This document shows, one piece after another, positions 1 to 64,000 of a stretch of DNA of 64,000 bases (position 1 is its first letter; each line of letters opens with the position of its first letter). A model generated the notes under the pieces. That model ran no database searches and had not been told where the DNA came from. It was given only the letters and a program-made list of their open reading frames with translations. The stretch is taken from assembly GCA_947629655.1 (NCBI GenBank), contig CANREL010000005.1, positions 24,790 through 88,789 of the forward strand, in the 5' to 3' direction. A program made the position numbers and the translations under genes. The DNA comes from an uncultured Bacilli bacterium. Its GTDB lineage: Bacteria > Bacillota_I > Bacilli_A > RF39 > UBA660.

Positions 1-357
1 ACCAGGTAAGGTCCTTTTCGCAACCATTGGATCTTCAATTTTACTAACAGTTCTTATCGTTCGATCAAAAGGATAATGAATTTCATCTTCGGCTTCTTGA
101 GCACGACTAAAATTCATATTGATACCTTCTTCAAGAATGTGATTATTAATTTCTTCAATCATGTAATTATCAAAATCTTTTACTTTTCTTATTCCCAAAT
201 TATTAAATATTTGACTTTCACAATCTTTTAAAACAGGGCTATCAGATGGTATTCGTTTGGACAATTGTAAAAATTCATCGACTTGTAATACTAATTGTGA
301 GGGATTAGTAACTTCAATGAATGGCGCCCTATTATTACGATTTTTATTCATCATACC
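1..357 (-). CDS. hypothetical protein, partial (runs off the window edge; start at 357)
   Basis: Manual minus-strand translation from the ATG at 357 to position 1 gives ~119 aa (MMNKNRNNRAPFIEVTNPSQLVLQVDEF...) with no stop. An AGAGGTGG RBS sits just upstream. No family recognised. Confidence 0.4.
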
Positions 358-472
358 ACCTCTATTCTGTTTAGATTATATCACAAAAAATAAATTTAGT
401 ATATTTTTGATGTAGATATTTATAGATTTATGTCGAAGAAAAGTTCAATTGTTCATAATTATGGGAATTTAT

Positions 473-661
473 TGACTTTTTTTAGTTTGTTATGTATAAT
501 TAAAAACGCATATTCAATGAACAGCGCTTTTTAATTGTTTGTAATGTGTCTATTAAGTTTATTAGTAACGAAAGCTGTTCTAGTGAAAATATTAAAATAG
601 ACTCCCTATGAACGATGGAAAGAAGTCTTTGTTTATGTAAATAAATAAAGGAGGAAAAAAG
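473..661 (+). promoter_or_regulatory. rpsD promoter (TTGACT-16nt-TATAAT, 473-500) plus ~160 nt leader (likely the S4 autoregulatory leader)
   Basis: A near-consensus sigma-A -35/-10 is seen directly: TTGACT at 473-478 and TATAAT at 495-500. A long untranslated leader before rpsD is typical of the S4-autoregulated rpsD mRNA in Firmicutes. Confidence 0.5.
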
Positions 662-1264
662 ATGGCAAGATATACTGGACCAGCTTATAAACAAGCTCGC
701 CGCGTTGGATTTTCTGTATTAGAAAATGGAAAAGATATCGCAAGACGTCCTTATGGACCAGGTCAACATGGTGCTGAAAGAAAAGGAAAATCTTCAGATT
801 ATGGTACTCAGTTAAAAGAAAAACAAAAAGTTAGATTCATGTATGGATTAACTGAAAAACAATTCAGAAAGACATTTAATGAAGCTGCTAAAATGGAAGG
901 TATTCATGGTGAAAACTTCTTGAGATTACTAGAATCTAGATTAGATAACTTAGTATATCGCATGGGAATGGCTTCAACTCGTCGTGCTGCTAGACAATTA
1001 GTAAACCATGGTCATATCTTAGTTGATGGAAAGAAAGTTGATATTCCTTCATACCGAGTAAAACCAGGTCAAACTATTTCTTTAAAAGAAAAAGAAAAAG
1101 AAATGGTAGTTGTTAAAGAAGCTCTTGAAAAAGTTGTTAACAGAGTTGAATTCATCACATTCGATGCTAACAAATTATCTGGTACTTATGTAAGATATCC
1201 TGAGAGAAGCGAACTTAATGCTGACATCAATGAATCACTTATCGTTGAATTCTACAACAGATAA
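662..1264 (+). CDS. rpsD: 30S ribosomal protein S4
   Basis: 200 aa with canonical S4 motifs (MARYTGP..., [11 protein letters not shown]4 RNA-binding domain). Strong RBS AAAGGAGGA precedes the ATG. Confidence 0.95.
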
Positions 1265-1265
1265 A

Positions 1266-1296
1266 AAAAGAAAAGCCGAAAGGCTTTTTTCTTTTT
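1266..1296. terminator. bidirectional rho-independent terminator between convergent rpsD and tyrS
   Basis: Hairpin AAAAGCC-GAAA-GGCTTTT (1271-1288) flanked by an A-run and a T-run. Confidence 0.7.
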
Positions 1297-1298
1297 GT

Positions 1299-2525
1299 CT
1301 AAATATATCTAACTAAATAATATTGTTTTTTACCACGGCGAATGACGATGTATTCATCACCAAGAGCAATATCTTTAGTGATGTTGTATTCCAAGTCATT
1401 AATTTTATCACCATTAATGCTGATGCTATTGTTTTGAACAAATTCACGAGCTTCACGTTTACTTGAACAAATTCCAGCTTCAACTAAAAGATCAATGATA
1501 TTTTTATCTTCATGAATATCATAATTAGGAACATCTTTGAAAGCATTCTCTATTTCTGATACTTTTAAATCTTTTATGTTACCACTGAATAAAGCATTAG
1601 TAATTCTTACAGCTTCTTCATAAGCTTCATGTCCATGTAAGAAAGTAATGACTTCTTCAGCTAGTTTCTTATGAGCTTCACGCAAATGTGGATTTTCTTT
1701 GTTCTTTCTTTCCAATTCTTCTATTTCTTCTTTAGATAGGAATGTTAGAAATTTTAAATAATCGATGACTTTTTCATCTTCGACATTGACAAAGAATTGG
1801 TACATTTCATATGGTGAAGTCTTATTGCGATCTAACCAAATAGCTTGACCATTACTCTTACCAAACTTAGTTCCATCTTTTTTTGTCAAAAGAGGCATAG
1901 TAAATCCATAAGCTTCTTTTCCCTGTTTCTTTCTTATCAAATCAATACCAGCTGTTATGTTTCCCCATTGATCTTGACCAGCTACTTGCATCACACAATT
2001 TTTATGTTCATATAACCAATCGAAATCTAAAGCTTGCATAATCATGTATGAAAATTCAGTATAAGTTATACCAGTATCTAGTCTTCTAGCGACAATGTCT
2101 TTGTCCAACATGTAATTGACGTTAAAGAACTTTCCATAATCTCTTAAAAAGTCGATGAAGTTAACATCTTTTGACCAGTCGTAGTTATTGACTACTTCAA
2201 AACCAAAGATTTCTTCAGCTTGTTTTTTTAAGCATTTAAAGTTGTGTTCTACTTCTTCTTTAGTGATCATAGCACGTTCTGCATCTGGTTTTGGGTCACC
2301 AATTAAACCAGTAGCACCTCCTACTAAAAGGATGGGATTATGCCCAGCATCTTTTAATCTTTTAGATATCAAAAATGATGAGAAATGTCCAATGTGCATA
2401 CTGTCACCAGTTGGGTCAGTTCCAATGTAAAAAGTCATTCCACCATTGTTCAATTTTTCTTCCAAATCAGGGCTGCTGACATCTTTAATCAAGCCGCGCC
2501 ATTTCAATTCATCATATATTTTCAT
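1299..2525 (-). CDS. tyrS: tyrosyl-tRNA synthetase
   Basis: Class I HIGH motif (SMHIGHF) and KMSKS-like motif (KFGKS), plus a C-terminal S4-like domain. Start placed at MKIYDEL (ATG at 2525) because a GAGGA RBS lies 8 nt upstream. The ORF-track start at 2540 would overlap the end of deoC. Confidence 0.92.
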   Translation of the reverse strand: MKIYDELKWRGLIKDVSSPDLEEKLNNGGMTFYIGTDPTGDSMHIGHFSSFLISKRLKDAGHNPILLVGGATGLIGDPKPDAERAMITKEEVEHNFKCLKKQAEEIFGFEVVNNYDWSKDVNFIDFLRDYGKFFNVNYMLDKDIVARRLDTGITYTEFSYMIMQALDFDWLYEHKNCVMQVAGQDQWGNITAGIDLIRKKQGKEAYGFTMPLLTKKDGTKFGKSNGQAIWLDRNKTSPYEMYQFFVNVEDEKVIDYLKFLTFLSKEEIEELERKNKENPHLREAHKKLAEEVITFLHGHEAYEEAVRITNALFSGNIKDLKVSEIENAFKDVPNYDIHEDKNIIDLLVEAGICSSKREAREFVQNNSISINGDKINDLEYNITKDIALGDEYIVIRRGKKQYYLVRYI

Positions 2526-2529
2526 TTGT

Positions 2530-3180
2530 TTATTCCTCACTTTCTTCCATTATCTTCACACCACTGCTAGTGCCAATTCTCGTGGCTCCACTTGCAATCA
2601 TCTTTTTCATTGTCTCTAAATCTCTTATGCCACCACTAGCTTTGATCTGTAATTTGTCGTTACGATTTTCAGCCATTATTTTCACATCTTCAATGCGTGC
2701 ACCATAATCGCTGAACCCCGTCGACGTTTTGATATAATCAACACCTGTCTCATTGCAAAGACTAGTCATTAGTTTGATTTCAGCTGGAGTTAACAAACAA
2801 GTTTCAACTATTACTTTCAAAATTTTATCAACAGTTGCGTTGCGCATTGCGATAAGTTCATTTTTAACATAGTCGTAGTCCTTGTTTTTAAGTGCTGCAA
2901 TATTTATGACCATATCTATTTCATCAGCACCATTTTTTATAGCATCAAGTGTTTCATACACCTTTGTATCAACAGTATTCATTCCTTGTGGAAAACCGAT
3001 AACCGTACAAACTTTGACATTGCTTTCAGATAACAACTCCTTAGCTAATTTGACATAGTATGGATGAACACAAACCGAAGCAAAATTATATTTAGTGGCT
3101 TCTTGGCACAATTTTTTTATATCATCACTAACAGATGTATTTTTTAAGTTAGTGTGATCGATGTATTCATTTAATTTCAT
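2530..3180 (-). CDS. deoC: deoxyribose-phosphate aldolase
   Basis: 216 aa with DeoC family signatures (catalytic-Lys region ...IKTSTGF..., IKASGGIR). AGGAGG RBS. Confidence 0.9.
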   Translation of the reverse strand: MKLNEYIDHTNLKNTSVSDDIKKLCQEATKYNFASVCVHPYYVKLAKELLSESNVKVCTVIGFPQGMNTVDTKVYETLDAIKNGADEIDMVINIAALKNKDYDYVKNELIAMRNATVDKILKVIVETCLLTPAEIKLMTSLCNETGVDYIKTSTGFSDYGARIEDVKIMAENRNDKLQIKASGGIRDLETMKKMIASGATRIGTSSGVKIMEESEE

Positions 3181-3190
3181 AACGTTCCTC

Positions 3191-3823
3191 CTATAAAATT
3201 TTTTTCAATTCGATAAGACTATTAATACGTCTATAACTATCATCATAAATATTTTTATAATCGTATAAAATGACGGGCATTTGGACATTAGTCGCTCCCA
3301 CATAATCAGTTTCAACTGAATCCCCTATCATCAGGCATTCACTGACATCACAGTCTTTAGTAAAATATAAAAAACTCTCTTTTTGAGGTTTAGTAGGCAC
3401 CTTATCACCACCGACAACCTCTTTAAAATATTTTAAAACGCCAGCTTTTGCTAGTCTTTTCTCAGCAACAAAACCAAACCAATTGGTAAGGACATATAAC
3501 TCATACTTATTAGCCAAATACTCGATGATAGCAATAGCATCTTCATCCATTTCATACCAGTACTCACCGATGTAATAATTTAATCGCTCCAATAGTTTGA
3601 CATCATAATTAGTACCCAAATCAGCATTGACAAACGTCATCAATCCATCATAATCATATTGATTACATATCTTTTCATAGTCGCCAATGGACTTATACAG
3701 TTTTTTAGCCTCATCCATGTTTGCGTCATATCCAAATTCTTCTAAAGCTTTGACGTAATATTTTAAATATTTTTCTTTATGCATGATGAGAGTATTATCA
3801 AGATCAAATATTATTTTTCGCAC
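3191..3823 (-). CDS. HAD-superfamily hydrolase (YjjG-like nucleotidase family)
   Basis: HAD motif I (IIFDLDNTL) at the N-terminus and GDSxxD motif IV (MIGDSVETD). Start assigned to the GTG at 3823 (AGGTGA RBS), because the ORF-track start at 3880 would run through the T-box terminator. Confidence 0.75.
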   Translation of the reverse strand: MRKIIFDLDNTLIMHKEKYLKYYVKALEEFGYDANMDEAKKLYKSIGDYEKICNQYDYDGLMTFVNADLGTNYDVKLLERLNYYIGEYWYEMDEDAIAIIEYLANKYELYVLTNWFGFVAEKRLAKAGVLKYFKEVVGGDKVPTKPQKESFLYFTKDCDVSECLMIGDSVETDYVGATNVQMPVILYDYKNIYDDSYRRINSLIELKKIL

Positions 3824-3837
3824 AACATCACCTACAA

Positions 3838-4071
3838 CAAAAAAAGTATTATTGATAGGGACGAATATTCGCGGTACCACCCTATTTCATAATACTTTAT
3901 GCTCTCAAAACTATAACGCGTCACCGTTTTAATTCAGAATATGTAACTTCATCAATACAATCGATTCATTTGCACCAACCATGAATTCTCTCATTACCAA
4001 ATATTGACTACTACTATCCATCACCATTAAATGATGTACTCTATATTATTATAAATATTTATTTTTGTAAA
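3838..4071 (-). promoter_or_regulatory. T-box riboswitch leader, including its promoter (TTTACA-17-TAATAT, TSS ~4035), upstream of HAD-deoC-tyrS
   Basis: The minus strand carries the conserved T-box sequence AGGGTGGTACCGCG (complement of 3865-3878), followed by a terminator hairpin ATAGGG...CCCTAT and a T-run. The 5' part has AGAGA...GGTGCAAA stem-I-like elements. tyrS is a classic T-box-regulated gene. Confidence 0.75.
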
Positions 4072-4476
4072 CTATTTTTTTAGTTTCTTTTCAATTTCTT
4101 TCACAACAGCTAAAGTTTTTTCTCTAACTTCTTCAGTAGCTTTTTCTAAAACTGGAGTACCCTTTTCTTTAGCTAATTCAACTAGTTCTTCAGCTTTAAC
4201 TTTCATCTCTAAAGCTTTCTCTTTAGCGATATCTAAAACTTTTTCTTTGTCTAAGTCTTTTAGACCGGCTTTGATTTCTTCAATCTTTGCTTCTATTTCT
4301 TCTTTTACTTCATTAGCATCGATACCTTTTACTTTTTCTACTAATTCATCTAGTTTTTCTTTTAATTCACGTCTTGTCTCACTACCTTTTTTAGGTGCAA
4401 ATAAAACTCCTAGAGCTCCACCAACAGCTGCTCCTAAAACAAATTTTCCCCAACCAGCTTTTTCTTTCTTACTCAT
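4072..4476 (-). CDS. YtxH-like (DUF948-associated) general stress protein
   Basis: N-terminal GxxxG-rich amphipathic segment (GAAVGGALGVLFAPKKGSETR) followed by K/E-rich coiled-coil, typical of the YtxH family. The start ATG (MSKKEK) overlaps the stop of the upstream DUF948 gene as ATGAGTAA. Confidence 0.6.
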   Translation of the reverse strand: MSKKEKAGWGKFVLGAAVGGALGVLFAPKKGSETRRELKEKLDELVEKVKGIDANEVKEEIEAKIEEIKAGLKDLDKEKVLDIAKEKALEMKVKAEELVELAKEKGTPVLEKATEEVREKTLAVVKEIEKKLKK

Positions 4477-4765
4477 TTTCATCATCCTCATCTTTCTTTT
4501 TCTTTTTATAATTTATAACTTTGCCAATCAAAGTTGATATACCTTCGACAACTTTGTCACTGATCAATGAAACAGTATCAGTAACGCTATCAATGGTATC
4601 AAAAATACCATTCAACGATTTAGACTTTCTCTCCAAATCATCTAAAACAGCATTTGTCTTATTAACTGTTTCAATCAATTTTATTCCTAAAACAATTAAT
4701 ACTACTATTAATATAGCCACTAGAATATAAATTATAAGTGGTAATACTTCATATAATGTCTCCAT
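4469..4765 (-). CDS. DUF948 (YtxG-like) membrane protein
   Basis: 98 aa with an N-terminal TM helix and a coiled-coil plus acidic tail. The ytxG-ytxH gene order matches Bacillus. Confidence 0.6.
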   Translation of the reverse strand: METLYEVLPLIIYILVAILIVVLIVLGIKLIETVNKTNAVLDDLERKSKSLNGIFDTIDSVTDTVSLISDKVVEGISTLIGKVINYKKKKKDEDDENE

Positions 4766-4771
4766 ATTATT

Positions 4772-5746
4772 TTACTCCTTTTCATCATACATTGATTCAA
4801 TTAAATCAAACAAATTACTTTCTAAACCATCTTCTTCCTCAGCTTGTTTTTTTTGTTTTTCGCGAGGTGTTTCAACAGTAGGTTCAGGTGTTGATCTACG
4901 CGTTTTTTCTTTAGGAGTTTTACTCTTTTCAACACTTGTATCTTTATAATCTATATTGTATTCTAACCCAAGTTCATTAAAATATTCTTCAGCATCACCA
5001 ACAGTCACTTCTTTAACAGCAGGAGAAGACTCATTGTCATTTAAATCGTATAGCAATTCATCATCTTCAGTTAAATCAACACTGTCATCATCTTCATAAC
5101 CCTTAGTTACTTCTTCCATTGATTGGGATATGTCAGTAGATAAGTCACCATAGGCTTTTTCACGAACTGAATCCAAATCAATCTTTTTAGGAGCACTACT
5201 CAATCTAATTTCTTTTTTGGTTACGACATCGTCTTTTTTATAGTTCTTGTCCAAAATACCATATATTGGTGATATTATCGGTGTTGGTGTGAAGACTTTT
5301 TTAGGATTTTTACCCTCATACAATCCATGAGACTCTTTTTCTTTATCCTTTTCTTTACCATATTCATCTTCAAAATCATACTTTGGATAATCTCTAGTCT
5401 CAGTCTTTACTTCTTCATAGACTTCAACCTGTTCAACTGGTTCTTCATCATTAGGACGATGACGTTCACTGCGACGTGGAGCATAATTTTCTTTTGTCAC
5501 CACTGGTTCTTCTTTGAAATCATCTTCATCGAAATCCATTGGAAACTTATTTTCCTTAGGTGTTTCTTCTTCTAAATCAATTATGTCTACATCTTCTTCA
5601 TGTTCAATTTTTTCTACTCGTTCAGCTTTAGGTAGTTCAATTTTTTTAGCTACTGGTGCTTCCTTTTTAGCACTTTCTTTACTGTCTTCAATCTCTACAA
5701 TTTCTTCTTCAAAGAAAATATTTTTTACTTTGTTTAAAAATCCCAT
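4772..5746 (-). CDS. hypothetical acidic, E/D/K-rich (likely disordered) protein
   Basis: 324 aa, strongly acidic and low-complexity. The ORF is long and clean with coding-like codon usage. No family recognised. Confidence 0.5.
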   Translation of the reverse strand: MGFLNKVKNIFFEEEIVEIEDSKESAKKEAPVAKKIELPKAERVEKIEHEEDVDIIDLEEETPKENKFPMDFDEDDFKEEPVVTKENYAPRRSERHRPNDEEPVEQVEVYEEVKTETRDYPKYDFEDEYGKEKDKEKESHGLYEGKNPKKVFTPTPIISPIYGILDKNYKKDDVVTKKEIRLSSAPKKIDLDSVREKAYGDLSTDISQSMEEVTKGYEDDDSVDLTEDDELLYDLNDNESSPAVKEVTVGDAEEYFNELGLEYNIDYKDTSVEKSKTPKEKTRRSTPEPTVETPREKQKKQAEEEDGLESNLFDLIESMYDEKE

Positions 5747-5760
5747 AAGTTCACCTCTTA

Positions 5761-6435
5761 TCAGTTATTTAAATCATTATCTTCTTCTAGTTCAATACTG
5801 TCATCATCAAGGATTATCTCATCATCATCACTGTTATAACCATCAGAATCATCTATCGTATTTAGATAATTGCTACTAGAACCTTCTGATTTAAATAAAT
5901 TGAATTGTTCCTCCTGATATTCTATTTTATTCTCACCAATCAAACTATCGATTATTGCGTCATTAAACTTTAGTGTATTTAAAATGTAGCATGACTGAAT
6001 GATTGTTCCAGCTAAATCTTCTTCTTTTACATAAGTTTCGATATGTCCATAATTATATCGCATATCGACATAGTAAACATCGTCTTCTCTTTCAATACTT
6101 ATATAGCCCTTTTTACCATTGTGCTCTAGTACTTTTGAAAAATATATATCATCTTTTGTTTCATAATTTTCTTCTTTTTTATGATAGTAAGAAATTATGT
6201 CAACATATAGATAAATCTTATTTCCTTTGTACTGCAATGTCGTGTTGTAGTCATATTTATTTATCAACGATACTTCGCGTGGCAAATAATATTGATATCC
6301 AGCGAAGTATTGATTAGCTAAATTCTCATTACTTGTTAGAACTTCATCTATTACTTTTTCTAGATTGTCGCTTTTGAGTACTGTACATCCAGCGACTAGA
6401 AAAACTAAAGCAAGTAAAACAAATATTTTTTTCAT
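5761..6435 (-). CDS. putative lipoprotein with acidic C-terminal tail
   Basis: Lipobox in the signal peptide (MKKIFVLLALVFLVAG|C). The C-terminus is D/E-rich. Confidence 0.6.
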   Translation of the reverse strand: MKKIFVLLALVFLVAGCTVLKSDNLEKVIDEVLTSNENLANQYFAGYQYYLPREVSLINKYDYNTTLQYKGNKIYLYVDIISYYHKKEENYETKDDIYFSKVLEHNGKKGYISIEREDDVYYVDMRYNYGHIETYVKEEDLAGTIIQSCYILNTLKFNDAIIDSLIGENKIEYQEEQFNLFKSEGSSSNYLNTIDDSDGYNSDDDEIILDDDSIELEEDNDLNN

Positions 6436-6483
6436 ATTCCACCTACTCTAATCAAATTATAACACATTTTTTCATCAATACCA

Positions 6484-7107
6484 CTATTTTAACATTTTTT
6501 TATGCGATTGAATACCTTTTTTTGCGACAAGATAATAGATATTATCACCCTGTGCGACAAATTTTTTCTCATATTCCGTCATGATGATATCACCACGATC
6601 AGAATTGTGTAAATCTAAAGATATATCTTCAATGACATAGCCATAAGTAGAGAGACTAACGACGGAGTATTCAAATAAATCGCGATTGTCGGTCTTTTGA
6701 TAAATCACGGCATCACTTTTAAAAATATGGTCATATTTTCTTAAAAATATATGACTTGTCAAGCGACGATCATGATGTCTTTTCTTTGGCCATGGATCTG
6801 AAAAATTTAAATAGATGCAATCTATTTCGTTTGCGAATACCTCATCTATTTCTTTGGCATCCATCCTAATCAACTTTAAATTGTTCAAATCTTTTGGTAC
6901 TTTTTCAATGGCTCGAACGATGACACTGTCAAATTTTTCGATACCGATAAAATTTATATTTGGATATCTCTTAGCATTTTCAATGAGGAAATCACCTTTT
7001 CCCATTCCTATTTCGACATGGATGGGATTACTGTTTCCAAATACTTCATGCCAAGAAGTGATATTATCTTTAGGATTAAGAATGAGATTTGTTGCGCTAT
7101 CCATTAT
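6484..7107 (-). CDS. trmB: tRNA (guanine46-N7)-methyltransferase
   Basis: SAM-binding motif (VEIGMGKGDF) and conserved TrmB blocks (NFIGIE, YLNFSDPWPKKRHHDRRL). Start placed at MDSATNL (ATG at 7107). The longer ORF-track start would overlap the divergent promoter of the next gene. Confidence 0.85.
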   Translation of the reverse strand: MMDSATNLILNPKDNITSWHEVFGNSNPIHVEIGMGKGDFLIENAKRYPNINFIGIEKFDSVIVRAIEKVPKDLNNLKLIRMDAKEIDEVFANEIDCIYLNFSDPWPKKRHHDRRLTSHIFLRKYDHIFKSDAVIYQKTDNRDLFEYSVVSLSTYGYVIEDISLDLHNSDRGDIIMTEYEKKFVAQGDNIYYLVAKKGIQSHKKMLK

Positions 7108-7209
7108 TTCCTGTTTATTTTTTACATTTCTAAGTCTCACAAAAATCACCAGTTTTATTATAACATTATTGCTAGAGCTTGCATATAATAAAAACGAAAA
7201 GAGGAATGC

Positions 7210-7444
7210 TATGAACAATAATCAAATGCCATATGGTTATGGTCCAGGTCCATTCAATAACAATAATAACAATTGTCATTGTGGACAAGAATTAAATGAA
7301 TTACAAAGAAAAATCAATCATTTAGAAAATAGAATTAATCGCCTAGAAAACATGATATATCCCAATAATTATAACAACTATGGAAATCCGACTTTTCTAA
7401 ATAGTGAAAATCGTAATTACACAACTGGTAATTACATGTTGTAA
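7210..7444 (+). CDS. small Asn-rich coiled-coil protein (78 aa), hypothetical
   Basis: ATG at 7210 with a good RBS (AAAGAGGAA). The intrinsic terminator immediately downstream supports a real transcription unit. Sequence is MNNNQMPYGYGPGPFNNNNNNCHCGQELNELQRKINHLENRINRLEN... The upstream part of the long ORF 6815..7444 is antisense to trmB and is not supported. Confidence 0.45.
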
Positions 7445-7467
7445 AGCTTGAAAAACAAGCTTTTTTT
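7444..7467 (+). terminator. rho-independent terminator
   Basis: Hairpin AAGCTTG-AAAAA-CAAGCTT followed by TTTTTTT. Confidence 0.7.
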
Positions 7468-7535
7468 AGTTGTTCTTCATTTGACTTTACCATAGTATTT
7501 AAGTATACTTTTATATAGGTAAGGTGAATAAATTT

Positions 7536-8777
7536 ATGGAATTTATAACGGATATAGAAAAAGAAGAATACAGCAAGTTTGTTATGAATCATGAGATGTC
7601 CCATTTCTTAAAATCTTATGAATGGGGACAAGCCGCTATTCACAGAGGACAAATCCCTCATTACGTCGGAGTTAAAAATAAAAATAAATTAGTTGCGACG
7701 GCTCTATTGCTTGAAAAAAAACTCCCACTAGGATACAGTTACTTCTACATTCCAAGAGGTTATACAGTCAATTATAACAATCATGAACTAGTGGAATTTT
7801 TAACTAAAAATATCGCTGAATACACCAAGAAAAGAAAATCTCTTTTTTTTAAGATAGATCCTGATATCTTTCTTCACAAAATTGATAAAGATGCTAAAGT
7901 GATTGAAGGTGCTGAAAACAATTATGAATTAGTGGAATATTTAAAAAAGATTGGTTTTAAACATCAAAAACTAAATTTATTCTTTGAAGGAGAACAACCA
8001 AGATTTACTTTTAGAGTCGATTTGGATAAAAGTATGGATGAAATACGTTCGGGGTATAGTAAAAGTGTGCGACGTTTCATCAAACAAGCTGATAAATATG
8101 GTGTTGAAGTACGAGTTGGTAAGAAGAAAGATTTAAAAGATTTCGTTCGTCTCATGAAAATGACGGAAAAAAGACAAGGATTTTTTTCTCACAACTATGA
8201 CTTCTATGAAAAACTATATGATTTATTTGAACCGATAAAAGCTATTTCGGTAATGATTGGTTCAATTGATGTCGAAAAGGCTTGCAAAGTTATTCAAGAA
8301 GAGATTGAAACAACTGCCGATGAAGAAAAAAAAGAAAAATTGAAAACGCGTAAAAGTTTGTATGAAGAACTAGCTAAAACAGATAAGAAACCGGTCATAA
8401 GCAGTTATGTAACTATCAATTATGGCAATAAAGGTTGGTATTTATATGGAGCTAATGACATGGATTTCAAAGATACCCTTGCCAATTATAAATTATTCGA
8501 TTATCAAATTGAACACCTTCACGATTTAGGAGTTAAAATTTTTGATGAATTTGGAACTGTTGGTGATCCACATACTAAGAAATCAGTAGCTGGTCTTCAT
8601 GAATTTAAAAAGAAATTTGGTGGTGAGTATACAGAGTTCATCGGAGAATTCAATTACGTGACCAAACCTTTCATGAACTTTGTATTTGAAAAATTGATAC
8701 CACTATATCGCAAACCACGTCGTTTTATCAGTCATTTAAAAGTTAAATTACAGGGAGGAAATAATGAAAATAGTTAA
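7536..8777 (+). CDS. FemABX-family peptidoglycan interpeptide-bridge aminoacyltransferase (paralog 1)
   Basis: ~413 aa. FemAB-family architecture and motifs (FLQSYEWG-like SYEWGQ, YxPRG, central coiled-coil insertion, C-terminal GxxxFKKxFGG). RBS TAAGGTGA sits 8 nt before the ATG at 7536. Confidence 0.85.
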   Translation: MEFITDIEKEEYSKFVMNHEMSHFLKSYEWGQAAIHRGQIPHYVGVKNKNKLVATALLLEKKLPLGYSYFYIPRGYTVNYNNHELVEFLTKNIAEYTKKRKSLFFKIDPDIFLHKIDKDAKVIEGAENNYELVEYLKKIGFKHQKLNLFFEGEQPRFTFRVDLDKSMDEIRSGYSKSVRRFIKQADKYGVEVRVGKKKDLKDFVRLMKMTEKRQGFFSHNYDFYEKLYDLFEPIKAISVMIGSIDVEKACKVIQEEIETTADEEKKEKLKTRKSLYEELAKTDKKPVISSYVTINYGNKGWYLYGANDMDFKDTLANYKLFDYQIEHLHDLGVKIFDEFGTVGDPHTKKSVAGLHEFKKKFGGEYTEFIGEFNYVTKPFMNFVFEKLIPLYRKPRRFISHLKVKLQGGNNENS

Positions 8778-10005
8778 ACTCACTAGTGAAGAATTTGAAA
8801 ACTTTGCTAAAGATAATAAATATGTAACTTTTCATCAAAAAGAATCTTGGGGAAAATTAAAAGAAAACAATGGATGGAAATATCAATTAGTAGGATTTAA
8901 AGATGGAAAAAAAGTGACAGCGGCTACGCTTCTTCTATCCAAAGAGATTCCAATGGGACTTAAAATGTACTATGCTCCTCGCGGATTTTTAATCGATTTC
9001 AAGAATTATGAATTATTGGATGAATTCGTCAAAGAAATCAAGTCTTACATCAAAGACCAAGGGGGTACATTCTTGAAAATAGATCCATATGTGCCGCACT
9101 TAGAACGTGATGTTAATGGAGATATTGTTGAAGGTGGATATGACAATAGTGATTTAGTTGAACATTTGAAGAGTTTAGGTTTTATACATCACGGTTATAA
9201 TGTTGATAATGATAAAGAGTTACAACCACGTTGGATTTATGTTTTAAATCTTGAAGATATGAAGAATGAAGAAGAATTGATGATGCACATATCTAAACCG
9301 ACGCGTAAAAATATCAAAAAGACTTTAAAGATGGGATTGGAATTAGAAGAGATTGGGGTTGAAGGATTAGAAGAATATAAAAAGATAACAGAACATACAG
9401 GAGCTAGACGTGGATTTATTGATCGACCTCTATCATATTATCAAGAGATGTTTAAAGCTTTAGGAGATAACATCAAAATCATTCTTTGTTACTTAAATGT
9501 CGATAAGTCAATTGCACTATTACAAGAAGAGATTGATACGATCAATTCATTTAGTGATATAACTGATAAACGCAAAGAAGAGATTAAGAATCTTGAAAAG
9601 AGAATTGCTGATTTGAAAGAAGTTGAGAAAAAGCATGGAAAAAGAGTTACTTTAGCGGGTTCAATGTTCATCGCCTGTGAAAAAGAATTATTAAATTTAT
9701 ACGGTGGTGGATATGATGAATTCATGAAGTATGATGCGATGAGTGCGATTCAGTGGCATGCGATTAAATATGCTAAGGAACATGGCTTTAACGTCTATAA
9801 CTTCTATGGAATTGATGGTAATTTGAAAGAGAATAATTCAATGCATGGTGTCTATGAATTTAAAAAAGGATTCAATGGTAAAGTAGTCGAATTGATTGGA
9901 GAGTTTGATTTACCAATTAATAAATTGAAATATAAGTTGTACACAGTTGCTTTTTCAAGTTATAAAAAAGCTAAAAATACGATTAATAAGATTAAGAATA
10001 AGTAG
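8764..10005 (+). CDS. FemABX-family aminoacyltransferase (paralog 2)
   Basis: 413 aa paralog of the preceding gene (MYYAPRGF, coiled-coil insert, EFKKGFNG). It overlaps the upstream gene's end, consistent with an operon. Confidence 0.85.
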   Translation: MKIVKLTSEEFENFAKDNKYVTFHQKESWGKLKENNGWKYQLVGFKDGKKVTAATLLLSKEIPMGLKMYYAPRGFLIDFKNYELLDEFVKEIKSYIKDQGGTFLKIDPYVPHLERDVNGDIVEGGYDNSDLVEHLKSLGFIHHGYNVDNDKELQPRWIYVLNLEDMKNEEELMMHISKPTRKNIKKTLKMGLELEEIGVEGLEEYKKITEHTGARRGFIDRPLSYYQEMFKALGDNIKIILCYLNVDKSIALLQEEIDTINSFSDITDKRKEEIKNLEKRIADLKEVEKKHGKRVTLAGSMFIACEKELLNLYGGGYDEFMKYDAMSAIQWHAIKYAKEHGFNVYNFYGIDGNLKENNSMHGVYEFKKGFNGKVVELIGEFDLPINKLKYKLYTVAFSSYKKAKNTINKIKNK

Positions 10006-10056
10006 AAAACGATGAGTTTTCTCTTTTTTTTGCATATCATTTATTGAGGTGAATTT

Positions 10057-10788
10057 ATGAAGTTTATTGCGGATGGTGGCATCGTTACTAAAAATACTTT
10101 AACTTATACTAAAGGAGCAATATCACTAACTTTAAGTACTAGTTATATCGATGGAGTTTCCTTGGATGTCGCTTATACCATTGACGATGTGTTCATCATG
10201 TATGATCGTGATAGTCTCTTATTGACGACACAGGGAAAGGGATATTTTCAAACTAGTACTTATAATGATCTTTTACATTACAATATTGGAACTAAAGTTT
10301 TAAATGCACGAGTCGTAACTTTAAAAGAGACTTTAGAAGTTTATAAAAACAGTGATAAATTATTAATTTTAGGTCTCAGTTATCAAGGAGAGAAAACGGA
10401 ACAGTACACTTATCAAATACTTGAATTAATAAGTGAATATCCAAATATCAATATCTATTTAAAGAGTTCTGATAAACAAATATTAAACATCTTAAAAATA
10501 ACTCCCAATAAAGCTAGAATAGGCATCATTATCAATGAAGATAACCGCGAAGAAATGAATAATGACTATGACTTTTATGTCATAAATGATTATTGTATCA
10601 ACAAAGATTTAATCTTGAAAAAGATGAACGCTAATAAAGATATCATGACCGAATTAATTCAATATCCCAATGATTTGATCAATGCCTATTACACTTATGG
10701 TAAATATATATTATATCGATTATTCGTCATTGCTAAAGAACCTAATGCCATCTATAATACTTTTAAAGAAATACAACCACGAATATAA
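10057..10788 (+). CDS. hypothetical protein, possibly a degenerate glycerophosphodiester-phosphodiesterase-like (GDPD) fold
   Basis: The N-terminus IADGGIVTKNTL loosely matches the GDPD motif IAHRGxxxxxPENT. The catalytic His/Arg positions appear replaced (D/G). 243 aa, located between the fem genes. Confidence 0.35.
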   Translation: MKFIADGGIVTKNTLTYTKGAISLTLSTSYIDGVSLDVAYTIDDVFIMYDRDSLLLTTQGKGYFQTSTYNDLLHYNIGTKVLNARVVTLKETLEVYKNSDKLLILGLSYQGEKTEQYTYQILELISEYPNINIYLKSSDKQILNILKITPNKARIGIIINEDNREEMNNDYDFYVINDYCINKDLILKKMNANKDIMTELIQYPNDLINAYYTYGKYILYRLFVIAKEPNAIYNTFKEIQPRI

Positions 10789-10813
10789 AAAGTACAGATA
10801 TCTAAATCTGTAC

Positions 10814-12073
10814 TTATTTTTTTATCAAATGTCTTATCTTTTTACCAATATTATATATGTTATACATGAAGCCTGTCTTTATTTCAAATTGGCCGACTAA
10901 CTCAACGACATTACCATTGAATCCTTTTTTGAATTCATACATGCCATAATATTTGTCATTCTTATCAAAGCATCCCGTTATACCGTAGAAATCAACCCAT
11001 TCAAAGCCCATCTCATAAGCATCTTTGATGTGTTCATTATACATAGCATATTTAGGTGTAAAACTTTTATATTCTGAAAGCATTCCACTGTTTAAAGTTA
11101 GATATTCATTACCAGATTTTAGTGATAATAATGCTCCTATATCTTTACCATTAGGGTTCTCTTCTTTAAACTTTTTAGCTTTTTCTAATTCTTCACGATA
11201 CTTTTCTATCAACTTATCAGATGTCTCTTTTTGATTAGTAAGTTTACTTCCAACAATACTAGTCTTCATCTTTTCTTCAATCTTTTTATTATTTTCAAGT
11301 TCATTATCTAAAAGACTTTTAGTATCTTCAAGATAAGTATCAGGATCGAGATATGCGATATATATAGTCATTAAATCTTTCATGTGATGATACATCTTTT
11401 TATAATAATCGAGACTTCGCGTATGAAAGTCTTTTCTCTCACCAGTCGATTCAAAAATTTCGGCCATGGAATCAAGATCTTTAATATTACCTTTTCTAAC
11501 CTTTAATCCCTTCTTATAACAAGCATCGATATTTTTACGCGTACTCTTTGAAAATTTGGCTTTTTTCTCCTCATATGGCTCATCAAGTTTTAGACGATAT
11601 TCCCAACGCACTTGATAAGTTTCAACATATAAATTGAATCCGAAGTATTTATAACCGAGTTTTTTCAAATTATCCATGATCGTGTCATTACGATCTTTAT
11701 CATCATCTAATATCTCCCCTTCACTAGATCTGATGCGATAGATGACATTGGGATCAATCGTGATTCGAAATCCTTTGCGTTCTTGAACATATTTGATCAG
11801 TTCATCAGAGAAAAATTTTAACAATTCAAAATCGTCATAATCAACTAAGTACCCACGTGGAGCATAAAAAGTTTTATATCCAAAAATTGATTTCTCTTCG
11901 AGAATGATCGTTGCCGCTACAACTTTGTTTTTCTTTTTGACACCAACGATATGAGGTATATCTCCAAGTTCCCTTTTTAGATTGGCAAGTTCAATGGTTT
12001 GCATGAAAGAACTTTGAGGGTAATCTTTAATAAATTTTCTAAATTCTTCTTCAGTTAGAGTTGTAAATTTCAT
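10814..12073 (-). CDS. FemABX-family aminoacyltransferase (paralog 3)
   Basis: 419 aa with the same family motifs (FYAPRGY, coiled-coil insert, EFKKGFNG). Its start overlaps the stop of the upstream murJ-like gene. Confidence 0.85.
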   Translation of the reverse strand: MKFTTLTEEEFRKFIKDYPQSSFMQTIELANLKRELGDIPHIVGVKKKNKVVAATIILEEKSIFGYKTFYAPRGYLVDYDDFELLKFFSDELIKYVQERKGFRITIDPNVIYRIRSSEGEILDDDKDRNDTIMDNLKKLGYKYFGFNLYVETYQVRWEYRLKLDEPYEEKKAKFSKSTRKNIDACYKKGLKVRKGNIKDLDSMAEIFESTGERKDFHTRSLDYYKKMYHHMKDLMTIYIAYLDPDTYLEDTKSLLDNELENNKKIEEKMKTSIVGSKLTNQKETSDKLIEKYREELEKAKKFKEENPNGKDIGALLSLKSGNEYLTLNSGMLSEYKSFTPKYAMYNEHIKDAYEMGFEWVDFYGITGCFDKNDKYYGMYEFKKGFNGNVVELVGQFEIKTGFMYNIYNIGKKIRHLIKK

Positions 12074-13731
12074 TAGTTTCTTCCTCTCTTCTTCAATTTT
12101 TCTAGCATATTTAAAATTGTATCACGTCCAAATATTTTAAATATTGTTCCCCTTTTGATTGTTATTCCTAGATATATTATACCACCAATAACAGTATCCA
12201 TGATTATAATTAATATATTTATCAATCGATTAGTCGTCGTAATCGGCATTAATATTTTGATGAGTAATAATACAATACTCATGATTATGACCGCAAAAAC
12301 AACTTCTAATAGACGTTTTATCGTCTCTTCATAATCAACTCGATATTTTTTATTTAGGAATACTAAGCAGATTAGAGCACAAGCGAGATAACCGATGATG
12401 GTAGCAATTATCGAACCGTAGTAAGCTGGTAATCCCATTTTACTAAATCCATATAATAGAGGTATATTTAATCCAAGTTTAGCGATAAATCCTACTATTA
12501 AAGAGATGAAGACCATTTTATAATTTTTTAATACTTGAACAGTTGTAATACTTGTCGTGAAAAGAATAGTAGCGACTGCGACAAAGACATATAAAGCATA
12601 AACTTTAGGTCCATAGTCACTAGCACCATAGAAGACATTCCATACATTAGTTGATAAAATGCTCAAACCAACAGCCATGGGAATGGTCAAATAAATAATT
12701 ATTTGAAGAGCTTGATTAATTTTTTGACGGACACTGGATAGATCATTTTTGACCATACTACTAGTTATATTGGGAATAAAACTTATCATTATTCCTGTTG
12801 AAATAGAAATGATTATCTGGTTTATTTTAAGACCCCAAGTCGATATGACACCCATGACGGTTTCCGCACTATCTTTACTAAAGTTGAAAACATTGGTTAA
12901 AAATTGCACTAAAATGAAGACATCGATAGAATTGTATAACGATTTAAAGACATCAATCATGATGAAAGGAAAAGCATATCCTAGCAATTTATAGATGATT
13001 TCTTTATCAGTTACTTTAGGTTCTTTGACATTATCTTTTTTCTTTGCGAATACTTTTCTATTTTTAACTTTGACAATGCGCAAATATAGATATGAAAATA
13101 AAGCACCTACAGTTGCGGCAAAAACAGCTATACCAACTGTGTTCCTTAGGGATAAATTGAATATTTTCATACCGATAAAACTTCCAATAATTATCATTAA
13201 TACTCTTATGAGTTGTTCTAATACTTGGGATATGGAAGTCGGTTTGATGATATTATGTCCTTGAAAATAACCGCGATAAACACTCATAGTTGGAACAATT
13301 AAAATAGCAAAGGAAATAATTCTTATGACGAATTCAACATCCGCTACAGAGTTACCACCAGGGGTATCACCAATTATCATCTCGGCAAGAGGATGAGCAA
13401 AGATCATGAAGAGAACAAAGAAAATAAGACCCATGATACCTAGTAGTTTTTTTCCTAAATAGAAGGCTCTTTCTTTTATCTCTAAATAACCCAAAGTAGC
13501 ATATTCACTTATCAATTTGCTCATAGCTAGTGGAATACCAGCTGTGGAAAGTCCTAAAAAGATTGAATAAATACTATAGGCATAACCATATAAAGCTCCA
13601 CCTTGATCACCGATTATGGCGTAGAATGGAATGACGTAAAGCATGCCAATAATCTTGCATAAAACAATTCCAAAAGTTGCGATAAAAGCTCCCTGAAGGA
13701 AGCTATTCTTTTTCAAACTTCTCTTTTTCAT
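12073..13731 (-). CDS. murJ: MOP-superfamily lipid II flippase, YtgP/MurJ-type
   Basis: 552 aa polytopic membrane protein. Long blocks recalled from B. subtilis YtgP match (IGMLYVIPF...GGALYGY...LAMSKLISEY; VIRIISFAILIVPTMSVYRGYFQGH). The gene is co-operonic with a fem gene. Confidence 0.75.
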   Translation of the reverse strand: MKKRSLKKNSFLQGAFIATFGIVLCKIIGMLYVIPFYAIIGDQGGALYGYAYSIYSIFLGLSTAGIPLAMSKLISEYATLGYLEIKERAFYLGKKLLGIMGLIFFVLFMIFAHPLAEMIIGDTPGGNSVADVEFVIRIISFAILIVPTMSVYRGYFQGHNIIKPTSISQVLEQLIRVLMIIIGSFIGMKIFNLSLRNTVGIAVFAATVGALFSYLYLRIVKVKNRKVFAKKKDNVKEPKVTDKEIIYKLLGYAFPFIMIDVFKSLYNSIDVFILVQFLTNVFNFSKDSAETVMGVISTWGLKINQIIISISTGIMISFIPNITSSMVKNDLSSVRQKINQALQIIIYLTIPMAVGLSILSTNVWNVFYGASDYGPKVYALYVFVAVATILFTTSITTVQVLKNYKMVFISLIVGFIAKLGLNIPLLYGFSKMGLPAYYGSIIATIIGYLACALICLVFLNKKYRVDYEETIKRLLEVVFAVIIMSIVLLLIKILMPITTTNRLINILIIIMDTVIGGIIYLGITIKRGTIFKIFGRDTILNMLEKLKKRGRN

Positions 13732-13793
13732 ATCATCACATCTTTCAATTTAATGATACCACAATTGCATGAAGGAATAAAGTTTACTTTGTT

Positions 13794-13821
13794 CAAAAAA
13801 AGATACAACAATGTTGTATCT
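13794..13821 (-). terminator. rho-independent terminator closing the four-gene minus-strand operon
   Basis: Perfect 9-10 bp inverted repeat AGATACAACA/TGTTGTATCT, followed (minus-strand sense) by a T-run. Confidence 0.55.
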
Positions 13822-14710
13822 AATGTCTAGATTTTATCTTTTTAATCTTTTGAATATCAAATTCTTGTTGTAAATCGAGACTCTCAATGAGTGAAATGGT
13901 ATCATCATAGATATTATCACCTTTTATTCCCATTTCAGAAGGAAAGGATATGACTAAATCTTGTGATGAGACGTTGAAAAACTTTCTTATTTGTTTTACG
14001 TTAGCAGCTCGACCATAACCACTCATCCAATAACTGTTAGTAACAGGAGCACTTTCTAAAACGCGAAAGAAATTGCGACGTAAGAATTCTTTTCCTTTAA
14101 TTGGGAAATAACACTTTTGAACATCGAGAAACAAATCACCAGGCTTTTTTAAATTAAGTTCAATATTTACAATTTCATCATCACAACTAGATAGTTCAAA
14201 AGCTCTAAAATTTACTAAGTCGCCTTTCGCTTCAAAAGCTTGGACGATGTAGAGAGTTGCCAAACCACGATTCACTATTTCTGATGTTGACGTGTAAGCT
14301 GGATAACCTAAATTGAAATAAATGTTGCGAACTGTTGACTTATTATCGCGATCATACTTTAACATGCAATCGGGAACACCCATGGCAACTAGTGGAGCTA
14401 GGGGAATACCGCCATATAGTGATCGCACCAATTTACGATTATCAGATATCTCACGACTAGCCTGTTGTAATTCGTTATTTGCCTCTAAAAAGTTTTCAAA
14501 GCCCTCATTGTATCCATCAATGCAATAGGCAATGGCTTTTTCTAATGGTTCACCATAAAAATCATAGTCATCATTTAGACTGGCTTGCTTCATAAAAACA
14601 TCACGATTGACTTTGGGATTACTCTGTAAATAGTCATGAAGATCGGTCAAATTAGCAAATCTTATATTGTAGATGGTATTATCATTTCTCTTAAATATTT
14701 CTTGTCTCAT
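13820..14710 (-). CDS. hypothetical protein (operon gene 4 of 4)
   Basis: 296 aa with no recognisable motif. Its start is coupled to the upstream AAA gene (overlapping ATGA). Confidence 0.5.
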   Translation of the reverse strand: MRQEIFKRNDNTIYNIRFANLTDLHDYLQSNPKVNRDVFMKQASLNDDYDFYGEPLEKAIAYCIDGYNEGFENFLEANNELQQASREISDNRKLVRSLYGGIPLAPLVAMGVPDCMLKYDRDNKSTVRNIYFNLGYPAYTSTSEIVNRGLATLYIVQAFEAKGDLVNFRAFELSSCDDEIVNIELNLKKPGDLFLDVQKCYFPIKGKEFLRRNFFRVLESAPVTNSYWMSGYGRAANVKQIRKFFNVSSQDLVISFPSEMGIKGDNIYDDTISLIESLDLQQEFDIQKIKKIKSRH

Positions 14711-16887
14711 CAGTTATTTTCTTTCTTGGCAGCTAATGATTGATTGAATATCTTTAACAATTTTTTACCACCACTAGTAAATTCATCTTCATCATCTAAA
14801 TCACTCATTTTTTGAGCTATTTTACTCAAATAATCTTGATCTTTAGTCTCTACTATTTCATATGACATGATTTGAGAATTATCAAAGCACTTATCATCTA
14901 AATATATTCTGACAGTCTCAGCATCTCTAGTCGTAAAAGTACCCATGCTATTGACTTCTTCGCCACTATCACCAGGTATCTGTTCAATAGCCTTTCTAAA
15001 GTTAATGGCAAAGTTATACCAATCTGGATAATCTTTTAAAATGCGCATTTCGATGCGATTGTCATAATTAACTTCGATTGGCGTCATGCGTTGCATTACT
15101 GATTCATCCATTTTTTGACGAGTGTTATAAGCAAGTGTTCGACCATTTCCTTTGGTATTACCGGCTGCAATAATTCTGAAATTGGGATGCCTAGATATGT
15201 TTATACCATCTGGAAAAGTATAGCTCTTATTGTTATTACCCATGAAACGATTAAGAACGATAGTAGCATTAGCGATACCATTATCAAGTTCATCTAAAAA
15301 GATCATGTCGCCATATTTATAACATCTATAAAAATTGCTTGGAACGTAAGAACCCGTTGCACTATTGGTATAACCTATTATATCTTGTTCATATAGGACA
15401 TAACCATTGGTCAAAACATTCATGCCCAACAATTTAGCTATTTGTTCTTCAATCATGTATGTCTTACCACATCCAGATGGTCCATACATGTATGGCGGTT
15501 TTTGATTTTCAATTATAATTTTTAAGACGTCATCAAATTTCTCATGATAAATAGCACCATTTTCTTCAATGTCTTTTTGTTTTAATTCCATCAATCTAGC
15601 AAAACGTTCAGTAAAAGGAATACGACGATCAAAATAATAATTAACTTTTGCGTCTAAAACTCTTTCGTCGGCGGTTGGAATGATCACATTGGGAACTAAT
15701 ATCTGTTTAGAATTAGAAGCGATTGCTTCAGGGAGAATATCTGAAACAATTCCTGCTTCACTGGCTATTTTTTCAACTTGAGCTAGACGACTCAAAAACT
15801 CTTCATTAGTCTTAGCTTCACTCAAAATTTGACGAACGCCATCATTGTTTTCTACAAATTCTTTCAATTTCTTTAAAGACTCACTAGTAACGTTATTAAC
15901 ACGTCCCAATTCAATAGAAATTCTTTTACCAACGCCATCAGCAATACTTAACAATTCGGTCTTTTTCTTATCAACTTCGCGGTTTATCTCAGCCATCAAA
16001 GAATCTCTTTCATCAATTAATGATGAACGTTGTTGGGATAATAATTCCAAATAACTAGAATTAAAGTCTTTTAAAATCTTGTTAGCTTTTTTCTGCATAC
16101 TAGCCAATTCTTTTATTTTAGCTTGATTTATTTCCGTCTTACTATTAGATGCTTCTTGGCGCAATATCTCAATCTGTTTTTCAGCAGTTTGAATTAGCGT
16201 CTCTAAAACACTACTAGAATTTAAAATAATATCCAATTTACGATCCATCTCGGCTAGTGTCTCAAGATCGATATTATAGACACCATTAGCTTTTTTATCT
16301 TCGTCTAATCGCGCTTTTATTATTTTTTCGACTTCTGATTTATCACCATACTCCAATATTACTGGATCCATCTCTTTAGCTAAATTAATAGCGGAAGATA
16401 GTAGTGCTCTATCATCAACATAATATTGACGTGCCATTGAGACGTAATCAATCATTGCCGAAATATTATCGACATTATCAATATCTTTTAAATTCTCACT
16501 CTGTGTCAAAAATCTAAAGTATTCTAAAACGATTCTCTTATCATCAAAAGAACTAACTATTTTATTAAAGTTATTCTGATTGATGAATATCTTTGGTCGG
16601 TCTAGATACATATCAACCATCGTACGATAAATTCTTTTCTCTTCACTAGGGTTTCTATTTATGCATAATAGAGAAAACATATTAGTGATAAAATTCATAT
16701 GAATGGAAAAATCTATTCCTTGCTTAGCAAATTTCAACAGTATTTCTGATAGTAATTCATCATCTTTAAATTTATCAATATAAGGTTGAAAATCATATCT
16801 AGCCATATCATTTTTATATTCATAATCCATATAGCCGATATCTCTAACAGTTTTTTCAACACTCGTTTTGTTATCAAAAAATCCCAT
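14710..16887 (-). CDS. AAA_5-type (MoxR/CbbQ/NorQ-like) ATPase with ~450-aa coiled-coil N-terminal region
   Basis: Walker A GPSGCGKT, Walker B MIFLDELD, sensor-1-like FRIIAAGNT, and an arginine-finger region DESVMQRM. The N-terminal half is a long predicted coiled-coil. Confidence 0.7.
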   Translation of the reverse strand: MGFFDNKTSVEKTVRDIGYMDYEYKNDMARYDFQPYIDKFKDDELLSEILLKFAKQGIDFSIHMNFITNMFSLLCINRNPSEEKRIYRTMVDMYLDRPKIFINQNNFNKIVSSFDDKRIVLEYFRFLTQSENLKDIDNVDNISAMIDYVSMARQYYVDDRALLSSAINLAKEMDPVILEYGDKSEVEKIIKARLDEDKKANGVYNIDLETLAEMDRKLDIILNSSSVLETLIQTAEKQIEILRQEASNSKTEINQAKIKELASMQKKANKILKDFNSSYLELLSQQRSSLIDERDSLMAEINREVDKKKTELLSIADGVGKRISIELGRVNNVTSESLKKLKEFVENNDGVRQILSEAKTNEEFLSRLAQVEKIASEAGIVSDILPEAIASNSKQILVPNVIIPTADERVLDAKVNYYFDRRIPFTERFARLMELKQKDIEENGAIYHEKFDDVLKIIIENQKPPYMYGPSGCGKTYMIEEQIAKLLGMNVLTNGYVLYEQDIIGYTNSATGSYVPSNFYRCYKYGDMIFLDELDNGIANATIVLNRFMGNNNKSYTFPDGINISRHPNFRIIAAGNTKGNGRTLAYNTRQKMDESVMQRMTPIEVNYDNRIEMRILKDYPDWYNFAINFRKAIEQIPGDSGEEVNSMGTFTTRDAETVRIYLDDKCFDNSQIMSYEIVETKDQDYLSKIAQKMSDLDDEDEFTSGGKKLLKIFNQSLAAKKENN

Positions 16888-18116
16888 TACCTTGCTCCTT
16901 TTCTTTTAGATTTTATGTATTCTTTAACTACTTCTAGAGTAGGTACTTCACGATTGATATCAATTTTATTTTGAACGTTGAAAGGTTTAGTCAAGTCGAG
17001 CTCTTCATCAACTTCGTAAATGTGATAAGTAAAGTTTGTATTGTGCCCATCACTTTTCTTACGTTCCATCAATATACATTTTTTTGTCTCGATTTCCAAC
17101 ACTTTTAACGTTATTTCTTCACTTTCTTGATCTAGCGTAACATTTATTTGATTGTTATATTTGGTAAAACCATTTTTTAGGCGATGTCTTATTACGACTT
17201 TATCATTACTGATATCTACTTGACTACCAGTATTTGTATAGAGAATTTCTTCTTCACCTTCAGAAATTGTTTTCTCATCACTCAGCAAGAAAGATTTGTC
17301 ACTCGTCTTTAAAATGTTACTAGGCATTTCTATTTCACAAAAATCAAAATAGAATTTCAACAAATCGATATCTTCTTCCAATAATGTCTCTACAGTCTCA
17401 TCATAGAAAACAGAAACACCATTAGAGGTAATTTTGCGTTCCACAGCTTTATCTTGGGCATCATAAATGATCGATCCTTTTAGATCATCATTAGCGTCCG
17501 CCCAAGAAATATTTACTTTGCCACCATCACACTCTATTTTTCCATCAATGGGAACGTCGTCTATGACCTTGACTTTAAAAGAAATGCTTCCATCATCACC
17601 TTGAAACAATATTATGGGCAGTTGTTTTTTAACACTACCAATACTGTAGTCAACTACATATTTATGGTTAAAACCAGTTATTTGATCAATTTTTAACACT
17701 TCATATTTCTTAAATAGCATTATGATCATCTGCATTGTCTCTTTCAAATAATTCTCACAATTTTTTATTTCACGATCATTTGTGTTAAACGATGGAAGAC
17801 CACTTTCTTGTTTTCCTTTTACTCGCTCTTCATCCAAGACGGCAAAAGAAGCATCATTTACCAATTTCTTAGTCAAATCTCCTAATAAGATGATTTTCCT
17901 TCTACCTTTTTCACGTTTATAACGATCTAAAATTCTTTTAATAAACTTTTCAAAATGACGATTTTTATAATCTAGAGCCAAAACGCGATTTTTATCATAC
18001 ACAATTTTAGCACCGACATATTTATTAGTCTCATTCTTAAAAATACTGTCAGTTGAAAAGACGTATATCAAATCCAAATTCTTTATTTCGGAAATTTGAA
18101 CTTCAATCAAATCCAT
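16887..18116 (-). CDS. hypothetical protein (operon gene 2 of 4)
   Basis: 409 aa with no recognisable motif. Both ends overlap neighbouring genes by 1 nt (translational coupling). Confidence 0.5.
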   Translation of the reverse strand: MDLIEVQISEIKNLDLIYVFSTDSIFKNETNKYVGAKIVYDKNRVLALDYKNRHFEKFIKRILDRYKREKGRRKIILLGDLTKKLVNDASFAVLDEERVKGKQESGLPSFNTNDREIKNCENYLKETMQMIIMLFKKYEVLKIDQITGFNHKYVVDYSIGSVKKQLPIILFQGDDGSISFKVKVIDDVPIDGKIECDGGKVNISWADANDDLKGSIIYDAQDKAVERKITSNGVSVFYDETVETLLEEDIDLLKFYFDFCEIEMPSNILKTSDKSFLLSDEKTISEGEEEILYTNTGSQVDISNDKVVIRHRLKNGFTKYNNQINVTLDQESEEITLKVLEIETKKCILMERKKSDGHNTNFTYHIYEVDEELDLTKPFNVQNKIDINREVPTLEVVKEYIKSKRKGAR

Positions 18117-19291
18117 TATTTTTTACTACCAATTCGTTTTTGTGGTGGTCTTTTTGTTCCTCTGTTAGATGAGTCCTTTTTCAATAACTCGGCCATTACG
18201 CCATCATCATCAATCAATTGTAATAATTCAGTTTGATATGTCTCAAGAGAAGAATTTAAATCCAATAGAGTTTGACGATCTTTTTCGATTTGTTCTTGTC
18301 TTTTAGCACGTCCCTCTTTATAAATGGCAATTCCTTTTTTTAAGGAAGCATCTAAAACGGATAAAGTACTGGCACTGACACCTTTATTCAAACTCAATTC
18401 AACTGCCCCTTCAGCATTTTGTTCCAATTCTCTAGCATTGTTGACAATAGCCGTATTAGTGGCTTCGTTTAGACGAGCCATCGTCTTGATTCTATTCTCT
18501 TGTTGACGATTAAAGACCATTACACTACCTTGAGCTTTTAAAATTGGAGCACTATCTCTAAGATAAGAATCACTATTCATAACTAATTCCATATCTGTTC
18601 TCTGTTGCAATCTATAACTTTGAATTTGTTCTTTGTACAAAACTAACGCTTTTTCTAGTTCATTCAATTTACCATTAAATACTTCTGATAATTGCGTTTT
18701 ATATTGAATTTCATATTCTGTATCCATGTTAGGTGGCAATTCTTTCAATTTAGCAATGGTCTCATCATAAGTAGCTTTATCAATTTGACCAACTTTAATC
18801 ATTTCTTCTAACTGTTCAATTAATGGCATCAATTCTTTTATGATTGAATCACGCAATTGGATGTCATTTAGAGAACCTTGTTTTTGTGATTCAACAGCAA
18901 CACAAACTTCTTCAATTCCACGACAATACTCTTGATAACGTCCTTTGTATGTCGTCTCTTCTTCCTCTTCTTTTTTTCCAGTTATAGAACTCAATATTCC
19001 TTTAAATTTTTTTACGACAACAGGAAGTTTTTCCTCTTTCTCTTTCTTTCGTTCACTCTCATCCAAACTCTCATCGAATGATGTAATTGCGGAAATCATA
19101 TTTTCATCAACTTGAACTTCTTGACTATCGACAGCCATTTGAGCAGTCGTATCAAGTATTCGACCAATTTCATCTTTTACGTCTTCACAATAACTTAGTA
19201 TTGTAGCTGGTTGATCAAAATCAACTCTTTGAAATTTACAATCAACGATTTGACCATTCTCACCATAAACTACTAATTCTTTCTTTTCCAT
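18116..19291 (-). CDS. coiled-coil protein, possibly TelA/KlaA-like (toxic-anion-resistance family)
   Basis: 391 aa, predominantly coiled-coil, with size and composition like TelA/YceH. Assignment by resemblance only. Confidence 0.4.
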   Translation of the reverse strand: MEKKELVVYGENGQIVDCKFQRVDFDQPATILSYCEDVKDEIGRILDTTAQMAVDSQEVQVDENMISAITSFDESLDESERKKEKEEKLPVVVKKFKGILSSITGKKEEEEETTYKGRYQEYCRGIEEVCVAVESQKQGSLNDIQLRDSIIKELMPLIEQLEEMIKVGQIDKATYDETIAKLKELPPNMDTEYEIQYKTQLSEVFNGKLNELEKALVLYKEQIQSYRLQQRTDMELVMNSDSYLRDSAPILKAQGSVMVFNRQQENRIKTMARLNEATNTAIVNNARELEQNAEGAVELSLNKGVSASTLSVLDASLKKGIAIYKEGRAKRQEQIEKDRQTLLDLNSSLETYQTELLQLIDDDGVMAELLKKDSSNRGTKRPPQKRIGSKK

Positions 19292-19457
19292 AAAATATAT
19301 TCTCCTCCTATTTTAGGGCTTAAAAAAGACTTTTATAGATGGAATATTTCTATTAAAAGTCTCGTTCAAATCAATAGTAATCATTTAGTTATTAAATACA
19401 ATATTTATCAACCATATCAATTCACTTATCTTTTTGAACTGATACCCCCTACTTCTT

Positions 19458-19473
19458 AATATGTTAACATATT
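19458..19473. promoter_or_regulatory. perfect 16-bp palindrome AATATGTTAACATATT in the divergent intergenic region (candidate operator)
   Basis: Seen directly in sequence, ~110 bp upstream of the phosphoketolase start and in the 5' region of the four-gene operon. Confidence 0.35.
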
Positions 19474-19524
19474 TTAATCTGTTGTACCAGTTTTTAGACA
19501 AAATTTTTTTCTTTTATTATTTTA

Positions 19525-19553
19525 TTGAAGTAGTATTTTTTATGTAGTAAAAT
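19525..19553 (+). promoter_or_regulatory. putative sigma-A promoter for the phosphoketolase gene (TTGAAG-17-TAAAAT)
   Basis: -35 at 19525-19530 and -10 at 19548-19553, followed by a GGGG RBS before the ATG at 19582. Confidence 0.4.
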
Positions 19554-19581
19554 GTTAATAGTAATAATAAGGGGCGATTAG

Positions 19582-21945
19582 ATGAACAATAAAGAAAAAA
19601 AATTAGTATCTCTAGATTATATTAAAAAGATGGATTCTTATTGGAATGCTTGTAACTATTTGAGTTTAGGTCAATTATATTTACTAGATAATCCACTTTT
19701 AAAAGAACCATTAAAAAAGGAACACATAAAGAAAAAGATAGTTGGGCATTGGGGGACTGTGCCAGGACAAAATTTTTTATATGTACACTTAAATCGTGTC
19801 ATTAAAACTTATGACTTAGACATGATCTACATATCTGGTCCCGGTCATGGTGGGAATGCCTTAGTTAGTAATACCTATTTAGAGGGAAGTTATAGTGAGA
19901 TATATCCAAATATTAGTAGAGATGTTGAAGGAATGAAAAAGTTATTCAAACAGTTCTCTTTCCCTGGTGGTATTTCTAGTCATGTAGCACCGGAAACACC
20001 TGGTTCAATTAATGAAGGAGGAGAATTGGGTTATTCACTTGCCCATGCTTTTGGCGCTGTTTTCGATAATCCTGATTTGATTGCGGCTTGTGTCGTCGGT
20101 GATGGTGAAGCAGAAACAGGACCACTAGCTACTTCGTGGCACGCAAATAAATTTTTAAATCCTGTAACTGATGGAGCTGTCTTACCAATTCTACACTTAA
20201 ACGGATATAAGATAAGTAATCCTACTGTATTTTCGCGAATTTCCCATGACGAAATAAAGAAGTTCTTTGAAGGATGTGGATGGAAACCATATTTTGTCGA
20301 AGGTAAAGATCCGATGATAATGCACATGGTAATGTATAAAACGATGGATAAAGTAATTAATGACATCAAGACTATTCAGAAAAATGCCCGTGAAAATAAT
20401 GATACGACTAGACCGATGTGGCCAATGATCATTTTCCGCTCACCAAAAGGATGGACTTGTCCAAAAGAAGTTGATGGCAAAGAGATGGAAGGAAGTTTTA
20501 GAGCTCATCAAGTACCTCTTTCAATGGAGAAGAAAGAACACTTAAAAATGCTTGAAGACTGGTTGAAGAGTTATCATCCAGAAAAATTGTTTGATGATAA
20601 TGGAACATTAATTCCTGAATTGCAAGAACTTGCGCCAGTTGGCAATCGTCGTATGGGAAGTAATCCGCATGCCAATGGTGGTTTGTTGTTAAAAGATTTG
20701 CGCTTACCTGATTTTCGCAAATACGCTTTGAAATTTGATGAACCAGGAAGCATTGAAGCTCAAGACATGATTGAATTAGGTGGTTTTGTAAGAGATATTT
20801 TTGAACTTAATAAAGAAGAGAGAAACTTCCGCATATTTGGTCCTGATGAGACGATGTCCAATCGTTTGAACAAAGTCTTTGAAAAAGAAAATCGCGCTTG
20901 GAATGGTATTAAGAAAGATAATGATGAATTTTTGAGTAGTGATGGCCGAATAATGGATTCCTACTTATCTGAACACATGTGTGAAGGATGGTTAGAGGGG
21001 TATCTTCTAACTGGTAGACATGGTTTCTTTGCCAGTTATGAAGCTTTTATTCGCGTTGTCGACTCCATGTTCAGTCAACATGCCAAATGGTTGAAAGTAA
21101 CTTCTGAACTTCCTTGGCGTCAAGAAATTGCTTCCTTAAACTACGTGCTAACTTCAAACGTTTGGCAACAAGACCATAATGGATTCACTCATCAAGACCC
21201 AGGCTTTCTAGATCACGTCGCCAATAAAAAAGCGGACATTGTCAGAATGTATTTACCACCAGATACGAACTGTTTATTGTCAGTATTTGATCACTGTATT
21301 CGAAGTAAGAACTATGTCAATGTCATGATTACTTCCAAACATCCTCGTCCACAATGGTTAACGATGGATCAAGCCATTAAACATTGTACGCAAGGAATTG
21401 GCATATGGGATTGGGCTAGTAATGATCAAGGAGAAGATCCCGATATCGTCTTAGCTTGTTGTGGTGATACTCCGACTTTGGAAGCATTAGCTGCTGTAAC
21501 GATCATGCATAAATATTTACCAGAAGTAAAGATTCGTTTTATCAATGTCGTCGACTTGATGAAATTACAATCACATCAGAAACATCCACACGGATTGACT
21601 GATGATGATTATGACTTATTATTCACTAAAGATAAGCCGATAACTTTTGTTTTCCACGGGTATCCAACACTTATACACGAATTGTTGTACTATCGTCACA
21701 ATCGCAATTTACACGTCTTTGGTTACCAAGAAGAAGGAACGATTACAACACCATTCGACATGCGTGTCCAAAATGAAATCGATAGATTCCATCTAGTGAT
21801 ATCAATGGTTAAATCACTACCAAGTCTCGGTAATAAAGGAGCTTATGTCGTTCAGAAAATGAAGGATAAATTAGTGGAACATGAACAATATATTAAAGAG
21901 TATGGTATTGATTTAGAAGAAGTTAGAAATTGGAAATGGAAGTAA
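19582..21945 (+). CDS. xfp: xylulose-5-phosphate/fructose-6-phosphate phosphoketolase
   Basis: 787 aa, TPP-dependent, with phosphoketolase signatures ([43 protein letters not shown]; GHGG...). Confidence 0.9.
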
Positions 21946-21946
21946 A

Positions 21947-21975
21947 AAGATATGGTTAAACCATATCTTTTTTAG
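21947..21975. terminator. bidirectional terminator hairpin
   Basis: AAAAGATATGGTT-AAA-CCATATCTTTT. Confidence 0.6.
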
Positions 21976-23147
21976 TTATCAACATTTTCATAATCATCAA
22001 CTATTTCGATGACGATGATAATTTTATTAGTGATGTGATCATCACTATTTTCTAATGTGAATACATATATTCCCGTTTCATCTAAATACTTGGTTATATC
22101 TTCTACATATTTACCATCATAAACTTTTTTACCAGTGTTCAATAAATCTGTAATACTATCATACTTATAATCACTATTTATGAAAGAAATTTCCATATCA
22201 GTTGGAGCTAGTTTTTTCTCTTTGATCGTGTTCATATTTAGATGGGAACACTTAGTTTTAACATTTTTATCTTTGGTATCAGTACAGATGTATTCTTTAA
22301 AGATGAAAGAGTACTCTTCACTCTTAGGAAGATCTACTTTTATGTCATCTAAATTCACTAATGTAACTTCTGAACTATCATTTTGACCTCTCAGTGTTAA
22401 AATGACTGGTATTACTACTCTTTCATATTTTTGATCATAATACAAAGTGAGTTTTGTATCATTGATCTGCGCTGTAAAATGGTGATATGTTCCACGATTA
22501 AAAGTTTTAAGTTGATCAACTATTTGAAAAAATATTCCTAAAACAGCAATGACAATGATAAAGATGGGAATGGCAATATCTTTTATTTTGTTCATCTTTT
22601 CACGATGAGCATTTTTTACTTCGACTTCCATACTAGGTATTTCGACTTCCATTTCCTTTTTTAAAGGATCATAATCTTTCTTTATTTCATCGACATTTTT
22701 ATAAAATTTATGTCCAGCTCGCTCTGGGTATTTATTAAAGAATTCTTCAACACCATTAGTAGCATCATCAACAGGGATTGGTCTTATGAAGATGAAGACG
22801 ATATAGTGTAGAAACAAATCAACTATCGCCGTTATGATATTCATACTACCAATAAAAATAGCAATGACTAATAAAATATTATTCCATCCTTTAAAATAGG
22901 TTAAAACGCGTTGTTGAAGAACATATTTTTCACGACTTAAAAAGCGCATCAATACGTATAAGAGAATTGTATCAATTAGAATAAAAGTAAGTGGCTGCAG
23001 CAAGAATGTTAAAGATATATCCCAATCTTTTGAATACGATAAAAATGATAAGGCCGTAATAAGGGCAATAACTATTATATATGTCATTATATATATAACT
23101 TTTTTAGTACTCAATTTCATATTTTCACCTACAATAAAATTATACAA
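21972..23147 (-). CDS. hypothetical membrane protein (4 N-terminal TM helices plus a ~200-aa soluble domain)
   Basis: 391 aa. Hydrophobic N-terminal half. No family recognised. Confidence 0.5.
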   Translation of the reverse strand: MYNFIVGENMKLSTKKVIYIMTYIIVIALITALSFLSYSKDWDISLTFLLQPLTFILIDTILLYVLMRFLSREKYVLQQRVLTYFKGWNNILLVIAIFIGSMNIITAIVDLFLHYIVFIFIRPIPVDDATNGVEEFFNKYPERAGHKFYKNVDEIKKDYDPLKKEMEVEIPSMEVEVKNAHREKMNKIKDIAIPIFIIVIAVLGIFFQIVDQLKTFNRGTYHHFTAQINDTKLTLYYDQKYERVVIPVILTLRGQNDSSEVTLVNLDDIKVDLPKSEEYSFIFKEYICTDTKDKNVKTKCSHLNMNTIKEKKLAPTDMEISFINSDYKYDSITDLLNTGKKVYDGKYVEDITKYLDETGIYVFTLENSDDHITNKIIIVIEIVDDYENVDN

Positions 23148-23182
23148 TAGATAGAGATTATTGCAAAGAAAAAGAACTGATT

Positions 23183-25729
23183 CTACTCAGTTCTCAAAGC
23201 TTCAACTGGATCTTTCTTACTAGCCATACGCGATGGTATTAAACCAGCTATTAGAGTCAATACAACTGATATCAATACAAGAATAGTTGCACCAACAACT
23301 GGTAAGATAGAAACGTTAGATATATTGGTTAGTTCTTTAATAATGATGTTAATTGGAATATTTAAGATGATAGTAACACCAATACCTAAAAGACCAGCTA
23401 TTAAACCGACAATTAGAGTTTCAGCATTGAAGACACGTGATATGTCTTTCTTACTAGCTCCAATGCTTCGCAAAATACCAATTTCTTTCGTTCTCTCAAG
23501 AACACTTATGTAAGTAATGATACCAATCATGATTGAAGATACAATTAGTGAGATGCTGACAAAAGCCATTAGAACATAACTAATCGTATTGATTATAGAA
23601 GTTACAGAACGCATCATTACACCAACGACATCAGTATAAGCAATTTCATCTTCTTCTTTTTGTTTATCATTATATTTATCAATAATATTAACTATTTCTT
23701 CTTTAGAAGCGAAATCGATAGGATAAATACTTATCATATCAGGATTTTCTAAATCAACAATTCCTAGTTGTAATAGATTACTCTCATAAGTAGCAGAAGC
23801 ATTTTCAGTATAACTAGCAATAACAGCTGCTAACTCTTCTTCAGATAGGGAAGCAAGATATGCTTTTTGTTCATCAGTTAAAGTGTCGATATCAAAAGTT
23901 GCTTTTTCAGAGAATTCTATTCCAGTAAAGACATTTATCTCAGGATTTTCTTTTTGTTCTTTAGCTATTTCACTATCATTGATATGGTTAATAGTATATC
24001 TAGTAAGTTCACTAGTATAACCAATGACACCCGTTGTAGAAATAGTTGATTCTTCATTGACACGTATTATTCCTACTACTTCAATATCTTCAGAATTATC
24101 TAAGACTTTTCGCATGTATTCTTCATCTTCAGATTTATCAATCCAAAGGCCATTTTCTTTTTCATAATAATCCGTATTTAAAACGAGTTTAAACTTTAGT
24201 CCGACAATATCTTTATAGTCATATACTTTCTGTTTTGCTTTTTCAACTTTTTCACCCTTCATAATTGCGCGAATCATATCTTTTAATTCATCTTGATCAA
24301 GAAGACCTAAAGAATATAGAGCATAGTCACTGACTTGATTGTCTTCATCGACAACAAGAACGACTTCATTATAATTTTTAGGCCAAGAACCAGCGACTAA
24401 ATCGTATTGTGACTTTAGAAGTTCATCATTGTCAGTCAACTCAGTCCATGAATTTACTTCACCAGCTCCAAAAGCATATTCAGTACCCATTCCTTCAAGT
24501 CCTAAATTATCGAAGACAGTACTTGGATTTACTTTGACAATCTTATCTTTATAATCAGCTTTATACAAATTAATATTTAAATTATAACTGTATTTGATAT
24601 CACTGACATAATCTTTAATATCTGTCTTATCACTCTCTAAATACTTTTTAAAATCGCGAAGATTATTAGTTCGCATCTCATTAGATAGTGAGGAAATCAT
24701 TTCTGTCATGATATCATTAGAATAAATTTTACCCTCTTTTTGATTAGTAGTATCTTTATTTTCACCCATTAAAGTCAATATCATACTGCTGGTGTCCACA
24801 GTCGTCTTTTGAATCGTCAATGGATATGAAGACAAAGTATCTTCCTCTACTCTTTTTATATATTCTTGAACACCATTAGATAAAGACATGATCAAGGCAA
24901 TTCCAATGATACCTATTGATCCAGCGAAAGCTGTTAAAAGAGTTCTTCCCTTTTTAGTCAACAAGTTATTCAAACTTAGTGATAGAGCGGTCATGAAAGA
25001 CATATGCGTCTTCTTACTCTTACTCTTTTGGTCTTTTACTTTTTCTTTTCCATCAAATGGATTGGAATCATTGGTAATCTTACCATCTAATAATTTAATA
25101 ATTCTAGTTGAATATTCTTCAGCTAAATCAGGGTTATGAGTAACCATGATAACTAATTTATCTTTAGCGATATCTTTTAATAGTTCCATGACTTGAATAC
25201 TAGTTTCTGAGTCTAGAGCACCTGTTGGCTCATCAGCAAGTAAGATATCAGGATCATTGACAAGAGCACGTGCGATGGCAACTCTTTGCATTTGACCACC
25301 AGACATCTGGTTAGGCCTTTTATTCATGTGATCTTCTAGACCAACTTTTTTCAAAGCATTCTTAGCTCTTCTTCTTCGCTCATCTTTGGCTACACCAGAA
25401 AGAGTTAAAGCAAGTTCAACGTTTTGAAGAGCAGTTTGATGAGGTATCAAATTATAACTTTGGAAGACGAATCCGACACGATGATTACGATATGTATCCC
25501 AATCGCGATCTTTGTACTGTTTAGTTGAGACACCATTTATTATCAAATCACCTTTAGTGTATTTATCAAGACCACCAACGATGTTTAAAAGAGTCGTCTT
25601 ACCACTACCACTCTGACCTAAAATGGATACGAATTCATTCTCACGAAATTTAATACTGACATTGTCTAAGGCTTTTTGTTTAAATCCAGCTGTTTCATAA
25701 ACTTTACTAACGTTTTTAATCTCTAACAT
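23183..25729 (-). CDS. ABC transporter, fused ATP-binding and FtsX-type permease (MacB-like)
   Basis: Walker A GQSGSGKT, ABC signature LSGGQMQRVAIARAL, Walker B ILLADEPTGALD. The C-terminal domain is a large extracellular loop plus a 4-TM FtsX fold. AGGAGG RBS. Confidence 0.85.
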   Translation of the reverse strand: MLEIKNVSKVYETAGFKQKALDNVSIKFRENEFVSILGQSGSGKTTLLNIVGGLDKYTKGDLIINGVSTKQYKDRDWDTYRNHRVGFVFQSYNLIPHQTALQNVELALTLSGVAKDERRRRAKNALKKVGLEDHMNKRPNQMSGGQMQRVAIARALVNDPDILLADEPTGALDSETSIQVMELLKDIAKDKLVIMVTHNPDLAEEYSTRIIKLLDGKITNDSNPFDGKEKVKDQKSKSKKTHMSFMTALSLSLNNLLTKKGRTLLTAFAGSIGIIGIALIMSLSNGVQEYIKRVEEDTLSSYPLTIQKTTVDTSSMILTLMGENKDTTNQKEGKIYSNDIMTEMISSLSNEMRTNNLRDFKKYLESDKTDIKDYVSDIKYSYNLNINLYKADYKDKIVKVNPSTVFDNLGLEGMGTEYAFGAGEVNSWTELTDNDELLKSQYDLVAGSWPKNYNEVVLVVDEDNQVSDYALYSLGLLDQDELKDMIRAIMKGEKVEKAKQKVYDYKDIVGLKFKLVLNTDYYEKENGLWIDKSEDEEYMRKVLDNSEDIEVVGIIRVNEESTISTTGVIGYTSELTRYTINHINDSEIAKEQKENPEINVFTGIEFSEKATFDIDTLTDEQKAYLASLSEEELAAVIASYTENASATYESNLLQLGIVDLENPDMISIYPIDFASKEEIVNIIDKYNDKQKEEDEIAYTDVVGVMMRSVTSIINTISYVLMAFVSISLIVSSIMIGIITYISVLERTKEIGILRSIGASKKDISRVFNAETLIVGLIAGLLGIGVTIILNIPINIIIKELTNISNVSILPVVGATILVLISVVLTLIAGLIPSRMASKKDPVEALRTE

Positions 25730-25815
25730 ATATACCTCCTAATCCCTATATTATTATATAAAAATATACATATCAAAATCAATAAAATAGGACAATTTCC
25801 ACCTTTTTTTCACAT

Positions 25816-25983
25816 TTATCGATAAATGATCATGGCTGAAAAACAATAAATTTGATCTTCGGAGAAAACCGATATCGCTACTTGGTATTTTATATCGATG
25901 ACATCTTTTACTTCTTCTAAAAAACTGTTGATACTATCTTCTAGATCTTTTTCATGCGATTCATCAAAAATTTTGACTTTCAT
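25816..25983 (-). CDS. small Cse60-like protein (sporulation-associated small-protein family)
   Basis: The 55-aa sequence MKVKIFDESHEKDLEDSINSFLEE...IDIKYQVA...QIYCFSAMIIYR resembles B. subtilis Cse60 (YteV) as I recall it. GGTGA RBS before the ATG at 25983. Confidence 0.35.
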   Translation of the reverse strand: MKVKIFDESHEKDLEDSINSFLEEVKDVIDIKYQVAISVFSEDQIYCFSAMIIYR

Positions 25984-26054
25984 ATCATCACCAATAGTAT
26001 TATAATTTTTATTTTTGTTTTTTCCTGTCAAAAAAAAGTAGATTTAATAATAAT

Positions 26055-26846
26055 CTACTCATTTCTATATCTTTTAGTTAATTGTTTATTCTTTTCTACT
26101 TTGACTTTTTTATTACCAGTTAAAAAATCACGCATTTCTATTAATTCTTCTAAAGTTGGTTCTTTATTGATAGTTAAAACCTTTTCCTTTTCTTTTTCCT
26201 CTTCATGATCAATAGTCGTTGAAGGTTCTTCTTTTAGAATCGGTTTTAACTCTTCAGTATCTTTTCCCTTTTTCTTTTTGGAATATGAAGCGATTGTGAG
26301 TAGCTGTAAGCCAGTGGTCGTCACCATTAGGGTGTTTAAAACATTTGTAATTGGTAGGCATGGCGTTAATAAACCAGCTCCAGCTAAAGTGAATAAAGAC
26401 CAAGTCTTAATCTTGCCCATCATTGTTGATTTGGGATTTTCTCCTTGTAATTTCTTTTTAGCATTTATTGCTGATATGATTCCTTCAAGTCCCAAGTTAA
26501 ACAATAATAGTGGATTAGAAATAGAAGCTGATAAAAGTAAAGTACCAGCAAAAATTTTATCACAAATAGCATCTAAATCTTTTCCCAAATCACTCGTCAA
26601 ATTAAATTTACGAGCAATGAAACCATCAGCAGCATCTGTTAGAGAAAAACCTGCTATCAAACCGATTGAAAGAGCGACATTACCAACTAAAATACTTGGA
26701 ATTATAAAAAATGGTGCCGTCATGCGCAAAAGTGTCAAGACATTGGGAATTTGACGATGACGACGACCACGTGTCTTCAAATCGTTTAAGGCTTCAGATA
26801 TCTCTTTTTTATATTCAGCAAAAACTTTTTTCTTATCTTCGTACAT
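26055..26846 (-). CDS. CDP-alcohol phosphatidyltransferase family protein (PgsA-like) with N- and C-terminal extensions
   Basis: CDP-OH phosphotransferase motif DAADGFIARKFNLTSDLGKDLDAICDK. Multi-TM core. The K/E-rich C-terminal ~80 aa are unusual. Confidence 0.75.
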   Translation of the reverse strand: MYEDKKKVFAEYKKEISEALNDLKTRGRRHRQIPNVLTLLRMTAPFFIIPSILVGNVALSIGLIAGFSLTDAADGFIARKFNLTSDLGKDLDAICDKIFAGTLLLSASISNPLLLFNLGLEGIISAINAKKKLQGENPKSTMMGKIKTWSLFTLAGAGLLTPCLPITNVLNTLMVTTTGLQLLTIASYSKKKKGKDTEELKPILKEEPSTTIDHEEEKEKEKVLTINKEPTLEELIEMRDFLTGNKKVKVEKNKQLTKRYRNE

Positions 26847-26931
26847 ACTGTTTCCCCTTCTTCGAAGTATGTATTATATAACTTGTTAGGGAAACTGTCA
26901 AATAAAGAGATACTGGGTAGTATCTCTTAAA

Positions 26932-29769
26932 CTATTTTACAACGATATTTACTATTTTTCCTTTTATTATGATCACTTTAACTATTTCTTTTCCCTCGGT
27001 ATGACGAATGACATTATCTTCTTTTAAAGCCTTTTCTTTTATGTTCTCTTCTGAATCATTAACATTTACTTTAATAGTAGCTCGTACTTTTCCATTTACT
27101 TGAACAGCTATCTCTTTTTCTTCTTCAACTAACTTAGATTCATCATACTCTGGCCAAGCTGATTTGCAAAGAACTTCTCCAAGTTCATACATCTCATTCA
27201 ATTCCTCAGTCGTATGAGGAGCGATTGGATTTAACAATAGACAAAGTGTACGATAATCTTTTTTAGTAATCGTCTCTTCTTTTTCCATTTCATTTAAAAG
27301 AATCATCAAAGTTGATACAGCGGTGTTAAATTTCATGTTGTCGATATCTTCAGTAACTTTTTTAATACTCTTGTTCATGATTTTTTCTAAGTTTTTAGAG
27401 TAATAATCACCAGCAACGACTTTATCACCTAGACGAATGACGCGATCGATGAATCTCTTACATCCGTTTAAACCTTTTTCACTCCAAGCAACTTCTTTTT
27501 CATAGTCACCGATGAACATTTCATAACAACGTAGAGCATCAGCACCATACAACTTAATCATATCATCTGGGTTAATGACGTTACCAAGACTCTTACTCAT
27601 CTTGACTCCACCTTCACCTAGAATCATTCCGTGAGATACACGTACCTTAAATGGTTCTTTGTTTGGCACAAGACCAATGTTATACAAGAATTGATTCCAG
27701 AATCTAGCATATAACAAATGACGTGTAGCATGTTCCATACCACCGTTGTACCAATCTAGTTTACCCCAATATTTTAGGGCATCTTGAGAGACAAACTCTT
27801 TGTCATTATGCGGATCCATATATCTTAACCAATACCAAGAAGATCCAGCCCAGTTAGGCATTGTATCCGTTTCTCTCTTAGCTCTCTTACCACATTTTGG
27901 ACAAGTCGTATTGACCCAATCCGTAATTTTAGCAAGTGGACTTTCACCATCATCAGTTGGTTCGTATTCAGTGACATCAGGAAGAAGTACTGGTAAATCT
28001 TTTTCAGGTACAGCTACCCATCCACAATCTTCACAATAAACTAGTGGAATTGGTTCTCCCCAAAATCTCTGACGTGAGAAAATCCAGTCTTGAAGTTTAA
28101 AGTTCGTCTTTTCATGACCAATTTTCTGTTCTTTTAAATATTCAATCATCTTAGCAATTGATTCTTTCTTATCAGTCAAGCCATTTAAAACACCAGAGTT
28201 GATCATCTTTCCACCCTCAGTGTAAGCTTTAGGATTGATAGCTGAATCAAAAATCGTCTTATGTAATTCATCTTTGACCTCTTTTTCAATAGTTTCTCTA
28301 TCAACCCATTCGACGTCAAAGATCTCATCTTCATCACGATTTACTTCTTGTTTAGAATCACTCTTTAATTCAAACAAGAAACCATCACAATCTATTTCAA
28401 AAGCTTTATTCTTATTATAGGCATAATAGTGATGATTTACAGGGAATGTTTGTCTAACTAATTCAAAATCGTTATAACCTGTTTCCTCTTTTATTTCTCT
28501 AGTAGCACAATCTAGTGGAGATTCGTCTTCATGTCTCGTTCCTCCGACGAATAGTCTTCCACCTTTTTCATGCCAATTAATAGTTAGATATTTATCTGCT
28601 TTTGGATCATGTAAGACAGCGACAATACTCTGTTTGTAACTATCATCATCACGTTTTTCACCAGTCATCTTTTCAATGACAGGAATTATATCAATACCAA
28701 ACTTTGTGGCAAATTCAAAGTCACGATCATCATGAGCTGGTACAGCCATAATAGCCCCAGTACCATATCCCATCATGACATAATCTGATATGTATATAGG
28801 TATTTCTGTATTATTAATCGGATTGATTGCTGTTAAACCATCAATTTTGACACCAGTTTTATCTTTGACCAATTGCGTTCTTTCAAATTCCGTTTTCTTA
28901 TTGGCATCTTCACGATATTTAGTAATTTCATTCATGTTTTTGATGATGTCTTGATATTTATCAATAATTGGATGTTCTGGTGCGACAACCATGAAAGTAA
29001 CACCATATAAAGTATCAGGACGTGTCGTATAAATGATTAACTCTTCTTCAACTTCTTTGATTTTAAAACTTACTTCAGCACCAGTAGATTTACCAATCCA
29101 GTTTATTTGAGCTGTTTTAATACGTTCTTGGAAATCAGTATCATCAAGTCCATCGATTAAGTCTTGAGCATAATCACTCATTCTTAACATCCATTGTTCT
29201 TTTTCTCTTTGTTCAACTTGGGTTCCACATCTTTCACAGACACCACCTGATGAGTCCTCATTAGATAATCCTGTCTTACACTTAGGACACCAGTTGATGT
29301 TCTTCTTAGTTTTATAAGCCATTCCATGTTCAAAGAACTTTAAAAATTGCCATTGTGTCCATTTATAATATTCAGGATCTGTCGTTGAAAATTCTCTTGT
29401 CCAGTCAACTGACATACCCAATTTTTTTACTTGACCTTTGAAAACTTTAATATTTTCTTCAACAGCCTTTTTAGGATGAATATGATTTTTGATGGCATAT
29501 TGTTCAGCAGGTGCTCCAAAAGCATCCCATCCTAGTGGAAATAAGACATTATATCCCATCATTCTCTTTTTACGAGCCATGGCATCAAGAGCTGTATAAC
29601 TTCTAACATGTCCGACATGAAGTCCAGCTCCACTCGGATAAGGAAATTCTACTAAGTAATAATACTTAGGTTTATCACTATTGTTACTGGCAACAAATAC
29701 TTGGTTATCTTCCCAATACTTTTGCCATTTACTTTCTATTACGTTTGTTGGTTGCATTTCTTTTTTCAT
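26932..29769 (-). CDS. leuS: leucyl-tRNA synthetase carrying a ~110-150 aa Nudix-box-containing insertion
   Basis: HIGH (HVGHVRSY) and KMSKS motifs plus the CP1 editing-domain motif (AVPAHDDRDFEFA). 945 aa, versus ~800-860 aa for typical bacterial LeuRS. The insertion at aa ~365-515 contains GGTRHEDESPLDCATREIKEETGY, a Nudix box (Gx5Ex7REUxEExGU). Confidence 0.9.
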   Translation of the reverse strand: MKKEMQPTNVIESKWQKYWEDNQVFVASNNSDKPKYYYLVEFPYPSGAGLHVGHVRSYTALDAMARKKRMMGYNVLFPLGWDAFGAPAEQYAIKNHIHPKKAVEENIKVFKGQVKKLGMSVDWTREFSTTDPEYYKWTQWQFLKFFEHGMAYKTKKNINWCPKCKTGLSNEDSSGGVCERCGTQVEQREKEQWMLRMSDYAQDLIDGLDDTDFQERIKTAQINWIGKSTGAEVSFKIKEVEEELIIYTTRPDTLYGVTFMVVAPEHPIIDKYQDIIKNMNEITKYREDANKKTEFERTQLVKDKTGVKIDGLTAINPINNTEIPIYISDYVMMGYGTGAIMAVPAHDDRDFEFATKFGIDIIPVIEKMTGEKRDDDSYKQSIVAVLHDPKADKYLTINWHEKGGRLFVGGTRHEDESPLDCATREIKEETGYNDFELVRQTFPVNHHYYAYNKNKAFEIDCDGFLFELKSDSKQEVNRDEDEIFDVEWVDRETIEKEVKDELHKTIFDSAINPKAYTEGGKMINSGVLNGLTDKKESIAKMIEYLKEQKIGHEKTNFKLQDWIFSRQRFWGEPIPLVYCEDCGWVAVPEKDLPVLLPDVTEYEPTDDGESPLAKITDWVNTTCPKCGKRAKRETDTMPNWAGSSWYWLRYMDPHNDKEFVSQDALKYWGKLDWYNGGMEHATRHLLYARFWNQFLYNIGLVPNKEPFKVRVSHGMILGEGGVKMSKSLGNVINPDDMIKLYGADALRCYEMFIGDYEKEVAWSEKGLNGCKRFIDRVIRLGDKVVAGDYYSKNLEKIMNKSIKKVTEDIDNMKFNTAVSTLMILLNEMEKEETITKKDYRTLCLLLNPIAPHTTEELNEMYELGEVLCKSAWPEYDESKLVEEEKEIAVQVNGKVRATIKVNVNDSEENIKEKALKEDNVIRHTEGKEIVKVIIIKGKIVNIVVK

Positions 29770-30280
29770 TTTTTACCACAAGTCCTTTCTTCTTAAAATA
29801 TTTTCCCAATACACTATAACTGATGAGGATTGTTGGGATTGCCAAAGCACCACCTATCAGTAACTTTAAATAGATATTATCAGTCGGCGTACACGATATT
29901 ATAGTTATGATGAGGCCGATGTCGATAGAACAAGTCCATCCCACTATTTTTAACAATTTTTTATAATTGATCTTTGATAAATCAATACTATATTTAATTA
30001 TTAAAATCTCTACTTCTGTCGGTATTTTTATATCATCCTGTTCCTGTTTAGGACGACGAGGTTTACGCCCACGCGTCAGGATTTCTTCTTTTTCATCTTT
30101 TGGTCCTAATAAAAAGACTTTTATCTTTTCAAATATCTTGGTGAAAAAGTTGTTCTTTTTCTTCTTTTTGAGTTTACCATTTTGATCATATCTATTAATC
30201 ATGAATAGATAATAGAATAAATAAACTAGTAAAGTCGTCAAGATGAATTCTATTAAACTAGAAAATACCATTTCCATCAT
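29729..30280 (-). CDS. hypothetical small membrane protein located between the T-box leader and leuS
   Basis: 183 aa with 2 N-terminal TM helices, a basic linker and 2 C-terminal TM helices. Strong RBS GAGGAGG directly after the T-box terminator. It overlaps the leuS start by ~40 nt. Confidence 0.5.
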   Translation of the reverse strand: MMEMVFSSLIEFILTTLLVYLFYYLFMINRYDQNGKLKKKKKNNFFTKIFEKIKVFLLGPKDEKEEILTRGRKPRRPKQEQDDIKIPTEVEILIIKYSIDLSKINYKKLLKIVGWTCSIDIGLIITIISCTPTDNIYLKLLIGGALAIPTILISYSVLGKYFKKKGLVVKNEKRNATNKRNRK

Positions 30281-30291
30281 AACACCTCCTC

Positions 30292-30544
30292 AATATATAA
30301 AAAGAGACTATTCATCACTAAGGACGAATAGTCTCGCGGTACCACCTTAATTCATAGTATTACTATGCACTCTCTTCTTAACGCGAATCGACGATTTGCT
30401 CTTTCGCAGGACAAGTTCATGAACGCATATTATTAGTTTGCACCAAACACTAACTCTCTACAAATAATCTATTCATTACTACTTCCCACAGCAATTACAA
30501 GTAATAGTATATTAAATTTGGTCCATATATTCAAGTAATTTTTT
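30292..30544 (-). promoter_or_regulatory. T-box riboswitch leader with promoter (TTGAAT-17-TATACT, TSS ~30509) upstream of leuS
   Basis: The minus strand carries AAGGTGGTACCGCG (T-box; complement of 30345-30358) and a terminator hairpin GAGACTATTC...GAATAGTCTC plus TTTTT. The 5' region has AGAGAG...GGTGCAAA, the same stem-I-like elements as the tyrS leader. Confidence 0.7.
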
Positions 30545-33010
30545 AAATAAATTGACGAAAGACTTATCTAGACCTTTTCGTTTTAACTTGGTCAATTCAA
30601 TCTTCTTTCTTCGCAAATCATCATTGCTGAAGATAACTTTAGCTACTGCTTCTTTTAAAACTGTTTGAATTTGAAGATTGTTCAAAATGTCATCGAGATC
30701 ATCAGCCATTACGTGGGCAGCATTTATTTCAATGTCATCACCCTTACAAGTAACCGTCAATTGACCAACAGTAGGAACATTTTTTACTTCGATGATGAAA
30801 TCGTTTCCCTCAGTGTAATGCGTCTCTTCAATCTTATCTTCATTGAAGTAAGCACTGGTAATTTGAGCTTCTTTGGTATTTCTAAATCTGATGATGTAAT
30901 TTCGCTGATCAGGAATGATACCATTTTTACCCTCAACTGATCTAACGATTACAGTATAGTTACTTGGTAAGTAGTTATAAGATATCTCGGTCTTGATGTA
31001 ATATCCTTCTTGATATAGTGAACTTATACCATCATCTTCATACATCGTATAAGTATTGTTTTCACCAGCAAAGACTTGAATTTCCAAATCTGTAGGTGCT
31101 GAAGTATTGTTGATATTACTCTTCTTTGACAATGGTATGATAGCTCCACTCTTGGCGAAAACGGGATAATCTTCTTCTTTGTAGAAGGCGATATACTTAT
31201 GTTTACCAATATACTTTTGACCAGTGAAGAAGTCATACCACGTTCCATCAGGTAAGAAGAAGTGATGGATTGTACGATTCATGACTAAATCTTTTTTATT
31301 AAGAATTGGCGTTACGAATAATTGACGCCCAAAGAAGTATTCATTGCGATATACTTCATCATCATAAAATTTAGGATATAAGTAATACAATGGTTGGAAG
31401 ATCATCATTCCTTTGTCATAGTATTCATAAGCTTCTGTGTACAAATAAGGAATCAATTGATGACGAAGGCGCAAATAGTCATCGACTATTTCAGCAGTCT
31501 TTTTATCCCAACGCCATGGTTCTCTCTTATAATATTTTCCCTTGTCAGAGTGGAAACGCAAAATTGGTGAGAAAGCTCCAAGTTCAACTGATCTTATGTA
31601 TAATTCACTATCTTCTATGCCATCATTATAACCACCGATGTCATGACTCCACCAACAAACACCAATATTAGATGCTGACAAATTGAAAAATGGAATCGTT
31701 TTAAAGTTATCCCAACTGACCTTAGTCTTACCAGAATACAAAACGGGATAGCGATGAGCAGCAATCATACCACTACGACCTAAGACCATTCCACGCTTAT
31801 CAGGGTTTCTAGCCAAATCTTTATATAGATAATGGTTTAATAACCAGGTTGCTTTCATATCTTTAGTATCGACATTATAATCATTCCAGAAGAAGTCGAC
31901 ACCTAAACCCTCTAGAGGATGAATTAATATTTTTAAATAGACATCAATAAATTTAGGATCATATGGAGCGAAAGGAATTACACCCTTTTCATCAGGAGTC
32001 AAATACTTTTTAGCTTCTTCGAAGAAATATTCATAGTCTCTGATACCATCTTTAGGATTAGTACTCAAACCAACTCTGATACCCTTTTGATGAAGTTCTT
32101 CTATCATTCTCTTAGGATTAGGTATCAAATCCGTATTAAAAGTATAACCGGTCTCATAAAGTTTATCATCAACATTAGTAACCAATCCCTGTTCTTTTAT
32201 CTTTATCTCTTCACCTTCAGCAGGTTCTTTGTTTTCTTCAACGATTGGTTTTTGGCGAAAATGCCAATCTTTATCAATTAAAAATACTGATAATGGCATG
32301 TCGTTATCATTAAATTTTTTAGCGATGCCCATGATCTCATCTTGGGTATATGGAAGATTGCGGCACCACCAGTTACCCAAAGCATAACGAGGGATGAACG
32401 CTGGCATACCCGTAAGAGCAAAATAATCTTGCATGCAGTAACCGAAGTCTTTACCATAGACAAAGACGTAGACATCAATGTAATCTTTATTCTCTTCATC
32501 AACTGGTTTTACAGTTCCATCATAATCAAATCTTAGGGAATTGGAGTCATCAATACTGACAAATCCTTCAATTGAATATAATCCTCTATTAGCAAAATCT
32601 TTCTTGTTGAAGTCTTCAAGAGTGGAATTGCAACCATAATAATTACGCACTTCTGGATGACCATAATACCAGATTGACTCAGTACCATTGACTTGAATGC
32701 GCAAGTTCTTCATCGTATTCATAGAAGTACCTTTAAAAGGAGAATTCTTAGCATAGGTCAAAGAGAAGTAATCAGTTTTTATCTCGATGAAGAGATTGTC
32801 TTGTTTAACTTCAAACTTTGGTTTTTCAAAGATACGATTAACTACTAATTGCGTGGCATCATCATTGAATTTTCCAATTTCACTATACTCTAAACGAATA
32901 AGTCTTTCCGTCAACATCGTAATACGATATTTGCTACCTTCAAAGACGACATCAGCCTTTGGTTTTAAATTATTTGGTTCAATCGCAAAGTGTTGTCCAA
33001 GATTATACAT
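30512..33010 (-). CDS. glycoside hydrolase family 31 (alpha-glucosidase/alpha-xylosidase-like)
   Basis: 832 aa with GH31 catalytic-region signatures (GVDFFWNDYN..., CWWSHDIGGY). Confidence 0.8.
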   Translation of the reverse strand: MYNLGQHFAIEPNNLKPKADVVFEGSKYRITMLTERLIRLEYSEIGKFNDDATQLVVNRIFEKPKFEVKQDNLFIEIKTDYFSLTYAKNSPFKGTSMNTMKNLRIQVNGTESIWYYGHPEVRNYYGCNSTLEDFNKKDFANRGLYSIEGFVSIDDSNSLRFDYDGTVKPVDEENKDYIDVYVFVYGKDFGYCMQDYFALTGMPAFIPRYALGNWWCRNLPYTQDEIMGIAKKFNDNDMPLSVFLIDKDWHFRQKPIVEENKEPAEGEEIKIKEQGLVTNVDDKLYETGYTFNTDLIPNPKRMIEELHQKGIRVGLSTNPKDGIRDYEYFFEEAKKYLTPDEKGVIPFAPYDPKFIDVYLKILIHPLEGLGVDFFWNDYNVDTKDMKATWLLNHYLYKDLARNPDKRGMVLGRSGMIAAHRYPVLYSGKTKVSWDNFKTIPFFNLSASNIGVCWWSHDIGGYNDGIEDSELYIRSVELGAFSPILRFHSDKGKYYKREPWRWDKKTAEIVDDYLRLRHQLIPYLYTEAYEYYDKGMMIFQPLYYLYPKFYDDEVYRNEYFFGRQLFVTPILNKKDLVMNRTIHHFFLPDGTWYDFFTGQKYIGKHKYIAFYKEEDYPVFAKSGAIIPLSKKSNINNTSAPTDLEIQVFAGENNTYTMYEDDGISSLYQEGYYIKTEISYNYLPSNYTVIVRSVEGKNGIIPDQRNYIIRFRNTKEAQITSAYFNEDKIEETHYTEGNDFIIEVKNVPTVGQLTVTCKGDDIEINAAHVMADDLDDILNNLQIQTVLKEAVAKVIFSNDDLRRKKIELTKLKRKGLDKSFVNLFKKLLEYMDQI

Positions 33011-33105
33011 TTAATCACCTTCACATTCCTAGTCTATCATAGTTAATTATAACATATATATTTATATATACATATAACATTTTTATTCTTTTTTTCTATA
33101 TTTTT

Positions 33106-33114
33106 TGATATAAT
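33106..33114 (+). promoter_or_regulatory. extended -10 promoter element (TGATATAAT) for the patatin gene
   Basis: TGnTATAAT seen 17 nt upstream of the ATG at 33131. No strong -35. Confidence 0.35.
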
Positions 33115-33130
33115 TTAGTTGGTGACGAAA

Positions 33131-34366
33131 ATGAAGGCATTAGTACTTGCGGGTGGTGGATCTAAAGGTTCCTATGAAATGGGAGTTTGGAAAGCCCTTA
33201 GAAAATTAAATATTAAATTTGATATAGTGACTGGTACTTCAATTGGAGCATTGAATGGAGCTTTAGTAGTACAAAACAGTTATTTTCGGGGAATGAGACT
33301 TTGGTTAAAGACTGATTTCTATAAATTATTCGGTTCTGAATTAAAAGATATATCAGATTTTAAGAAAAAAATTAAGATTTATAGTAAGAATGTCATAAAT
33401 CAATCAGGAATTGATACAGAATCTTATGAGAAATTCGTAAAGAGATGGATCAATTTAAATAAAATTTATAAATCAAATATCGATTTTGGAATAGTTACTT
33501 ATAATTTAAGTAATAGAAAGCCACGTCTCATAACCAAGAATAAAGTACCAAGAGATAAATTATGTGATTATATCGTTGCTTCAACTTCTTGTTTTCCAGC
33601 TTTGGACATGAAAGAGATCGATGGTGATAAATATGTCGATGGTGGTTATTATGACAACTTGCCAATCAATCTAGCTATCGATATGGGAGCAACTAGTGTT
33701 GTCGCAGTAGACTTACAAAGTATTGGAATCGTTCGTGATGTCAAAGATAGTAGTGTTGACGTTACTTATATAACACCCAATTGTGATTTGGGAAATTTTT
33801 TAGTGTTCGACAAAAAAACGATTAAGAAAAATATAGCTATCGGTTACAATGACACGATGAAAGCTTTTAATGAATTAGATGGTGAATACTTCACTTTTAA
33901 AAAGAATGATTTGAATAAAAATTATGCGAAATATGGTAATGACTTTGCTTATATCGCTAAGAGAATGATTGGTATTAATACCAAGAGAACTCTAAATCAA
34001 TTAACTTCAATATCTTTTTATCGCCGTCTCATCAAGAATTCTTTTAATGACAAAAAGACGATGAATAAGAGTCTAGAATTATTGGGTGAAATATTTGAAA
34101 TACCAAATTATAAAATATATGATATTGACATGTTTAATCACATTCTAAAAATGAAGTTTTCTAATTATGAAGATAATGATGAACTAATAGATATCAACAA
34201 TCTAAAAAAACTCAATTTCAATAAGACAATCAATAGAAAACACATCGTTAAAAGCATATATAAATTCATGTTAAAACCGGTTGAATATCATAAAGAATTA
34301 TCTGATTTAAGTGTATTATTTCCAAAAGAATTCATGGGAGCTTTGTATTTATATACGATAAGTTAA
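33131..34366 (+). CDS. patatin-like phospholipase
   Basis: Oxyanion-hole motif GGGSKG, nucleophile motif GTSIG, and an Asp motif (DGG) of the patatin Ser-Asp dyad. Confidence 0.85.
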   Translation: MKALVLAGGGSKGSYEMGVWKALRKLNIKFDIVTGTSIGALNGALVVQNSYFRGMRLWLKTDFYKLFGSELKDISDFKKKIKIYSKNVINQSGIDTESYEKFVKRWINLNKIYKSNIDFGIVTYNLSNRKPRLITKNKVPRDKLCDYIVASTSCFPALDMKEIDGDKYVDGGYYDNLPINLAIDMGATSVVAVDLQSIGIVRDVKDSSVDVTYITPNCDLGNFLVFDKKTIKKNIAIGYNDTMKAFNELDGEYFTFKKNDLNKNYAKYGNDFAYIAKRMIGINTKRTLNQLTSISFYRRLIKNSFNDKKTMNKSLELLGEIFEIPNYKIYDIDMFNHILKMKFSNYEDNDELIDINNLKKLNFNKTINRKHIVKSIYKFMLKPVEYHKELSDLSVLFPKEFMGALYLYTIS

Positions 34367-34367
34367 A

Positions 34368-35840
34368 ATGAAAAAGAATAAATTTAAGTATAGCAATTCT
34401 AATAAGAGGTATTATACACTTGATTATTTCTATAAAAATAAATTTAATTCTAAAGTCTTTAAAGTTAGCTTAAATGCTGGCTTTTCTTGTCCTAATAGAG
34501 ATGGAACAGTCGGTTTTGGGGGATGCATATATTGTTCTAAATTGGGTAGTGGTGACTTTGCGGGTGATGTTTTAAAACCATTAGAGGAACAGTTTGAGGA
34601 TGTTAAAAATATCATTTTAAAAAAGTGGCCAAATAGTAAATACATCGGATATTTTCAAGCTAATACTAATACTTATGCCGATGTTGAGACACTGAAAGAA
34701 AAATATGAAAGAGTGTTAAAAATAGATGGGGTTGTCGGATTAAACATCGCAACAAGACCAGATGCGATAAGTGATGAATGTTATCAATATTTAGAAGATT
34801 TATCTAAAAGGACTTATTTGACGGTTGAATTGGGGCTTCAAACCATTCATGAAAAGACATCTAAATTGATAAATCGTTGTCATGATTTAGAGTGTTTTAA
34901 AACTTGTGTGGAAAATCTTCGTCAAAGAAATATCAATGTCGTCGTGCACATCATCAATGGTCTTCCCTATGAGACTAAAGAAATGATGTTAGAAACAGTG
35001 GAATACTTGAACAAATTAGATATTCAAGGAATAAAAATTCACATGTTACACATCTTGAAGGATACACCTTTAGAGATACTTTATGAAAAAGAAAAATTTC
35101 ACGTTTTGACAAGAGAAGAATATGTCGACATAGTATGTGATCAGATTGAGACTTTAAGAGAAGATATCGTCATAAATAGAATAACAGGTGATCCCAATAG
35201 TGACGATTTGATCGAACCGACGTGGTTGATTAAAAAGTTTGGCGTTTTAAATGAGATTGATAAAGAGTTAGAACGTCGTAATACTTATCAGGGTTATCGC
35301 AAGACGATTCTCAACTATGTCCACAATTTAATTGATTCATACATAAAGAAAAATGATATCGTCATCGACGCTACTGTCGGCAATGGAAAAGATACCTTAT
35401 ATTTATGCGATATTGTCACAAATGGTAAAGTATTCGGTTTTGATATTCAAGAAGAGGCCATTATGAGAACTGATAAACTGTTACTAGAAAATCATAAGAG
35501 TAATTATGAGTTATTTCAAGAAAGTCATGAAAAGATGGATGAAGTATTAGAAAACTATCGCGGTAAAGTATCATTAGTTCTATTCAATCTAGGATATCTA
35601 CCTAATGGCGATAAAAGAATTACGACGAATTACAAAACGACGATTAAAGCTATCGCTAAAGCTTTAAAAATGATTCATGACAAGGGAATGATTTTAATAG
35701 TAATATATCCAGGTCATGAAAAAGGAAGAGAAGAGAGTGTTAAAATTAAGAAATTTTTAAATGATAGTAATTATCATTATCAAGAATTTCATAATACGAC
35801 TAATGAGATTGCTCCTTATCTAATTGAAATATTGAAATAA
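34368..35840 (+). CDS. radical SAM TIGR01212-type (YtqA/MnmL-like) protein fused to a YtqB/MnmM-like SAM-dependent methyltransferase domain
   Basis: The N-terminal half has a radical-SAM-like Cys cluster (CPNRDGTVGFGGCIYCS) and YtqA-like length. The C-terminal ~190 aa (IVIDATVGNGKDTLYL...FGFDIQEEAI...FNLGYLP...) resemble the class-I methyltransferase YtqB/MnmM. It is translationally coupled to the patatin gene. Confidence 0.65.
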   Translation: MKKNKFKYSNSNKRYYTLDYFYKNKFNSKVFKVSLNAGFSCPNRDGTVGFGGCIYCSKLGSGDFAGDVLKPLEEQFEDVKNIILKKWPNSKYIGYFQANTNTYADVETLKEKYERVLKIDGVVGLNIATRPDAISDECYQYLEDLSKRTYLTVELGLQTIHEKTSKLINRCHDLECFKTCVENLRQRNINVVVHIINGLPYETKEMMLETVEYLNKLDIQGIKIHMLHILKDTPLEILYEKEKFHVLTREEYVDIVCDQIETLREDIVINRITGDPNSDDLIEPTWLIKKFGVLNEIDKELERRNTYQGYRKTILNYVHNLIDSYIKKNDIVIDATVGNGKDTLYLCDIVTNGKVFGFDIQEEAIMRTDKLLLENHKSNYELFQESHEKMDEVLENYRGKVSLVLFNLGYLPNGDKRITTNYKTTIKAIAKALKMIHDKGMILIVIYPGHEKGREESVKIKKFLNDSNYHYQEFHNTTNEIAPYLIEILK

Positions 35841-35878
35841 AAAAGCATATTTTTTAAAATATGCTTTTATTGTTTTTG
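35838..35878. terminator. bidirectional terminator
   Basis: Palindrome AAAAGCATATTTT-TTA-AAATATGCTTTT with flanking T-runs on both strands. Confidence 0.65.
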
Positions 35879-36610
35879 AGTAACGATCAACTTTACTTTT
35901 AGTTTTAAGACACTATCTTCTGGATTTTCTTTTTTATAAGCTATACTCTGTTCACCCCAATATGTGTCAGCATCATCACTTTCAACATATAGACCACTTT
36001 CGACGAAACTGTCAAAATCGCTATCAGTGACATCAGCAACACTATATTCACCATCACTTTCCGTGTAATAATTTATACCTGGAGTATAAGTGTATAATGA
36101 ATTCAACTTGTAATAAGCATTGGATGACTCAAAAGGCCAATTGACATTGACACTAAAGTTGATGCTTTCATTTTTATCAAGTTCCGTTTTATCGTATTGA
36201 AAACTCAAGGAAAAAGGTAAATCATTAGCTAAGTAATTGATTAAGTCTTCACTGGTATAAGTTACACCAAAAGCTGTTACCTCTTGAATTTCATAAGAAA
36301 AAGTAGCATCTAGATCACTATTGTTTCTTATGATTAAGTTTTTAGTAAAAGTCTCCATTCCTGGATATAAATCATCTAAAGAAATATCCAAAGTTTCAAC
36401 TTGTTCTTCTTCATATACAAAAGAAATATCCCAAGAAATGACATCAGCGTTTATATAACCATTACCATTAGTGGCAAAAACAAACCAAGCAAAAGAGTTG
36501 ACAGCTAATAAGAAACCTGCCATGATGTAGGCTCTTATCTTGATAGCACGTCTATTCTTCTGCAAATTCTTGTATATTTTATTCACTTGTCTCTTGTTCT
36601 TCTTCATCAT
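35867..36610 (-). CDS. secreted protein with SipW-cognate-like signal peptide (TasA/camelysin-like candidate)
   Basis: Basic n-region plus h-region, followed by ...AVNSFAWFVFATNG, which resembles the SipW-cognate signal motif. It lies immediately downstream of sipW. Start placed at MMKKNK to limit overlap with sipW. Confidence 0.45.
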   Translation of the reverse strand: MMKKNKRQVNKIYKNLQKNRRAIKIRAYIMAGFLLAVNSFAWFVFATNGNGYINADVISWDISFVYEEEQVETLDISLDDLYPGMETFTKNLIIRNNSDLDATFSYEIQEVTAFGVTYTSEDLINYLANDLPFSLSFQYDKTELDKNESINFSVNVNWPFESSNAYYKLNSLYTYTPGINYYTESDGEYSVADVTDSDFDSFVESGLYVESDDADTYWGEQSIAYKKENPEDSVLKLKVKLIVTQKQ

Positions 36611-37154
36611 TCTCACTATCATCCTTTGCTTGAGTAACAACATCGGCAATCTCTAAGAAGATTACTAATACTAATGGAACAAATACTATGAAATAAAATC
36701 CAACTTTAGTTCTTATGATCTTAGTTAAAAAACTTAGAATTACAAATTTGTGAGACACTTTTCCATATAGACGATCTTTCTTAATGATGGGATCAGCTTC
36801 ATCGTTAGCGACACCCTTAGTTTGCAAAGTACCATCTTCTCTATTAATCGCAATGATGCGGTGTGTTACAATGCGGTCTTTAAAGTCGCCTGTCTCCCCT
36901 ATATATGTGACGTCATCACCAACTTTTAAAGACTCATATGATGATTCTTTTACCAAAAGGACATCACCAACATCATAGACAGGTTCCATACTTCCAGTAG
37001 CGATTGTGAAGACGCGATAACCCATCAAACTACTGTTGTTACTAAATTTTTGGAAAACCAAAAATCCAACATATAGAGCTAGTAATAGAACAAAGATAAA
37101 TTTTATTGTTCCATATACGATTTTAAAAATTTTATTATCCATTATTTTACGCAT
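36579..37154 (-). CDS. sipW: signal peptidase I, archaeal/SipW type (S26B)
   Basis: N-terminal TM, catalytic Ser motif IATGSMEPVY, conserved His in IVTHRII, and a C-terminal TM as in B. subtilis SipW. RBS GGGGG sits 6 nt before the chosen ATG. Confidence 0.8.
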   Translation of the reverse strand: MRKIMDNKIFKIVYGTIKFIFVLLLALYVGFLVFQKFSNNSSLMGYRVFTIATGSMEPVYDVGDVLLVKESSYESLKVGDDVTYIGETGDFKDRIVTHRIIAINREDGTLQTKGVANDEADPIIKKDRLYGKVSHKFVILSFLTKIIRTKVGFYFIVFVPLVLVIFLEIADVVTQAKDDSENDEEEQETSE

Positions 37155-37164
37155 AAACATCCCC

Positions 37165-38256
37165 CTAATCTAAACATGAATAAGCTTCTTCAACATTAGT
37201 ATTAAGCTTTTTTAGACGTTCTTGGAAAGTCTTAATAATTTTATCATTACGCTTATCAAATCTATTCTTAGCACTTTTAAATTCATCTTTGAAGACTTTT
37301 TTAATCTTGTCTTCTAATATTTCATCATCCATATCAAGAATATTTTCAATGACACGCGCTAAAGCAATTGATATAGCTTTCTTCTCTGATACTTCATCCT
37401 TTTTCTTAGATAGAGCATTCAATGCTAAATATTCTAGTAAAAAAGATTGATCAAATTGATTCTTTATATCACCAATATCATTTATATTTTTATTTGTCTT
37501 TTCAACGACACAGTCATCTTGAACATAACTTTGAATAAAGTTCCATAACTCAACAGCTTTTTGGAAATTAGGATTCTTTAAAATGACATTAGTCTTTCTA
37601 ATAGGAGAACGAACAGGAGCGACGTGAAGATGATTTAGAGTTTGAAATAGTTCACTAGAAGTAAAACCATCCATTTGAATTTTTATATTCTTTAAACGTT
37701 GTTCAATTGATTCTCCACTATCATTATTTTTAGTAGTTATATTTTTATCAAAAGAAGTATATAAAAGAGATATTTTGACATCTTCATTACCGATACGCGT
37801 ATTGGCTTCATACTTGGCTTCTTTACGATCTATGTAGTAAGAGTCACCAGTTATTTGCGCAGAATGTTGTTCAAAAAAAGTTAACATGTTATTTATAAGA
37901 GTAAAAATAAATCTATTTTCATACGTATCAAGACTTTCATCTTTATTGATATTAAGGATTTTAGATGGTCTAACATCACCTTTATCTTTATCATAATCTT
38001 GAATTAAATTAGTGTGTTGGGTCAAATGAATAATACTCTCAACAGTTACTTTTTTAGATTGTTCAACTTTTACTATCTCTTCTTCATTGATGATAAAACG
38101 TTTAGGATTTCTTATAATGTTATCGATATAGGGAATGACATCTTCAAATATTTCAATCCAAGTATAGTTGTACTGTTTACTGTCATAGTCGGTATTTATT
38201 TCTAGAATTGAATTCAATTCATCAATAAATGTCGTACTAGTTTCCACATTGTCCAT
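37165..38256 (-). CDS. hypothetical protein, possible McrC-like partner of the upstream McrB-family GTPase
   Basis: 363 aa (McrC-like size), encoded 15 nt downstream of the McrB-like gene. No clear PD-(D/E)xK motif seen by eye, so the call rests on context only. Confidence 0.4.
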   Translation of the reverse strand: MDNVETSTTFIDELNSILEINTDYDSKQYNYTWIEIFEDVIPYIDNIIRNPKRFIINEEEIVKVEQSKKVTVESIIHLTQHTNLIQDYDKDKGDVRPSKILNINKDESLDTYENRFIFTLINNMLTFFEQHSAQITGDSYYIDRKEAKYEANTRIGNEDVKISLLYTSFDKNITTKNNDSGESIEQRLKNIKIQMDGFTSSELFQTLNHLHVAPVRSPIRKTNVILKNPNFQKAVELWNFIQSYVQDDCVVEKTNKNINDIGDIKNQFDQSFLLEYLALNALSKKKDEVSEKKAISIALARVIENILDMDDEILEDKIKKVFKDEFKSAKNRFDKRNDKIIKTFQERLKKLNTNVEEAYSCLD

Positions 38257-38271
38257 AACATTACCTCCTAA

Positions 38272-39831
38272 CTAAACCATTTTCTTAAGTCGTAATAAGT
38301 ATTCTTTACATTCATTAAAATGTTCACGACCGAATTCTTGGTCTAAGAATTTTATAAATTCATCTATTTCATCACGAATATACGCTAAGTTTAATTGTTC
38401 AAATTTTCGCAAAATCTTTCGGGCGATGAAATAGTCAACACCATCGACTTCTTCACCACCACATTCGATGTAAGCAGAAACGAAGTCTCCCATCTGTTTT
38501 ACGATACGGTTACCAAAAGCGATACGGAAATGCTTGATTACATAGTCATCCATCTCTTCGATTTTCTTATGCATTTCAGCACTCATTGGATGATTTTGTT
38601 TAGCTTTTTCGTATAGGCCTTCGAGATAACTACTATTGATGTTCATGGCATCAGTTGGAATTGGATCAAAGACTTGTCCTTTATCGTTGATGTCGATTGG
38701 CATCGCACGGTCATATACTTTATCAGTTACGGCAAAAGTTGAGTCGTCGTTATTGATCGTTCCAATATACCACATATTTCCAGGTATCTTCAATTTTCCA
38801 TCAATCAAATTTTTAGGGTCAGTTGGCCAACTGCTCGATACCAATTCAATGATCCATTCATCACGGCTTGGCATTTCTAGAATTGACAACATTTCAGCGA
38901 AATAGTACTCAACACGAGCGATGTTCATCTCGTCGAGTACAGCTACATAGACGTCATCATTATAACCAGCTTCATACATTTTCTTTAGAATCTCGGTTTC
39001 GTTGAACTTCTTTGTAAATTCATTGAAGTAACCAAACAATTCAGTACGGTCACGCCATGAGGGTTGAACAGAAGCGATGATGGCATCATTTTTGATAAAT
39101 TTACCCCAAGCATAAGCAAGGGAAGTTTTACCTGTACCAGAAATACCTTGTAATATTACTAATTTAGTACAAGCTAGAGATGATATGAACAATCTTATCA
39201 TTTCCGTCTTGTAATATAGTCCCAATTTAGAAGCAGCAAAGTTTCTAAAGAGACCAACTAATTCTTCAAGAGTAAAAGTATTATTATAATTTTGAACTTT
39301 ATAATCTTTAAATTCTACATCGATACTATGAAGTTTCGTAAATCTGATATTATCATCATCAGGTATTTCTTCTTCACCTTCTTTAGGTTCTTCACCATCT
39401 TCTTCCTCAGGCTTTTCTTCAACTTTTTCTTCAGCACTTTCACCAGGTTTTAATCCCATTTGTGACACTTTCATAGCTAGTATCTTTTCTTTTTCTTCAA
39501 CTAAATCTGTCACTTTTTTATTCAAGACAGCAATCTCATCCAACATTCCTTCCTGTTCGACAAGAGTCTTTCGAAAGCGCACATATTTTCTAATAATAAA
39601 ATATACTAACAAGATTATAAGACCTAGAACAGCGATCATCACCGCTATGGCAATAATCGTTAAAACCCATTCTTTTATGCCAAATTCTTCTTTGTAAAAA
39701 GCAATTACTTGAATGTAATTAGGTATGTTAAACATCTGAACTATACCATTGATAAATCCCATGACTATGGATTTAACACCATTAAAGAAAACTGACATAA
39801 ACTCATATAAAAACTTAATAAATTTACTCAT
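38272..39831 (-). CDS. McrB-family AAA+ GTPase with an N-terminal transmembrane/coiled-coil/acidic region instead of a DNA-binding domain
   Basis: Segment-by-segment match to E. coli McrB motifs: ILQGISGTGKT (Walker A), VQPSWRDRTELFGYF, VLDEMNIARVEYYFAEMLSILE (Walker B region), MWYIGTINNDDSTFAVTDKVYDRAMPIDI (McrB signature MNxxDRS ... RRF). The N-terminus has a hydrophobic TM segment (LTIIAIAVMIAVLGLIILLVYFII) and an EEKVEEKPEEEDGEEPKEGEEE acidic tract. Confidence 0.7.
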   Translation of the reverse strand: MSKFIKFLYEFMSVFFNGVKSIVMGFINGIVQMFNIPNYIQVIAFYKEEFGIKEWVLTIIAIAVMIAVLGLIILLVYFIIRKYVRFRKTLVEQEGMLDEIAVLNKKVTDLVEEKEKILAMKVSQMGLKPGESAEEKVEEKPEEEDGEEPKEGEEEIPDDDNIRFTKLHSIDVEFKDYKVQNYNNTFTLEELVGLFRNFAASKLGLYYKTEMIRLFISSLACTKLVILQGISGTGKTSLAYAWGKFIKNDAIIASVQPSWRDRTELFGYFNEFTKKFNETEILKKMYEAGYNDDVYVAVLDEMNIARVEYYFAEMLSILEMPSRDEWIIELVSSSWPTDPKNLIDGKLKIPGNMWYIGTINNDDSTFAVTDKVYDRAMPIDINDKGQVFDPIPTDAMNINSSYLEGLYEKAKQNHPMSAEMHKKIEEMDDYVIKHFRIAFGNRIVKQMGDFVSAYIECGGEEVDGVDYFIARKILRKFEQLNLAYIRDEIDEFIKFLDQEFGREHFNECKEYLLRLKKMV

Positions 39832-39840
39832 AGTTACTCC

Positions 39841-40911
39841 TTACATCATATTTAATTCACTAGAAAAAGTCTCTTTTCCCTTAATTACATAGTTTTCAAC
39901 TAATTGGGCATCTTCTTTCTTTACTCCTTCTATAATTACATATTTAAATATATCAAAACTCTCTATTTCCGCAAGACGTTTTTCAATGACGATAACTCTT
40001 GAAAGATTGACAGAAAGTGCAAAACGATAAGCTTGTAAATTCTTGAATAGTGATTTATGTGTTTTATAATCGTTATAATTTATGATAAAAACGATATTAT
40101 TTCTAACTCTAGGATTATTAAAAGATTTAACTAAGTCTTCTAAATCCTCTCTTTTTTCGATATCGGTTAGAGGTAAATCAATGAAATAATCATTTATTTC
40201 TTTACCATTCAACATGCGATTCAATAAGTCAACACCGACTAGATTAATTGTCGCTTTCGTTTTATCTAAACTTATTTTTTCACTATTATAGTTTTTACTC
40301 AAAACACTTTTACTGTAGTTTTTTTCCAATTGTTCAATATAATAATCGAGTATGACCTTATACTTAGTACTACTATTTTTATAACTGTAATAATTGACTT
40401 CAAATGTATCATTCTTAGTACCACTGAAGAACTTGCGTTCTTTTAAAGTACTATCTTTAACCAAAGCACTCATCGCATCTAATTTTTCTTCATCATTAGT
40501 CATTACTTTTTTATTTTCGACTAAATTTTCGCGTAAACTCTCTTTGAATTCGACAAGTCTAGTACAGTAAGGGAAACTGCTCAAATCTAATATTATCGAA
40601 ATGAAGGTATATTGATAACATCTATTTATCAAAGTCTCTTTAGCTTTTTCATCTTCACTACCTTTTGTTTCTGCTAACAACTCAAGTCGTTTACCCTTTA
40701 GCTCTTTAATCATTATTTTGTCATCAAATTTAGTTATGACTTTGTCATAGTAAGTATCAAGAATGTGGTAATAGCGCGTATTGATATAAGTTTGAATAAA
40801 TTCATTTAAATATTCTTCAGCATCACTTTTATCTTTTTCATCGATAAAAACTAAAGCATAATTAACTAAATTGCGTTTTTTAAAATCAAAATACTTACTA
40901 ATTATATTCAT
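39841..40911 (-). CDS. hypothetical cytoplasmic protein
   Basis: 356 aa, K/N/E-rich, with no signal peptide. It sits 9 nt upstream of the McrB-like gene. No family recognised. Confidence 0.45.
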   Translation of the reverse strand: MNIISKYFDFKKRNLVNYALVFIDEKDKSDAEEYLNEFIQTYINTRYYHILDTYYDKVITKFDDKIMIKELKGKRLELLAETKGSEDEKAKETLINRCYQYTFISIILDLSSFPYCTRLVEFKESLRENLVENKKVMTNDEEKLDAMSALVKDSTLKERKFFSGTKNDTFEVNYYSYKNSSTKYKVILDYYIEQLEKNYSKSVLSKNYNSEKISLDKTKATINLVGVDLLNRMLNGKEINDYFIDLPLTDIEKREDLEDLVKSFNNPRVRNNIVFIINYNDYKTHKSLFKNLQAYRFALSVNLSRVIVIEKRLAEIESFDIFKYVIIEGVKKEDAQLVENYVIKGKETFSSELNMM

Positions 40912-41001
40912 ACTATCACCAGTCTACTCTAACATAAATTATAACATAGTTAATATTAATAATTCAATTGTTATATAAAAGAAAAAGATGTTTTAAACAT
41001 C

Positions 41002-41967
41002 TCAATTTTCTAGGTCTTCAACCGAAGTGACAAATACTTTTATACTTGAATCAGTCGTACCCGGATAAGAATAGTCTTTACTACTATCATTTTTGTAAAA
41101 AATTATTTTCGTGTTGGAACTTGCTTCCATGTCAAAACTGAAACCATTGACGTAATTGTGGCCATTTATAACTTCCGTGGTTTGCGAATCTTTTTCCCTA
41201 TTGATATAAGTCTGCTCTGTCATGTCTAGAAGAATGATATTCGGGTCAAAAGTCAAATCGACAGATGCTGAGAAACAGTTCTTTTTTTCTTCATCAGACA
41301 ACTTTTCATAATCATCGATAGCTATATTATCACCGACATTATGTCCATCAAAAGCGGTCACTACTTTGTAATAAGTAAAAGCATTGGTTAGTTCTAAGGT
41401 CAAATATTTTTCACCAGGAGCATCTTTAATTGAATAATAGAAACTAGACGTCGTAATTCCAATATTGTATTCGGTTGATAATTCTTTTACGTAGGGATAA
41501 GTAGATTTGGCACTAGTCTTTACTATTGCTGTCTGATTTCGCGTAAAGTTACCATTGGGATAAATCGTTATGACATAACTATCTGATTGGGTCTCACTAC
41601 GAATGATACCACTAGTTTTACTAAGGGTACATCTAATATTTGAAGAACACTCAACACCAATGTCGTAAGATATATCAGATTTAGTGTAGACTAAATCATT
41701 TTTCCTATTATTGACATCAATACTGATACGATAAGGTGAAACACCATCCCAGTTATTGATACTGTGATTAGAACCAGTCATCGACATTACCGAAGAATTA
41801 AAATAGAAACCTTGGCTCTCTAAAATATGATTTTTATAGATGTCATAAATATATTTACTAAAAGTAATGCCAACTGTGAAGACAACGATTAAAACAGCTA
41901 TTAATATAGTTAATAACTTCTGTTTTTTAGACAATTTAAATTTAAACTTCAATCTCTTCTTTGTCAT
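41002..41967 (-). CDS. secreted/membrane-anchored protein with SipW-cognate-like signal (TasA-like candidate)
   Basis: 321 aa. N-terminal basic region plus TM, followed by ...TFSKYIYD.... Ser/Thr/Asn-rich beta-type composition. Confidence 0.45.
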   Translation of the reverse strand: MTKKRLKFKFKLSKKQKLLTILIAVLIVVFTVGITFSKYIYDIYKNHILESQGFYFNSSVMSMTGSNHSINNWDGVSPYRISIDVNNRKNDLVYTKSDISYDIGVECSSNIRCTLSKTSGIIRSETQSDSYVITIYPNGNFTRNQTAIVKTSAKSTYPYVKELSTEYNIGITTSSFYYSIKDAPGEKYLTLELTNAFTYYKVVTAFDGHNVGDNIAIDDYEKLSDEEKKNCFSASVDLTFDPNIILLDMTEQTYINREKDSQTTEVINGHNYVNGFSFDMEASSNTKIIFYKNDSSKDYSYPGTTDSSIKVFVTSVEDLEN

Positions 41968-41975
41968 AGTTCTCC

Positions 41976-42602
41976 TTAAACAATTTGTTCTGAATCAATT
42001 ATTACTTCAATATTTTCAATGGCGTCACTATATTCGATGACGTCTTTATAGACTGTCGGAAAATCAATTACTAAATAATAGATATTAGTAGTTCGCTCAG
42101 TGTAAGAAAATTCATAAGTAGTTCCAACTGTCAATAAGTTATACCAACTACTATCTTCATCTTGTAAGAGATCACGGCGCGTGATGATATCTTTTTCATC
42201 CAAGTTATATTCTTTATAATACAAACGATATTCCAAAGGCATATTAGTCGTCGTTTGAATCTTTAAATTATATTTCAAATCGACGTCTGATTTTCGTTCT
42301 TCATTAAAATTAGAAACACTGAAAGTATATATATATGGTTCGTCTTTCGGAATTATTTGATCGATATCGATATTGAAAGACATTTCACCTTCATCGAGAA
42401 CGAACATAGCGGTTTGAATATCTAGTGATAGATTAGCTTTTGAATAATATGAAGAAAATGATTTTATGAGAGAGAATATTCCAAAGGATAAGATAGAGAT
42501 AAAAACGATAGAAAAGATAATGAATCTAATCTTATACTTGTTTTTCTTATTTCGTTTAAATTCTCTAATATTATGAAGGAATATATTTATAATTCTTTTC
42601 AT
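41976..42602 (-). CDS. secreted protein with SipW-cognate-like signal (TasA-like candidate)
   Basis: Start placed at MKRIINIF (GGTGA RBS). Signal anchor followed by ...SFSSYYSKAN.... Confidence 0.45.
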   Translation of the reverse strand: MKRIINIFLHNIREFKRNKKNKYKIRFIIFSIVFISILSFGIFSLIKSFSSYYSKANLSLDIQTAMFVLDEGEMSFNIDIDQIIPKDEPYIYTFSVSNFNEERKSDVDLKYNLKIQTTTNMPLEYRLYYKEYNLDEKDIITRRDLLQDEDSSWYNLLTVGTTYEFSYTERTTNIYYLVIDFPTVYKDVIEYSDAIENIEVIIDSEQIV

Positions 42603-42618
42603 AAAATCACCTTTCTCT

Positions 42619-43194
42619 TTATTCTCCTCGATATTGTTCAGCCTCAAATTCAAGATTTAAATAGTTTGGTTCAGCTCCATTAGAACCGATTTGAGAATCA
42701 GCTTCATCGCTATTCTCATCATTGACCCATTCGACATTTATTACTAATACTTGGGTATCTTTCATCTCATCAAGAGTTATTATTCCAGAATAGGAATTAA
42801 TTGAATCTTTTTGTAATTCATCATTTTCAAGATATATTGATGTCACAGTCAAAATACAATTGGGATCCATCGTATGATCAGTATAAGTTATGTGATATTT
42901 GATGGCGACTTCAGTTCCAGTAGGATCGATATTAATGCGAACTGTTCCTTTACTACCAGGGGCTACTTTATCATTGTCAGTGTGTTCACTATCCCAAACA
43001 ATATTACTAAGATTGATATCACGAGTAGCGGTCGCAATGTTTTGATCATCGATTAAAATTTTCCAATCAGCTATATCGACAGTCACATCATCATCAACTT
43101 CAGATTCGTAAGCTGTATAAGTCTTATTACTAAAGAGATACAACGAAAAAAGAGAAATTATAACTAGAACAATTAAAATATTTTTCTTCATCAT
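42619..43194 (-). CDS. secreted protein with SipW-cognate-like signal (TasA/camelysin-like candidate)
   Basis: 191 aa. MMKKNILIVLVIISLFSLYLFS then NKTYTAYESEVDDD (compare the SipW-cognate motif ...AYFSD). Confidence 0.5.
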   Translation of the reverse strand: MMKKNILIVLVIISLFSLYLFSNKTYTAYESEVDDDVTVDIADWKILIDDQNIATATRDINLSNIVWDSEHTDNDKVAPGSKGTVRINIDPTGTEVAIKYHITYTDHTMDPNCILTVTSIYLENDELQKDSINSYSGIITLDEMKDTQVLVINVEWVNDENSDEADSQIGSNGAEPNYLNLEFEAEQYRGE

Positions 43195-43270
43195 ATCACT
43201 CCTATCTATACTTATTCATCATAATTATAACAATTTTTTCCAAATAAAAAAAGTCATGAATGCATGACTT

Positions 43271-43798
43271 TTAATCTTTATCATATTTTAATATCATTAT
43301 TAGATTATAAACTTGATAAATGAATAGAACTAAAATAGGTAATATTACAAAAATTAGGAATCCAACAGTTGATGTTAAGAAAGATATAATTTTACCATAT
43401 TTAGGATATGAAGCTTTGTAAACACCTAATACTCTATCACTAGATATAGATACTCTTTCATTACCTTCAAATGTATATAGAGCTGTTCTATTATCACCAG
43501 TCTTAGTCTTAACTATACCCATTCTGACGATGTATTCTTCATTTAAAGTATCGTAATAGTACAATTCATCACCTATGTTTACATCAGTGTATAAAACATC
43601 TTTTATTATTACTAAATCACCTGGATCATAATGAGTCAATTCCGTTATATTTTTATCATCAATGATTATTAAAGTATTACTACCGAACTCAGTATATCCG
43701 AATTGATTGCGTAAGAAAACAATACTTACCATGAACATAGCAAATACTATTATCAATATTTCGACAATCCCTAAAATAAACTTTAACAGGCTCTTCAT
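43271..43798 (-). CDS. SipW-like signal-peptidase paralog lacking catalytic residues (pseudo-peptidase)
   Basis: Same architecture as SipW (N-terminal TM, beta core, C-terminal TM). The Ser motif is replaced (EFGSNTLII instead of GSMEP) and the conserved His is replaced (IVRMGIV instead of ITHRII). Confidence 0.45.
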   Translation of the reverse strand: MKSLLKFILGIVEILIIVFAMFMVSIVFLRNQFGYTEFGSNTLIIIDDKNITELTHYDPGDLVIIKDVLYTDVNIGDELYYYDTLNEEYIVRMGIVKTKTGDNRTALYTFEGNERVSISSDRVLGVYKASYPKYGKIISFLTSTVGFLIFVILPILVLFIYQVYNLIMILKYDKD

Positions 43799-43887
43799 AC
43801 TATCACCACATCTAGTATATCATCATATTTTTGTAAATTCAATAACCAACAAGAGATTATAAGCATTTTTCTTGACAGTTAAGTAAT

Positions 43888-43918
43888 AAAAATATCCACA
43901 AAACTGTGGATATTTTTT
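43888..43918 (-). terminator. terminator after the giant surface-protein gene
   Basis: Hairpin ATATCCACA-AAAC-TGTGGATAT with T-runs on both strands. Confidence 0.55.
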
Positions 43919-46900
43919 AAACATTTTTCCTAATGATGATGTATTCATAATCTTCTTCAATTATTTGGTTACCATCATACAACTTGAATAGAACCCGATA
44001 TGTTCCACTCTTTAAATCATCGCGAAGATTATAATTCAAAGTAATTGTAGCAGTTGGAGTAGTCGTTACCATATGTTCATTCTCCGTCTGTTTAGTAAAC
44101 GTTCCTTCTGGGAAAGAGAAAGTATCAGTAAATATCTCATTAGGACTTATTTCAACATATTCATTAGTGTTATGTGTTTGTGTATCACGTCTATAAACAC
44201 TTAAACGAATATTAGGGTTTTGTAAAACAGATTGATATTTAAGAGTAAACTTTTCAACTTTGGCATCATCCATGTTGAGACCAGTTTCACCAATTACTAA
44301 TTTAGAATTATCTTCAGTGCTGGAAACGATTAAATTATTATTTCCGACGACGACGATTTCTTTTTCAATGATTGTCGGTTGTTTGGTACTACTGTTGTGA
44401 AGACCATCATTAGATGCAAATAGAGCGATGCGCATCGTATAACGACCTGTTGGCAACTGTGGACCAGTCATCATAGTGATGTTTTTCGTCAAGTTGGCAA
44501 CTTTATCAGTCAATTTGATACGGAAGATACCTTCACTATCGACATAGTAAACGACGTCATCAATGACAATGGTCGTACTACCAAGTTGAGATGAAGATAC
44601 TTGATCACCAGATGCGTTGAACAATGTCACATTAATACCCATACTACTACTCTCATAATTGGTATCGACAATAGATTGAAGGGAACCAGTCAATTCATAA
44701 CCGACAGAAGTGTGATAATTGATAGTCTTAGGGGTGTCATAATAAAGATATTGAGTATCCATATCAGCTTCTTCAGTTAAAGCAACGTTACTTGACTGAT
44801 ACAAATTGTACTTCATCAATTCTTGACGAATACCTAAAACACTAGTGATACAGAAGTCTTCATCGTTGTGTAGTTCAAACAAAATGGTGTTATCGAGTTG
44901 TTCTCCTTGAATGTCAGTATCTTCAAAGTCAAAGATGAAGATGAATTCCTCCATGACATAGTTAGTGTCAGCGTGATAATACAAATTATTACTTTCGATA
45001 TCATTATAAGTATTATCTTTATCGATTGAATCCATGCGAATGAAGTTCGACAAGCGATAACTTACTTGACCATCTTCGTAAGAAGCAAGAGAAGTTTGAT
45101 ATGACTCTTCATCGACAATATAGTAGTAATATGCAGGATTTTGTTCATTTGCTCCATAGTCGATCATCGTTATTTTAGTACCAACTGGGAAAACATAGCT
45201 AGATACTAAAGCATGGTGATAATCGTTTAGTGAACCATAAGCATCTTTAATTCTAGTCTGACTTTCAAAAAGAGAGAAATACGCTGTGAACTGACTCTTA
45301 TTAGTGATGTTGACATCGACTGCCGATGGCATTTCATATTTTTTACCAAAAGTTATACTTCCGTCATAAGCGTCTTTATCATCATATTCTTTAGAATCAA
45401 TCGTTATCGTTATCGTAACTAGTTCAACTTTATGTTCAATCTCATTGATTGGCGTCAAGGCTTGAAGAGTTACGACGACAGTTCCAAGTTTTTGATTACC
45501 CGTTATGTTCTTAGCATGATACAAATAGAACATCAATGATGGAGCGACAGTCTGGTTATCAGTTTCATAGACGACATCACCTAAATAACGATTACCATTT
45601 TCATCTTTAGTGTATCTCGTCGTAGCGTGACTCGTCCACTCAATCGTCTCTGCCTTCATTGAAAGACCGAGAATTTTAGATGCTTCTTCTTCCGTTGGAG
45701 CTAGTTTTGGAACTTCGGTAGAATCTTTTAAAGACACTCCTTCAGCTAATCCATTACCATTGAATCCGATGACATTGAAGATTGTATTACCTTCGGTGAA
45801 ATCGGTCATTGATAATTCGTAAGTACCAAGAGATGAATACTTAGACGCTGTCAAAGAGAATGAATAATTGATTGATGAAGTACCAATAGTCCATCTGTAG
45901 AAGTTAGAATCTGGTGGAGTTGGTTCAACGTAGTCAACTGTCAAAGCATCATAAGAATCATTTATGTAGTTGGTGTAATAACCATCTTCTTCAATATTGT
46001 GATCCAGTTTGTGCAAACCTAAGACGTATGAACCACCCGTTATCAAGTCATCAGCACTGACACTAGATTGTGCTGTTTTATCATAATCATACATTCCATA
46101 GACAATAGTACCATAGTTTTGATACATTCCTAGGAAGGTCATACCGGAAACAATTCCGTAGTCGGTAGCTTTTTCGTTCTTCGTAACATTTAAATTTTTA
46201 CCAGCAAGCATGTATAAGCGATTATCAACGTTACGGACAACAGTACCACTTTCTTTATCAATTGTAACAGTAGCTTTTACTTCTTCACCATTTACTTCAG
46301 CAATGCTATCAAACTCTTCAAGCATATTAGCATTTTGTTGTAATAAAAGTGTAGCGTTATTTTTCAATTTCAATTTTTTAATACGATTTAATGAATAAAG
46401 GATTGTTGAATACTCGTTAGTTCTATCGGTCGTACCGACTAATTCCAAAGTTGAATTATCAAGAGTTACAGAGTCCGCTCTTTGAATTGAAATAGCTGAG
46501 TTTGGTTCATTACGAGTACCAAGACTCTTAATGATGATATTAGATGGACCAGAAGATGATGAAGCATTACCAGAACCGAAGATACTTCCGTGAATCTTAA
46601 ATTTCAAAGCATTGGAACCATATCCTGTTCCGTTTATGACGATATCAATACCATCGGTAACACTTATGGCTTCGAAGTCATATATTTCTGATCCAGCTTC
46701 GTTAGCTTCTCCTCCACCGAAAACAGTACCAGCGATGTTGATGTCACCACCATCATTCAATTCGATATCACTGATGGCATTGAAACCGATATTTACTTGG
46801 GTCTTACCATTGACAACGGATGTATTACATCCTCCGTAAACATTCTTTCCGACAACAGCACCAGCGACATTCACAGTAGCAAGACTACTACCTCCAGTCT

Positions 46901-49900
46901 CTCCGATTGGTCCGTGGTTACCACCACCAAAGATACTTTCATTAACAGTGGTTTCACCAAGAACAAAAACGGTTGTATTACCTAGTAATCCAGCTTGATT
47001 ACCACCACCATAAATAGATTTATTTACTGTAGAATTTTTTACTGAAATGATGGCATTACCAGTCGTTTCAGCACGATTTCCACCACCGAAAACATTTTCA
47101 TAAGTTCCTTTTTCTAAATCGATAGTTGGATCACTTGTCGTTCCACCGAGGTTATTACCACCATAGACGTCACCAATTGTTAGTTCTTTAGTGCTGTCTA
47201 CCGTTTTTATATTAGAGGTACTAACATCACCATCTTGATTAGAACCACCGAAAACAGTCGTTATCGTTCCACCATCAAGATTTATATTTGAAGTAGTAAC
47301 ACCAACTTTGTTACCACCACCATACATATTAGTAACAGTACCATCATTCATCGTTATATTTGTGGTTGAAGTTAGTCCAGCGATGTTATTTCCACCGAAG
47401 ACATTAGTCGTCGTACTACCATTTATAATGATTGAAGATGTGGCGATGTTTCCACCAGCATTACTTCCACCATATAGATTAGTTACAGTTGTACCATTTT
47501 GAACTACATGTGTACCATCAGTGACATCGGCATTTTCTCCACCACCGAAGACGTCAGGAACAGTCGTACCATTGAGAGTGACATTAGTTGTTTGCGTTTT
47601 CGCTAATCTTCCACCACCATAGACAGCTGTCTTTATCGTTCCATCTTCAATGGTGACATTACTAGTAACCGTATTTCCAGCGACGTTATTTCCACCATAA
47701 ATAGTTTCAACAACACCACTCTTAGCAATGACATTGGATTCAGTTACAGTACCACTCGAATTACTTCCACCGAAAATACTCGTGACGGTACTTCCTTGAA
47801 GGTTGACGTGATTTGTCTTAACGCTAGCGTTATTTCCACCACCGAAAACACGACCGATGATACCATCATTTAAATTGACTGTAACTTCACCATTTGGCGT
47901 TCCAGCTGCATCATTTCCACCGAAGACATCCGTTATATTTCCACCATTGATATTGACCGTTATGTCACCAAGAACATATGGCGTATATGTTCCGTTACCA
48001 CGGCCACCACCAAAGACAGAATTTTTTATAATACCTTTATTGATGTTGACAGTCGTACCGTTTTTAGACACCGCTGTCGAATGCGAAAGACCATTGACTG
48101 TTCCAAATGCACTTCCACCATAGACAGATCCATTGATTGTCGGTGTCGTCGTATAACTTTCATCACCAACATTGATTTCGACTGTATCTCTTACAAAAGT
48201 TCCACCTGAACTTCCAGTCGTTCCACCATATCCACCACCATAGATATCATTATTGACAACACCACCATAATGGTTGATTACGACGTCACCATGAATGGAA
48301 CCTTCTTCATTACTTCCACCATATATTGATCCAACCGTACCATCATAGACATTTATAGTAATAGTTGCATCTTTATTATCATCACCAGAGCCATTACGGT
48401 TTCCTCCACCAAAGATACTTCCGTGAATATTTCCGTTTAAAACGTTTATCTTGGTCTCAGATGAAGGTAATGACGAACTGATACCAACGGCACCATAGTT
48501 ACCACCACCATAGACATTGCGCAAAATGTTAGCTTCACCATCGATGATGATGTAAGAGTTGTTAGCTGTTCCGATGGTGTCAGTACCTGCTTTACCATTA
48601 CCGATTCCAAAGACACTACCAGCTTCAAAACCGAATAGAGTCGAATTATTATCGACATATTGTTGATTACCAATTGTAGCGTTACCACCGATATATATGT
48701 ATGGTGAACCGGTCAAAACACCTTCTGTTCCACTACCAGTAATACCATTACTTCCACCAAAAACACTATAATTAATCGTTCCATCAGTAACTTGAATGAC
48801 GCGATTACCATAGGTTTCTGATCGACCAGCACCACCGATGATGGCATCAATTGAACCACCTTTAATGTAGAACAAATCGTCGTTATAATTAGCACTGCTC
48901 GATTGAGAAAGAGGGCCACCGATTAAGTTATATATCCATCCACCCTCAACTGTTATTTGACGAGTAGCATAAATTCCACCATAGGCACGACCACCGACAT
49001 AAATACCGTAAGTATAGCTGTTAGTATTAGAATTTGTGTAGTCAGTTGGACGATGGGAACCAAATTTACCACTCTTAACTTTCTGTTTAATAGGTGTATC
49101 CGTCGTCGAAGTACCACGAACATTGCATCCCCAAGAACCAGATGCTGTATAGTAAACATCTAAATTGTTATCATTATTAGCAACGCGGTCATAGTCATTA
49201 CCATAAATAGATTCAGCATGAACATAGACGTTGTAAGTACTAGTCGTCGCACCACAGACTAAGGAAGTCGTGTTATAGTATCCTGATTCAACAATCAAAC
49301 GATATGGCGTTGGCGAAGAAGATGATCCAACATTTTGGTTTCCACCACCAATTACAGAAGCGAAATTAGACTGATTAGTCGCTGAAGCTTTAATACCACG
49401 ACCTATTTTGACATTGTTGTAATAACCGTATAAATTTTTACTACTAACACCACTAGTAGCATTGGCTTCAGTACGACTTTGAGCTGAATAAATAGTAATG
49501 TTTTCAATACCCAAATCATCACCAGCACGAATGTAGGCATTGGACAAAGTCCATGTCGGATTGTACTCTCTTCCATCATAAGAAGATGTCACCGTCAATG
49601 GTTTAGTCTGACTGCTTCCCCAAGCTCCAGTCAAAGCACTACGAACGACGATCAAGTTAGTATCACGCGTAACTAAGTAATAGTATTCTTCATCGATATC
49701 GAAATTACTTGTTGAACCATTATCATCATAATATTGAATTAAATCATAATATGTACATGAAGTAGAACCACAAGTTCCACTAGTGTGTAAAACACCAGTT
49801 TCATCATAATAACCAGCTAAACTTTGACCACGTGATAAGTTGACTTTTTTATAGAAAGTACTCATATTGTCACGTTCATCATAAAGAGGATATTTAACTT

Positions 49901-51770
49901 CATCATAAGAAAGCATTGGTGGCTCAATATCAGCATGATTGACAACTTCCATATTTTCATCAATCAACTCATAGTAAGTCGTATCTTCATCATAAAGTTT
50001 TCCAACTTGTTCAACGTAGACAGTACATCCACTTCGCGTATTACAACGAGATGATGTCGATAAGCTACTACCACTAGCATTATGACTGTTAGCGGGATAA
50101 TAACTACGATAATTAACAGTTTGTCTAACATAATAACCATCCATCAACTTATCATTTATGTCACCATAAACAACATTTTCTTTACGGATTTCATAAGTTA
50201 CAAGTGGTTGCATACTCTTATCTTTGAAAGAATTAATGGCATTGGTCAAATTAGTTGAACTCGTACTGTTAGAAAAATAGATGTCAGCACTTACCCAAAC
50301 TGCATCAAATTTGATATTGATATCTTCAGGTGTAGAACCGTTATAATTGATAGGAATTCTTACATATCTTGTATAAATTGCGTCGTCATAACTAATATTC
50401 GCACTAAAATAATCGGTACGCCAACCATTAAATCCATAATCAGCTGGTCGATTGGTGAACGGATTGTCAATAAGTTCAAACTCGACATAATCGTCTTCTT
50501 TAGAAGCTGTACCATTATCATTAACTGGATAAAGATTGTAGTAGACATAAGTATCTTGCGTCTCATTGACAGATACAGTTCCGTGATAAGTTTCACCATT
50601 TTTCGTCATACCACCATAGTAAGTCGTCTGCACTGTTACTAAGTTATCATCAGAATAAACTTTTTTATTCTCCATACTTGGCAAGCGCCCATCTTCACTA
50701 TAAGTGTAATTAAGTCCCATGTAATAGTTATAGTCAGAATCCAAATCATTGACATAGACAGTATTATCACTTATTCCTGAATCGTGAAGGACAATTCTTT
50801 CAGAAACAGCACGTTTCTTAGTATCATTTGGTTTTTCAACAACTTCATTTATTTTCAAATAATAGATATCATTTTCATAAACCCATTTATAATCTTTCGA
50901 ATAGACGTTTTCATTAAGTGTACTCAAGAAGTTCTCTGTCACATTATCTTTTGTATAGACACTCTCAGAATTGATATTAGAATCAGTAACATTACAATCG
51001 AGCAAAATATTATCAAATAGTGAAGTCTCACTAATCTTACCACTGATACTTCCAACGACAGTTTTCTTTTCTTCACTGATCAATTCAGTTTTTATATAGG
51101 AATTAGCTATTTTACTATTAACATTTTCCCCACTGATACTTCCAATATAAATGTTTTCCTTACTCTGTTCATTCTTTTGAATATTGATACTACTATCCGT
51201 AAGAGATAGATTACTGATAGAAGAATCATTAGAAATACTACCAGCTATAACACCGACGTATAAATTATTTTCAGCAATCGTATTGATAGTGACACTAGTC
51301 AAGTTTAAATTACTTATATTGGCACCATCAATCTTAGTAAAAATTCCCGTATAAAGAGAAGAATCGATACCTTTACTAGCAATTATTTTCAAATTGGCAA
51401 TCGTATGACCTTGACCATCAAGAATACCATTAAAAATATTAGTACCGCTTCCAATTGTTTCAAAGTTTAAATTACCCATGTTGATATCAGCCGTTAAAAC
51501 ATAATATTTACTGCGATATAAAGCACTGTCTCTTCCTTCAATAACTTGTTTAAAATAAGCTAATTCTTCGCCATTAGATATCTGGTAAGGATTAGCTTCA
51601 GTACCATTTCCACCATCAAAAGAAGTCGCTACTTCACCACTCCAAACATTTTCTATTGTCACAAAGTTACTAAAGGTACTTGGTGATAACCAAGATGAAA
51701 TTCCAACTACTATGATCAATAGAAAAAAGATACAAAGAACTAAGTTTTTCTTGAACTTCTTTCGATACAT
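43917..51770 (-). CDS. giant (2617 aa) secreted surface protein with parallel beta-helix-type tandem repeats (adhesin/fibre-like)
   Basis: N-terminal signal/anchor (KKNLVLCIFFLLIIVVGISS). More than 25 tandem ~20-aa repeats of the form (V/I)(F/Y)GG(G/S)N..G.(V/T), similar to Pmp/autotransporter beta-helix repeats. No LPXTG or C-terminal TM. Confidence 0.8.
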   Translation of the reverse strand: MYRKKFKKNLVLCIFFLLIIVVGISSWLSPSTFSNFVTIENVWSGEVATSFDGGNGTEANPYQISNGEELAYFKQVIEGRDSALYRSKYYVLTADINMGNLNFETIGSGTNIFNGILDGQGHTIANLKIIASKGIDSSLYTGIFTKIDGANISNLNLTSVTINTIAENNLYVGVIAGSISNDSSISNLSLTDSSINIQKNEQSKENIYIGSISGENVNSKIANSYIKTELISEEKKTVVGSISGKISETSLFDNILLDCNVTDSNINSESVYTKDNVTENFLSTLNENVYSKDYKWVYENDIYYLKINEVVEKPNDTKKRAVSERIVLHDSGISDNTVYVNDLDSDYNYYMGLNYTYSEDGRLPSMENKKVYSDDNLVTVQTTYYGGMTKNGETYHGTVSVNETQDTYVYYNLYPVNDNGTASKEDDYVEFELIDNPFTNRPADYGFNGWRTDYFSANISYDDAIYTRYVRIPINYNGSTPEDINIKFDAVWVSADIYFSNSTSSTNLTNAINSFKDKSMQPLVTYEIRKENVVYGDINDKLMDGYYVRQTVNYRSYYPANSHNASGSSLSTSSRCNTRSGCTVYVEQVGKLYDEDTTYYELIDENMEVVNHADIEPPMLSYDEVKYPLYDERDNMSTFYKKVNLSRGQSLAGYYDETGVLHTSGTCGSTSCTYYDLIQYYDDNGSTSNFDIDEEYYYLVTRDTNLIVVRSALTGAWGSSQTKPLTVTSSYDGREYNPTWTLSNAYIRAGDDLGIENITIYSAQSRTEANATSGVSSKNLYGYYNNVKIGRGIKASATNQSNFASVIGGGNQNVGSSSSPTPYRLIVESGYYNTTSLVCGATTSTYNVYVHAESIYGNDYDRVANNDNNLDVYYTASGSWGCNVRGTSTTDTPIKQKVKSGKFGSHRPTDYTNSNTNSYTYGIYVGGRAYGGIYATRQITVEGGWIYNLIGGPLSQSSSANYNDDLFYIKGGSIDAIIGGAGRSETYGNRVIQVTDGTINYSVFGGSNGITGSGTEGVLTGSPYIYIGGNATIGNQQYVDNNSTLFGFEAGSVFGIGNGKAGTDTIGTANNSYIIIDGEANILRNVYGGGNYGAVGISSSLPSSETKINVLNGNIHGSIFGGGNRNGSGDDNKDATITINVYDGTVGSIYGGSNEEGSIHGDVVINHYGGVVNNDIYGGGYGGTTGSSGGTFVRDTVEINVGDESYTTTPTINGSVYGGSAFGTVNGLSHSTAVSKNGTTVNINKGIIKNSVFGGGRGNGTYTPYVLGDITVNINGGNITDVFGGNDAAGTPNGEVTVNLNDGIIGRVFGGGNNASVKTNHVNLQGSTVTSIFGGSNSSGTVTESNVIAKSGVVETIYGGNNVAGNTVTSNVTIEDGTIKTAVYGGGRLAKTQTTNVTLNGTTVPDVFGGGENADVTDGTHVVQNGTTVTNLYGGSNAGGNIATSSIIINGSTTTNVFGGNNIAGLTSTTNITMNDGTVTNMYGGGNKVGVTTSNINLDGGTITTVFGGSNQDGDVSTSNIKTVDSTKELTIGDVYGGNNLGGTTSDPTIDLEKGTYENVFGGGNRAETTGNAIISVKNSTVNKSIYGGGNQAGLLGNTTVFVLGETTVNESIFGGGNHGPIGETGGSSLATVNVAGAVVGKNVYGGCNTSVVNGKTQVNIGFNAISDIELNDGGDINIAGTVFGGGEANEAGSEIYDFEAISVTDGIDIVINGTGYGSNALKFKIHGSIFGSGNASSSSGPSNIIIKSLGTRNEPNSAISIQRADSVTLDNSTLELVGTTDRTNEYSTILYSLNRIKKLKLKNNATLLLQQNANMLEEFDSIAEVNGEEVKATVTIDKESGTVVRNVDNRLYMLAGKNLNVTKNEKATDYGIVSGMTFLGMYQNYGTIVYGMYDYDKTAQSSVSADDLITGGSYVLGLHKLDHNIEEDGYYTNYINDSYDALTVDYVEPTPPDSNFYRWTIGTSSINYSFSLTASKYSSLGTYELSMTDFTEGNTIFNVIGFNGNGLAEGVSLKDSTEVPKLAPTEEEASKILGLSMKAETIEWTSHATTRYTKDENGNRYLGDVVYETDNQTVAPSLMFYLYHAKNITGNQKLGTVVVTLQALTPINEIEHKVELVTITITIDSKEYDDKDAYDGSITFGKKYEMPSAVDVNITNKSQFTAYFSLFESQTRIKDAYGSLNDYHHALVSSYVFPVGTKITMIDYGANEQNPAYYYYIVDEESYQTSLASYEDGQVSYRLSNFIRMDSIDKDNTYNDIESNNLYYHADTNYVMEEFIFIFDFEDTDIQGEQLDNTILFELHNDEDFCITSVLGIRQELMKYNLYQSSNVALTEEADMDTQYLYYDTPKTINYHTSVGYELTGSLQSIVDTNYESSSMGINVTLFNASGDQVSSSQLGSTTIVIDDVVYYVDSEGIFRIKLTDKVANLTKNITMMTGPQLPTGRYTMRIALFASNDGLHNSSTKQPTIIEKEIVVVGNNNLIVSSTEDNSKLVIGETGLNMDDAKVEKFTLKYQSVLQNPNIRLSVYRRDTQTHNTNEYVEISPNEIFTDTFSFPEGTFTKQTENEHMVTTTPTATITLNYNLRDDLKSGTYRVLFKLYDGNQIIEEDYEYIIIRKNV
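46560..48440 (-). repeat. in-frame tandem coding repeats (~60 nt period) encoding the GG(G/S)N beta-helix repeats of the giant protein
   Basis: Periodic xFGGGNxxGxV units are visible in the translation. Many antisense shadow ORFs (P/L/V-rich) in the track fall in this stretch. Confidence 0.5.
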
Positions 51771-51852
51771 CTATTTTCACCTATTATTATTATAACATCT
51801 TTATTGCAAGTAAAAAAGAAGCTTAGCTTCTTTTTATAACATTTTTATCATT

Positions 51853-52971
51853 TTAATCATTCTTTTTAGTCTCAATACTTCTTATCTCTTTATTAGTGTT
51901 AACTCTATCCCTAATCTTTTTCAATTCAAAGTTCTCTTCATGACCAACATTGACAATAATTTTCTCAATTAGGATTAAGACTTCACCAACTCTTCGATTA
52001 TCATGAATGAATTTTTCATCACGATCAACGCGAATGCGATATTTCAAGACTTTAAAGATGGCATCAAAGTATTCATTTTCATCGTATAGTAAAGAGTAAG
52101 CCAAAAGTTTTAAATAGATATACATTGGCATGTCATATAACCTATCTTGGATATCTTTAGTAAACATGATTTCTTCAAAGTCATAATCATATAATTCATC
52201 AAAAGGAACATTTTTAAAGCACTCCAAAACAGCATCAGGATCAACAAAAGTAGTGACAGCAATCTCATAGACATATTTTAGTTTCAATGATCCCTGTTTA
52301 GTCAATTTTAACTTTTTCTTCTTTAATTTCAAGACTTTTAGAACTAAATTTAAAAAGTCTTGTTCTGAACTATTACCAACTCTTTTTATCTCACAAGTAG
52401 CTTGATTTACTAAAGGAATCTTATTCTCCGCACCAACTTTTATGACTTGGGTATATTCAAGTGGGGTTTCGACAGTCTTTTTCTTCTTGTCTTCTTTCGT
52501 GATATACTTTTTAAAAATCTTATCAAAATTAATGATTAAATATATTAAGAAAATGAAAGCGATAAAAGCAAATATCTTCAATATTAAAGAAATTGATACA
52601 ACAAAAACAACCCGACCAATGACATCTTTTTTATCTACCGGATCATCATCTAAATTATTGACATCGCCCCTAGTTATTACTCTTTCCTTTTCTATTCTCA
52701 TAACGCGATGCGTAATGAAAGCGCCATCATCATTGAAAGTAATTATATCATCAGTACTGTAGTTATCAGCAATTTTGACAATGACGATATCATTTACTTC
52801 AATAGTTCCTGACATACTTCCACTAGCTACGACGAAATATGTATAACCAAAGATATTGATATATGGTTTATTCAACACTTTAGTTACAATTAATGTATAT
52901 AATGAAAATAATACTAGAATAGACAATAAACTATAGGTAAAGTATTTAAATATCTTCTTTATTACCTTCAT
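51853..52971 (-). CDS. SipW-type signal peptidase I fused to a ~200-aa C-terminal cytoplasmic domain
   Basis: VVASGSMSGTIEVNDIVIVK (Ser motif), ITHRVM (His), a TM after the peptidase core, then a long K/E-rich extension. RBS AGGTGG before MKVIKK. Confidence 0.7.
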   Translation of the reverse strand: MKVIKKIFKYFTYSLLSILVLFSLYTLIVTKVLNKPYINIFGYTYFVVASGSMSGTIEVNDIVIVKIADNYSTDDIITFNDDGAFITHRVMRIEKERVITRGDVNNLDDDPVDKKDVIGRVVFVVSISLILKIFAFIAFIFLIYLIINFDKIFKKYITKEDKKKKTVETPLEYTQVIKVGAENKIPLVNQATCEIKRVGNSSEQDFLNLVLKVLKLKKKKLKLTKQGSLKLKYVYEIAVTTFVDPDAVLECFKNVPFDELYDYDFEEIMFTKDIQDRLYDMPMYIYLKLLAYSLLYDENEYFDAIFKVLKYRIRVDRDEKFIHDNRRVGEVLILIEKIIVNVGHEENFELKKIRDRVNTNKEIRSIETKKND

Positions 52972-53028
52972 ATTTCCACCTATTATACTATTCAATTATA
53001 CATTATCAAAAAGAAAAAAACTAGTATT

Positions 53029-54657
53029 TTACCAGTTCTTCTCTATTTTTTTAAATTCAACAATAAATTTTATTACATCTAAAGATATATCACTCTTACT
53101 AATATTGCTGTATAGATTGATGAAATCAATCGTTTCTTCTAACTGTTTTATATTATCAGTTAAATCTTCTTTAGTAAGATTTACATTTAATAATTTATAT
53201 TTATCAACAATCATATCACTTATATCAGAATTATCTAAGAATTTAATCTGTTTGACAAAAGTGTTATCGATATCGTAGACATAATCAAATAATTCATTAA
53301 ACTCTTTGATGTAGTTGAAATCATCTTCACTCTTTTCAATCTTAGGTGATAGATTTTTAAAATAGCCATAGAATGATACACATATGCGCAAAGCATCATT
53401 AATAGTAGAAGTATCATCTAGTTTCTCCATGATCATCTCATTGATACGAGCATCATCCAACTCATCATGTAGAGTGTTTAACTTTTTAACAGCGTCATTT
53501 ATTTGAACTTTTAATAAGTCACGATTAACTTTTTTAGTGAAGAATAAGAATTTAGGATCTTTTTTGTTATATTGACTACAAAGATTAACTCTTTCTTTTT
53601 CTTCTTTTTCAATCTCTTTTATCTTATTTTGATATATACCTTTATAAGTATCTTTTTTACCATATCTAGTAACAATATCTTTGACGATAGCCTTGTACTT
53701 ATTGTAACCATTTAATTCGACAACGACATATTTTAAGTTTTTAGCGCGTTCATAGAGATTCTCTTTCTCTTCATCAGTTAGTTGATCAAACTCTTTATCA
53801 ATCAACAACTTATTGAGATGCTTACGAGCTAATGGTGAATCAGGTAAATAGTCATAAATAGATAATTCATCATTAAAGAATTTATAACTTAGTAAGTACG
53901 TATCTCTTCGTTCATTATCTTCAAGAATGCTGCACAACTTATTATAGTCTTCCAAGCATGTTGGCAAATTGATGGTATTATTCGTCAACAAAGAATTATT
54001 AGTCATATCAAAATAAGTTTGTAACTCTTTTTCATATTTTTTGTACAGATTTCTAATACTCAACTTGATATGTGTCGTTATGTTGGGGCATTCCCAATAT
54101 ATTTGATTGAAAACAGCGATGATATCATCTTTAAAAGTATCTTTATTCATACTTTCAAAGTAGACTTTCATGTATTGTTTAGAATACATGGTGTAGTCAA
54201 AATCATCAGGAGTCAATTCAATTGAAGCCTGTTTAAATAGCGCAATGACTCTTCTAATCATCAAGTCGACACGACTCAAATTAGATATATCGATATCATT
54301 GATGTTGTTGACAATCTTATCAAAATCTAATTTTTCATAGATAGTATTATGTTCATTAGTATTCTTTATGACACTTTTATAAACATTGATGCGTTCTTTT
54401 ATAGCGGTATAGTTAGCTGTCGTATCTTTTGGCATTAAAGCATCTACACGTCTTTGCATCTCTTCATAGACCGCTTTCTTTAAGGAAGTGTATTCTTCAA
54501 CCTTATTATTAATGTAAGCATTTCTACTGTTGACAGCATTTATATGGTAGGTTTTCATCATCTTTTTAGTACCAGTAGTTGTCTCTAATTGGTACTCTTC
54601 GATATATTTTTTATCTTCTTCAAATAGGTTTAAAACTTCATTCATTCTCTTCTTCAT
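53029..54657 (-). CDS. hypothetical cytoplasmic protein
   Basis: 542 aa, N/K/D-rich, with no signal peptide. No family recognised. Confidence 0.5.
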   Translation of the reverse strand: MKKRMNEVLNLFEEDKKYIEEYQLETTTGTKKMMKTYHINAVNSRNAYINNKVEEYTSLKKAVYEEMQRRVDALMPKDTTANYTAIKERINVYKSVIKNTNEHNTIYEKLDFDKIVNNINDIDISNLSRVDLMIRRVIALFKQASIELTPDDFDYTMYSKQYMKVYFESMNKDTFKDDIIAVFNQIYWECPNITTHIKLSIRNLYKKYEKELQTYFDMTNNSLLTNNTINLPTCLEDYNKLCSILEDNERRDTYLLSYKFFNDELSIYDYLPDSPLARKHLNKLLIDKEFDQLTDEEKENLYERAKNLKYVVVELNGYNKYKAIVKDIVTRYGKKDTYKGIYQNKIKEIEKEEKERVNLCSQYNKKDPKFLFFTKKVNRDLLKVQINDAVKKLNTLHDELDDARINEMIMEKLDDTSTINDALRICVSFYGYFKNLSPKIEKSEDDFNYIKEFNELFDYVYDIDNTFVKQIKFLDNSDISDMIVDKYKLLNVNLTKEDLTDNIKQLEETIDFINLYSNISKSDISLDVIKFIVEFKKIEKNW

Positions 54658-54781
54658 CAGGCACTAAAATTTTGTTATTCAAATATTTTATGTGCTCTTC
54701 TATCTTTCCATAAAATTCCAATAATTCTTCGTTTGTAAGTCCATCGAAATTCATAGGTATTTCCTCATCATCTACTACCAT
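54638..54781 (-). CDS. small acidic protein (48 aa), hypothetical
   Basis: MVVDDEEIPMNFDGLTNEELLEFYGKIEE.... GGAGGTG RBS at 7 nt. A possible -10 TATAAT lies upstream. It is coupled to (overlaps) the next gene's start. Confidence 0.35.
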   Translation of the reverse strand: MVVDDEEIPMNFDGLTNEELLEFYGKIEEHIKYLNNKILVPDEEENE

Positions 54782-54916
54782 AAAGGCACCTCCGCCAAAA
54801 GAATATGTTCTCCGTATACTATACACAATCATTATACCTTTAAATCGTAAACCTTCGCAACATAAAAAGAAAATATTTTTTTTATTTTACAAAAGAAAAA
54901 AGACCCATTGGTCTTT

Positions 54917-55936
54917 TTATCCTCCATCTACATTTTCATTTAAGCTAAATTGCATATCGAAAGCTATACTTCCGCCAGATGCAACGTTTTCACAGTCAAC
55001 ATCTTGTCCTTCAACCCATAAGTATACTCTTACTTTTGAAACTCCAGCTTTTAAATCAAATGCTTTAGCATATGTAGCAGCAGGGATTCCACTTGCTACA
55101 CTAGTAATATCAGGTGTAACTGCGGTAAAGTATGTTGCATCTGTACTATCTAATGCAACTCCTTCTGTTATTTCAGCAGTTACTCCATAATAGTCTAGTC
55201 TATCATTACCTGTCGCATTTACAGTTTTTCCATAAACGCTTGAGGCATTGGCAATACCTGCTTTTGTATGAACATCATAGTTTGGTTCCCAAATTCTTGC
55301 CGTTGTACCTTTTAATGCTTGAATTGTTCCAGCTGGGTCACCGGCATTAGCTGTTTCTGAACTTACTATAAATCCAGCTCTAGCAGCATTTTGGATACCA
55401 GTTTGTTGTTCTGGGCCTGCTTTAATACTAGATAAGTTAGTTAAGTAAACAGTTGAATCTTTTTGAACTTGGAAAAATAAATCAAATGCTATAAAGTTAC
55501 CAGTAGTTCCTTGTACTTCATTATCTTTTGTTGCGGTTAATGCATAGTTACCACCATCATCAGATCCTATTTCTCCAAGATACATTTCCATAAGTCCTTC
55601 TATATCCACTGTTCCATCAGTAGATACTGGAGCGAGACTATTTAGACCTTGTGGAAACTGATTTTTATTTGTTGGGTAATTTTCATTAGTTCCATTGATT
55701 GTATTAAGGATATCATCATTTGTTATTACTGGTTTCCACTCAACACCATCTACTGAAATTTGTAGACCACTTGAAGCAGCGACATTTACATTAATTGTAT
55801 TAACTGTAACTGTCTTATTGGCAGTGAACCATGCGTATGATGTTGTTACTGTCATGACACCTGTTAGTAATAGCATCAATATGGCAAGTAGTAATTTTCT
55901 CTTTTTCTTCTTGCGCCTATCGCTTTTAGATTTCAT
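54917..55936 (-). CDS. secreted protein with SipW-cognate-like signal (TasA/camelysin-like candidate)
   Basis: MKSKSDRRKKKKRKLLLAILMLLLTGVMTVTTSYAWFTANKTV... This compares with the TasA signal region ...GGGTWAAFND. The mature part is Gly/Thr/Ala/Asn-rich beta-type. Confidence 0.5.
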   Translation of the reverse strand: MKSKSDRRKKKKRKLLLAILMLLLTGVMTVTTSYAWFTANKTVTVNTINVNVAASSGLQISVDGVEWKPVITNDDILNTINGTNENYPTNKNQFPQGLNSLAPVSTDGTVDIEGLMEMYLGEIGSDDGGNYALTATKDNEVQGTTGNFIAFDLFFQVQKDSTVYLTNLSSIKAGPEQQTGIQNAARAGFIVSSETANAGDPAGTIQALKGTTARIWEPNYDVHTKAGIANASSVYGKTVNATGNDRLDYYGVTAEITEGVALDSTDATYFTAVTPDITSVASGIPAATYAKAFDLKAGVSKVRVYLWVEGQDVDCENVASGGSIAFDMQFSLNENVDGG

Positions 55937-55952
55937 CTTTTTCTCCTCCCTT

Positions 55953-56657
55953 TTAATTTCTTACAATTCTTTCCTCTGTAATGTCCATGTGCATTTTAAT
56001 ACCTCCACCAAGCAGTTCATTGTTACAATCTGGATCATCTCCCTCAATCCATACAACGATTGTAAAGTGATCTTTATCTCCTGGTGAAAAGTTTTTTCTT
56101 TCTTCTAATACTGCGATATCTTTAGAGTAAAACTTCTTAGTTCCTTCTTCAGCTTTCTTTGTTTTTTCGTTAGCTTTTGCGTAGATCGTTTTTACACCAT
56201 TGTGATAGATCATTACCCTTATTGCTTTGTCTAGGTCTCTTATGGTGTCATCAACATCAATTTCATACCAGTAATTGATAGTTTGTTCACCATTATGGAC
56301 TAGATAAAAGCTATAAGCAAAGTAATTATCACCATTATGAGATCCGTTTGCTTCCGTATCAACATCTTCACTAATCCATTTTACAGAGATATTGTCCATG
56401 TATTCAGCAGCATTCGCAGATAAATCTCTCGTTTTGTTCTTCTTAGATCCATCCTCTGTTAAAAAGATACTACTCTTTAACATGTCTTTATCTACTGATA
56501 TTGTAAAATTACTTTCATTGTATACTACATATAGAATAAAATATATAGCGAAGATAATTAACAATAGTAATAGAAGAACAACTTTAGATACTTGGGAAAA
56601 TATCTTTTTCTTATGAATTTTATCTGCAGTAGTAGAAACATTATAATCTCTCTTCAT
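55953..56657 (-). CDS. signal-anchored secreted protein, hypothetical (same locus family)
   Basis: 234 aa with a long hydrophobic anchor (VVLLLLLLIIFAIYFILYVVY). It sits 16 nt upstream of the previous gene. Confidence 0.45.
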   Translation of the reverse strand: MKRDYNVSTTADKIHKKKIFSQVSKVVLLLLLLIIFAIYFILYVVYNESNFTISVDKDMLKSSIFLTEDGSKKNKTRDLSANAAEYMDNISVKWISEDVDTEANGSHNGDNYFAYSFYLVHNGEQTINYWYEIDVDDTIRDLDKAIRVMIYHNGVKTIYAKANEKTKKAEEGTKKFYSKDIAVLEERKNFSPGDKDHFTIVVWIEGDDPDCNNELLGGGIKMHMDITEERIVRN

Positions 56658-56862
56658 TTAAACCACCTATTCTTTTCATAATTTAATTTTTGAGTATATG
56701 CTTCTTCTACTATACTACTACCATAATTATATTTGACCTAATGTCTATAATCAATACCTTTTGTCAATATATGTCTAAACTTGACACACTTTTTTACAAT
56801 TAAAAAGTGACAAATTGACTATAACATTTACATATGTTAAGATTATCATAGTGGTGAAGGAT

Positions 56863-57450
56863 ATGAAATATAAACGTTATATACTTATGTTACTCATATT
56901 TTTACTATTTGGTGTCACATTTTTCTTATTGCAAGACACCCTTGCCAAATATCGTAAAAAAGTAGATGAAAATGTTGACATAAGTCTAGCTAGTTGGAAT
57001 ATAAAATTGAATGGAGAAAGTGTCGCTGGTAAAAGTTCAATAACAGGTAATATAACTCCTATCTTTGATGAGAGTGAACATGTAGCTAGTGGAGTGCTAT
57101 CTCCAGGAATTAAAGGATATTTTGATATTGATATCGATGCTTCTGATGTCGATGTATCATTTACTTATCATTTATCTGTTTTGGCAAGTGATGTTGAGAG
57201 CTATCCCGATATCATTGCTTATGGTTACACACTTGATCCTGACAATAATGGAGATGTTATCGATTATGCTGAAGATGGTATCGATGGTTCAATCGTTCAC
57301 AATACAGCTTCGACTAAGATACGTGTCTATATCATGTGGGATGATAGTGATAGTAATTCAATGGACAATGCTCAAGATACAGCTCTTGCTATTGCTAATG
57401 AAAACATAACGATGAAAGCAACTTTTAACTTTGAACAAATAAAAGAATAA
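56863..57450 (+). CDS. secreted protein with SipW-cognate-like signal (TasA-like candidate)
   Basis: Start placed at MKYKRYILML (GGTGAAGGA RBS). Signal peptide then ...TLAKYRKKVDEN.... It diverges from the minus-strand array. Confidence 0.45.
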   Translation: MKYKRYILMLLIFLLFGVTFFLLQDTLAKYRKKVDENVDISLASWNIKLNGESVAGKSSITGNITPIFDESEHVASGVLSPGIKGYFDIDIDASDVDVSFTYHLSVLASDVESYPDIIAYGYTLDPDNNGDVIDYAEDGIDGSIVHNTASTKIRVYIMWDDSDSNSMDNAQDTALAIANENITMKATFNFEQIKE

Positions 57451-59467
<2,017 letters not shown>

Positions 59468-59520
59468 CTATATATATTATACCAAAATATAGTCATTTTT
59501 ACATAAAAAAGAGAGTATTT

Positions 59521-60438
59521 CTACTCCCATAAATTACTTGGATATTCACCATCAGCTATCATTTTTTTAATGGCTTCAACAACACTTTCCTTGTCTTCAC
59601 GATAAGTAACGCCATACCACTTAGCTGTCGTTGGAATGACTTTGACATCGGCTTTGTTTTCTTCGATAGCTTCAAATAGAATCTCTGGTATTAAGAATTC
59701 ACATTTTTGATGATCATTTTTATTCTTATCTAGAAAAGTATATAATTTACTTTCTAAAATATCGAATAACTTTGGCGTAAATCCCATTAGATTCATAGAT
59801 ACATAAGCATCATCAGGAACAGTGAACTCTTCACTTCCATCTAGTGGTTTGGCAACGATTTCACCATTTATCTTCTCAACACTACTTTCGATAATTCTAG
59901 TCAAATAACCATCGCGTTCTTCACACACCCCACGTTTAACCGAACCATTTTCTGTCAAAGTGTTAGCGACGTGATAACCGATTATCGCATATTCTTCTTT
60001 TTCTTTTGGTTGCAAATTCTTTAAATAGTTAGCCAAAACCATGTAACCGTCACGTCCATAGAAATCATCAGCATTGATGACACCAAAATTTTCATGAATT
60101 TTATCTTTAGCTTCAAGAATGGCATGACCTGTTCCCCATGGTTTTTCACGATCAGCTAGATATTGGAATTCTTCAGGAATATCCGTTATCTTTTGAAAAA
60201 CGTATTCCACTTTGATATTTTGTTTTTCAACTCTCTTACCAATCGTCTCTTTAAAGACGTCGTAATTCTCTTCTTTGATTACAAATACAACTTTATTAAA
60301 ACCAGCTTTAATAGCGTCATATATTGAGTAATCAATGATGAATTCCCCATTTGGTCCGACTGGTTCAATCTGTTTTAATCCACCAAAACGTGAACCCATT
60401 CCAGCGGCCATGATGAGCAATGTTAAATCTTTTTCCAT
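59521..60438 (-). CDS. sugar-phosphate nucleotidyltransferase (NTP_transferase family)
   Basis: N-terminal LIMAAGMGSRFGG...K motif (G-x-G-T/S-R nucleotide-binding loop). 305 aa. Confidence 0.6.
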   Translation of the reverse strand: MEKDLTLLIMAAGMGSRFGGLKQIEPVGPNGEFIIDYSIYDAIKAGFNKVVFVIKEENYDVFKETIGKRVEKQNIKVEYVFQKITDIPEEFQYLADREKPWGTGHAILEAKDKIHENFGVINADDFYGRDGYMVLANYLKNLQPKEKEEYAIIGYHVANTLTENGSVKRGVCEERDGYLTRIIESSVEKINGEIVAKPLDGSEEFTVPDDAYVSMNLMGFTPKLFDILESKLYTFLDKNKNDHQKCEFLIPEILFEAIEENKADVKVIPTTAKWYGVTYREDKESVVEAIKKMIADGEYPSNLWE

Positions 60439-60447
60439 ATATTCCTC

Positions 60448-62547
60448 CTATACTTTTTTCAAGCTCTTATGATTTTTCATCAATTTCTTTATTCCGTGTG
60501 GATGTTTGAAAGCAATCGTGGCTACTGAACCCGATAATTCAATTATTTTACCTGGTCCGAAGACATCATGATAGACAAAATCACCCACTTGATAATCAAC
60601 ATCATCTTGATATAATTCTTTTTTATCAATTTTTTCTGGATGTGACTCGTTCTCATTCTCTTTAAAGGCTTTTTCTAACAAGTTTTGATCAATTTCAGCG
60701 ATGAAACGACTAGCGGGATTAGATTGTTCTTTACCATATAGAGTTCGCATTCGACTGTTCAACAAATACAGTTTCTCTTTAGCTCGCGTGATGGCTACAT
60801 AACAAAGTCTTCGCTCTTCTTCCAATTCACTATTATCCATTAAGGAGTTGATATGAGGAAAAATTCCTTCTTCAAGACCAACGACAAAGACATAATCAAA
60901 TTCTAATCCTTTTACAGAATGAACGGTCATCAAATTGACACGGTTAGGATCATTTTTATACTCACTGACATCAGTCAATAGACTTATCTCTAATAAAAAG
61001 TCTTCTAAGGATATGACTCCTTCACGTTCTTCAAACTCTTTAGTTATTGATTTAAACTCTTCTAAGTTTTCTAAACGGATATCAGCTTCTAAAGATTTTT
61101 CATCTTCATATTCTTTCCTAATTCCCGTCACATCTAATATCTTATCAACTAATTCAGTCAAGGTCAAATCATTAGATATTCTTTTCAAGTCTTCAATCAT
61201 TGTTTTGAATTCATATTCTTTTCCAGAAGTGATAGCTTCGTACATACTGATTTCTAAGGAGTCAGCTTTTTCAGCTAGATTACTAACTGTTTTTAAACCA
61301 ATGCCACGCTTTGGAACATTTATTACTCTAGTTAAGCTTATATTATCTTTTTCATTATGAATCAAACGCAAATACGCCAATAGATCTTTAATCTCTTTAC
61401 GACTGTAGAAACCTGTTCCTCCAACTATTGTATAAGGAATATTTTCTTTTAAGAATTCTTCTTCTAAGACATGTGATTGGGCATTAGTTCGATAGATGAT
61501 TGCGATATTTTGATAATCGATACCACGATTGATCAATTGTTTTATTTCTCTGATACAGTAAAAAGCTTCATCTTTTTCATTGAACGCTCTAAAATAGGTA
61601 ATCTTTTCACCCTCATTTTTAGTAGACCATAGATTTTTATCTTTTCGTTCAGTATTATTTCTAATGACACAATTAGCGGCATTCAAAATATTTGATGTCG
61701 AACGATAATTCTGTTCTAGTTTTATTACTTTAGCATTAGCATAATCTTTTTCAAAGTTTAAAATATTGCGATAATTAGCTCCTCTAAAACTGTAGATGGA
61801 TTGGTCATTATCCCCAACACAACAAATATTTTTATATTTAGCACTTATCATTTTAGTCAAGATGTATTGTGCTTCATTCGTATCTTGATACTCATCTATC
61901 AATATATATTTAAACTTTTCTTGGTATTTTTCCAAAGTATAGGGATGTTCTCTAAAGAGTTTTATTGGCAATATCAAAAGATCATCAAAATCGACAGAGT
62001 TATTTCTCTTTAACATCTTTTCATATTTGCGATAGACATTTAAAACGACTTTTTCAAATTCACTTATAGCAAACTTTTCATAATCATCAGGCATTACCAT
62101 TTCATTTTTACAACTACTTATTTTATTTCTAATGGCATTGGGATTATATATTTTAGGATCTAAGTTCAATTCTTTTAAGACTTTTTTAACTATTGATAAA
62201 GAATCATCACTATCCATTATGATAAAATTGGATGAATACCCTAAAACATCACAATTTTCACGCATTATTCTAAGGCCAAAAGAGTGAAAGGTTGAAACTT
62301 GGCTACCTTTAGCGCGATCCCCAACCAATTTGAACAATCGCTCACTCATCTCTTTAGCGGCTTTATTAGTAAATGTTATCGCTAGTATGTTATAAGGACT
62401 GACATTCTTTTCTTCTATTAAGTACGCTATTTTGGTAGTTAGAACTTTGGTCTTTCCACTTCCAGCACCCGCCAATACTAAAATAGGTCCATCTGTTGTT
62501 AGGACTGCTTCTTTTTGTTGCTCATTCAATTCGTTTAGATTCATCAT
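60448..62547 (-). CDS. pcrA: ATP-dependent DNA helicase PcrA (UvrD/Rep superfamily 1)
   Basis: LNEQQKEAV, Walker A AGAGSGKT, and the SF1 helicase motifs throughout. 699 aa. Confidence 0.92.
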   Translation of the reverse strand: MMNLNELNEQQKEAVLTTDGPILVLAGAGSGKTKVLTTKIAYLIEEKNVSPYNILAITFTNKAAKEMSERLFKLVGDRAKGSQVSTFHSFGLRIMRENCDVLGYSSNFIIMDSDDSLSIVKKVLKELNLDPKIYNPNAIRNKISSCKNEMVMPDDYEKFAISEFEKVVLNVYRKYEKMLKRNNSVDFDDLLILPIKLFREHPYTLEKYQEKFKYILIDEYQDTNEAQYILTKMISAKYKNICCVGDNDQSIYSFRGANYRNILNFEKDYANAKVIKLEQNYRSTSNILNAANCVIRNNTERKDKNLWSTKNEGEKITYFRAFNEKDEAFYCIREIKQLINRGIDYQNIAIIYRTNAQSHVLEEEFLKENIPYTIVGGTGFYSRKEIKDLLAYLRLIHNEKDNISLTRVINVPKRGIGLKTVSNLAEKADSLEISMYEAITSGKEYEFKTMIEDLKRISNDLTLTELVDKILDVTGIRKEYEDEKSLEADIRLENLEEFKSITKEFEEREGVISLEDFLLEISLLTDVSEYKNDPNRVNLMTVHSVKGLEFDYVFVVGLEEGIFPHINSLMDNSELEEERRLCYVAITRAKEKLYLLNSRMRTLYGKEQSNPASRFIAEIDQNLLEKAFKENENESHPEKIDKKELYQDDVDYQVGDFVYHDVFGPGKIIELSGSVATIAFKHPHGIKKLMKNHKSLKKV

Positions 62548-62615
62548 TCTAACCTACCTTCCAAACAATATTATATCGTATTATCAAAGCAATTAAAATA
62601 AAAAGAAGAAGATTA

Positions 62616-63785
62616 TTATTTATCTTCTTCAACTTTAAACACATAACGCCATACTTCTTTACCATTGATGATTACGAAGTATCCTTCACGATTACTCTTA
62701 GTCTCAAAGTAAGCGATTGGAATGCGCAATTCATTTTGAGCATCTAATAGAGCATTAATACTTTCAACCTCAATAATTTTATGATCTTTTAAATCAATCT
62801 TATTCTTTACTTTAACGATGACATCAGCATTAGCAGATATTATCTTATTTAATTTATTTATATATCTAGATTGAGCTCTTTCACTCTTCAATACTTTTCT
62901 TATCTCTTGAATGAATAAAAGGATACTTGATACTAACATGATAAGAGCAAAGATTATGAAGAAAGCACTGACACCAGTCGAAGCATTCTCATCATAAATT
63001 GATTTACTCTCATTAGCTGGATTATTAATAGTTATTTTAACAGGATTACTGATTAGTGGAATATTGACATCCATCTTTTTAGAAGTATTGATGATAGTGC
63101 CATTATAATTATCGATAACTTCAACGTACATCGATACTTTTAACATGGCATCAACTGATAAACCATATGAATTCTTATAACTGTTTATAAAGTTGTTATA
63201 CGTTGCATAATCAATGGCATAATCTTTTTTAAGATAATAGCTATCACTTTCAGTTTGACTACCCGTTATTTGATTTTCTAATTGATAAGGCTTCGTAAAA
63301 ATCACATCACTGTCACCGACAATATTACTCTTATTAGTAGCTACTAAAGTCGCCGTTGTGAAATAGCGATAACGATAATCTCCCTTTTGACTAGCATTAA
63401 ATTTATACTCGTATTCAATATTTATTTTATCAATTGCCAAAGCGGGATATTGTTGGTTCATGTCCAAAGTCTTAGTTGAATAAAAAGCATTTGGTCGCAA
63501 TGAAACATTATATTTGACGTTGCTCTCTTCAACATACGTAATCAGTAGTTTATGACTTTGAAAATTGATAGATGCCGCCATGATAAACATGAATATTGAA
63601 CCGATGAATAAAATTGATATCATTATGATGTTAAAGACCATTTTACCTTGAATCTCTAATTTTATTTTGAACATGTCTTCGCGTGATATCTGTTCATTTT
63701 TCTTTTTGGATGCATTATTCACTCTTTTTTTAATTGGTGTTTTCGTACTAGTCTTTTTCGTCTTAGTACTAGATTCTCTTTTCAT
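62616..63785 (-). CDS. hypothetical membrane-anchored protein
   Basis: 389 aa. Basic N-terminus, a single TM (IIMISILFIGSIFMFIMAA) and a large extracytoplasmic domain, with a second TM near the C-terminus. Confidence 0.5.
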   Translation of the reverse strand: MKRESSTKTKKTSTKTPIKKRVNNASKKKNEQISREDMFKIKLEIQGKMVFNIIMISILFIGSIFMFIMAASINFQSHKLLITYVEESNVKYNVSLRPNAFYSTKTLDMNQQYPALAIDKINIEYEYKFNASQKGDYRYRYFTTATLVATNKSNIVGDSDVIFTKPYQLENQITGSQTESDSYYLKKDYAIDYATYNNFINSYKNSYGLSVDAMLKVSMYVEVIDNYNGTIINTSKKMDVNIPLISNPVKITINNPANESKSIYDENASTGVSAFFIIFALIMLVSSILLFIQEIRKVLKSERAQSRYINKLNKIISANADVIVKVKNKIDLKDHKIIEVESINALLDAQNELRIPIAYFETKSNREGYFVIINGKEVWRYVFKVEEDK

Positions 63786-63912
63786 AAAAGCACCTCACTA
63801 ATTCCCCCTATTTTCATAAAATCATTATACTATATAATTGCTTTTTTTTTAATACTTTTTCACATAAAGTTCTAATTTGCGTATAATACACTGTAATTAT
63901 TAAGGAGGTAAT

Positions 63913-64000
63913 TATGAAGAAAATAGTTATAAATATTTTACTAATTTTAATAATTTTTGTACTCTTATGTTCAGTAATATTCAATTTTAATAGTAAAAGT
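63913..64000 (+). CDS. hypothetical membrane protein, partial (N-terminus only; window ends)
   Basis: AAGGAGG RBS 6 nt before the ATG at 63913. MKKIVINILLILIIFVLLCSV... is a signal/TM-like start. Confidence 0.3.

Follow-up and report, generated by a model that had tools for sequence, protein, structure and literature searches.

A conserved four-gene TelA operon of uncultured gut Bacilli with a CobS/MoxR-type ATPase and a candidate cis-regulatory leader RNA

We analysed a 64,000-nucleotide stretch of DNA from an uncultured Bacilli bacterium, hereafter the window. Four minus-strand open reading frames follow one another in it and end in a terminator of their own:

18116..19291, minus strand: gene A, a TelA-family protein of 391 aa, acidic, with no transmembrane segment (PF05816, phrog_5890)
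16887..18116, minus strand: gene B, an orphan beta-rich protein of 409 aa
14710..16887, minus strand: gene C, the ATPase gene
13820..14710, minus strand: gene D, a DUF7192 protein of 296 aa (Pfam DUF7192, 6.8e-18; phrog_1909)
13794..13821, minus strand: intrinsic terminator of the operon, AGATACAACAttgTTGTATCT then T7 (stem 13821..13801)

Neighbouring genes overlap by one nucleotide, at 18116, 16887 and 14710. An initial annotation had described a translationally coupled four-gene operon with its own terminator: the reading frames lie exactly where it placed them, a nucleotide is shared at all three junctions, and the terminator stem is followed by a T-run. The overlaps that it gave as ATGA, however, are TAATG, TAATG and TGATG when read along the coding strand. 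Each of the four products is acidic and lacks transmembrane segments. Genetic code 4 was discarded, since TGA stops yield protein lengths matching those of homologues.

This four-gene unit is an operon conserved among uncultured gut Bacilli. Its genes keep the order A-B-C-D, with junctions that overlap or nearly abut, in every complete locus of about a dozen lineages, and the B/C junction is again a 1-nt overlap in most of them. Across these loci (numbered L001 and onwards) the identity of B to that of the window falls to about 32%, and lower still in L012. Within the 64-kb window itself, our own HMMs recognise the operon's four genes and no others.

Gene A is a bona fide member of the TelA family, as had been suspected. 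It matches Pfam TelA (PF05816) at 5.3e-19 and 68.9 bits against a cut-off of 30, with residues 21-352 aligned to positions 6-329 of the 332 in the profile; TelA genes at other loci match PF05816 as well. A PDB sequence search with the TelA profile returned nothing useful. The neighbour lists of the examined loci hold no XpaC, KlaA/KlaC or TerB/TerC/TerD beside telA.

Gene B is the orphan of the operon. Two of the four proteins were initially thought to lack a family; only B does, gene D belonging to DUF7192. No family was found for B in Pfam, NCBIfam, PHROGs or PADLOC, a Pfam scan of its relatives one by one gave no family common to more than 2 of 27 members, and a PDB sequence search with the B profile gave nothing useful. 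The B family nevertheless counts 117 cluster representatives among 1.84 billion proteins. No match was found in phages, viral contigs or viral folds. The product is hydrophilic and acidic; its predicted architecture comprises a small, strongly conserved N-terminal alpha/beta domain and then two long antiparallel beta-meander sheets. The predicted fold is weakly similar to barrels, and this comparison gives no functional clue.

Judged from its sequence, gene C is a fusion of three parts, a new helical domain of about 220 aa (CN), a stalk poor in proline and glycine, and a CobS/MoxR-type AAA_5 core:

16228..16887, minus strand: CN domain, about residues 1-220, helical, with the motifs ARQYYVDDRA and EDKKxNG(I/V)Y
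15688..16281, minus strand: proline/glycine-poor linker, about residues 203-400
14710..15591, minus strand: AAA_5 module and C-terminal helical region, residues 433-725

The region upstream of the core had been called a coiled-coil N-terminus of about 450 aa. It consists instead of the conserved helical domain followed by the proline/glycine-poor stretch. CN has no relative in Pfam or the PDB, and it also occurs as a stand-alone protein of 293 aa in L010 and L011 (HMM 1e-29, BLASTP 1e-15). Two other assignments were tried and dropped: the CN region is not a second TelA (hhalign probability 0.5%), and the 293-aa protein of L010 is a CN homologue rather than a DUF7192 protein. The linker, which varies in length and sequence between lineages, includes 115 aa without proline or glycine (residues 203-317) and probably forms a coiled-coil stalk. 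As for the core, the proposed MoxR/CbbQ-type assignment holds: the AAA_5 profile scores 38.3 bits against a cut-off of 22, and the protein has Walker A (GPSGCGKT, G469-T476), Walker B (FLDE, D532/E533), the sensor-1 residue N577 in AAGNT, and the QRM-motif arginine R600. These catalytic motifs are shared by the main clade and the phage homologue. In PHROGs, gene C matches phrog_249 at 2.7e-31.

Gene D shows no sequence match to the PDB even at E = 10, and its only Pfam match is DUF7192, with none to VWA. We found neither the MIDAS motif DxSxS nor the downstream Thr/Asp: the strand 127-133 is followed by NLGYPAYTS, and across the DUF7192 family the MIDAS-equivalent positions are not conserved as D or S. 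Its predicted fold comes closest to NorD, as seen in the NorQ-NorD structure, and to the MIDAS domain of midasin, in a match confined to the N-terminal two-thirds of the VWA topology. The earlier statement that no VWA/MIDAS partner is evident is thus correct for the Pfam match and the motif, and has to be revised for the predicted fold. Because that fold is nearest to VWA/MIDAS partners, and because gene D comes directly after the ATPase gene, in phages as in every complete locus, it is most likely a diverged VWA-like adaptor of the ATPase without a MIDAS motif.

The phages in question are Staphylococcus Kayvirus phages, together with one IMG/VR contig, which carry the AAA-DUF7192 pair alone and in the same order; no match to gene D was found in plasmids. 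The AAA ATPase of phage A3R is 31% identical to gene C over residues 433-631 (5e-32), and the phage DUF7192 homologue is 25% identical to gene D. Viral cobST-like two-gene clusters are widespread (PMC8651126). The shared gene order could be taken to mean that AAA-DUF7192 was captured from a phage beside telA, and that the operon, domesticated or in decay, no longer serves the host. We consider this very improbable: the reading frames are intact, the catalytic motifs and 1-nt overlaps are kept at 30-50% protein identity, an in-frame fusion joins the ATPase to a host-type CN domain, and no further phage genes lie nearby.

By gene content, the operon is composed of two separable sub-modules, TelA-B-CN and AAA-DUF7192. 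Loci L010 and L011 have TelA, B and the stand-alone CN with neither ATPase nor DUF7192. In L014, DUF7192 is absent and the ATPase has decayed (Walker B E->S, sensor-1 region deleted, R600->N), while B and CN remain. At L016, neither the 586-aa protein nor the N-terminal extension of the fused B could be supported as TelA (probabilities 0.1% and 4%, respectively).

Surveying the neighbourhood across relatives, we found the operon at different chromosomal places in different lineages. Its flanking genes vary accordingly by lineage, and the recognisable ones are mostly housekeeping: nrdD, pgm, thrS, scpAB, mscL and tgt. A recombinase/transposase was seen near a single locus, 7 kb away. In L003 and L012 the operon has envelope genes at its flanks (PBP5, LPG synthase, a flippase), and genes for a MurJ-like flippase and FemAB lie downstream of it here and in L022. 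The initial annotation had proposed an insertion between core genes. This finds no backing at the operon, which shows no GC anomaly and no mobility genes, and whose downstream MurJ-like and FemAB genes are also kept in a relative with B only 54% identical.

The same neighbourhoods bear on whether the operon encodes a chaperone dedicated to maturing or assembling one specific client, such as a metalloenzyme or a cell-wall synthesis complex, in the manner of NorQD, CbbQO, CoxDE or CobST, with TelA and B as client-specific adaptors. NorQ, CbbQ and CobS are the closest PDB sequence matches of the gene C core, every well-studied MoxR-VWA couple matures or activates a defined client (PMC7159879; see also PMC3893208), and MurJ-like and FemAB genes adjoin the operon in two lineages. 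However, no candidate client is kept beside it across lineages. Gene C scores 19.1 bits with TIGR01650 (CobS), far below the cut-off of 558, and the neighbourhoods examined contain no CobN or other cobalamin genes and no nor, cbb or cox genes; on these sequence grounds, an assignment of the gene C locus to the aerobic cobaltochelatase CobST is not supported. In addition, the TelA-B-CN core exists without any ATPase, which is hard to square with TelA and B as mere adaptors of it. Altogether, a client chaperone of this kind seems quite unlikely.

Upstream of telA lies a promoter followed by a leader with several elements:

19458..19473, minus strand: perfect 16-bp palindrome AATATGTTAACATATT, containing the extended -10 element TGTTAACAT (19469..19461)
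19292..19454, minus strand: leader of about 160 nt
19452..19436, minus strand: G-rich 5' leader motif GTAGGGGGTATCAGTTC
19396..19381, minus strand: leader block TTTAATAACTAAATGA
19322..19367, minus strand: leader hairpin and T6, a candidate attenuator/terminator, GAACGAGACTTTTAATAGA...TCTATAAAAGTCTTTTTT, dG -11.2 kcal/mol
19309..19302, minus strand: Shine-Dalgarno sequence AGGAGGAG

The palindrome had been noted before, and it is indeed present. Perfect palindromes of 16 bp or more number five in the whole 64 kb, so that about 0.02 would be expected in the spacer of about 290 nt upstream of the operon. What changes is its interpretation: it is best read as part of the extended -10 element of the operon's promoter, an equivalent TGnTAnnAT being found at the same relative position 5' of telA in L001-L004, L018, L020, L022 and L023. 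An operator is a conceivable alternative reading; no inverted repeat of fixed spacing is kept in the other loci.

The stem of the leader hairpin is present in all nine unique leaders compared, and 5 of its 13 pairs show compensatory changes. A 22-mer of the hairpin occurs once in the window, with 0 copies expected by chance, and 22 nt of it are near-identical between the window and L003, while the TelA proteins of the two share just 37% identity. The 12-mer RAGACTTTTAAT is found in 14 loci, in 13 of them at the telA leader. The hairpin has only two G-C pairs and was not picked up by a consensus terminator scan; it is absent from three lineages (L012, L023 and L024). L003 and L004 have a second promoter-like element 3' of the hairpin, so the upstream element could there be a separate small RNA. 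RNAalifold recovered no structure common to all leaders 5' of the hairpin, and with the Rfam 15 covariance models nothing in the leaders of the window and L004 came near any gathering score. A leader peptide was dropped as an explanation, the short ORFs of the leader not being conserved. We regard the leader as a candidate cis-regulatory RNA outside Rfam. Given a promoter followed by a conserved hairpin with a T-run, expression of the operon probably requires a particular signal, with attenuation at the hairpin as the presumed mechanism.

A defence function had also been put forward for the operon. In an anti-phage system, or another kind of conflict system, the AAA+/VWA-like couple would act as a MoxR-vWA 'threshold switch', keeping an effector (TelA or B at the membrane) inactive until infection, when the couple would release or assemble it, and phage entry would be blocked or the cell killed. 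Several predicted conflict systems have a MoxR-vWA couple as their regulatory core (PMC7159879), and a link of TelA/Ter proteins with phage resistance and superinfection exclusion has been described (PMC7824862). Phages carry homologues of the C and D module, as they often do of defence and counter-defence genes, the chromosomal place of the operon differs between lineages, and the long amphipathic beta-meanders predicted for B are weakly barrel-like. B is, however, hydrophilic and acidic, and its model has beta-meander sheets, not a propeller. Running PADLOC gave no match to any of the four proteins: with PADLOC-DB v2, genes A, B and D matched nothing, and C had two chance-level matches only (E = 0.005 and 0.047). 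Searching A, B and the N-terminal part of C with Pfam reveals no third component of the MoxR-vWA ternary systems, that is, no VMAP, iSTAND, FtsH or beta-propeller. The flanks, as described, are mostly housekeeping genes rather than defence islands, with a recombinase/transposase at a single locus, and the GC content shows no anomaly. Defence systems are not usually controlled by a leader attenuator, which also counts against this reading. We therefore hold a defence function to be unlikely.

The broader notion of an uncharacterised module linked to stress is supported as an idea. Tentatively, and with slightly less than even confidence, we favour a conditionally expressed, TelA-centred envelope-stress complex that is remodelled by a tethered MoxR-VWA-like chaperone. 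Such a complex would be cytoplasmic or membrane-peripheral and carry its own remodelling motor. Its ancestral core may have been TelA, the beta-rich B and the CN domain of C; in this lineage, the long helical stalk would join CN to a CobS/MoxR-type AAA+ ring, which would team up with D, the presumed VWA-like adaptor without a MIDAS motif, in the way known from other MoxR-VWA couples. With ATP as fuel, the ring would build up, take apart or reset the TelA-B scaffold, or else its bound client. The 1-nt stop/start overlaps may fix the subunit ratios, and transcription from the extended -10 promoter would have to pass the conserved leader hairpin with its T-run.

We infer the envelope link from distant TelA homologues and from weak, variable gene neighbourhoods. 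In Listeria, telA is under LiaR control and helps the cell to resist nisin and cell-wall antibiotics (PMC11765107). In E. faecium, xpaC-telA influences phospholipid domains and the binding of daptomycin, and the phenotype of xpaC depends on TelA, so TelA works with a modulating operon partner (PMC6811118). It has been proposed by the Aravind group that TelA and a vWA protein form a sub-membrane structure (PMC7824862).

A more far-reaching version, which we find doubtful, is that of a previously unrecognised TelA system in which a coiled-coil-tethered AAA+ ring and a MIDAS-less adaptor load or release a TelA/beta-protein scaffold at the membrane on demand, while a new riboregulatory leader senses an envelope or infection signal. 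If this holds, the operon would encode the first TelA system equipped with its own motor and a defined switch, perhaps serving in abortive infection or entry exclusion. The mechanism of TelA has been obscure for decades despite clear tellurite, nisin, daptomycin and phage phenotypes. The operon ties it to three partners in a presumably fixed ratio, one of them ATP-driven with a Walker B site that can be trapped, and so offers concrete handles: complex formation, substrate trapping and, through the leader, a candidate inducing signal. DUF7192/phrog_1909 gains a probable role, that of a diverged VWA-like adaptor of a CobS/MoxR ATPase, which extends to a pair of uncharacterised early genes that is conserved among the Staphylococcus Kayvirus phages used in therapy. 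The leader adds a new candidate, absent from Rfam, to the cis-regulatory RNAs.

How does the operon compare with known systems? As in the xpaC-telA (yaaN) pair, telA is co-transcribed with partner genes, and like the TelA/KlaB family, including xpaC-telA and Listeria lmo1967, gene A is soluble and helical; the known Firmicute TelA phenotypes concern envelope-acting agents. Known TelA operons differ in their partners, which are here an orphan beta-rich protein and an AAA+/VWA-like couple, a combination on which we found no paper in the literature.

MoxR-VWA couples are established pairs of chaperone and co-chaperone (PMC7159879; PMC8651126). With NorQ-NorD, CbbQ-CbbO, CobS-CobT, RavA-ViaA and midasin the operon shares an AAA_5 core with all catalytic motifs, and with such couples the order of ATPase gene and then adaptor gene. 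In contrast to them, its adaptor D lacks DxSxS and a Pfam VWA signal, no known client gene stands at the operon, and no solved relative has the 430-aa N-terminal extension of gene C (CN and stalk).

The MoxR-vWA ternary conflict systems (Kaur, Burroughs, Iyer, Aravind 2020) likewise combine a MoxR-type ATPase, a vWA-like protein and system-specific components, and a subset of their vWA domains also lacks the MIDAS aspartates (PMC7159879). They differ in their VMAP, iSTAND, FtsH, beta-propeller and effector domains, all absent here, in their CoxD-like ATPases, where ours is CobS-like, and in their hosts: multicellular actinobacteria, cyanobacteria and myxobacteria against a unicellular gut Firmicute.

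Finally, the phage pair phrog_249 and phrog_1909 (for example the AAA ATPase and the ORF14 homologue of Staphylococcus phage K/A3R) is homologous, adjacent and in the same order. Unlike gene C, the ATPases of the phages (372-469 aa) have no CN domain and are missing most of the stalk; no TelA or B adjoins the pair, and B has no phage homologue at all. Set beside these systems, the operon is an undescribed variant of known parts.

All four open reading frames of the operon, A to D, lie on the minus strand with exactly the boundaries given in the initial annotation, and a terminator made of a hairpin and a T-run follows D, as it had proposed.

18116-19291, minus strand, gene A (TelA), 391 aa
16887-18116, minus strand, gene B (beta-rich protein), 409 aa
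14710-16887, minus strand, gene C (AAA_5 ATPase), 725 aa
13820-14710, minus strand, gene D (DUF7192 protein), 296 aa
13821..13794, directly after gene D, terminator hairpin AGATACAACAttgTTGTATCT followed by T7

Adjacent genes do have one nucleotide in common at A/B, B/C and C/D, but the motifs on the coding strand are TAATG, TAATG and TGATG, respectively, not the ATGA once read there. The GC content over the operon (0.29-0.35) is the same as in its flanks. Each of the four proteins is acidic, hydrophilic and free of transmembrane segments.

The suspected TelA nature of protein A is clear from Pfam (PF05816, 5e-19) and also from PHROGs (phrog_5890, "tellurite resistance"). Two proteins had been thought to lack a recognisable family; this holds for B, which has no match in Pfam, NCBIfam, PHROGs, PADLOC or PDB sequences, but not for D, which matches DUF7192 in Pfam (6.8e-18) and phrog_1909 (2.3e-21). 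A word-indexed search returned 62 relatives of B, none of them named; when 1.84 billion cluster representatives were searched exhaustively with an HMM, only 117 came up, nearly all of about 400 aa. The model of B (pLDDT 82.5) predicts a small N-terminal domain of alpha/beta type, highly conserved, and two long sheets formed by antiparallel beta-meanders.

Protein C contains the AAA_5 core with MoxR/CbbQ-type motifs that had been recognised in it, at residues 467-589. Its best match is the phage "CobS-like" family phrog_249 (2.7e-31, residues 425-618); TIGR01650 CobS, and NorQ, CbbQ and CobS in the PDB, match weakly. A stretch of 115 aa (residues 203-317) is free of proline and glycine.

We compared about 30 loci; their sources are two rabbit-gut "uncultured Bacilli" MAGs, a MAG from NCBI and numerous contigs of gut metagenomes, and one of the D homologues bears the label Erysipelotrichales. 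Traced with HMMs from our own alignments, the order TelA-B-C-D is kept in every complete locus, with junctions that overlap or nearly abut and a 1-nt overlap at B/C in most. Two loci (L010 2-3243, L011 69-2210) carry a three-gene variant, composed of TelA, B and a 293-aa protein that corresponds to C residues 37-219 and to no further part of C (HMM 1e-29, BLASTP 1e-15). No ATPase or DUF7192 gene follows it there; a HAD protein and uvrB come next. Given this stand-alone homologue, C is a fusion of a new helical N-terminal domain (CN, about residues 1-220), a proline/glycine-poor stalk and an AAA+ module.

Other loci depart differently. B and a full-length C are retained in L014 (158-4193) and L015 (135-4170), where Walker B has changed from E to S, the sensor-1 region is deleted, R600 is replaced by N, and the gene after C encodes an unrelated 188-aa helical protein, not DUF7192. 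In L016 (1215-8188), B reaches 606 aa through an N-terminal addition of about 260 aa, an unassigned 586-aa protein stands where a recognisable TelA would be, and a 1006-aa LRR protein is encoded downstream. Gene C is in two pieces of 93 and 632 aa in L020 (8173-10325), and intact in the near-identical L021 (8173-10326); the TelA gene of L028 is called as only 271 aa. The split C and the short TelA are assembly errors or strain-level pseudogenisation.

The AlphaFold model of D, built from 31 homologues, is confident (pLDDT 86.9). Its fold-match scores are modest, Pfam gives no VWA signal, and the loop NLGYPAYTS after strand 127-133 shows no conserved DxSxS; we therefore call D VWA-like and place it outside the VWA family, as a predicted diverged protein that would lack the MIDAS. 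It is probably the adaptor of the ATPase C. Bacterial DUF7192 proteins keep two cysteines, at D residues 115 (VPDCM) and 200 (KCY[FY]P), with few or no exceptions; the phage K-type homologue has serine at both positions.

A tblastn search with D reached 239 phage records (236 Staphylococcus, two Mycobacterium, one Enterococcus). In phage A3R (Kayvirus, NC_047723; L008 4853-6828), a 372-aa "AAA family ATPase" directly precedes the D homologue, itself a homologue of phage K ORF14; the ATPase shares 31% identity with C residues 433-631, and the D homologue 25% with D. The Kayvirus pair is found among early genes, beside the small membrane proteins MbpR and MbpP, and on an IMG/VR contig (L009 4202-6612) the same pair adjoins a DnaB-like helicase and a Cas4-like exonuclease. 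The label 'porphyrin biosynthesis' that PHROGs gives to its ATPase (phrog_249) was probably carried over, misleadingly, from CobS. From the phage pair alone and the three-gene variant, we conclude that the operon joins two separable modules, TelA-B-CN and an AAA+ ATPase with a VWA-like partner. The phage relatives would suit a decaying phage-derived module, which we hold to be very improbable; Walker A (GPSGCGKT), Walker B (D532/E533), sensor-1 N577 and the QRM arginine R600 are kept in the main clade.

The flanks vary between lineages and are mostly housekeeping genes:

In the window: xfp; MurJ-like/FemAB
Elsewhere: pgm or LPG synthase on one side, nrdDG on the other
Elsewhere: tgt and a flippase gene
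Elsewhere: CutA, MscL, TsaB
Elsewhere: an ABC sugar transporter and ScpAB
Elsewhere: rpmF and thrS

A recombinase is near only one locus, 7 kb off. Directly 3' of the operon in the window (10814-13731 and on; L006 5834-11975) is a cell-wall cluster of a MurJ-like/Polysacc_synt flippase, three FemAB-family paralogues and a GDPD phosphodiesterase. The operon had been taken for a possible insertion between core genes; the MurJ-like flippase and FemAB follow it again in L022 (10411-13239), where B is 54% identical, so its position in the window is old. Just past xfp (21972-23147, minus strand) is a 391-aa multi-pass membrane protein of no obvious family, adjoined by an 848-aa ABC_tran+FtsX fusion transporter (L005 annotation). 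The operon had also been put forward as a defence module, and PADLOC found nothing of the kind; a MoxR-vWA-switched anti-phage or conflict system, in keeping with the phage-borne pair, is unlikely.

The 16-bp perfect palindrome AATATGTTAACATATT reported upstream of telA is present at 19458-19473; at the rate of five such palindromes in the 64-kb window, a spacer of this size would hold about 0.02. Comparison of the regions 5' of telA across loci placed a promoter, leader and hairpin as follows:

Window, 19292-19473, minus strand
L003, 6625-6808
L004, 6625-6808
L018, 3590-3773
L020, 5595-5778
L022, 4548-4708
L001, 7450-7563
L002, 7458-7598
L025, about 1590-1826

The promoter has an extended -10 element, TGnTAnnAT; in the window (TGTTAACAT, 19469..19461) it lies within the palindrome. 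The leader, of about 110-170 nt, has a G-rich motif at its 5' end (GTAGGGGGTATCAGTTC in the window, GAGGGAGTAGTTCC in the L003 group) and a hairpin with a T-run at its 3' end, whose stem GACTTTT/AAAAGTC is itself conserved in sequence. This hairpin occurs in all nine unique leaders, from seven lineages, with compensatory changes in 5 of its 13 pairs. Although TelA identity between the window and L003 is only 37%, their copies of the 22-mer GAACGAGACTTTTAATAGAAAT, which is unique in the window, have a single mismatch. Of the 14 loci carrying the 12-mer RAGACTTTTAAT, 13 have it at the leader of telA. The window hairpin, with only two G-C pairs, was missed by a consensus terminator scan; L012, L023 and L024 have no such hairpin. 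No Rfam family matches the leader, and the search for a structure shared by all leaders upstream of the hairpin gave none. In L003 and L004 the hairpin is followed by a second promoter-like element. In L025-L029, two hairpins with T-runs stand in tandem about 100 nt before the telA start, with the common stem CAAGACT/AGTCTTG; a third copy of ACAAGACTC, just before the Shine-Dalgarno, hints at alternative pairing or at a protein-binding site present in several copies. The leader is a candidate attenuator that would make expression conditional, a lead rather than a demonstrated riboswitch; a new attenuator or a small RNA, specific to this operon family, are both candidates.

MoxR-type AAA+ rings are paired with a VWA co-chaperone: the latter grips the client, and ATP hydrolysis remodels or releases it, as in NorQD, CbbQO, CobST, RavA-ViaA and midasin (PMC7159879; PMC8651126). 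By this precedent the operon could encode a client-specific maturation chaperone, which we think quite unlikely. In Firmicutes, TelA helps cells to withstand nisin, cell-wall antibiotics and tellurite; in Listeria it is under LiaR control (PMC11765107). The effects of xpaC on daptomycin binding and phospholipid domains in E. faecium need intact TelA, so that TelA acts with an operon partner (PMC6811118), and the Aravind group has proposed sub-membrane structures of TelA and a vWA protein (PMC7824862). The gene identities, the fusion in C and the conservation are established from the sequences; from this literature and the operon's anatomy we infer a complex, a link to the membrane and attenuation. 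In this tentative reading, quite possible to our minds, TelA, B and CN would form a scaffold at the inner membrane face; held to this scaffold by the stalk, the AAA+ ring would build it, take it apart or reset it, with D as adaptor, and the leader would gate expression.

The operon, known from the sequences of uncultured organisms, offers testable handles on the long-obscure function of TelA and on an uncharacterised Kayvirus gene pair. In the literature searched we found no mention of DUF7192 and no link between TelA and an AAA+/MoxR partner. Taken singly, TelA, the CobS/MoxR AAA+ ATPase and the VWA-like adaptor are of kinds already described. As far as the databases and literature searched show, the novelty lies in the four-protein combination, in CN and the family of B as such, in the fusion by which the motor is tethered to the TelA module, in the assignment of DUF7192 to the role of VWA-like partner, and in the leader.

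Follow-up and report, generated by a model that had tools for sequence, protein, structure and literature searches.

A putative bifunctional leucyl-tRNA synthetase with a Nudix hydrolase domain nested in its CP1 editing domain, from an uncultured lineage of gut Bacilli

We report that the leucyl-tRNA synthetase (LeuRS) of an uncultured Bacilli lineage carries a complete and highly conserved Nudix hydrolase domain within its CP1 editing domain, an arrangement that is fixed across hundreds of gut Bacilli species. On the sequence evidence, we give an even chance to the reading that the protein is a bifunctional enzyme, that is, an ordinary LeuRS with an autonomous, active Nudix pyrophosphohydrolase as a carried module. 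Aminoacyl-tRNA synthetases are among the best-studied enzymes, and many with an extra catalytic domain have been documented from eukaryotes; to our knowledge such additions are rare in bacteria. As far as could be found, a second enzyme nested in the editing domain of a synthetase is apparently undescribed: the literature on Nudix domains in connection with LeuRS, aminoacyl-tRNA synthetases, editing domains, fusions and CPR bacteria, including a Nudix clan review and a jumbo-phage paper, yielded no description of a Nudix domain inside LeuRS. The features discussed below, all within the window (the whole 64-kb stretch of DNA that was analysed), are collected in Table 1.

Table 1. Positions of the leuS operon features in the 64-kb window
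Feature	Position	Strand	Residues	Remarks
T-box leader, CUU (Leu) specifier	30317..30498	minus		heads the small-ORF/leuS operon
Small ORF	29729..30280	minus	183 aa	hydrophobic segments; between T-box and leuS
leuS coding sequence	26932..29769	minus	945 aa	bacterial-type LeuRS with insert; ORF call
HIGH motif (HVGH), aminoacylation site	29608..29619	minus	aa 51-54	kept in 76/76 orthologues covering the motif
CP1 editing domain, pre-insert part	28669..29103	minus	aa 223-367	PF13603
TTRPDT editing motif	29011..29028	minus	aa 248-253	
AVPAHD editing motif	28729..28746	minus	aa 342-347	
Nudix domain insert	28231..28668	minus	aa 368-513 (146 aa)	gap in 1h3n alignment
Nudix box GX5EX7REUXEEXGU	28474..28542	minus	aa 410-432	GTRHEDESPLDCATREIKEETGY; read from sequence
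Family-specific motif NHHYYAYNK	28411..28437	minus	aa 445-453	in the strand that follows the box
CP1 editing domain, post-insert part	28138..28230	minus	aa 514-544	query 514 onward = Tt 375 onward
KMSKS motif	27589..27603	minus	aa 723-727	

By its sequence, the carrier protein is the housekeeping LeuRS of this low-GC gut lineage, with its aminoacylation and editing motifs intact. It scores 941 bits against TIGR00396 (leuS_bact), above the curated equivalog cut-off of 548.4, and its identity to the Thermus thermophilus and Escherichia coli LeuRS structures is in the 50% range. Within KMSKS, K723, M724 and K726 are invariant, while 21 of the 78 sequences covering the motif have G/R in place of S725/S727; TTRPDT and AVPAHD are conserved in 79-81 of 81 sequences, with the exception of the variable P251 of TTRPDT. 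The protein shares with the bacterial LeuRS structures (1H3N/2BYT, 4AQ7/4ARC) the core, zinc module, CP1, KMSKS, anticodon-binding and C-terminal domains. The T. thermophilus enzyme differs in having a CP1 loop of about 10 residues (Tt 365-374) at the site of the Nudix insert, and also a leucine-specific domain (Tt about 577-634) ahead of KMSKS; the latter is absent here, as Tt 580-637 maps in the 1h3n alignment to query 719-723.

The leucine T-box is predicted from RF00230 (114 bits, gathering score 93), with the specifier taken from the alignment as GAA-CUU-G. It would be consistent with leucine-responsive control of leuS, and a T-box lies upstream of leuS in 10 of 17 relatives. The small ORF, the last 41 nt of which overlap the beginning of leuS, matches no Pfam family and was found by tblastn in the same position at 36 of the 80 related loci. 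Genes for a phosphoketolase, an ABC/FtsX transporter, a CDP-alcohol phosphatidyltransferase, a GH31 protein and a patatin neighbour leuS and give no functional hint. tRNA genes, sought in view of a possible unusual tRNALeu acceptor end, were absent from the 64-kb window.

The sequence-only reading had held that the leuS product is longer than typical, and had placed a Nudix-containing insertion at 28230-28680. Alignment to T. thermophilus LeuRS (1h3n) bears this out, with the insert at 28231..28668: query residues 8-367 correspond to Tt 6-364 and residues 514-719 to Tt 375-580, so that about 146 residues stand in place of the loop of about 10, and the product without them has 799 residues. The insertion, between Tt 364 and 375, is therefore a true one in a loop within CP1, and not the leucine-specific domain. 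In the uncut protein, the PF13603 match covers residues 223-377 (profile 2-151/185, 198 bits); when residues 368-513 were removed in silico, it became contiguous over profile positions 2-183/185. The insert itself matches the Pfam NUDIX family (PF00293) over residues 385-499 (profile 9-123/134, 47.3 bits, gathering 21.1, E = 2.6e-12). As had been noticed from the letters, a Nudix box lies between the CP1 motif AVPAHDDRDFEFA (aa 342-354) and the INSG block (KMINSG, aa 521-526): in GGTRHEDESPLDCATREIKEETGY (aa 409-432), every position from the second G onwards fits GX5EX7REUXEEXGU. The chance expectation of this strict pattern in a protein of such length and composition is about 2e-6, and no second Nudix box occurs in the six frames of the window.

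Structure prediction agrees with the assignment. The AlphaFold (AF2) model of the insert has a complete Nudix fold, the alpha/beta/alpha sandwich (pLDDT 84.9, pTM 0.80), and a Foldseek search with this model gave 519 PDB matches at E <= 1e-3, the best 50 of the 519 all being Nudix enzymes; the best TM-scores were 0.73-0.80, and RppH and the Ap4A and Ap6A hydrolases were among the matches listed. A two-domain model of CP1 and the Nudix insert (pLDDT 86.8, pTM 0.80, linker pLDDT 85-89), whose CP1 part superposes on solved isolated editing domains with TM 0.79-0.84, predicts that the insert packs rigidly on CP1.

The insert has been maintained throughout the lineage, which NCBI taxonomy assigns no more precisely than to Bacillota incertae sedis. 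A long leuS frame with the strict Nudix-box pattern was found at 78 of the 80 related genome loci, and the shorter ORFs at the remaining two still span the insert, which is kept in all 80. Residues G410, E416, R424, E425, E428, E429, G431 and Y432 of the box are invariant in 81/81 orthologues, as are further His, Lys, Tyr and Trp residues of the insert. Mean column conservation is 0.73 in the insert and 0.71 and 0.66 in its flanks, and in 9/10 pairs dN/dS is 0.04-0.08 for the insert compared with 0.03-0.09 for the rest of leuS; by these measures the insert is under the same purifying selection as the synthetase part. An invariant box together with dN/dS of about 0.05 is what one would expect if the residues form an active site and not if they belong to a scaffold. 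In the family-specific motif, H446, H447, Y448, A450 and N452 are invariant and K453 is kept in 80/81; its counterparts are [FY][FY]AxHKxxNR in CPR and stand-alone relatives and YFYSNHRQ in 2AZW. Both Y448 and Y449 are invariant and come 16 and 17 positions beyond Y432, and Nudix Ap4A hydrolases are reportedly distinguished by a tyrosine about 16-18 residues after the box; the matches to 1f3y, 3i7u and CT771 are no more than moderate.

A survey of the databases revealed a broad and coherent distribution of the insert. An exhaustive search of representatives took the place of a word-index search with the insert only, which gave just 15 short fragments and no full-length protein. Every one of the 120 best full-length homologues has PF00293, relatives of the insert occur in 221 species genomes, and of the 150 best clusters at 50% identity about 96 have LeuRS as the host. 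The earlier description of the arrangement as unusual thus stands for the literature but not for the sequence databases, with their hundreds of species. The host bias towards LeuRS may partly reflect shared descent, because the search began from a LeuRS-embedded copy. The same Nudix family is found in many LeuRS of CPR/Patescibacteria, at three sites and in up to three copies, sometimes alongside Ham1, HAD or serine-hydrolase inserts. Other hosts are an IleRS-like protein, ProRS, RNase PH and a GNAT/M17 peptidase fusion, and there are stand-alone paralogues that directly adjoin leuS and valS, and one that adjoins fpg. When two proteins have a module of one subfamily at different LeuRS sites, these modules are 56-62% identical, compared with only 32-40% for modules within one protein. 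In some CPR LeuRS the box is variant, with E replaced by Q and R lost, so there the module persists although the canonical residues are gone. To judge by the name of the model, an extra enzyme domain on a bacterial class Ia synthetase has a precedent in NCBIfam NF040702 (isoleucine--tRNA ligase, N-acetyltransferase domain-containing), in which both the synthetase and the added fold (GNAT) are different.

No mobile-element signatures were seen at the insert junctions, which lack terminal repeats and have only short imperfect repeats of 10-18 nt; the GC content of the insert (0.33) equals that of the neighbouring sequence, without anomaly at the junctions. A candidate free-standing donor (P0125, 138 aa, 58% identical to the insert) was rejected as a fragment of a frameshifted leuS in a poor assembly. 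Recent transfer of leuS between CPR bacteria and Bacilli found no support either: core identity is 45-55% whatever the Nudix identity, and hence uninformative.

The nearest relatives suggest what the module might act on. The best PDB match of the family profile, over the full length and including the downstream YYAxHK-type motif, is 2azw (E = 1.8e-11), with AvrM14, CT771, lupin Ap4A hydrolase, Dcp2 and NudB also matched. This Enterococcus faecalis MutT/Nudix protein (UniProt Q836H1) is the best Foldseek match as well (TM 0.73/0.78), but it is free-standing, has 148 residues and is only about 14% identical in the structural alignment; since it is listed without assigned function (PMC5389931), it points to no substrate for the insert. 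The lineage-specific profile instead gave the Nudix domains of Dcp2 as its best PDB match (E about 5e-6), along with AvrM14 and ASFV g5R. Dcp2-type domains (yeast 2JVB/6Y3Z, Schizosaccharomyces pombe 2A6T) and AvrM14 thus resemble the insert in profile, yet the Dcp2-type proteins are eukaryotic enzymes for m7G caps, to which a Box B helix and accessory regulatory domains at the N-terminus belong, and they lack a synthetase context. RppH and YtkD are the most widely matched NCBIfam families, and 47/49 family members match RppH models, all below threshold. The insert itself scores 25.5 bits against NF001936 for RppH (PRK00714 models; cut-off 118) and 24.8 bits against TIGR02705 for YtkD (cut-off 154.4). 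E. coli RppH/NudH and Bacillus subtilis RppH (YtkD) share the Nudix fold and box with the insert, but are free-standing enzymes with no tie to a synthetase. The MutT 8-oxo-dGTPase models (TIGR00586, PRK10776) do not match the insert at E <= 0.01 and have sub-threshold matches in 15-23 of the 49 family members, and two relatives (P0193, P0150) match the Pfam Nudt16-like family. As the insert passes no curated Nudix subfamily threshold, the substrate class is only a leaning.

On the bifunctional reading, the Nudix pyrophosphohydrolase domain, inserted whole in a surface loop of CP1, would probably be active, Mg2+-dependent and autonomous, and would work on a diffusible nucleotide-type substrate. 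Because its nearest relatives are RppH/NudH, the Ap4A hydrolases, Dcp2 and 2AZW, we lean towards dinucleoside or nucleoside polyphosphates and/or 5'-polyphosphate or Np4-capped RNA ends; one Nudix enzyme, RppH/NudH, is known to serve for both Np4N and RNA 5' ends (PMC7705103). LeuRS, being essential and constitutively expressed, would act mainly as a carrier by which the hydrolase stays close to tRNA and to the chemistry of the synthetase, and the module would not be a third proofreading site for leucylation. We infer this autonomy and carrier role from the three LeuRS sites, the non-LeuRS hosts, the co-inserted hydrolases and the free-standing paralogues in the sequence databases. The LeuRS host bias, the presence of one subfamily at different sites, the genes adjacent to leuS and valS and the predicted rigid docking on CP1 nonetheless point to something other than a passive carrier.

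It may therefore be asked whether the Nudix module is a functional partner of class Ia synthetases, forming a third catalytic site of LeuRS on a substrate that the enzyme holds or makes. We think this unlikely, although a selected partnership would explain the independent entry at three LeuRS sites, the presence of up to three copies and the free-standing copies beside leuS and valS. The candidate substrates would be the 5' end of tRNALeu (removal of 5'-ppp or of an Np4/NAD cap, as quality control of the acceptor end) and by-products of the Np4N or adenylate type.

A related suggestion, which we also regard as doubtful, is that the Nudix domain gives a class Ia editing synthetase one more site for clean-up, which would clear the synthetase's own nucleotide by-products, whether Ap4A, Ap3A or Np4N (from Leu-AMP and NTP) or escaped non-cognate aminoacyl-adenylates. 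Hosts and neighbours are indeed mostly class Ia editing synthetases (LeuRS and IleRS-like hosts; valS and leuS beside stand-alone copies), the near relatives include the Ap4A hydrolases CT771, 1f3y and 3i7u as well as RppH, and the packing on CP1 is predicted to be rigid. However, RNase PH is also a host and makes no adenylate, and the multiple insertion sites speak against a required geometry. Hydrolysis of mischarged tRNA, an ester, or of an aminoacyl-adenylate is atypical for Nudix chemistry; the latter is an acyl phosphate on a nucleoside monophosphate, and not a nucleoside-diphosphate-X compound. Synthetases are a main source of Ap4A, which RppH/NudH and NUDT2 degrade (PMC7705103; PMC10148737), and in the LysRS-Ap4A-NUDT2 system the synthetase makes the Ap4A that the Nudix hydrolase removes (PMC7705103). 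But there the two are separate proteins and the synthetase is of class II, whereas in the leuS product the two putative activities would share one polypeptide of a class I enzyme with low Ap4A production (PMC10148737). According to Goerlich 1982, as cited in PMC10148737, LeuRS, IleRS and ValRS are low Ap4A producers and the Lys, Phe and His enzymes high ones, so that removal of Ap4A where it arises becomes a less attractive idea; nor is there a LysRS, PheRS or HisRS host among the 150 best clusters.

Alternatively, the module might not be catalytic at all, but might tune the movement of CP1 and its editing by sensing nucleotides, by binding tRNA on its surface or as a structural brace, with hydrolysis irrelevant. 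Examples are known of catalytically inactive Nudix proteins with affinity for Ap4A or RNA, among them CFIm25/NUDT21 (PMC7705103), and a subclass of CPR LeuRS (for instance Moranbacteria P0208, Saccharimonadales P0275 and the second copies found at site B) has kept the module although its box lacks the Arg and the first Glu; the predicted rigid docking would also fit. In the lineage studied here, however, the invariance of the box in 81/81 and the low dN/dS argue for catalysis, and we consider a non-catalytic role improbable.

We are equally sceptical that the module is an RNA-end enzyme of the RppH/Dcp2 kind, which would leave 5'-p where there had been 5'-ppp or an Np4/NAD cap, perhaps on synthetase-bound tRNALeu. 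This would suit the profile matches to Dcp2, AvrM14 and ASFV g5R, the wide matching of RppH and YtkD and the two Nudt16-like relatives, and the RNA-binding non-LeuRS hosts (IleRS-like, ProRS, RNase PH) all handle the tRNA acceptor end. Yet every such family match is below threshold, and the GNAT/M17 peptidase fusion host is unrelated to RNA. Mature bacterial tRNA, moreover, normally has a 5'-monophosphate already, from RNase P.

That the insert is an artefact or an ordinary element with a fortuitous box (the leucine-specific domain, some other loop peculiar to a LeuRS, an intein or a chimeric assembly) is barely credible: lineage-specific insertions are known in LeuRS and one related entry, P0125, is a fragment of a frameshifted leuS, but the Pfam match, the box statistics and the predicted and matched Nudix fold stand against it, as does the intact architecture in 80 independent genome assemblies and >120 protein clusters. 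Identity with the leucine-specific domain is refuted by the alignment. The intein was rejected in that the junctions (VIEK/MTGE and SAINP/KAYT) have no Cys/Ser start, His-Asn end or Cys/Ser/Thr at +1, and the insert folds as a Nudix domain in the model.

If the Nudix domain is active, as our preferred reading of a bifunctional LeuRS has it, the second activity may be the RppH/NudH-type or house-cleaning pyrophosphatase of the cell. This would matter for the metabolic reconstruction of uncultured gut Bacilli and CPR bacteria, in which such genes would otherwise be scored as missing. Were the activity linked with tRNA or with by-products of the synthetase, a new kind of synthetase quality control would be at hand. 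The CPR LeuRS loops, with one to three Nudix modules and Ham1, HAD or serine-hydrolase domains, offer a natural case of nested domain insertion in an essential enzyme. The pattern also points to the CP1 loops as sites where protein engineering could place insertions, and as features of particular lineages that inhibitors aimed at LeuRS could use.

We delimited a Nudix domain inside the editing (proofreading) domain, CP1, of the leucyl-tRNA synthetase (LeuRS) encoded in the window. In a phmmer alignment to the Thermus thermophilus enzyme (structure 1h3n, whose numbering is denoted Tt), residues 8-367 of the window protein correspond to Tt 6-364, 514-719 to Tt 375-580 and 723-945 to Tt 637-877, so that about 146 residues (aa 368-513) stand in place of a loop of about 10; this is the additional 100-150 residues that the sequence-only reading had noticed. 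The insert falls within CP1, which covers Tt 224-417 in the published structure. It breaks the Pfam editing-domain match at profile position 151 of 185, and in silico removal of aa 368-513 gives a 799-aa product with one contiguous match (profile 2-183). The alternative raised at the outset, an ordinary leucine-specific domain with a fortuitous box match, is excluded because the insert lies in CP1 and the Thermus leucine-specific domain (about 577-634) has no counterpart in the window LeuRS in the alignment to 1h3n. The point at which that domain is missing is aa 719-727 (27589..27615, minus strand), with query residues 719-723 bridging Tt 580-637. The string first singled out as a Nudix box is present in the leuS product and, counted from its second glycine (GTRHEDESPLDCATREIKEETGY), fits GX5EX7REUXEEXGU at all positions. 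No other Nudix box occurs in any of the window's six frames; a protein of equal size and composition would be expected to contain the pattern by chance about 2e-6 times. Against Pfam NUDIX, aa 385-499 score 47.3 bits (gathering score 21.1).

An AlphaFold2 model of aa 362-520, built on a 24-sequence alignment, predicts a complete Nudix fold (mean pLDDT 84.9, pTM 0.80) with the expected order of strands and helices. The best Foldseek matches in the PDB were all Nudix enzymes: E. faecalis 2AZW (TM 0.73/0.78), the A. aeolicus Ap4A hydrolase (TM 0.69/0.80), E. coli RppH, T. thermophilus Ndx1, AvrM14 and NUDT15. In a model of CP1 together with the insert (aa 218-566; pLDDT 86.8, pTM 0.80) both connecting segments have pLDDT 85-89, which suggests that the Nudix domain packs on CP1 in a defined, rigid manner rather than on a floppy tether. 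Superposition of the CP1 half on isolated LeuRS editing domains gives TM 0.79-0.84, and the insert is therefore predicted to leave the editing fold intact.

The synthetase itself reaches 941 bits with the bacterial LeuRS equivalog model (cut-off 548). It has the motifs HIGH (aa 51-54) and KMSKS (aa 723-727) and, for editing, TTRPDT (aa 248-253) and AVPAHD (aa 342-347), all of them conserved among orthologues. The T-box leader has the leucine codon CUU at its specifier position, and of 17 relatives examined 10 have a T-box at the equivalent place. Motifs and leader are as expected of the cell's working leuS. The small ORF between leader and leuS runs 41 nt into the start of leuS and matched no family in a Pfam search. 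In 36 of 80 related loci tblastn places its C-terminal half equivalently, so that it is apparently a genuine small gene co-regulated with leuS. A second T-box leader (3854..4033, minus strand; 93.5 bits, just at gathering score) lies upstream of ORFs at 3191..3880 and below. The window also holds an ORF as long as 2617 aa (43917..51770, minus strand) and, at 37165..38256 (minus strand), an ORF matching DUF2357 with 46 bits, with neighbouring ORFs within 35867..39831.

Features of the leuS region and insertion sites of the Nudix module in LeuRS
Feature	Position	Strand	Remark
leuS ORF, 945 aa	26932..29769	minus	TIGR00396 match
Nudix insert, aa 368-513	28231..28668	minus	
Nudix box, aa 410-432	28474..28542	minus	
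T-box leader, 114 bits	30317..30498	minus, as leuS	
Small ORF, 183 aa, hydrophobic segments	29729..30280	minus	between Leu T-box and leuS
Site A	inside CP1, after query aa about 365		site used in window LeuRS
Site B	core-to-CP1 junction, query aa about 212-240		
Site C	query aa about 628		

Within the host lineage the insert is strongly maintained. PF00293 occurs in each of the 120 top-scoring full-length homologues (74-99% identity, 940-954 aa). When one genome per species was scanned, 221 encoded a relative of the insert. The best 80 of the 221 are gut and rumen metagenome-assembled genomes labelled Bacilli, Mycoplasmatota/Tenericutes, Clostridium sp. CAG:417 and CAG:451 or Ca. Faecenecus. 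The strict box pattern lies in a long leuS frame at 78 of these 80 loci (936-950 aa where the contig spans the gene); at the other two, the insert is spanned by ORFs of just 283 and 291 aa. Box residues G410, E416, R424, E425, E428, E429, G431 and Y432 are invariant in an alignment of 81 sequences, as are K379, Y394, N398, W399, G403, G404, H446, H447, Y448, N452, E482, F484, W488 and H503. Mean column conservation is 0.73 in the insert compared with 0.71 and 0.66 in its flanks, and in nine of ten pairs Nei-Gojobori dN/dS lay at 0.04-0.08 within the insert and at 0.03-0.09 elsewhere in leuS. Judged from sequence, such invariance and low dN/dS are the signature of what is probably a functional active site.

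An exhaustive search with the insert against 1.84 billion representatives returned 252 matches at E <= 1e-3; among the best 150, LeuRS-like flanks were found in 93 and 3 more were LeuRS fragments. Descent from a few old insertions could partly explain this host bias, because the query was itself a LeuRS-embedded copy. Ten proteins among the best 150, mostly from metagenomes of candidate-phyla bacteria (CPR/Patescibacteria), carry two or three modules at up to three sites (P0140, P0143, P0147, P0148, P0149, P0155, P0158, P0160, P0180 and P0273); named host taxa include Ca. Moranbacteria, Ca. Saccharimonadales, Patescibacteria and Paceibacterota. Modules are 32-40% identical within one protein, compared with 56-62% to modules at different sites of other LeuRS, which suggests that they were relocated, or inserted independently and repeatedly, rather than duplicated in place. 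In some CPR copies the box takes a variant form, GGxExGQTxExAxxEIxEETGY, with Gln in place of the first Glu and without the Arg: P0208 (Ca. Moranbacteria KKP58971.1), P0275 (Ca. Saccharimonadales HSX17785.1), P0254 and second modules at site B. It recurs in the stand-alone proteins P0187 and P0188 and is kept in both CPR LeuRS and free genes; this subfamily may be inactive or use a different mechanism.

Members of the same Nudix family are also inserted in an IleRS-like protein that has a histidine phosphatase as well, lie between the anticodon-binding and C-terminal domains of a ProRS, separate the two domains of RNase PH, and occur in a GNAT-Nudix-GNAT-M17 peptidase fusion; the last three hosts are covered by P0267, P0250 and P0186. 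Nudix-bearing CPR LeuRS can hold in other loops a Ham1/RdgB ITPase (984-1167), HAD-type phosphatase domains or a serine-hydrolase; this group, in which the IleRS-like protein is included, comprises P0272 (Paceibacterota, MCK5490653.1), P0220, P0276, P0243 (Patescibacteria, MEA2006681.1) and P0165.

Nine gene neighbourhoods of stand-alone relatives were read. One member lies 4 nt upstream of valS (NCBIfam 767 bits; locus L082, 711-1175 and 1180-3462), and another 2 nt upstream of a leuS of 951 aa that itself has a Nudix insert (P0217, JGI 3300071358 contig). A third stands before a fragment of a class I synthetase, a fourth lies two genes away from proS and a fifth comes after fpg; in the remaining four the neighbours were unrelated or the contigs too short to tell. 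The apparent stand-alone protein P0125 proved spurious, being the product of a broken leuS (L081; GCA_009741595.1, VOFC01003874.1) called as short editing-domain, NUDIX and anticodon-domain ORFs, most likely through frameshift errors of assembly.

As to the Nudix family, the PDB sequences that best matched the lineage profile of the insert were Dcp2 Nudix domains (E about 5e-6). A wider profile of 49 modules matched 2AZW over its full length (E = 1.8e-11), followed by AvrM14, Chlamydia CT771, AtNUDT7, lupin Ap4A hydrolase, Dcp2 and NudB; no function is assigned to 2AZW (PMC5389931). RppH, NudB and YtkD models from NCBIfam matched 47, 45 and 41 of the 49 modules, all far below curated cut-offs, and none of the curated NCBIfam subfamilies reached its cut-off on these modules. 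The embedded family thus appears to lean towards the RppH/NudH, Ap(n)A hydrolase and decapping group.

In full-text searches of the literature we found no description of a synthetase-embedded Nudix domain. Database names for these proteins are generic ('class I tRNA ligase family protein', 'leucine--tRNA ligase'), and one Nudix-bearing CPR LeuRS is filed in GenBank as 'RdgB/HAM1 family ... pyrophosphatase'.

A function coupled to the synthetase, with Nudix chemistry tied to tRNA or to synthetase by-products, is kept alive by the marked preference of the module for LeuRS, its seemingly repeated entry into this enzyme, the free copies adjoining leuS and valS, and the rigid docking predicted by the model. 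Removal of Ap4A at its source is a weakened form of this idea, because LeuRS, IleRS and ValRS are low Ap4A producers (Goerlich 1982, cited in PMC10148737), and because no LysRS, PheRS or HisRS was seen among the hosts in the 150 best clusters. Hydrolysis of mischarged tRNA or aminoacyl-adenylates is atypical of Nudix chemistry.

In summary, our results demonstrate that the window LeuRS is a normal-looking, T-box-regulated synthetase whose CP1 contains a complete Nudix domain kept by selection, and we infer that this module is catalytically active. We favour the explanation that it would act as an autonomous pyrophosphohydrolase for which LeuRS serves as the essential carrier, because several insertion sites and hosts are tolerated, free-standing paralogues occur, and CPR LeuRS is also shared with other classic house-cleaning hydrolases.

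Follow-up and report, generated by a model that had tools for sequence, protein, structure and literature searches.

A membrane-anchored McrB-like GTPase and a McrC-like partner without a nuclease domain in a SipW-type signal peptidase gene cluster of an uncultured Bacilli bacterium

Gene content of the cluster

The window analyzed here, a stretch of 64,000 nucleotides, contains a cluster of 10 genes designated, in order, G, s, a, b, c, X, B, C, S and d. All the genes and candidate signals described below are on the minus strand. G (43917..51770), the first gene of the cluster, encodes a 2617-aa giant protein that is secreted or anchored. It is followed by s (43271..43798), which encodes a SipW-like protein of 175 aa that has a TM helix at each terminus and lacks the catalytic Ser and His. 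The genes a (42619..43194; 191 aa), b (41976..42653; about 200 aa, or 225 aa for the longest ORF) and c (41002..41967; 321 aa) encode secreted proteins, and X (39841..40911) encodes a 356-aa cytoplasmic protein. Next are B (38272..39831), whose 519-aa product is an NxD-type McrB-like GTPase anchored in the membrane, and C (37165..38256), which encodes its 363-aa McrC-like partner. The operon ends with S (36579..37160), encoding a 193-aa SipW-type (i.e., archaeal/ER-type) signal peptidase I, and d (35867..36649), encoding a secreted protein of about 245 aa, whose longest ORF (260 aa) overlaps S.

The ORFs of X, B, C, S and d were all present as originally predicted. X and B are separated by 9 nt and B and C by 15 nt, while the gap between C and S is 4 nt when the longest S ORF is considered; the predicted gap of 10 nt corresponds to an S start at the third codon, which is also ATG. 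The genes are thus tightly packed, and the proposal that B and C are co-transcribed with sipW and a secreted-protein gene was supported. Given that B and C have >8000 and 3218 homologs, respectively, they are not chance ORFs. A consensus scan found a terminator-like hairpin between s and a (43249..43272; a 10-bp stem and then a T-run), which is a possible boundary or attenuator separating G-s from a-b-c. The 90-nt gap upstream of X contains a promoter-like site (40938..40967; 10/12 matches, extended TG), which is a consensus match only; the region has no more promoter-like sites than expected from shuffled sequence.

The original prediction that B is a McrB-family GTPase in which a membrane anchor replaces the DNA reader was supported. 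B matched the NCBIfam McrB model (E=1.4e-5), and E. coli McrB was its sole match in a PDB sequence search (E=8e-5), with correspondence at Walker A and Walker B, in the signature loop and in the Arg region. Its AAA+ core, which starts at residue 163, contains Walker A (GISGTGKT, residues 229-236; 39124..39147), Walker B (D300/E301), the signature N360-N-D362 (38746..38754) and R375. The core alone also matched PADLOC PDC-M26A (E=5e-38; profile positions about 312-438 of 724). Across 33 sequences with identities down to about 32%, little or no variation was seen at Walker A, Walker B, the sensor Asn or Arg375, and the family alignment shows N360 and D362 without any substitution. The signature of the window B is GTIN-N-D-D-ST; in all the family representatives in which the motif was located by regex (about 125/150) it reads G-T-x-N-x-D-[DE]-S-T, except that the residue directly after N-x-D is G, Q or A in three of them. 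Judged by this signature, B belongs to the NxD branch as defined previously (PMC11090510).

No Pfam or NCBIfam DNA-binding domain was found in residues 1-162 of B. This region has a single strong hydrophobic helix at approximately residues 56-80 (39592..39666; Kyte-Doolittle 3.2), followed by RKYVRFRK, and an additional weaker hydrophobic segment at the N-terminus. It continues with a heptad-like, coiled-coil-like stretch at residues 85-128 (39448..39579), with L-L-N-V-L-M in one register, and an acidic linker at residues 129-162 (39346..39447) with 18 D/E versus 3 K/R. Sub-threshold matches of the TM and coiled-coil region to FtsL_2, FtsL or DivIC (E 0.003-0.12) were found in five of 10 B homologs and not in the window B.

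Residues 18-130 of C (37867..38205) matched Pfam DUF2357 (PF09823), the McrC N-terminal domain, above the gathering score (E=5e-12), and neither domain-family nor structure searches identified a nuclease family or nuclease fold in C. The suggestion of a McrC-like partner that lacks a PD-(D/E)xK domain was supported. Conservation in C is highest at residues 56-106, which are modeled by AF2 with low confidence. A long beta-hairpin follows at residues 139-174, and the C-terminal half is predicted to be helical, with modeled helices at residues 263-283, 291-309 and 315-362, of which the terminal one is 48 residues long.

The cluster encodes two kinds of signal peptidase homologs. S, which has N- and C-terminal TM helices, matched the archaeal-type/SipW signal peptidase I model TIGR02228 (E=2e-22) and, under the equivalog cut-off, the SipW model NF046067 (E=9e-18). 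Its catalytic pair, Ser57 and His100, is kept in 108/119 and 106/119 family members, respectively, and S is thus predicted to be an active signal peptidase. The match of s, which is encoded upstream of B-C and has TM segments at residues 11-29 and 145-163, to TIGR02228 was weak (E=0.024). In its family alignment, the Ser column is occupied by E, D, N or I and the His column by G or A, from which s appears to be a peptidase-like protein that is catalytically dead and might act as an assembly chaperone. There is precedent for such a function in SipA of S. pyogenes, a non-catalytic peptidase-like pilus assembly factor (PMC4049620).

The secreted proteins a, b, c, d and G share a predicted cleavage motif of the TasA-like type, aromatic-small↓x-aromatic. 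The family motifs are T-Y-A↓K-Y for a, where it comes after the hydrophobic region, Y-A↓x-Y-E-S for b, T-F-G↓R-Y for c and N-x-F-A↓W-F for d. In G, STFS↓NF comes after a single hydrophobic segment near the N-terminus (residues 10-28). Mature TasA begins at residue 28, and its new N-terminus serves as a donor strand (PMC9674648). In profile-profile comparisons with hhalign, a aligned with b (probability 96%, E=1.7e-9) and with d (probability 95%, E=2e-8), which shows that a, b and d are paralogs. The leader of c is of the same type as that of a and its mature domain is different; c aligned with the family of a only over the leader region. G matched no Pfam family. Searches of the PDB with the profiles of a, b, c and d found nothing meaningful, and none of the four window proteins matched any Pfam family; Peptidase_M73 (PF12389, camelysin/TasA) was touched by one of 29 d family members (E=0.006). 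Thus, a TasA-like fold of a-d was not demonstrable with PDB profile searches and Pfam.

X has a helical domain at its N-terminus, and its C-terminal part appears to adopt a degenerate EAL-like fold, in which no EAL signature residues were recognized; it had no Pfam EAL match, and the hhalign probability was 11%.

Conservation of the cluster in gut Bacilli and Clostridia

The B-C pair lies within the 10-gene cluster, which was found in all 84 related loci of gut Bacilli and Clostridia. C directly follows B in 82 of the 84 loci, signal peptidase homologs are found in 82, and 82 retain the adjacency to S and d, with near-zero intergenic gaps. The median gaps are 14, 1 and 6.5 nt, where 1 nt is the gap between C and S and 6.5 nt is that between X and B. 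In Bacilli the genes are usually arranged as G s a b c X B C S d; the common arrangement in Clostridia is d S B C together with a giant gene. A homolog of G is present at the cluster edge in 46 of the 84 loci, and one Clostridia-type locus has after C a 2391-aa giant gene whose sequence is unrelated to G. Clostridia-type loci also contain a canonical EAL gene (Pfam E=1.4e-46), an X family homolog is absent from the minimal Clostridia-type loci, and neither the window nor any retrieved locus showed a GGDEF motif. The genes flanking the cluster in three related loci (L001-L003) are unlike those of the window or of a fourth locus (L004), and the cluster is intact throughout. It had been considered earlier that the neighborhood of sipW might be unique to this genome; it is instead a feature of the 84 loci from two bacterial classes.

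The identity of B across loci is 58-85%, compared to 20-78% for all other cluster proteins, and B evolves more slowly than any other gene there. This pattern fits a conserved cytoplasmic enzyme that serves fast-evolving surface parts. Searches of 50,697 phage records, 72,556 plasmids and 2.9 million viral contigs found no full-length relatives; the viral contigs carry a few distant relatives. The nearest relatives without a TM helix are CoCoNuT-like proteins, some on plasmids, with identities of up to 37%. A closely related clade of 2-TM NxD GTPases occurs in "B B C B" modules that lack a neighboring peptidase, which suggests that the B-C unit can work in another context. No nuclease domain was found in the nine scanned cluster proteins or G, and no HEPN, pore-forming or NADase domain, or any other effector, was recognized in any cluster protein.

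Comparison with known systems

The original prediction held that this arrangement was undescribed, which was not borne out. Under the name CoCoPALM, Bell et al. 2024 (PMC11090510) had already described a large clade of McrB GTPases that have the NxD motif and are fused to FtsB-like TM/coiled-coil domains, together with the association of this clade with signal-peptidase-family proteins. That account is one paragraph without component list or mechanism and defers the detailed analysis to a later paper; our literature search found neither that paper nor any CoCoPALM experiment. Three of the four features given for CoCoPALM are found at this locus: the NxD signature (usually followed by D or E), an adjacent DUF2357-type McrC homolog with a helical or coiled-coil extension, and signal-peptidase neighbors. 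For the fourth, the FtsB-like domain, the TM plus coiled-coil architecture is present and FtsB/FtsL homology is sub-threshold only. Nothing contradicts membership, and on its sequence features the locus is a CoCoPALM member. The present analysis adds the 10-gene architecture, the dead/active peptidase pair, the EAL-like X, the leader motif and the giant protein, none of which was found in the searched text and supplements of PMC11090510.

With the canonical McrBC systems of E. coli and T. gammatolerans, the locus shares an AAA+ GTPase core with Walker A/B, sensor Asn loop and Arg finger region, and a DUF2357 partner encoded immediately downstream. It differs in its NxD instead of NxxD signature, in the membrane anchor, coiled coil and acidic linker of B that take the place of the N-terminal DNA-binding domain, in the absence of the PD-(D/E)xK nuclease from C, and in the embedding of the pair in a secretion/fiber operon instead of a defense island. 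A canonical McrBC restriction system was therefore rejected. CoCoNuTs belong to the same NxD branch and have coiled-coil fusions and McrC homologs that often lack an active nuclease, but their GTPases are soluble, and they always occur with HEPN or other nucleases in tandem according to the authors (PMC11090510). As no such nuclease lies beside B or C in the cluster, assignment to CoCoNuT was also rejected. So was membership in PADLOC PDC-M26: the core of B resembles subunit A, whereas its N-terminus differs, no other subunit was matched, and neither C nor X matched any PADLOC model.

The operons tapA-sipW-tasA of B. subtilis and sipW-bsaA-bsaB-bsaC of C. perfringens resemble the cluster in combining a SipW-type Ser/His peptidase with several paralogous secreted proteins, in the aromatic-small↓x-aromatic cleavage context and in having no sortase signal. 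BsaA oligomers are membrane-anchored (PMC11580942). These operons have no NTPase; the cluster here adds to the SipW fiber-operon plan a GTPase pair, a dead peptidase paralog, an EAL-like protein and a giant protein. The analog of s is SipA/LepA of S. pyogenes, which is signal-peptidase-I-like, lacks catalytic residues and is needed for pilus polymerization in a pilus locus (PMC4049620). SipA, however, is of the bacterial P-type family and acts with sortases, whereas s, which has two TM helices, resembles the ER/archaeal-type SipW, and there is no sortase gene in the cluster. X differs from the degenerate-EAL receptors and adaptors FimX, LapD and YdiV/STM1697 in having no detectable EAL sequence signature and in carrying the N-terminal helical domain.

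Possible role in surface-fiber assembly

This CoCoPALM locus probably encodes a McrBC-derived NTPase module that has lost its DNA reader and nuclease and become part of a SipW-dependent surface-fiber/adhesin cluster. The sequence evidence favors a role in the assembly or control of surface fibers over one in defense. By analogy with McrB, B would oligomerize into a hexameric GTPase ring, which its TM helix and leucine-zipper-like stalk would hold at the cytoplasmic face of the membrane. C may bind this ring through DUF2357, inserting into its pore, and stimulate GTP hydrolysis; motif conservation and the conserved DUF2357 region are what point to a GTP-dependent hexamer with C in the pore. The helical tail of C, possibly with the EAL-like X, might connect the ring to the membrane peptidases S (active) and s (dead, chaperone-like), so that GTP turnover would gate or drive the processing, polymerization or membrane anchoring of a, b, c, d and G. 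We infer both the formation of fibers and the direction of this coupling between B-C and the peptidases. TasA-type fibers assemble outside the cell without an NTPase, which leaves the need for a cytoplasmic motor unexplained. A bolder version, possible though we hold it only tentatively, is that CoCoPALM is a new NTPase-dependent surface-fiber machinery of monoderm gut bacteria, in which an EAL-type-controlled, membrane-tethered B6-C GTPase ring drives or gates the SipW-mediated maturation and polymerization of TasA-like subunits and the anchoring of giant adhesins. If so, a restriction-enzyme motor would have been exapted as a pilus assembly engine, playing the part of the PilB-type ATPases of type IV pili with unrelated components.

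Instead of a mechanical motor, B-C-X could be an inside-out signaling switch with a logic like that of LapD/LapG/LapA or FimX, which we consider doubtful. X would sense a cytoplasmic nucleotide signal, or B would read the GTP state of the cell, and the output would pass through the TM helix and stalk of B to S at the outer face, deciding between release and retention of G and the fiber subunits. The tight coupling of X to B and the canonical EAL genes of Clostridia-type clusters are consistent with such a switch, as is the presence of a giant surface protein together with a membrane protease, which is also the arrangement in Lap systems. However, X has no recognizable EAL signature and no homolog in the minimal Clostridia-type loci, GGDEF motifs were not found in the window or retrieved loci, and B has little extracytoplasmic sequence for contacting a protease.

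It is quite unlikely that B-C, alone or together with X, forms an anti-phage or abortive-infection module embedded by chance in a pilus/adhesin locus, where it might guard a phage-receptor structure and act through membrane-level killing or shut-off in place of a nuclease. Defense is suggested by the characterized McrB-family members, which are restriction enzymes, by the strong partial match of B to the candidate defense protein PDC-M26A, by the partly plasmid-borne CoCoNuT-like relatives and the few distant ones on viral contigs, and by the free-standing modules of the sister clade in unrelated contexts. Defense genes are expected in patchy, shuffled contexts, whereas the order with peptidases and secreted proteins is fixed over the 84 loci. 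Of the two alternatives raised in the original prediction, we thus favor the fiber-assembly motor because of this strict synteny across two classes, because no effector domain was recognized, C had no PADLOC match and close relatives were absent from phages, plasmids and viral contigs, and because no other cluster gene evolves as slowly as B. Highly improbable, in our estimate, is that B is an FtsB/FtsL-like envelope or division protein with a meaningless adjacency to fiber genes, or that B-C is what remains of a restriction system in decay. The sub-threshold FtsL, FtsL_2 or DivIC matches and the loss of both the DNA-binding and the nuclease domains would be in line with these possibilities, but the invariant catalytic motifs and the conservation of B across classes exclude decay. 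The near-gapless adjacency of the pair to S and d likewise argues against both, as does the persistence of the intact cluster where the flanking genes differ.

Organization of the cluster and its GTPase-partner pair

Ten consecutive ORFs were called on the minus strand of the window between 51770 and 35867. In order, they encode the giant protein G (43917..51770, 2617 aa), the dead SipW-like paralogue s (43271..43798, 175 aa), the secreted proteins a (42619..43194, 191 aa), b (41976..42653) and c (41002..41967, 321 aa), the EAL-like protein X (39841..40911, 356 aa), the McrB-like GTPase B (38272..39831, 519 aa), its McrC-like partner C (37165..38256, 363 aa), the active SipW-type signal peptidase S (36579..37160, 193 aa) and a fourth secreted protein, d (35867..36649). 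The gaps from X to B and from B to C are 9 and 15 nt, respectively, and that from C to S is 4 nt, widening to 10 nt with the third codon of S as its start. Given these short gaps, a promoter-like site in the 90-nt gap upstream of X and a terminator-like hairpin between s and a, X-B-C-S-d plausibly form one transcription unit within the larger cluster. The tightly packed minus-strand unit of the original prediction, with gaps of 9, 15 and 10 nt, was thus recovered, the last value being that of the third-codon start of S. S and d, taken as their longest ORFs, share 71 nt (36579-36649). Translation of d probably begins at one of the internal Met codons (MMKKNK...), in which case the two genes would still overlap slightly. 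The identical NCBI protein of B (P0001) is annotated 11 residues shorter, at 508 aa (the difference lies at 39799-39831). We favor the longer 519-aa start, since homologous sequences align from residue 1 of this form.

The only PDB sequence match of B was E. coli McrB (E = 8e-5), with which it aligned motif by motif, i.e., in Walker A (GISGTGKT vs. GPPGVGKT), Walker B (DEMNIA vs. DEINRA), the signature loop and the Arg region. The NCBIfam McrB model and Pfam AAA_5 matched B weakly, and the PADLOC candidate PDC-M26A matched its core at 5e-38. HMMER searches of 1.84 billion cluster representatives identified 8197 B relatives, 755 of them at E<=1e-30, and every representative in which the motif was locatable had the signature G-T-x-N-x-D-[DE]-S-T. 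NxD, usually followed by D or E, is the variant that defines a major non-canonical branch of McrB (Bell et al., 2024; PMC11090510). K235, T236, D300, N360, D362 and R375 of B were invariant, and E301 nearly so, in an alignment reaching down to ~32% identity; with its catalytic residues conserved in this way, B is expected to be an active NTPase.

The N-terminal 162 residues of B contain one strong transmembrane (TM) helix (residues 56-80) followed by RKYVRFRK, which predicts a cytoplasmic orientation of the enzyme part. At the N-terminus is a weaker hydrophobic segment, which in more distant homologues is a clear second TM helix. B also has a ~44-residue heptad-like stretch and then an acidic linker with 18 D/E, and matches of its N-terminus to FtsB were sub-threshold only. 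The motif-by-motif PDB match, the TM helix and the lack of a DNA-binding domain bear out the earlier proposal of a membrane-anchored McrB-family GTPase without a DNA reader.

The partner had been noted to show no obvious nuclease motif, and no nuclease family or fold was found in it. C matched Pfam DUF2357 (the N-terminal domain of McrC) at residues 18-130 (E = 5e-12), and its C-terminal half is helical. Among the 120 best matches, the full-length homologues of C were ~351-386 aa long and nearly all contained DUF2357. The AF2 model of C (pLDDT 75) begins with an alpha/beta part, continues in a long beta-hairpin (139-174) and is helical in its C-terminal half, the last helix having 48 residues; a Foldseek search of this model against PDB returned nothing significant. 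The best-conserved segment of C spans ~42-127, and its 56-106 part was modeled at low confidence, as would suit a segment that folds against a partner.

Peptidases, secreted proteins and the EAL-like protein

Two SipW-like genes are found in one cluster (s, 43271-43798; S, 36579-37160; both on the minus strand). By its match to TIGR02228 (2e-22), S is a signal peptidase of the archaeal/ER (SipW) type. Ser57 and His100 are conserved in its family; the s family has the same two-TM layout but neither residue. In being peptidase-like and non-catalytic, s recalls the pilus factor SipA/LepA of streptococci, and SipA of S. pyogenes acts as a chaperone in pili (PMC4049620).

Each of G, a, b, c and d contains a single N-terminal hydrophobic segment. 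A family-conserved motif, aromatic-small|x-aromatic, follows this segment in a (TYA|KY), b (YA|xY), c (TFG|RY) and d (NxFA|WF), with the small residue at the position that a type I peptidase would cut. G of the window has STFS|NF at the same place, an observation that applies to the window sequence only, as the N-terminal alignment of the G family was poor. The motif in a-d resembles the leader of TasA, which reads TWA|AF. Mature TasA starts at residue 28, and its new N-terminus serves as the donor strand of the fiber (PMC9674648). Homology among families a, b and d extends past the leader (hhalign 96 and 95%), and families c and a have only the leader in common. Searches of the a, b, c and d profiles against PDB sequences found nothing meaningful, and Pfam searches with 29 members each of a and d gave one marginal Peptidase_M73 match; a TasA/camelysin fold was not established by these profile and Pfam searches. 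A Pfam scan of G matched no family. The central part of G (43917-51770, minus strand) is rich in short G/N/S/T-rich repeats (e.g., GGxN, VFGG and IYGG), which suggest a beta-helical adhesin. The local GC is 0.38 at G and about 0.31 in the rest of the window.

The model of X, which is of high confidence (pLDDT 91, pTM 0.86), points to a degenerate EAL-like fold. A Pfam scan of X gave no EAL match, and the profile-profile signal between X and EAL was weak though collinear. X diverges fast: it has 22 word-sharing homologues, with identities of 20-57% where those of B are 58-85%. A scan for GGDEF motifs in the window and all related loci found nothing, which says little on whole genomes.

Conservation, class assignment and proposed role

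Scanning one genome per GTDB species revealed at least 583 stretches encoding B relatives. The best 80 of these (55-83% identity) were from gut/rumen MAGs, labeled as Bacilli, Mycoplasmatota or Tenericutes, Erysipelotrichaceae, Clostridia, Acutalibacteraceae, Oscillospiraceae, Ruminococcus sp. CAG:488 and Clostridium sp. CAG:567. In 84 related loci, analyzed by ORF calls and HMMs iterated from the window proteins, C followed B in 82 and peptidase homologues were found in 82. The usual order was G s a b c X B C S d; an extra a-type gene frequently lay on the opposite strand. The median intergenic gaps were 14 nt from B to C, 1 nt from C to S and 6.5 nt from X to B. Clostridia-type loci kept the minimal d S B C; in the one inspected (L062), a longer C (724 aa) and a 2391-aa giant gene of unrelated sequence come next, and a canonical EAL gene (Pfam 1.4e-46) lies upstream. 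Ten Clostridia-type loci and five metagenome loci had EAL homologues. B was the most conserved cluster protein in all 12 loci compared.

A metagenome scan seeded with more distant 2-TM relatives of the NxD type, 33-45% identical to B, mostly yielded modules of the order B B C B (e.g., L094-L146) with up to three B paralogues per locus, a C of ~600 aa where sized and no detected signal peptidase; a minority of its loci had S-B-C-S or the full cluster. The one B B C B locus inspected (L143:5808-11805) was flanked by housekeeping genes (heliorhodopsin, MutY-like and GNAT). In a third architecture (P0287-P0370, 550-840 aa), 4-5 TM helices are joined to the same NxD AAA+ core. From the B B C B modules, in which no peptidase was detected, it follows that the B-C unit is modular and that linkage to the peptidase is a trait of the window's clade, not of every membrane-bound NxD GTPase.

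The arrangement had been thought undescribed, but Bell et al. (2024; PMC11090510) already named the class CoCoPALM and deferred its analysis to a later paper. We found no such paper, nothing on CoCoPALM in the accessible portion of their supplementary material, and, in a paper naming both SipW and McrB, mcrB only as an E. coli strain genotype. The window locus has three of the four features stated for CoCoPALM and is FtsB-like in architecture only. It is not a conventional McrBC, given its NxD motif and the lack of a DNA-binding domain and a nuclease, nor a CoCoNuT, as there is no HEPN or other nuclease in tandem. The locus is thus a well-preserved member of a named, uncharacterized class and not a new kind of system. 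The analysis adds to what was described an EAL-like partner, a peptidase pair of which one is active and one dead, a common leader motif with paralogy among the subunits, a giant protein, a ranking of the cluster proteins by conservation and a sister clade of B B C B modules; these sharpen the hypothesis and make it testable.

We propose that B would form an McrB-like ring tethered under the membrane and that C would dock via DUF2357 and activate GTP hydrolysis. Through the helical tail of C, through X or through both, the ring would be coupled to the two peptidases, S and s, and to the leaders of the secreted proteins in the membrane. The cycle would gate or drive cleavage, hand-over and polymerization or anchoring of a-d and G. 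TasA-type fibers themselves assemble outside the cell and without an NTPase, a point against a cytoplasmic motor. By analogy with SipA in S. pyogenes pili, the dead peptidase s may be a chaperone. A serious alternative is that the module regulates and does not act mechanically, with X as a sensor in the manner of Lap or FimX. The original prediction had left the choice between defense and fiber assembly, and of these assembly is favored. Although the ancestry of the family, the PADLOC match of B and the free-standing sister modules speak for defense by B-C, this role is less likely because no effector was recognized, the synteny is fixed and B evolves slowly, and because the phage, plasmid and viral-contig records yielded no close relative: none covering at least 80% of B occurred among 50,697 phage records and 72,556 plasmids, and 2.9 million viral contigs gave six distant matches to the core only. 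A mobile defense island was likewise rejected, these searches having given only distant matches limited to the core.

McrBC is the textbook GTP-driven restriction motor. Here, a large and strongly conserved branch of its family, carried by abundant and mostly uncultured gut Firmicutes, is without DNA recognition or nuclease and is built into a surface-fiber/adhesin operon, which points to a defense motor exapted for cell-surface biogenesis or its control. With an active and a dead SipW-type peptidase, an EAL-like cytoplasmic protein, a GTPase and its partner, four secreted proteins of one leader type (three of them paralogous) and a giant secreted protein whose motif is similar, the locus provides a complete and compact parts list for CoCoPALM, which makes the question directly testable. 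The answer would bear on the making and control of adhesive fibers in the gut by monoderm bacteria, among them possibly the wall-less Mycoplasmatota-like lineages.

Flanking genes

The flanks of the cluster vary while its composition is constant, the window and L004 having one set of flanking genes and L001-L003 another. Downstream of the cluster in L002 and L003 (~14900-21542) are genes for small proteins of 99 and 80 aa and a 1525-aa FtsK/SpoIIIE ATPase, a set resembling a type VII secretion (EssC/WXG100-like) locus. L001, a metagenomic relative, has transposase genes (rve, HTH_21, DDE_Tnp_ISL3) beside the cluster at 14270-15510 and 19546-19917, which are absent from the otherwise identical L002 and L003. 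T-box leader riboswitches scoring above the Rfam gathering score are found on the minus strand of the window at 30317-30498 and 3854-4033. The former is upstream of a 183-aa ORF, which is followed by one of 945 aa that corresponds in L004 to a class I tRNA synthetase.
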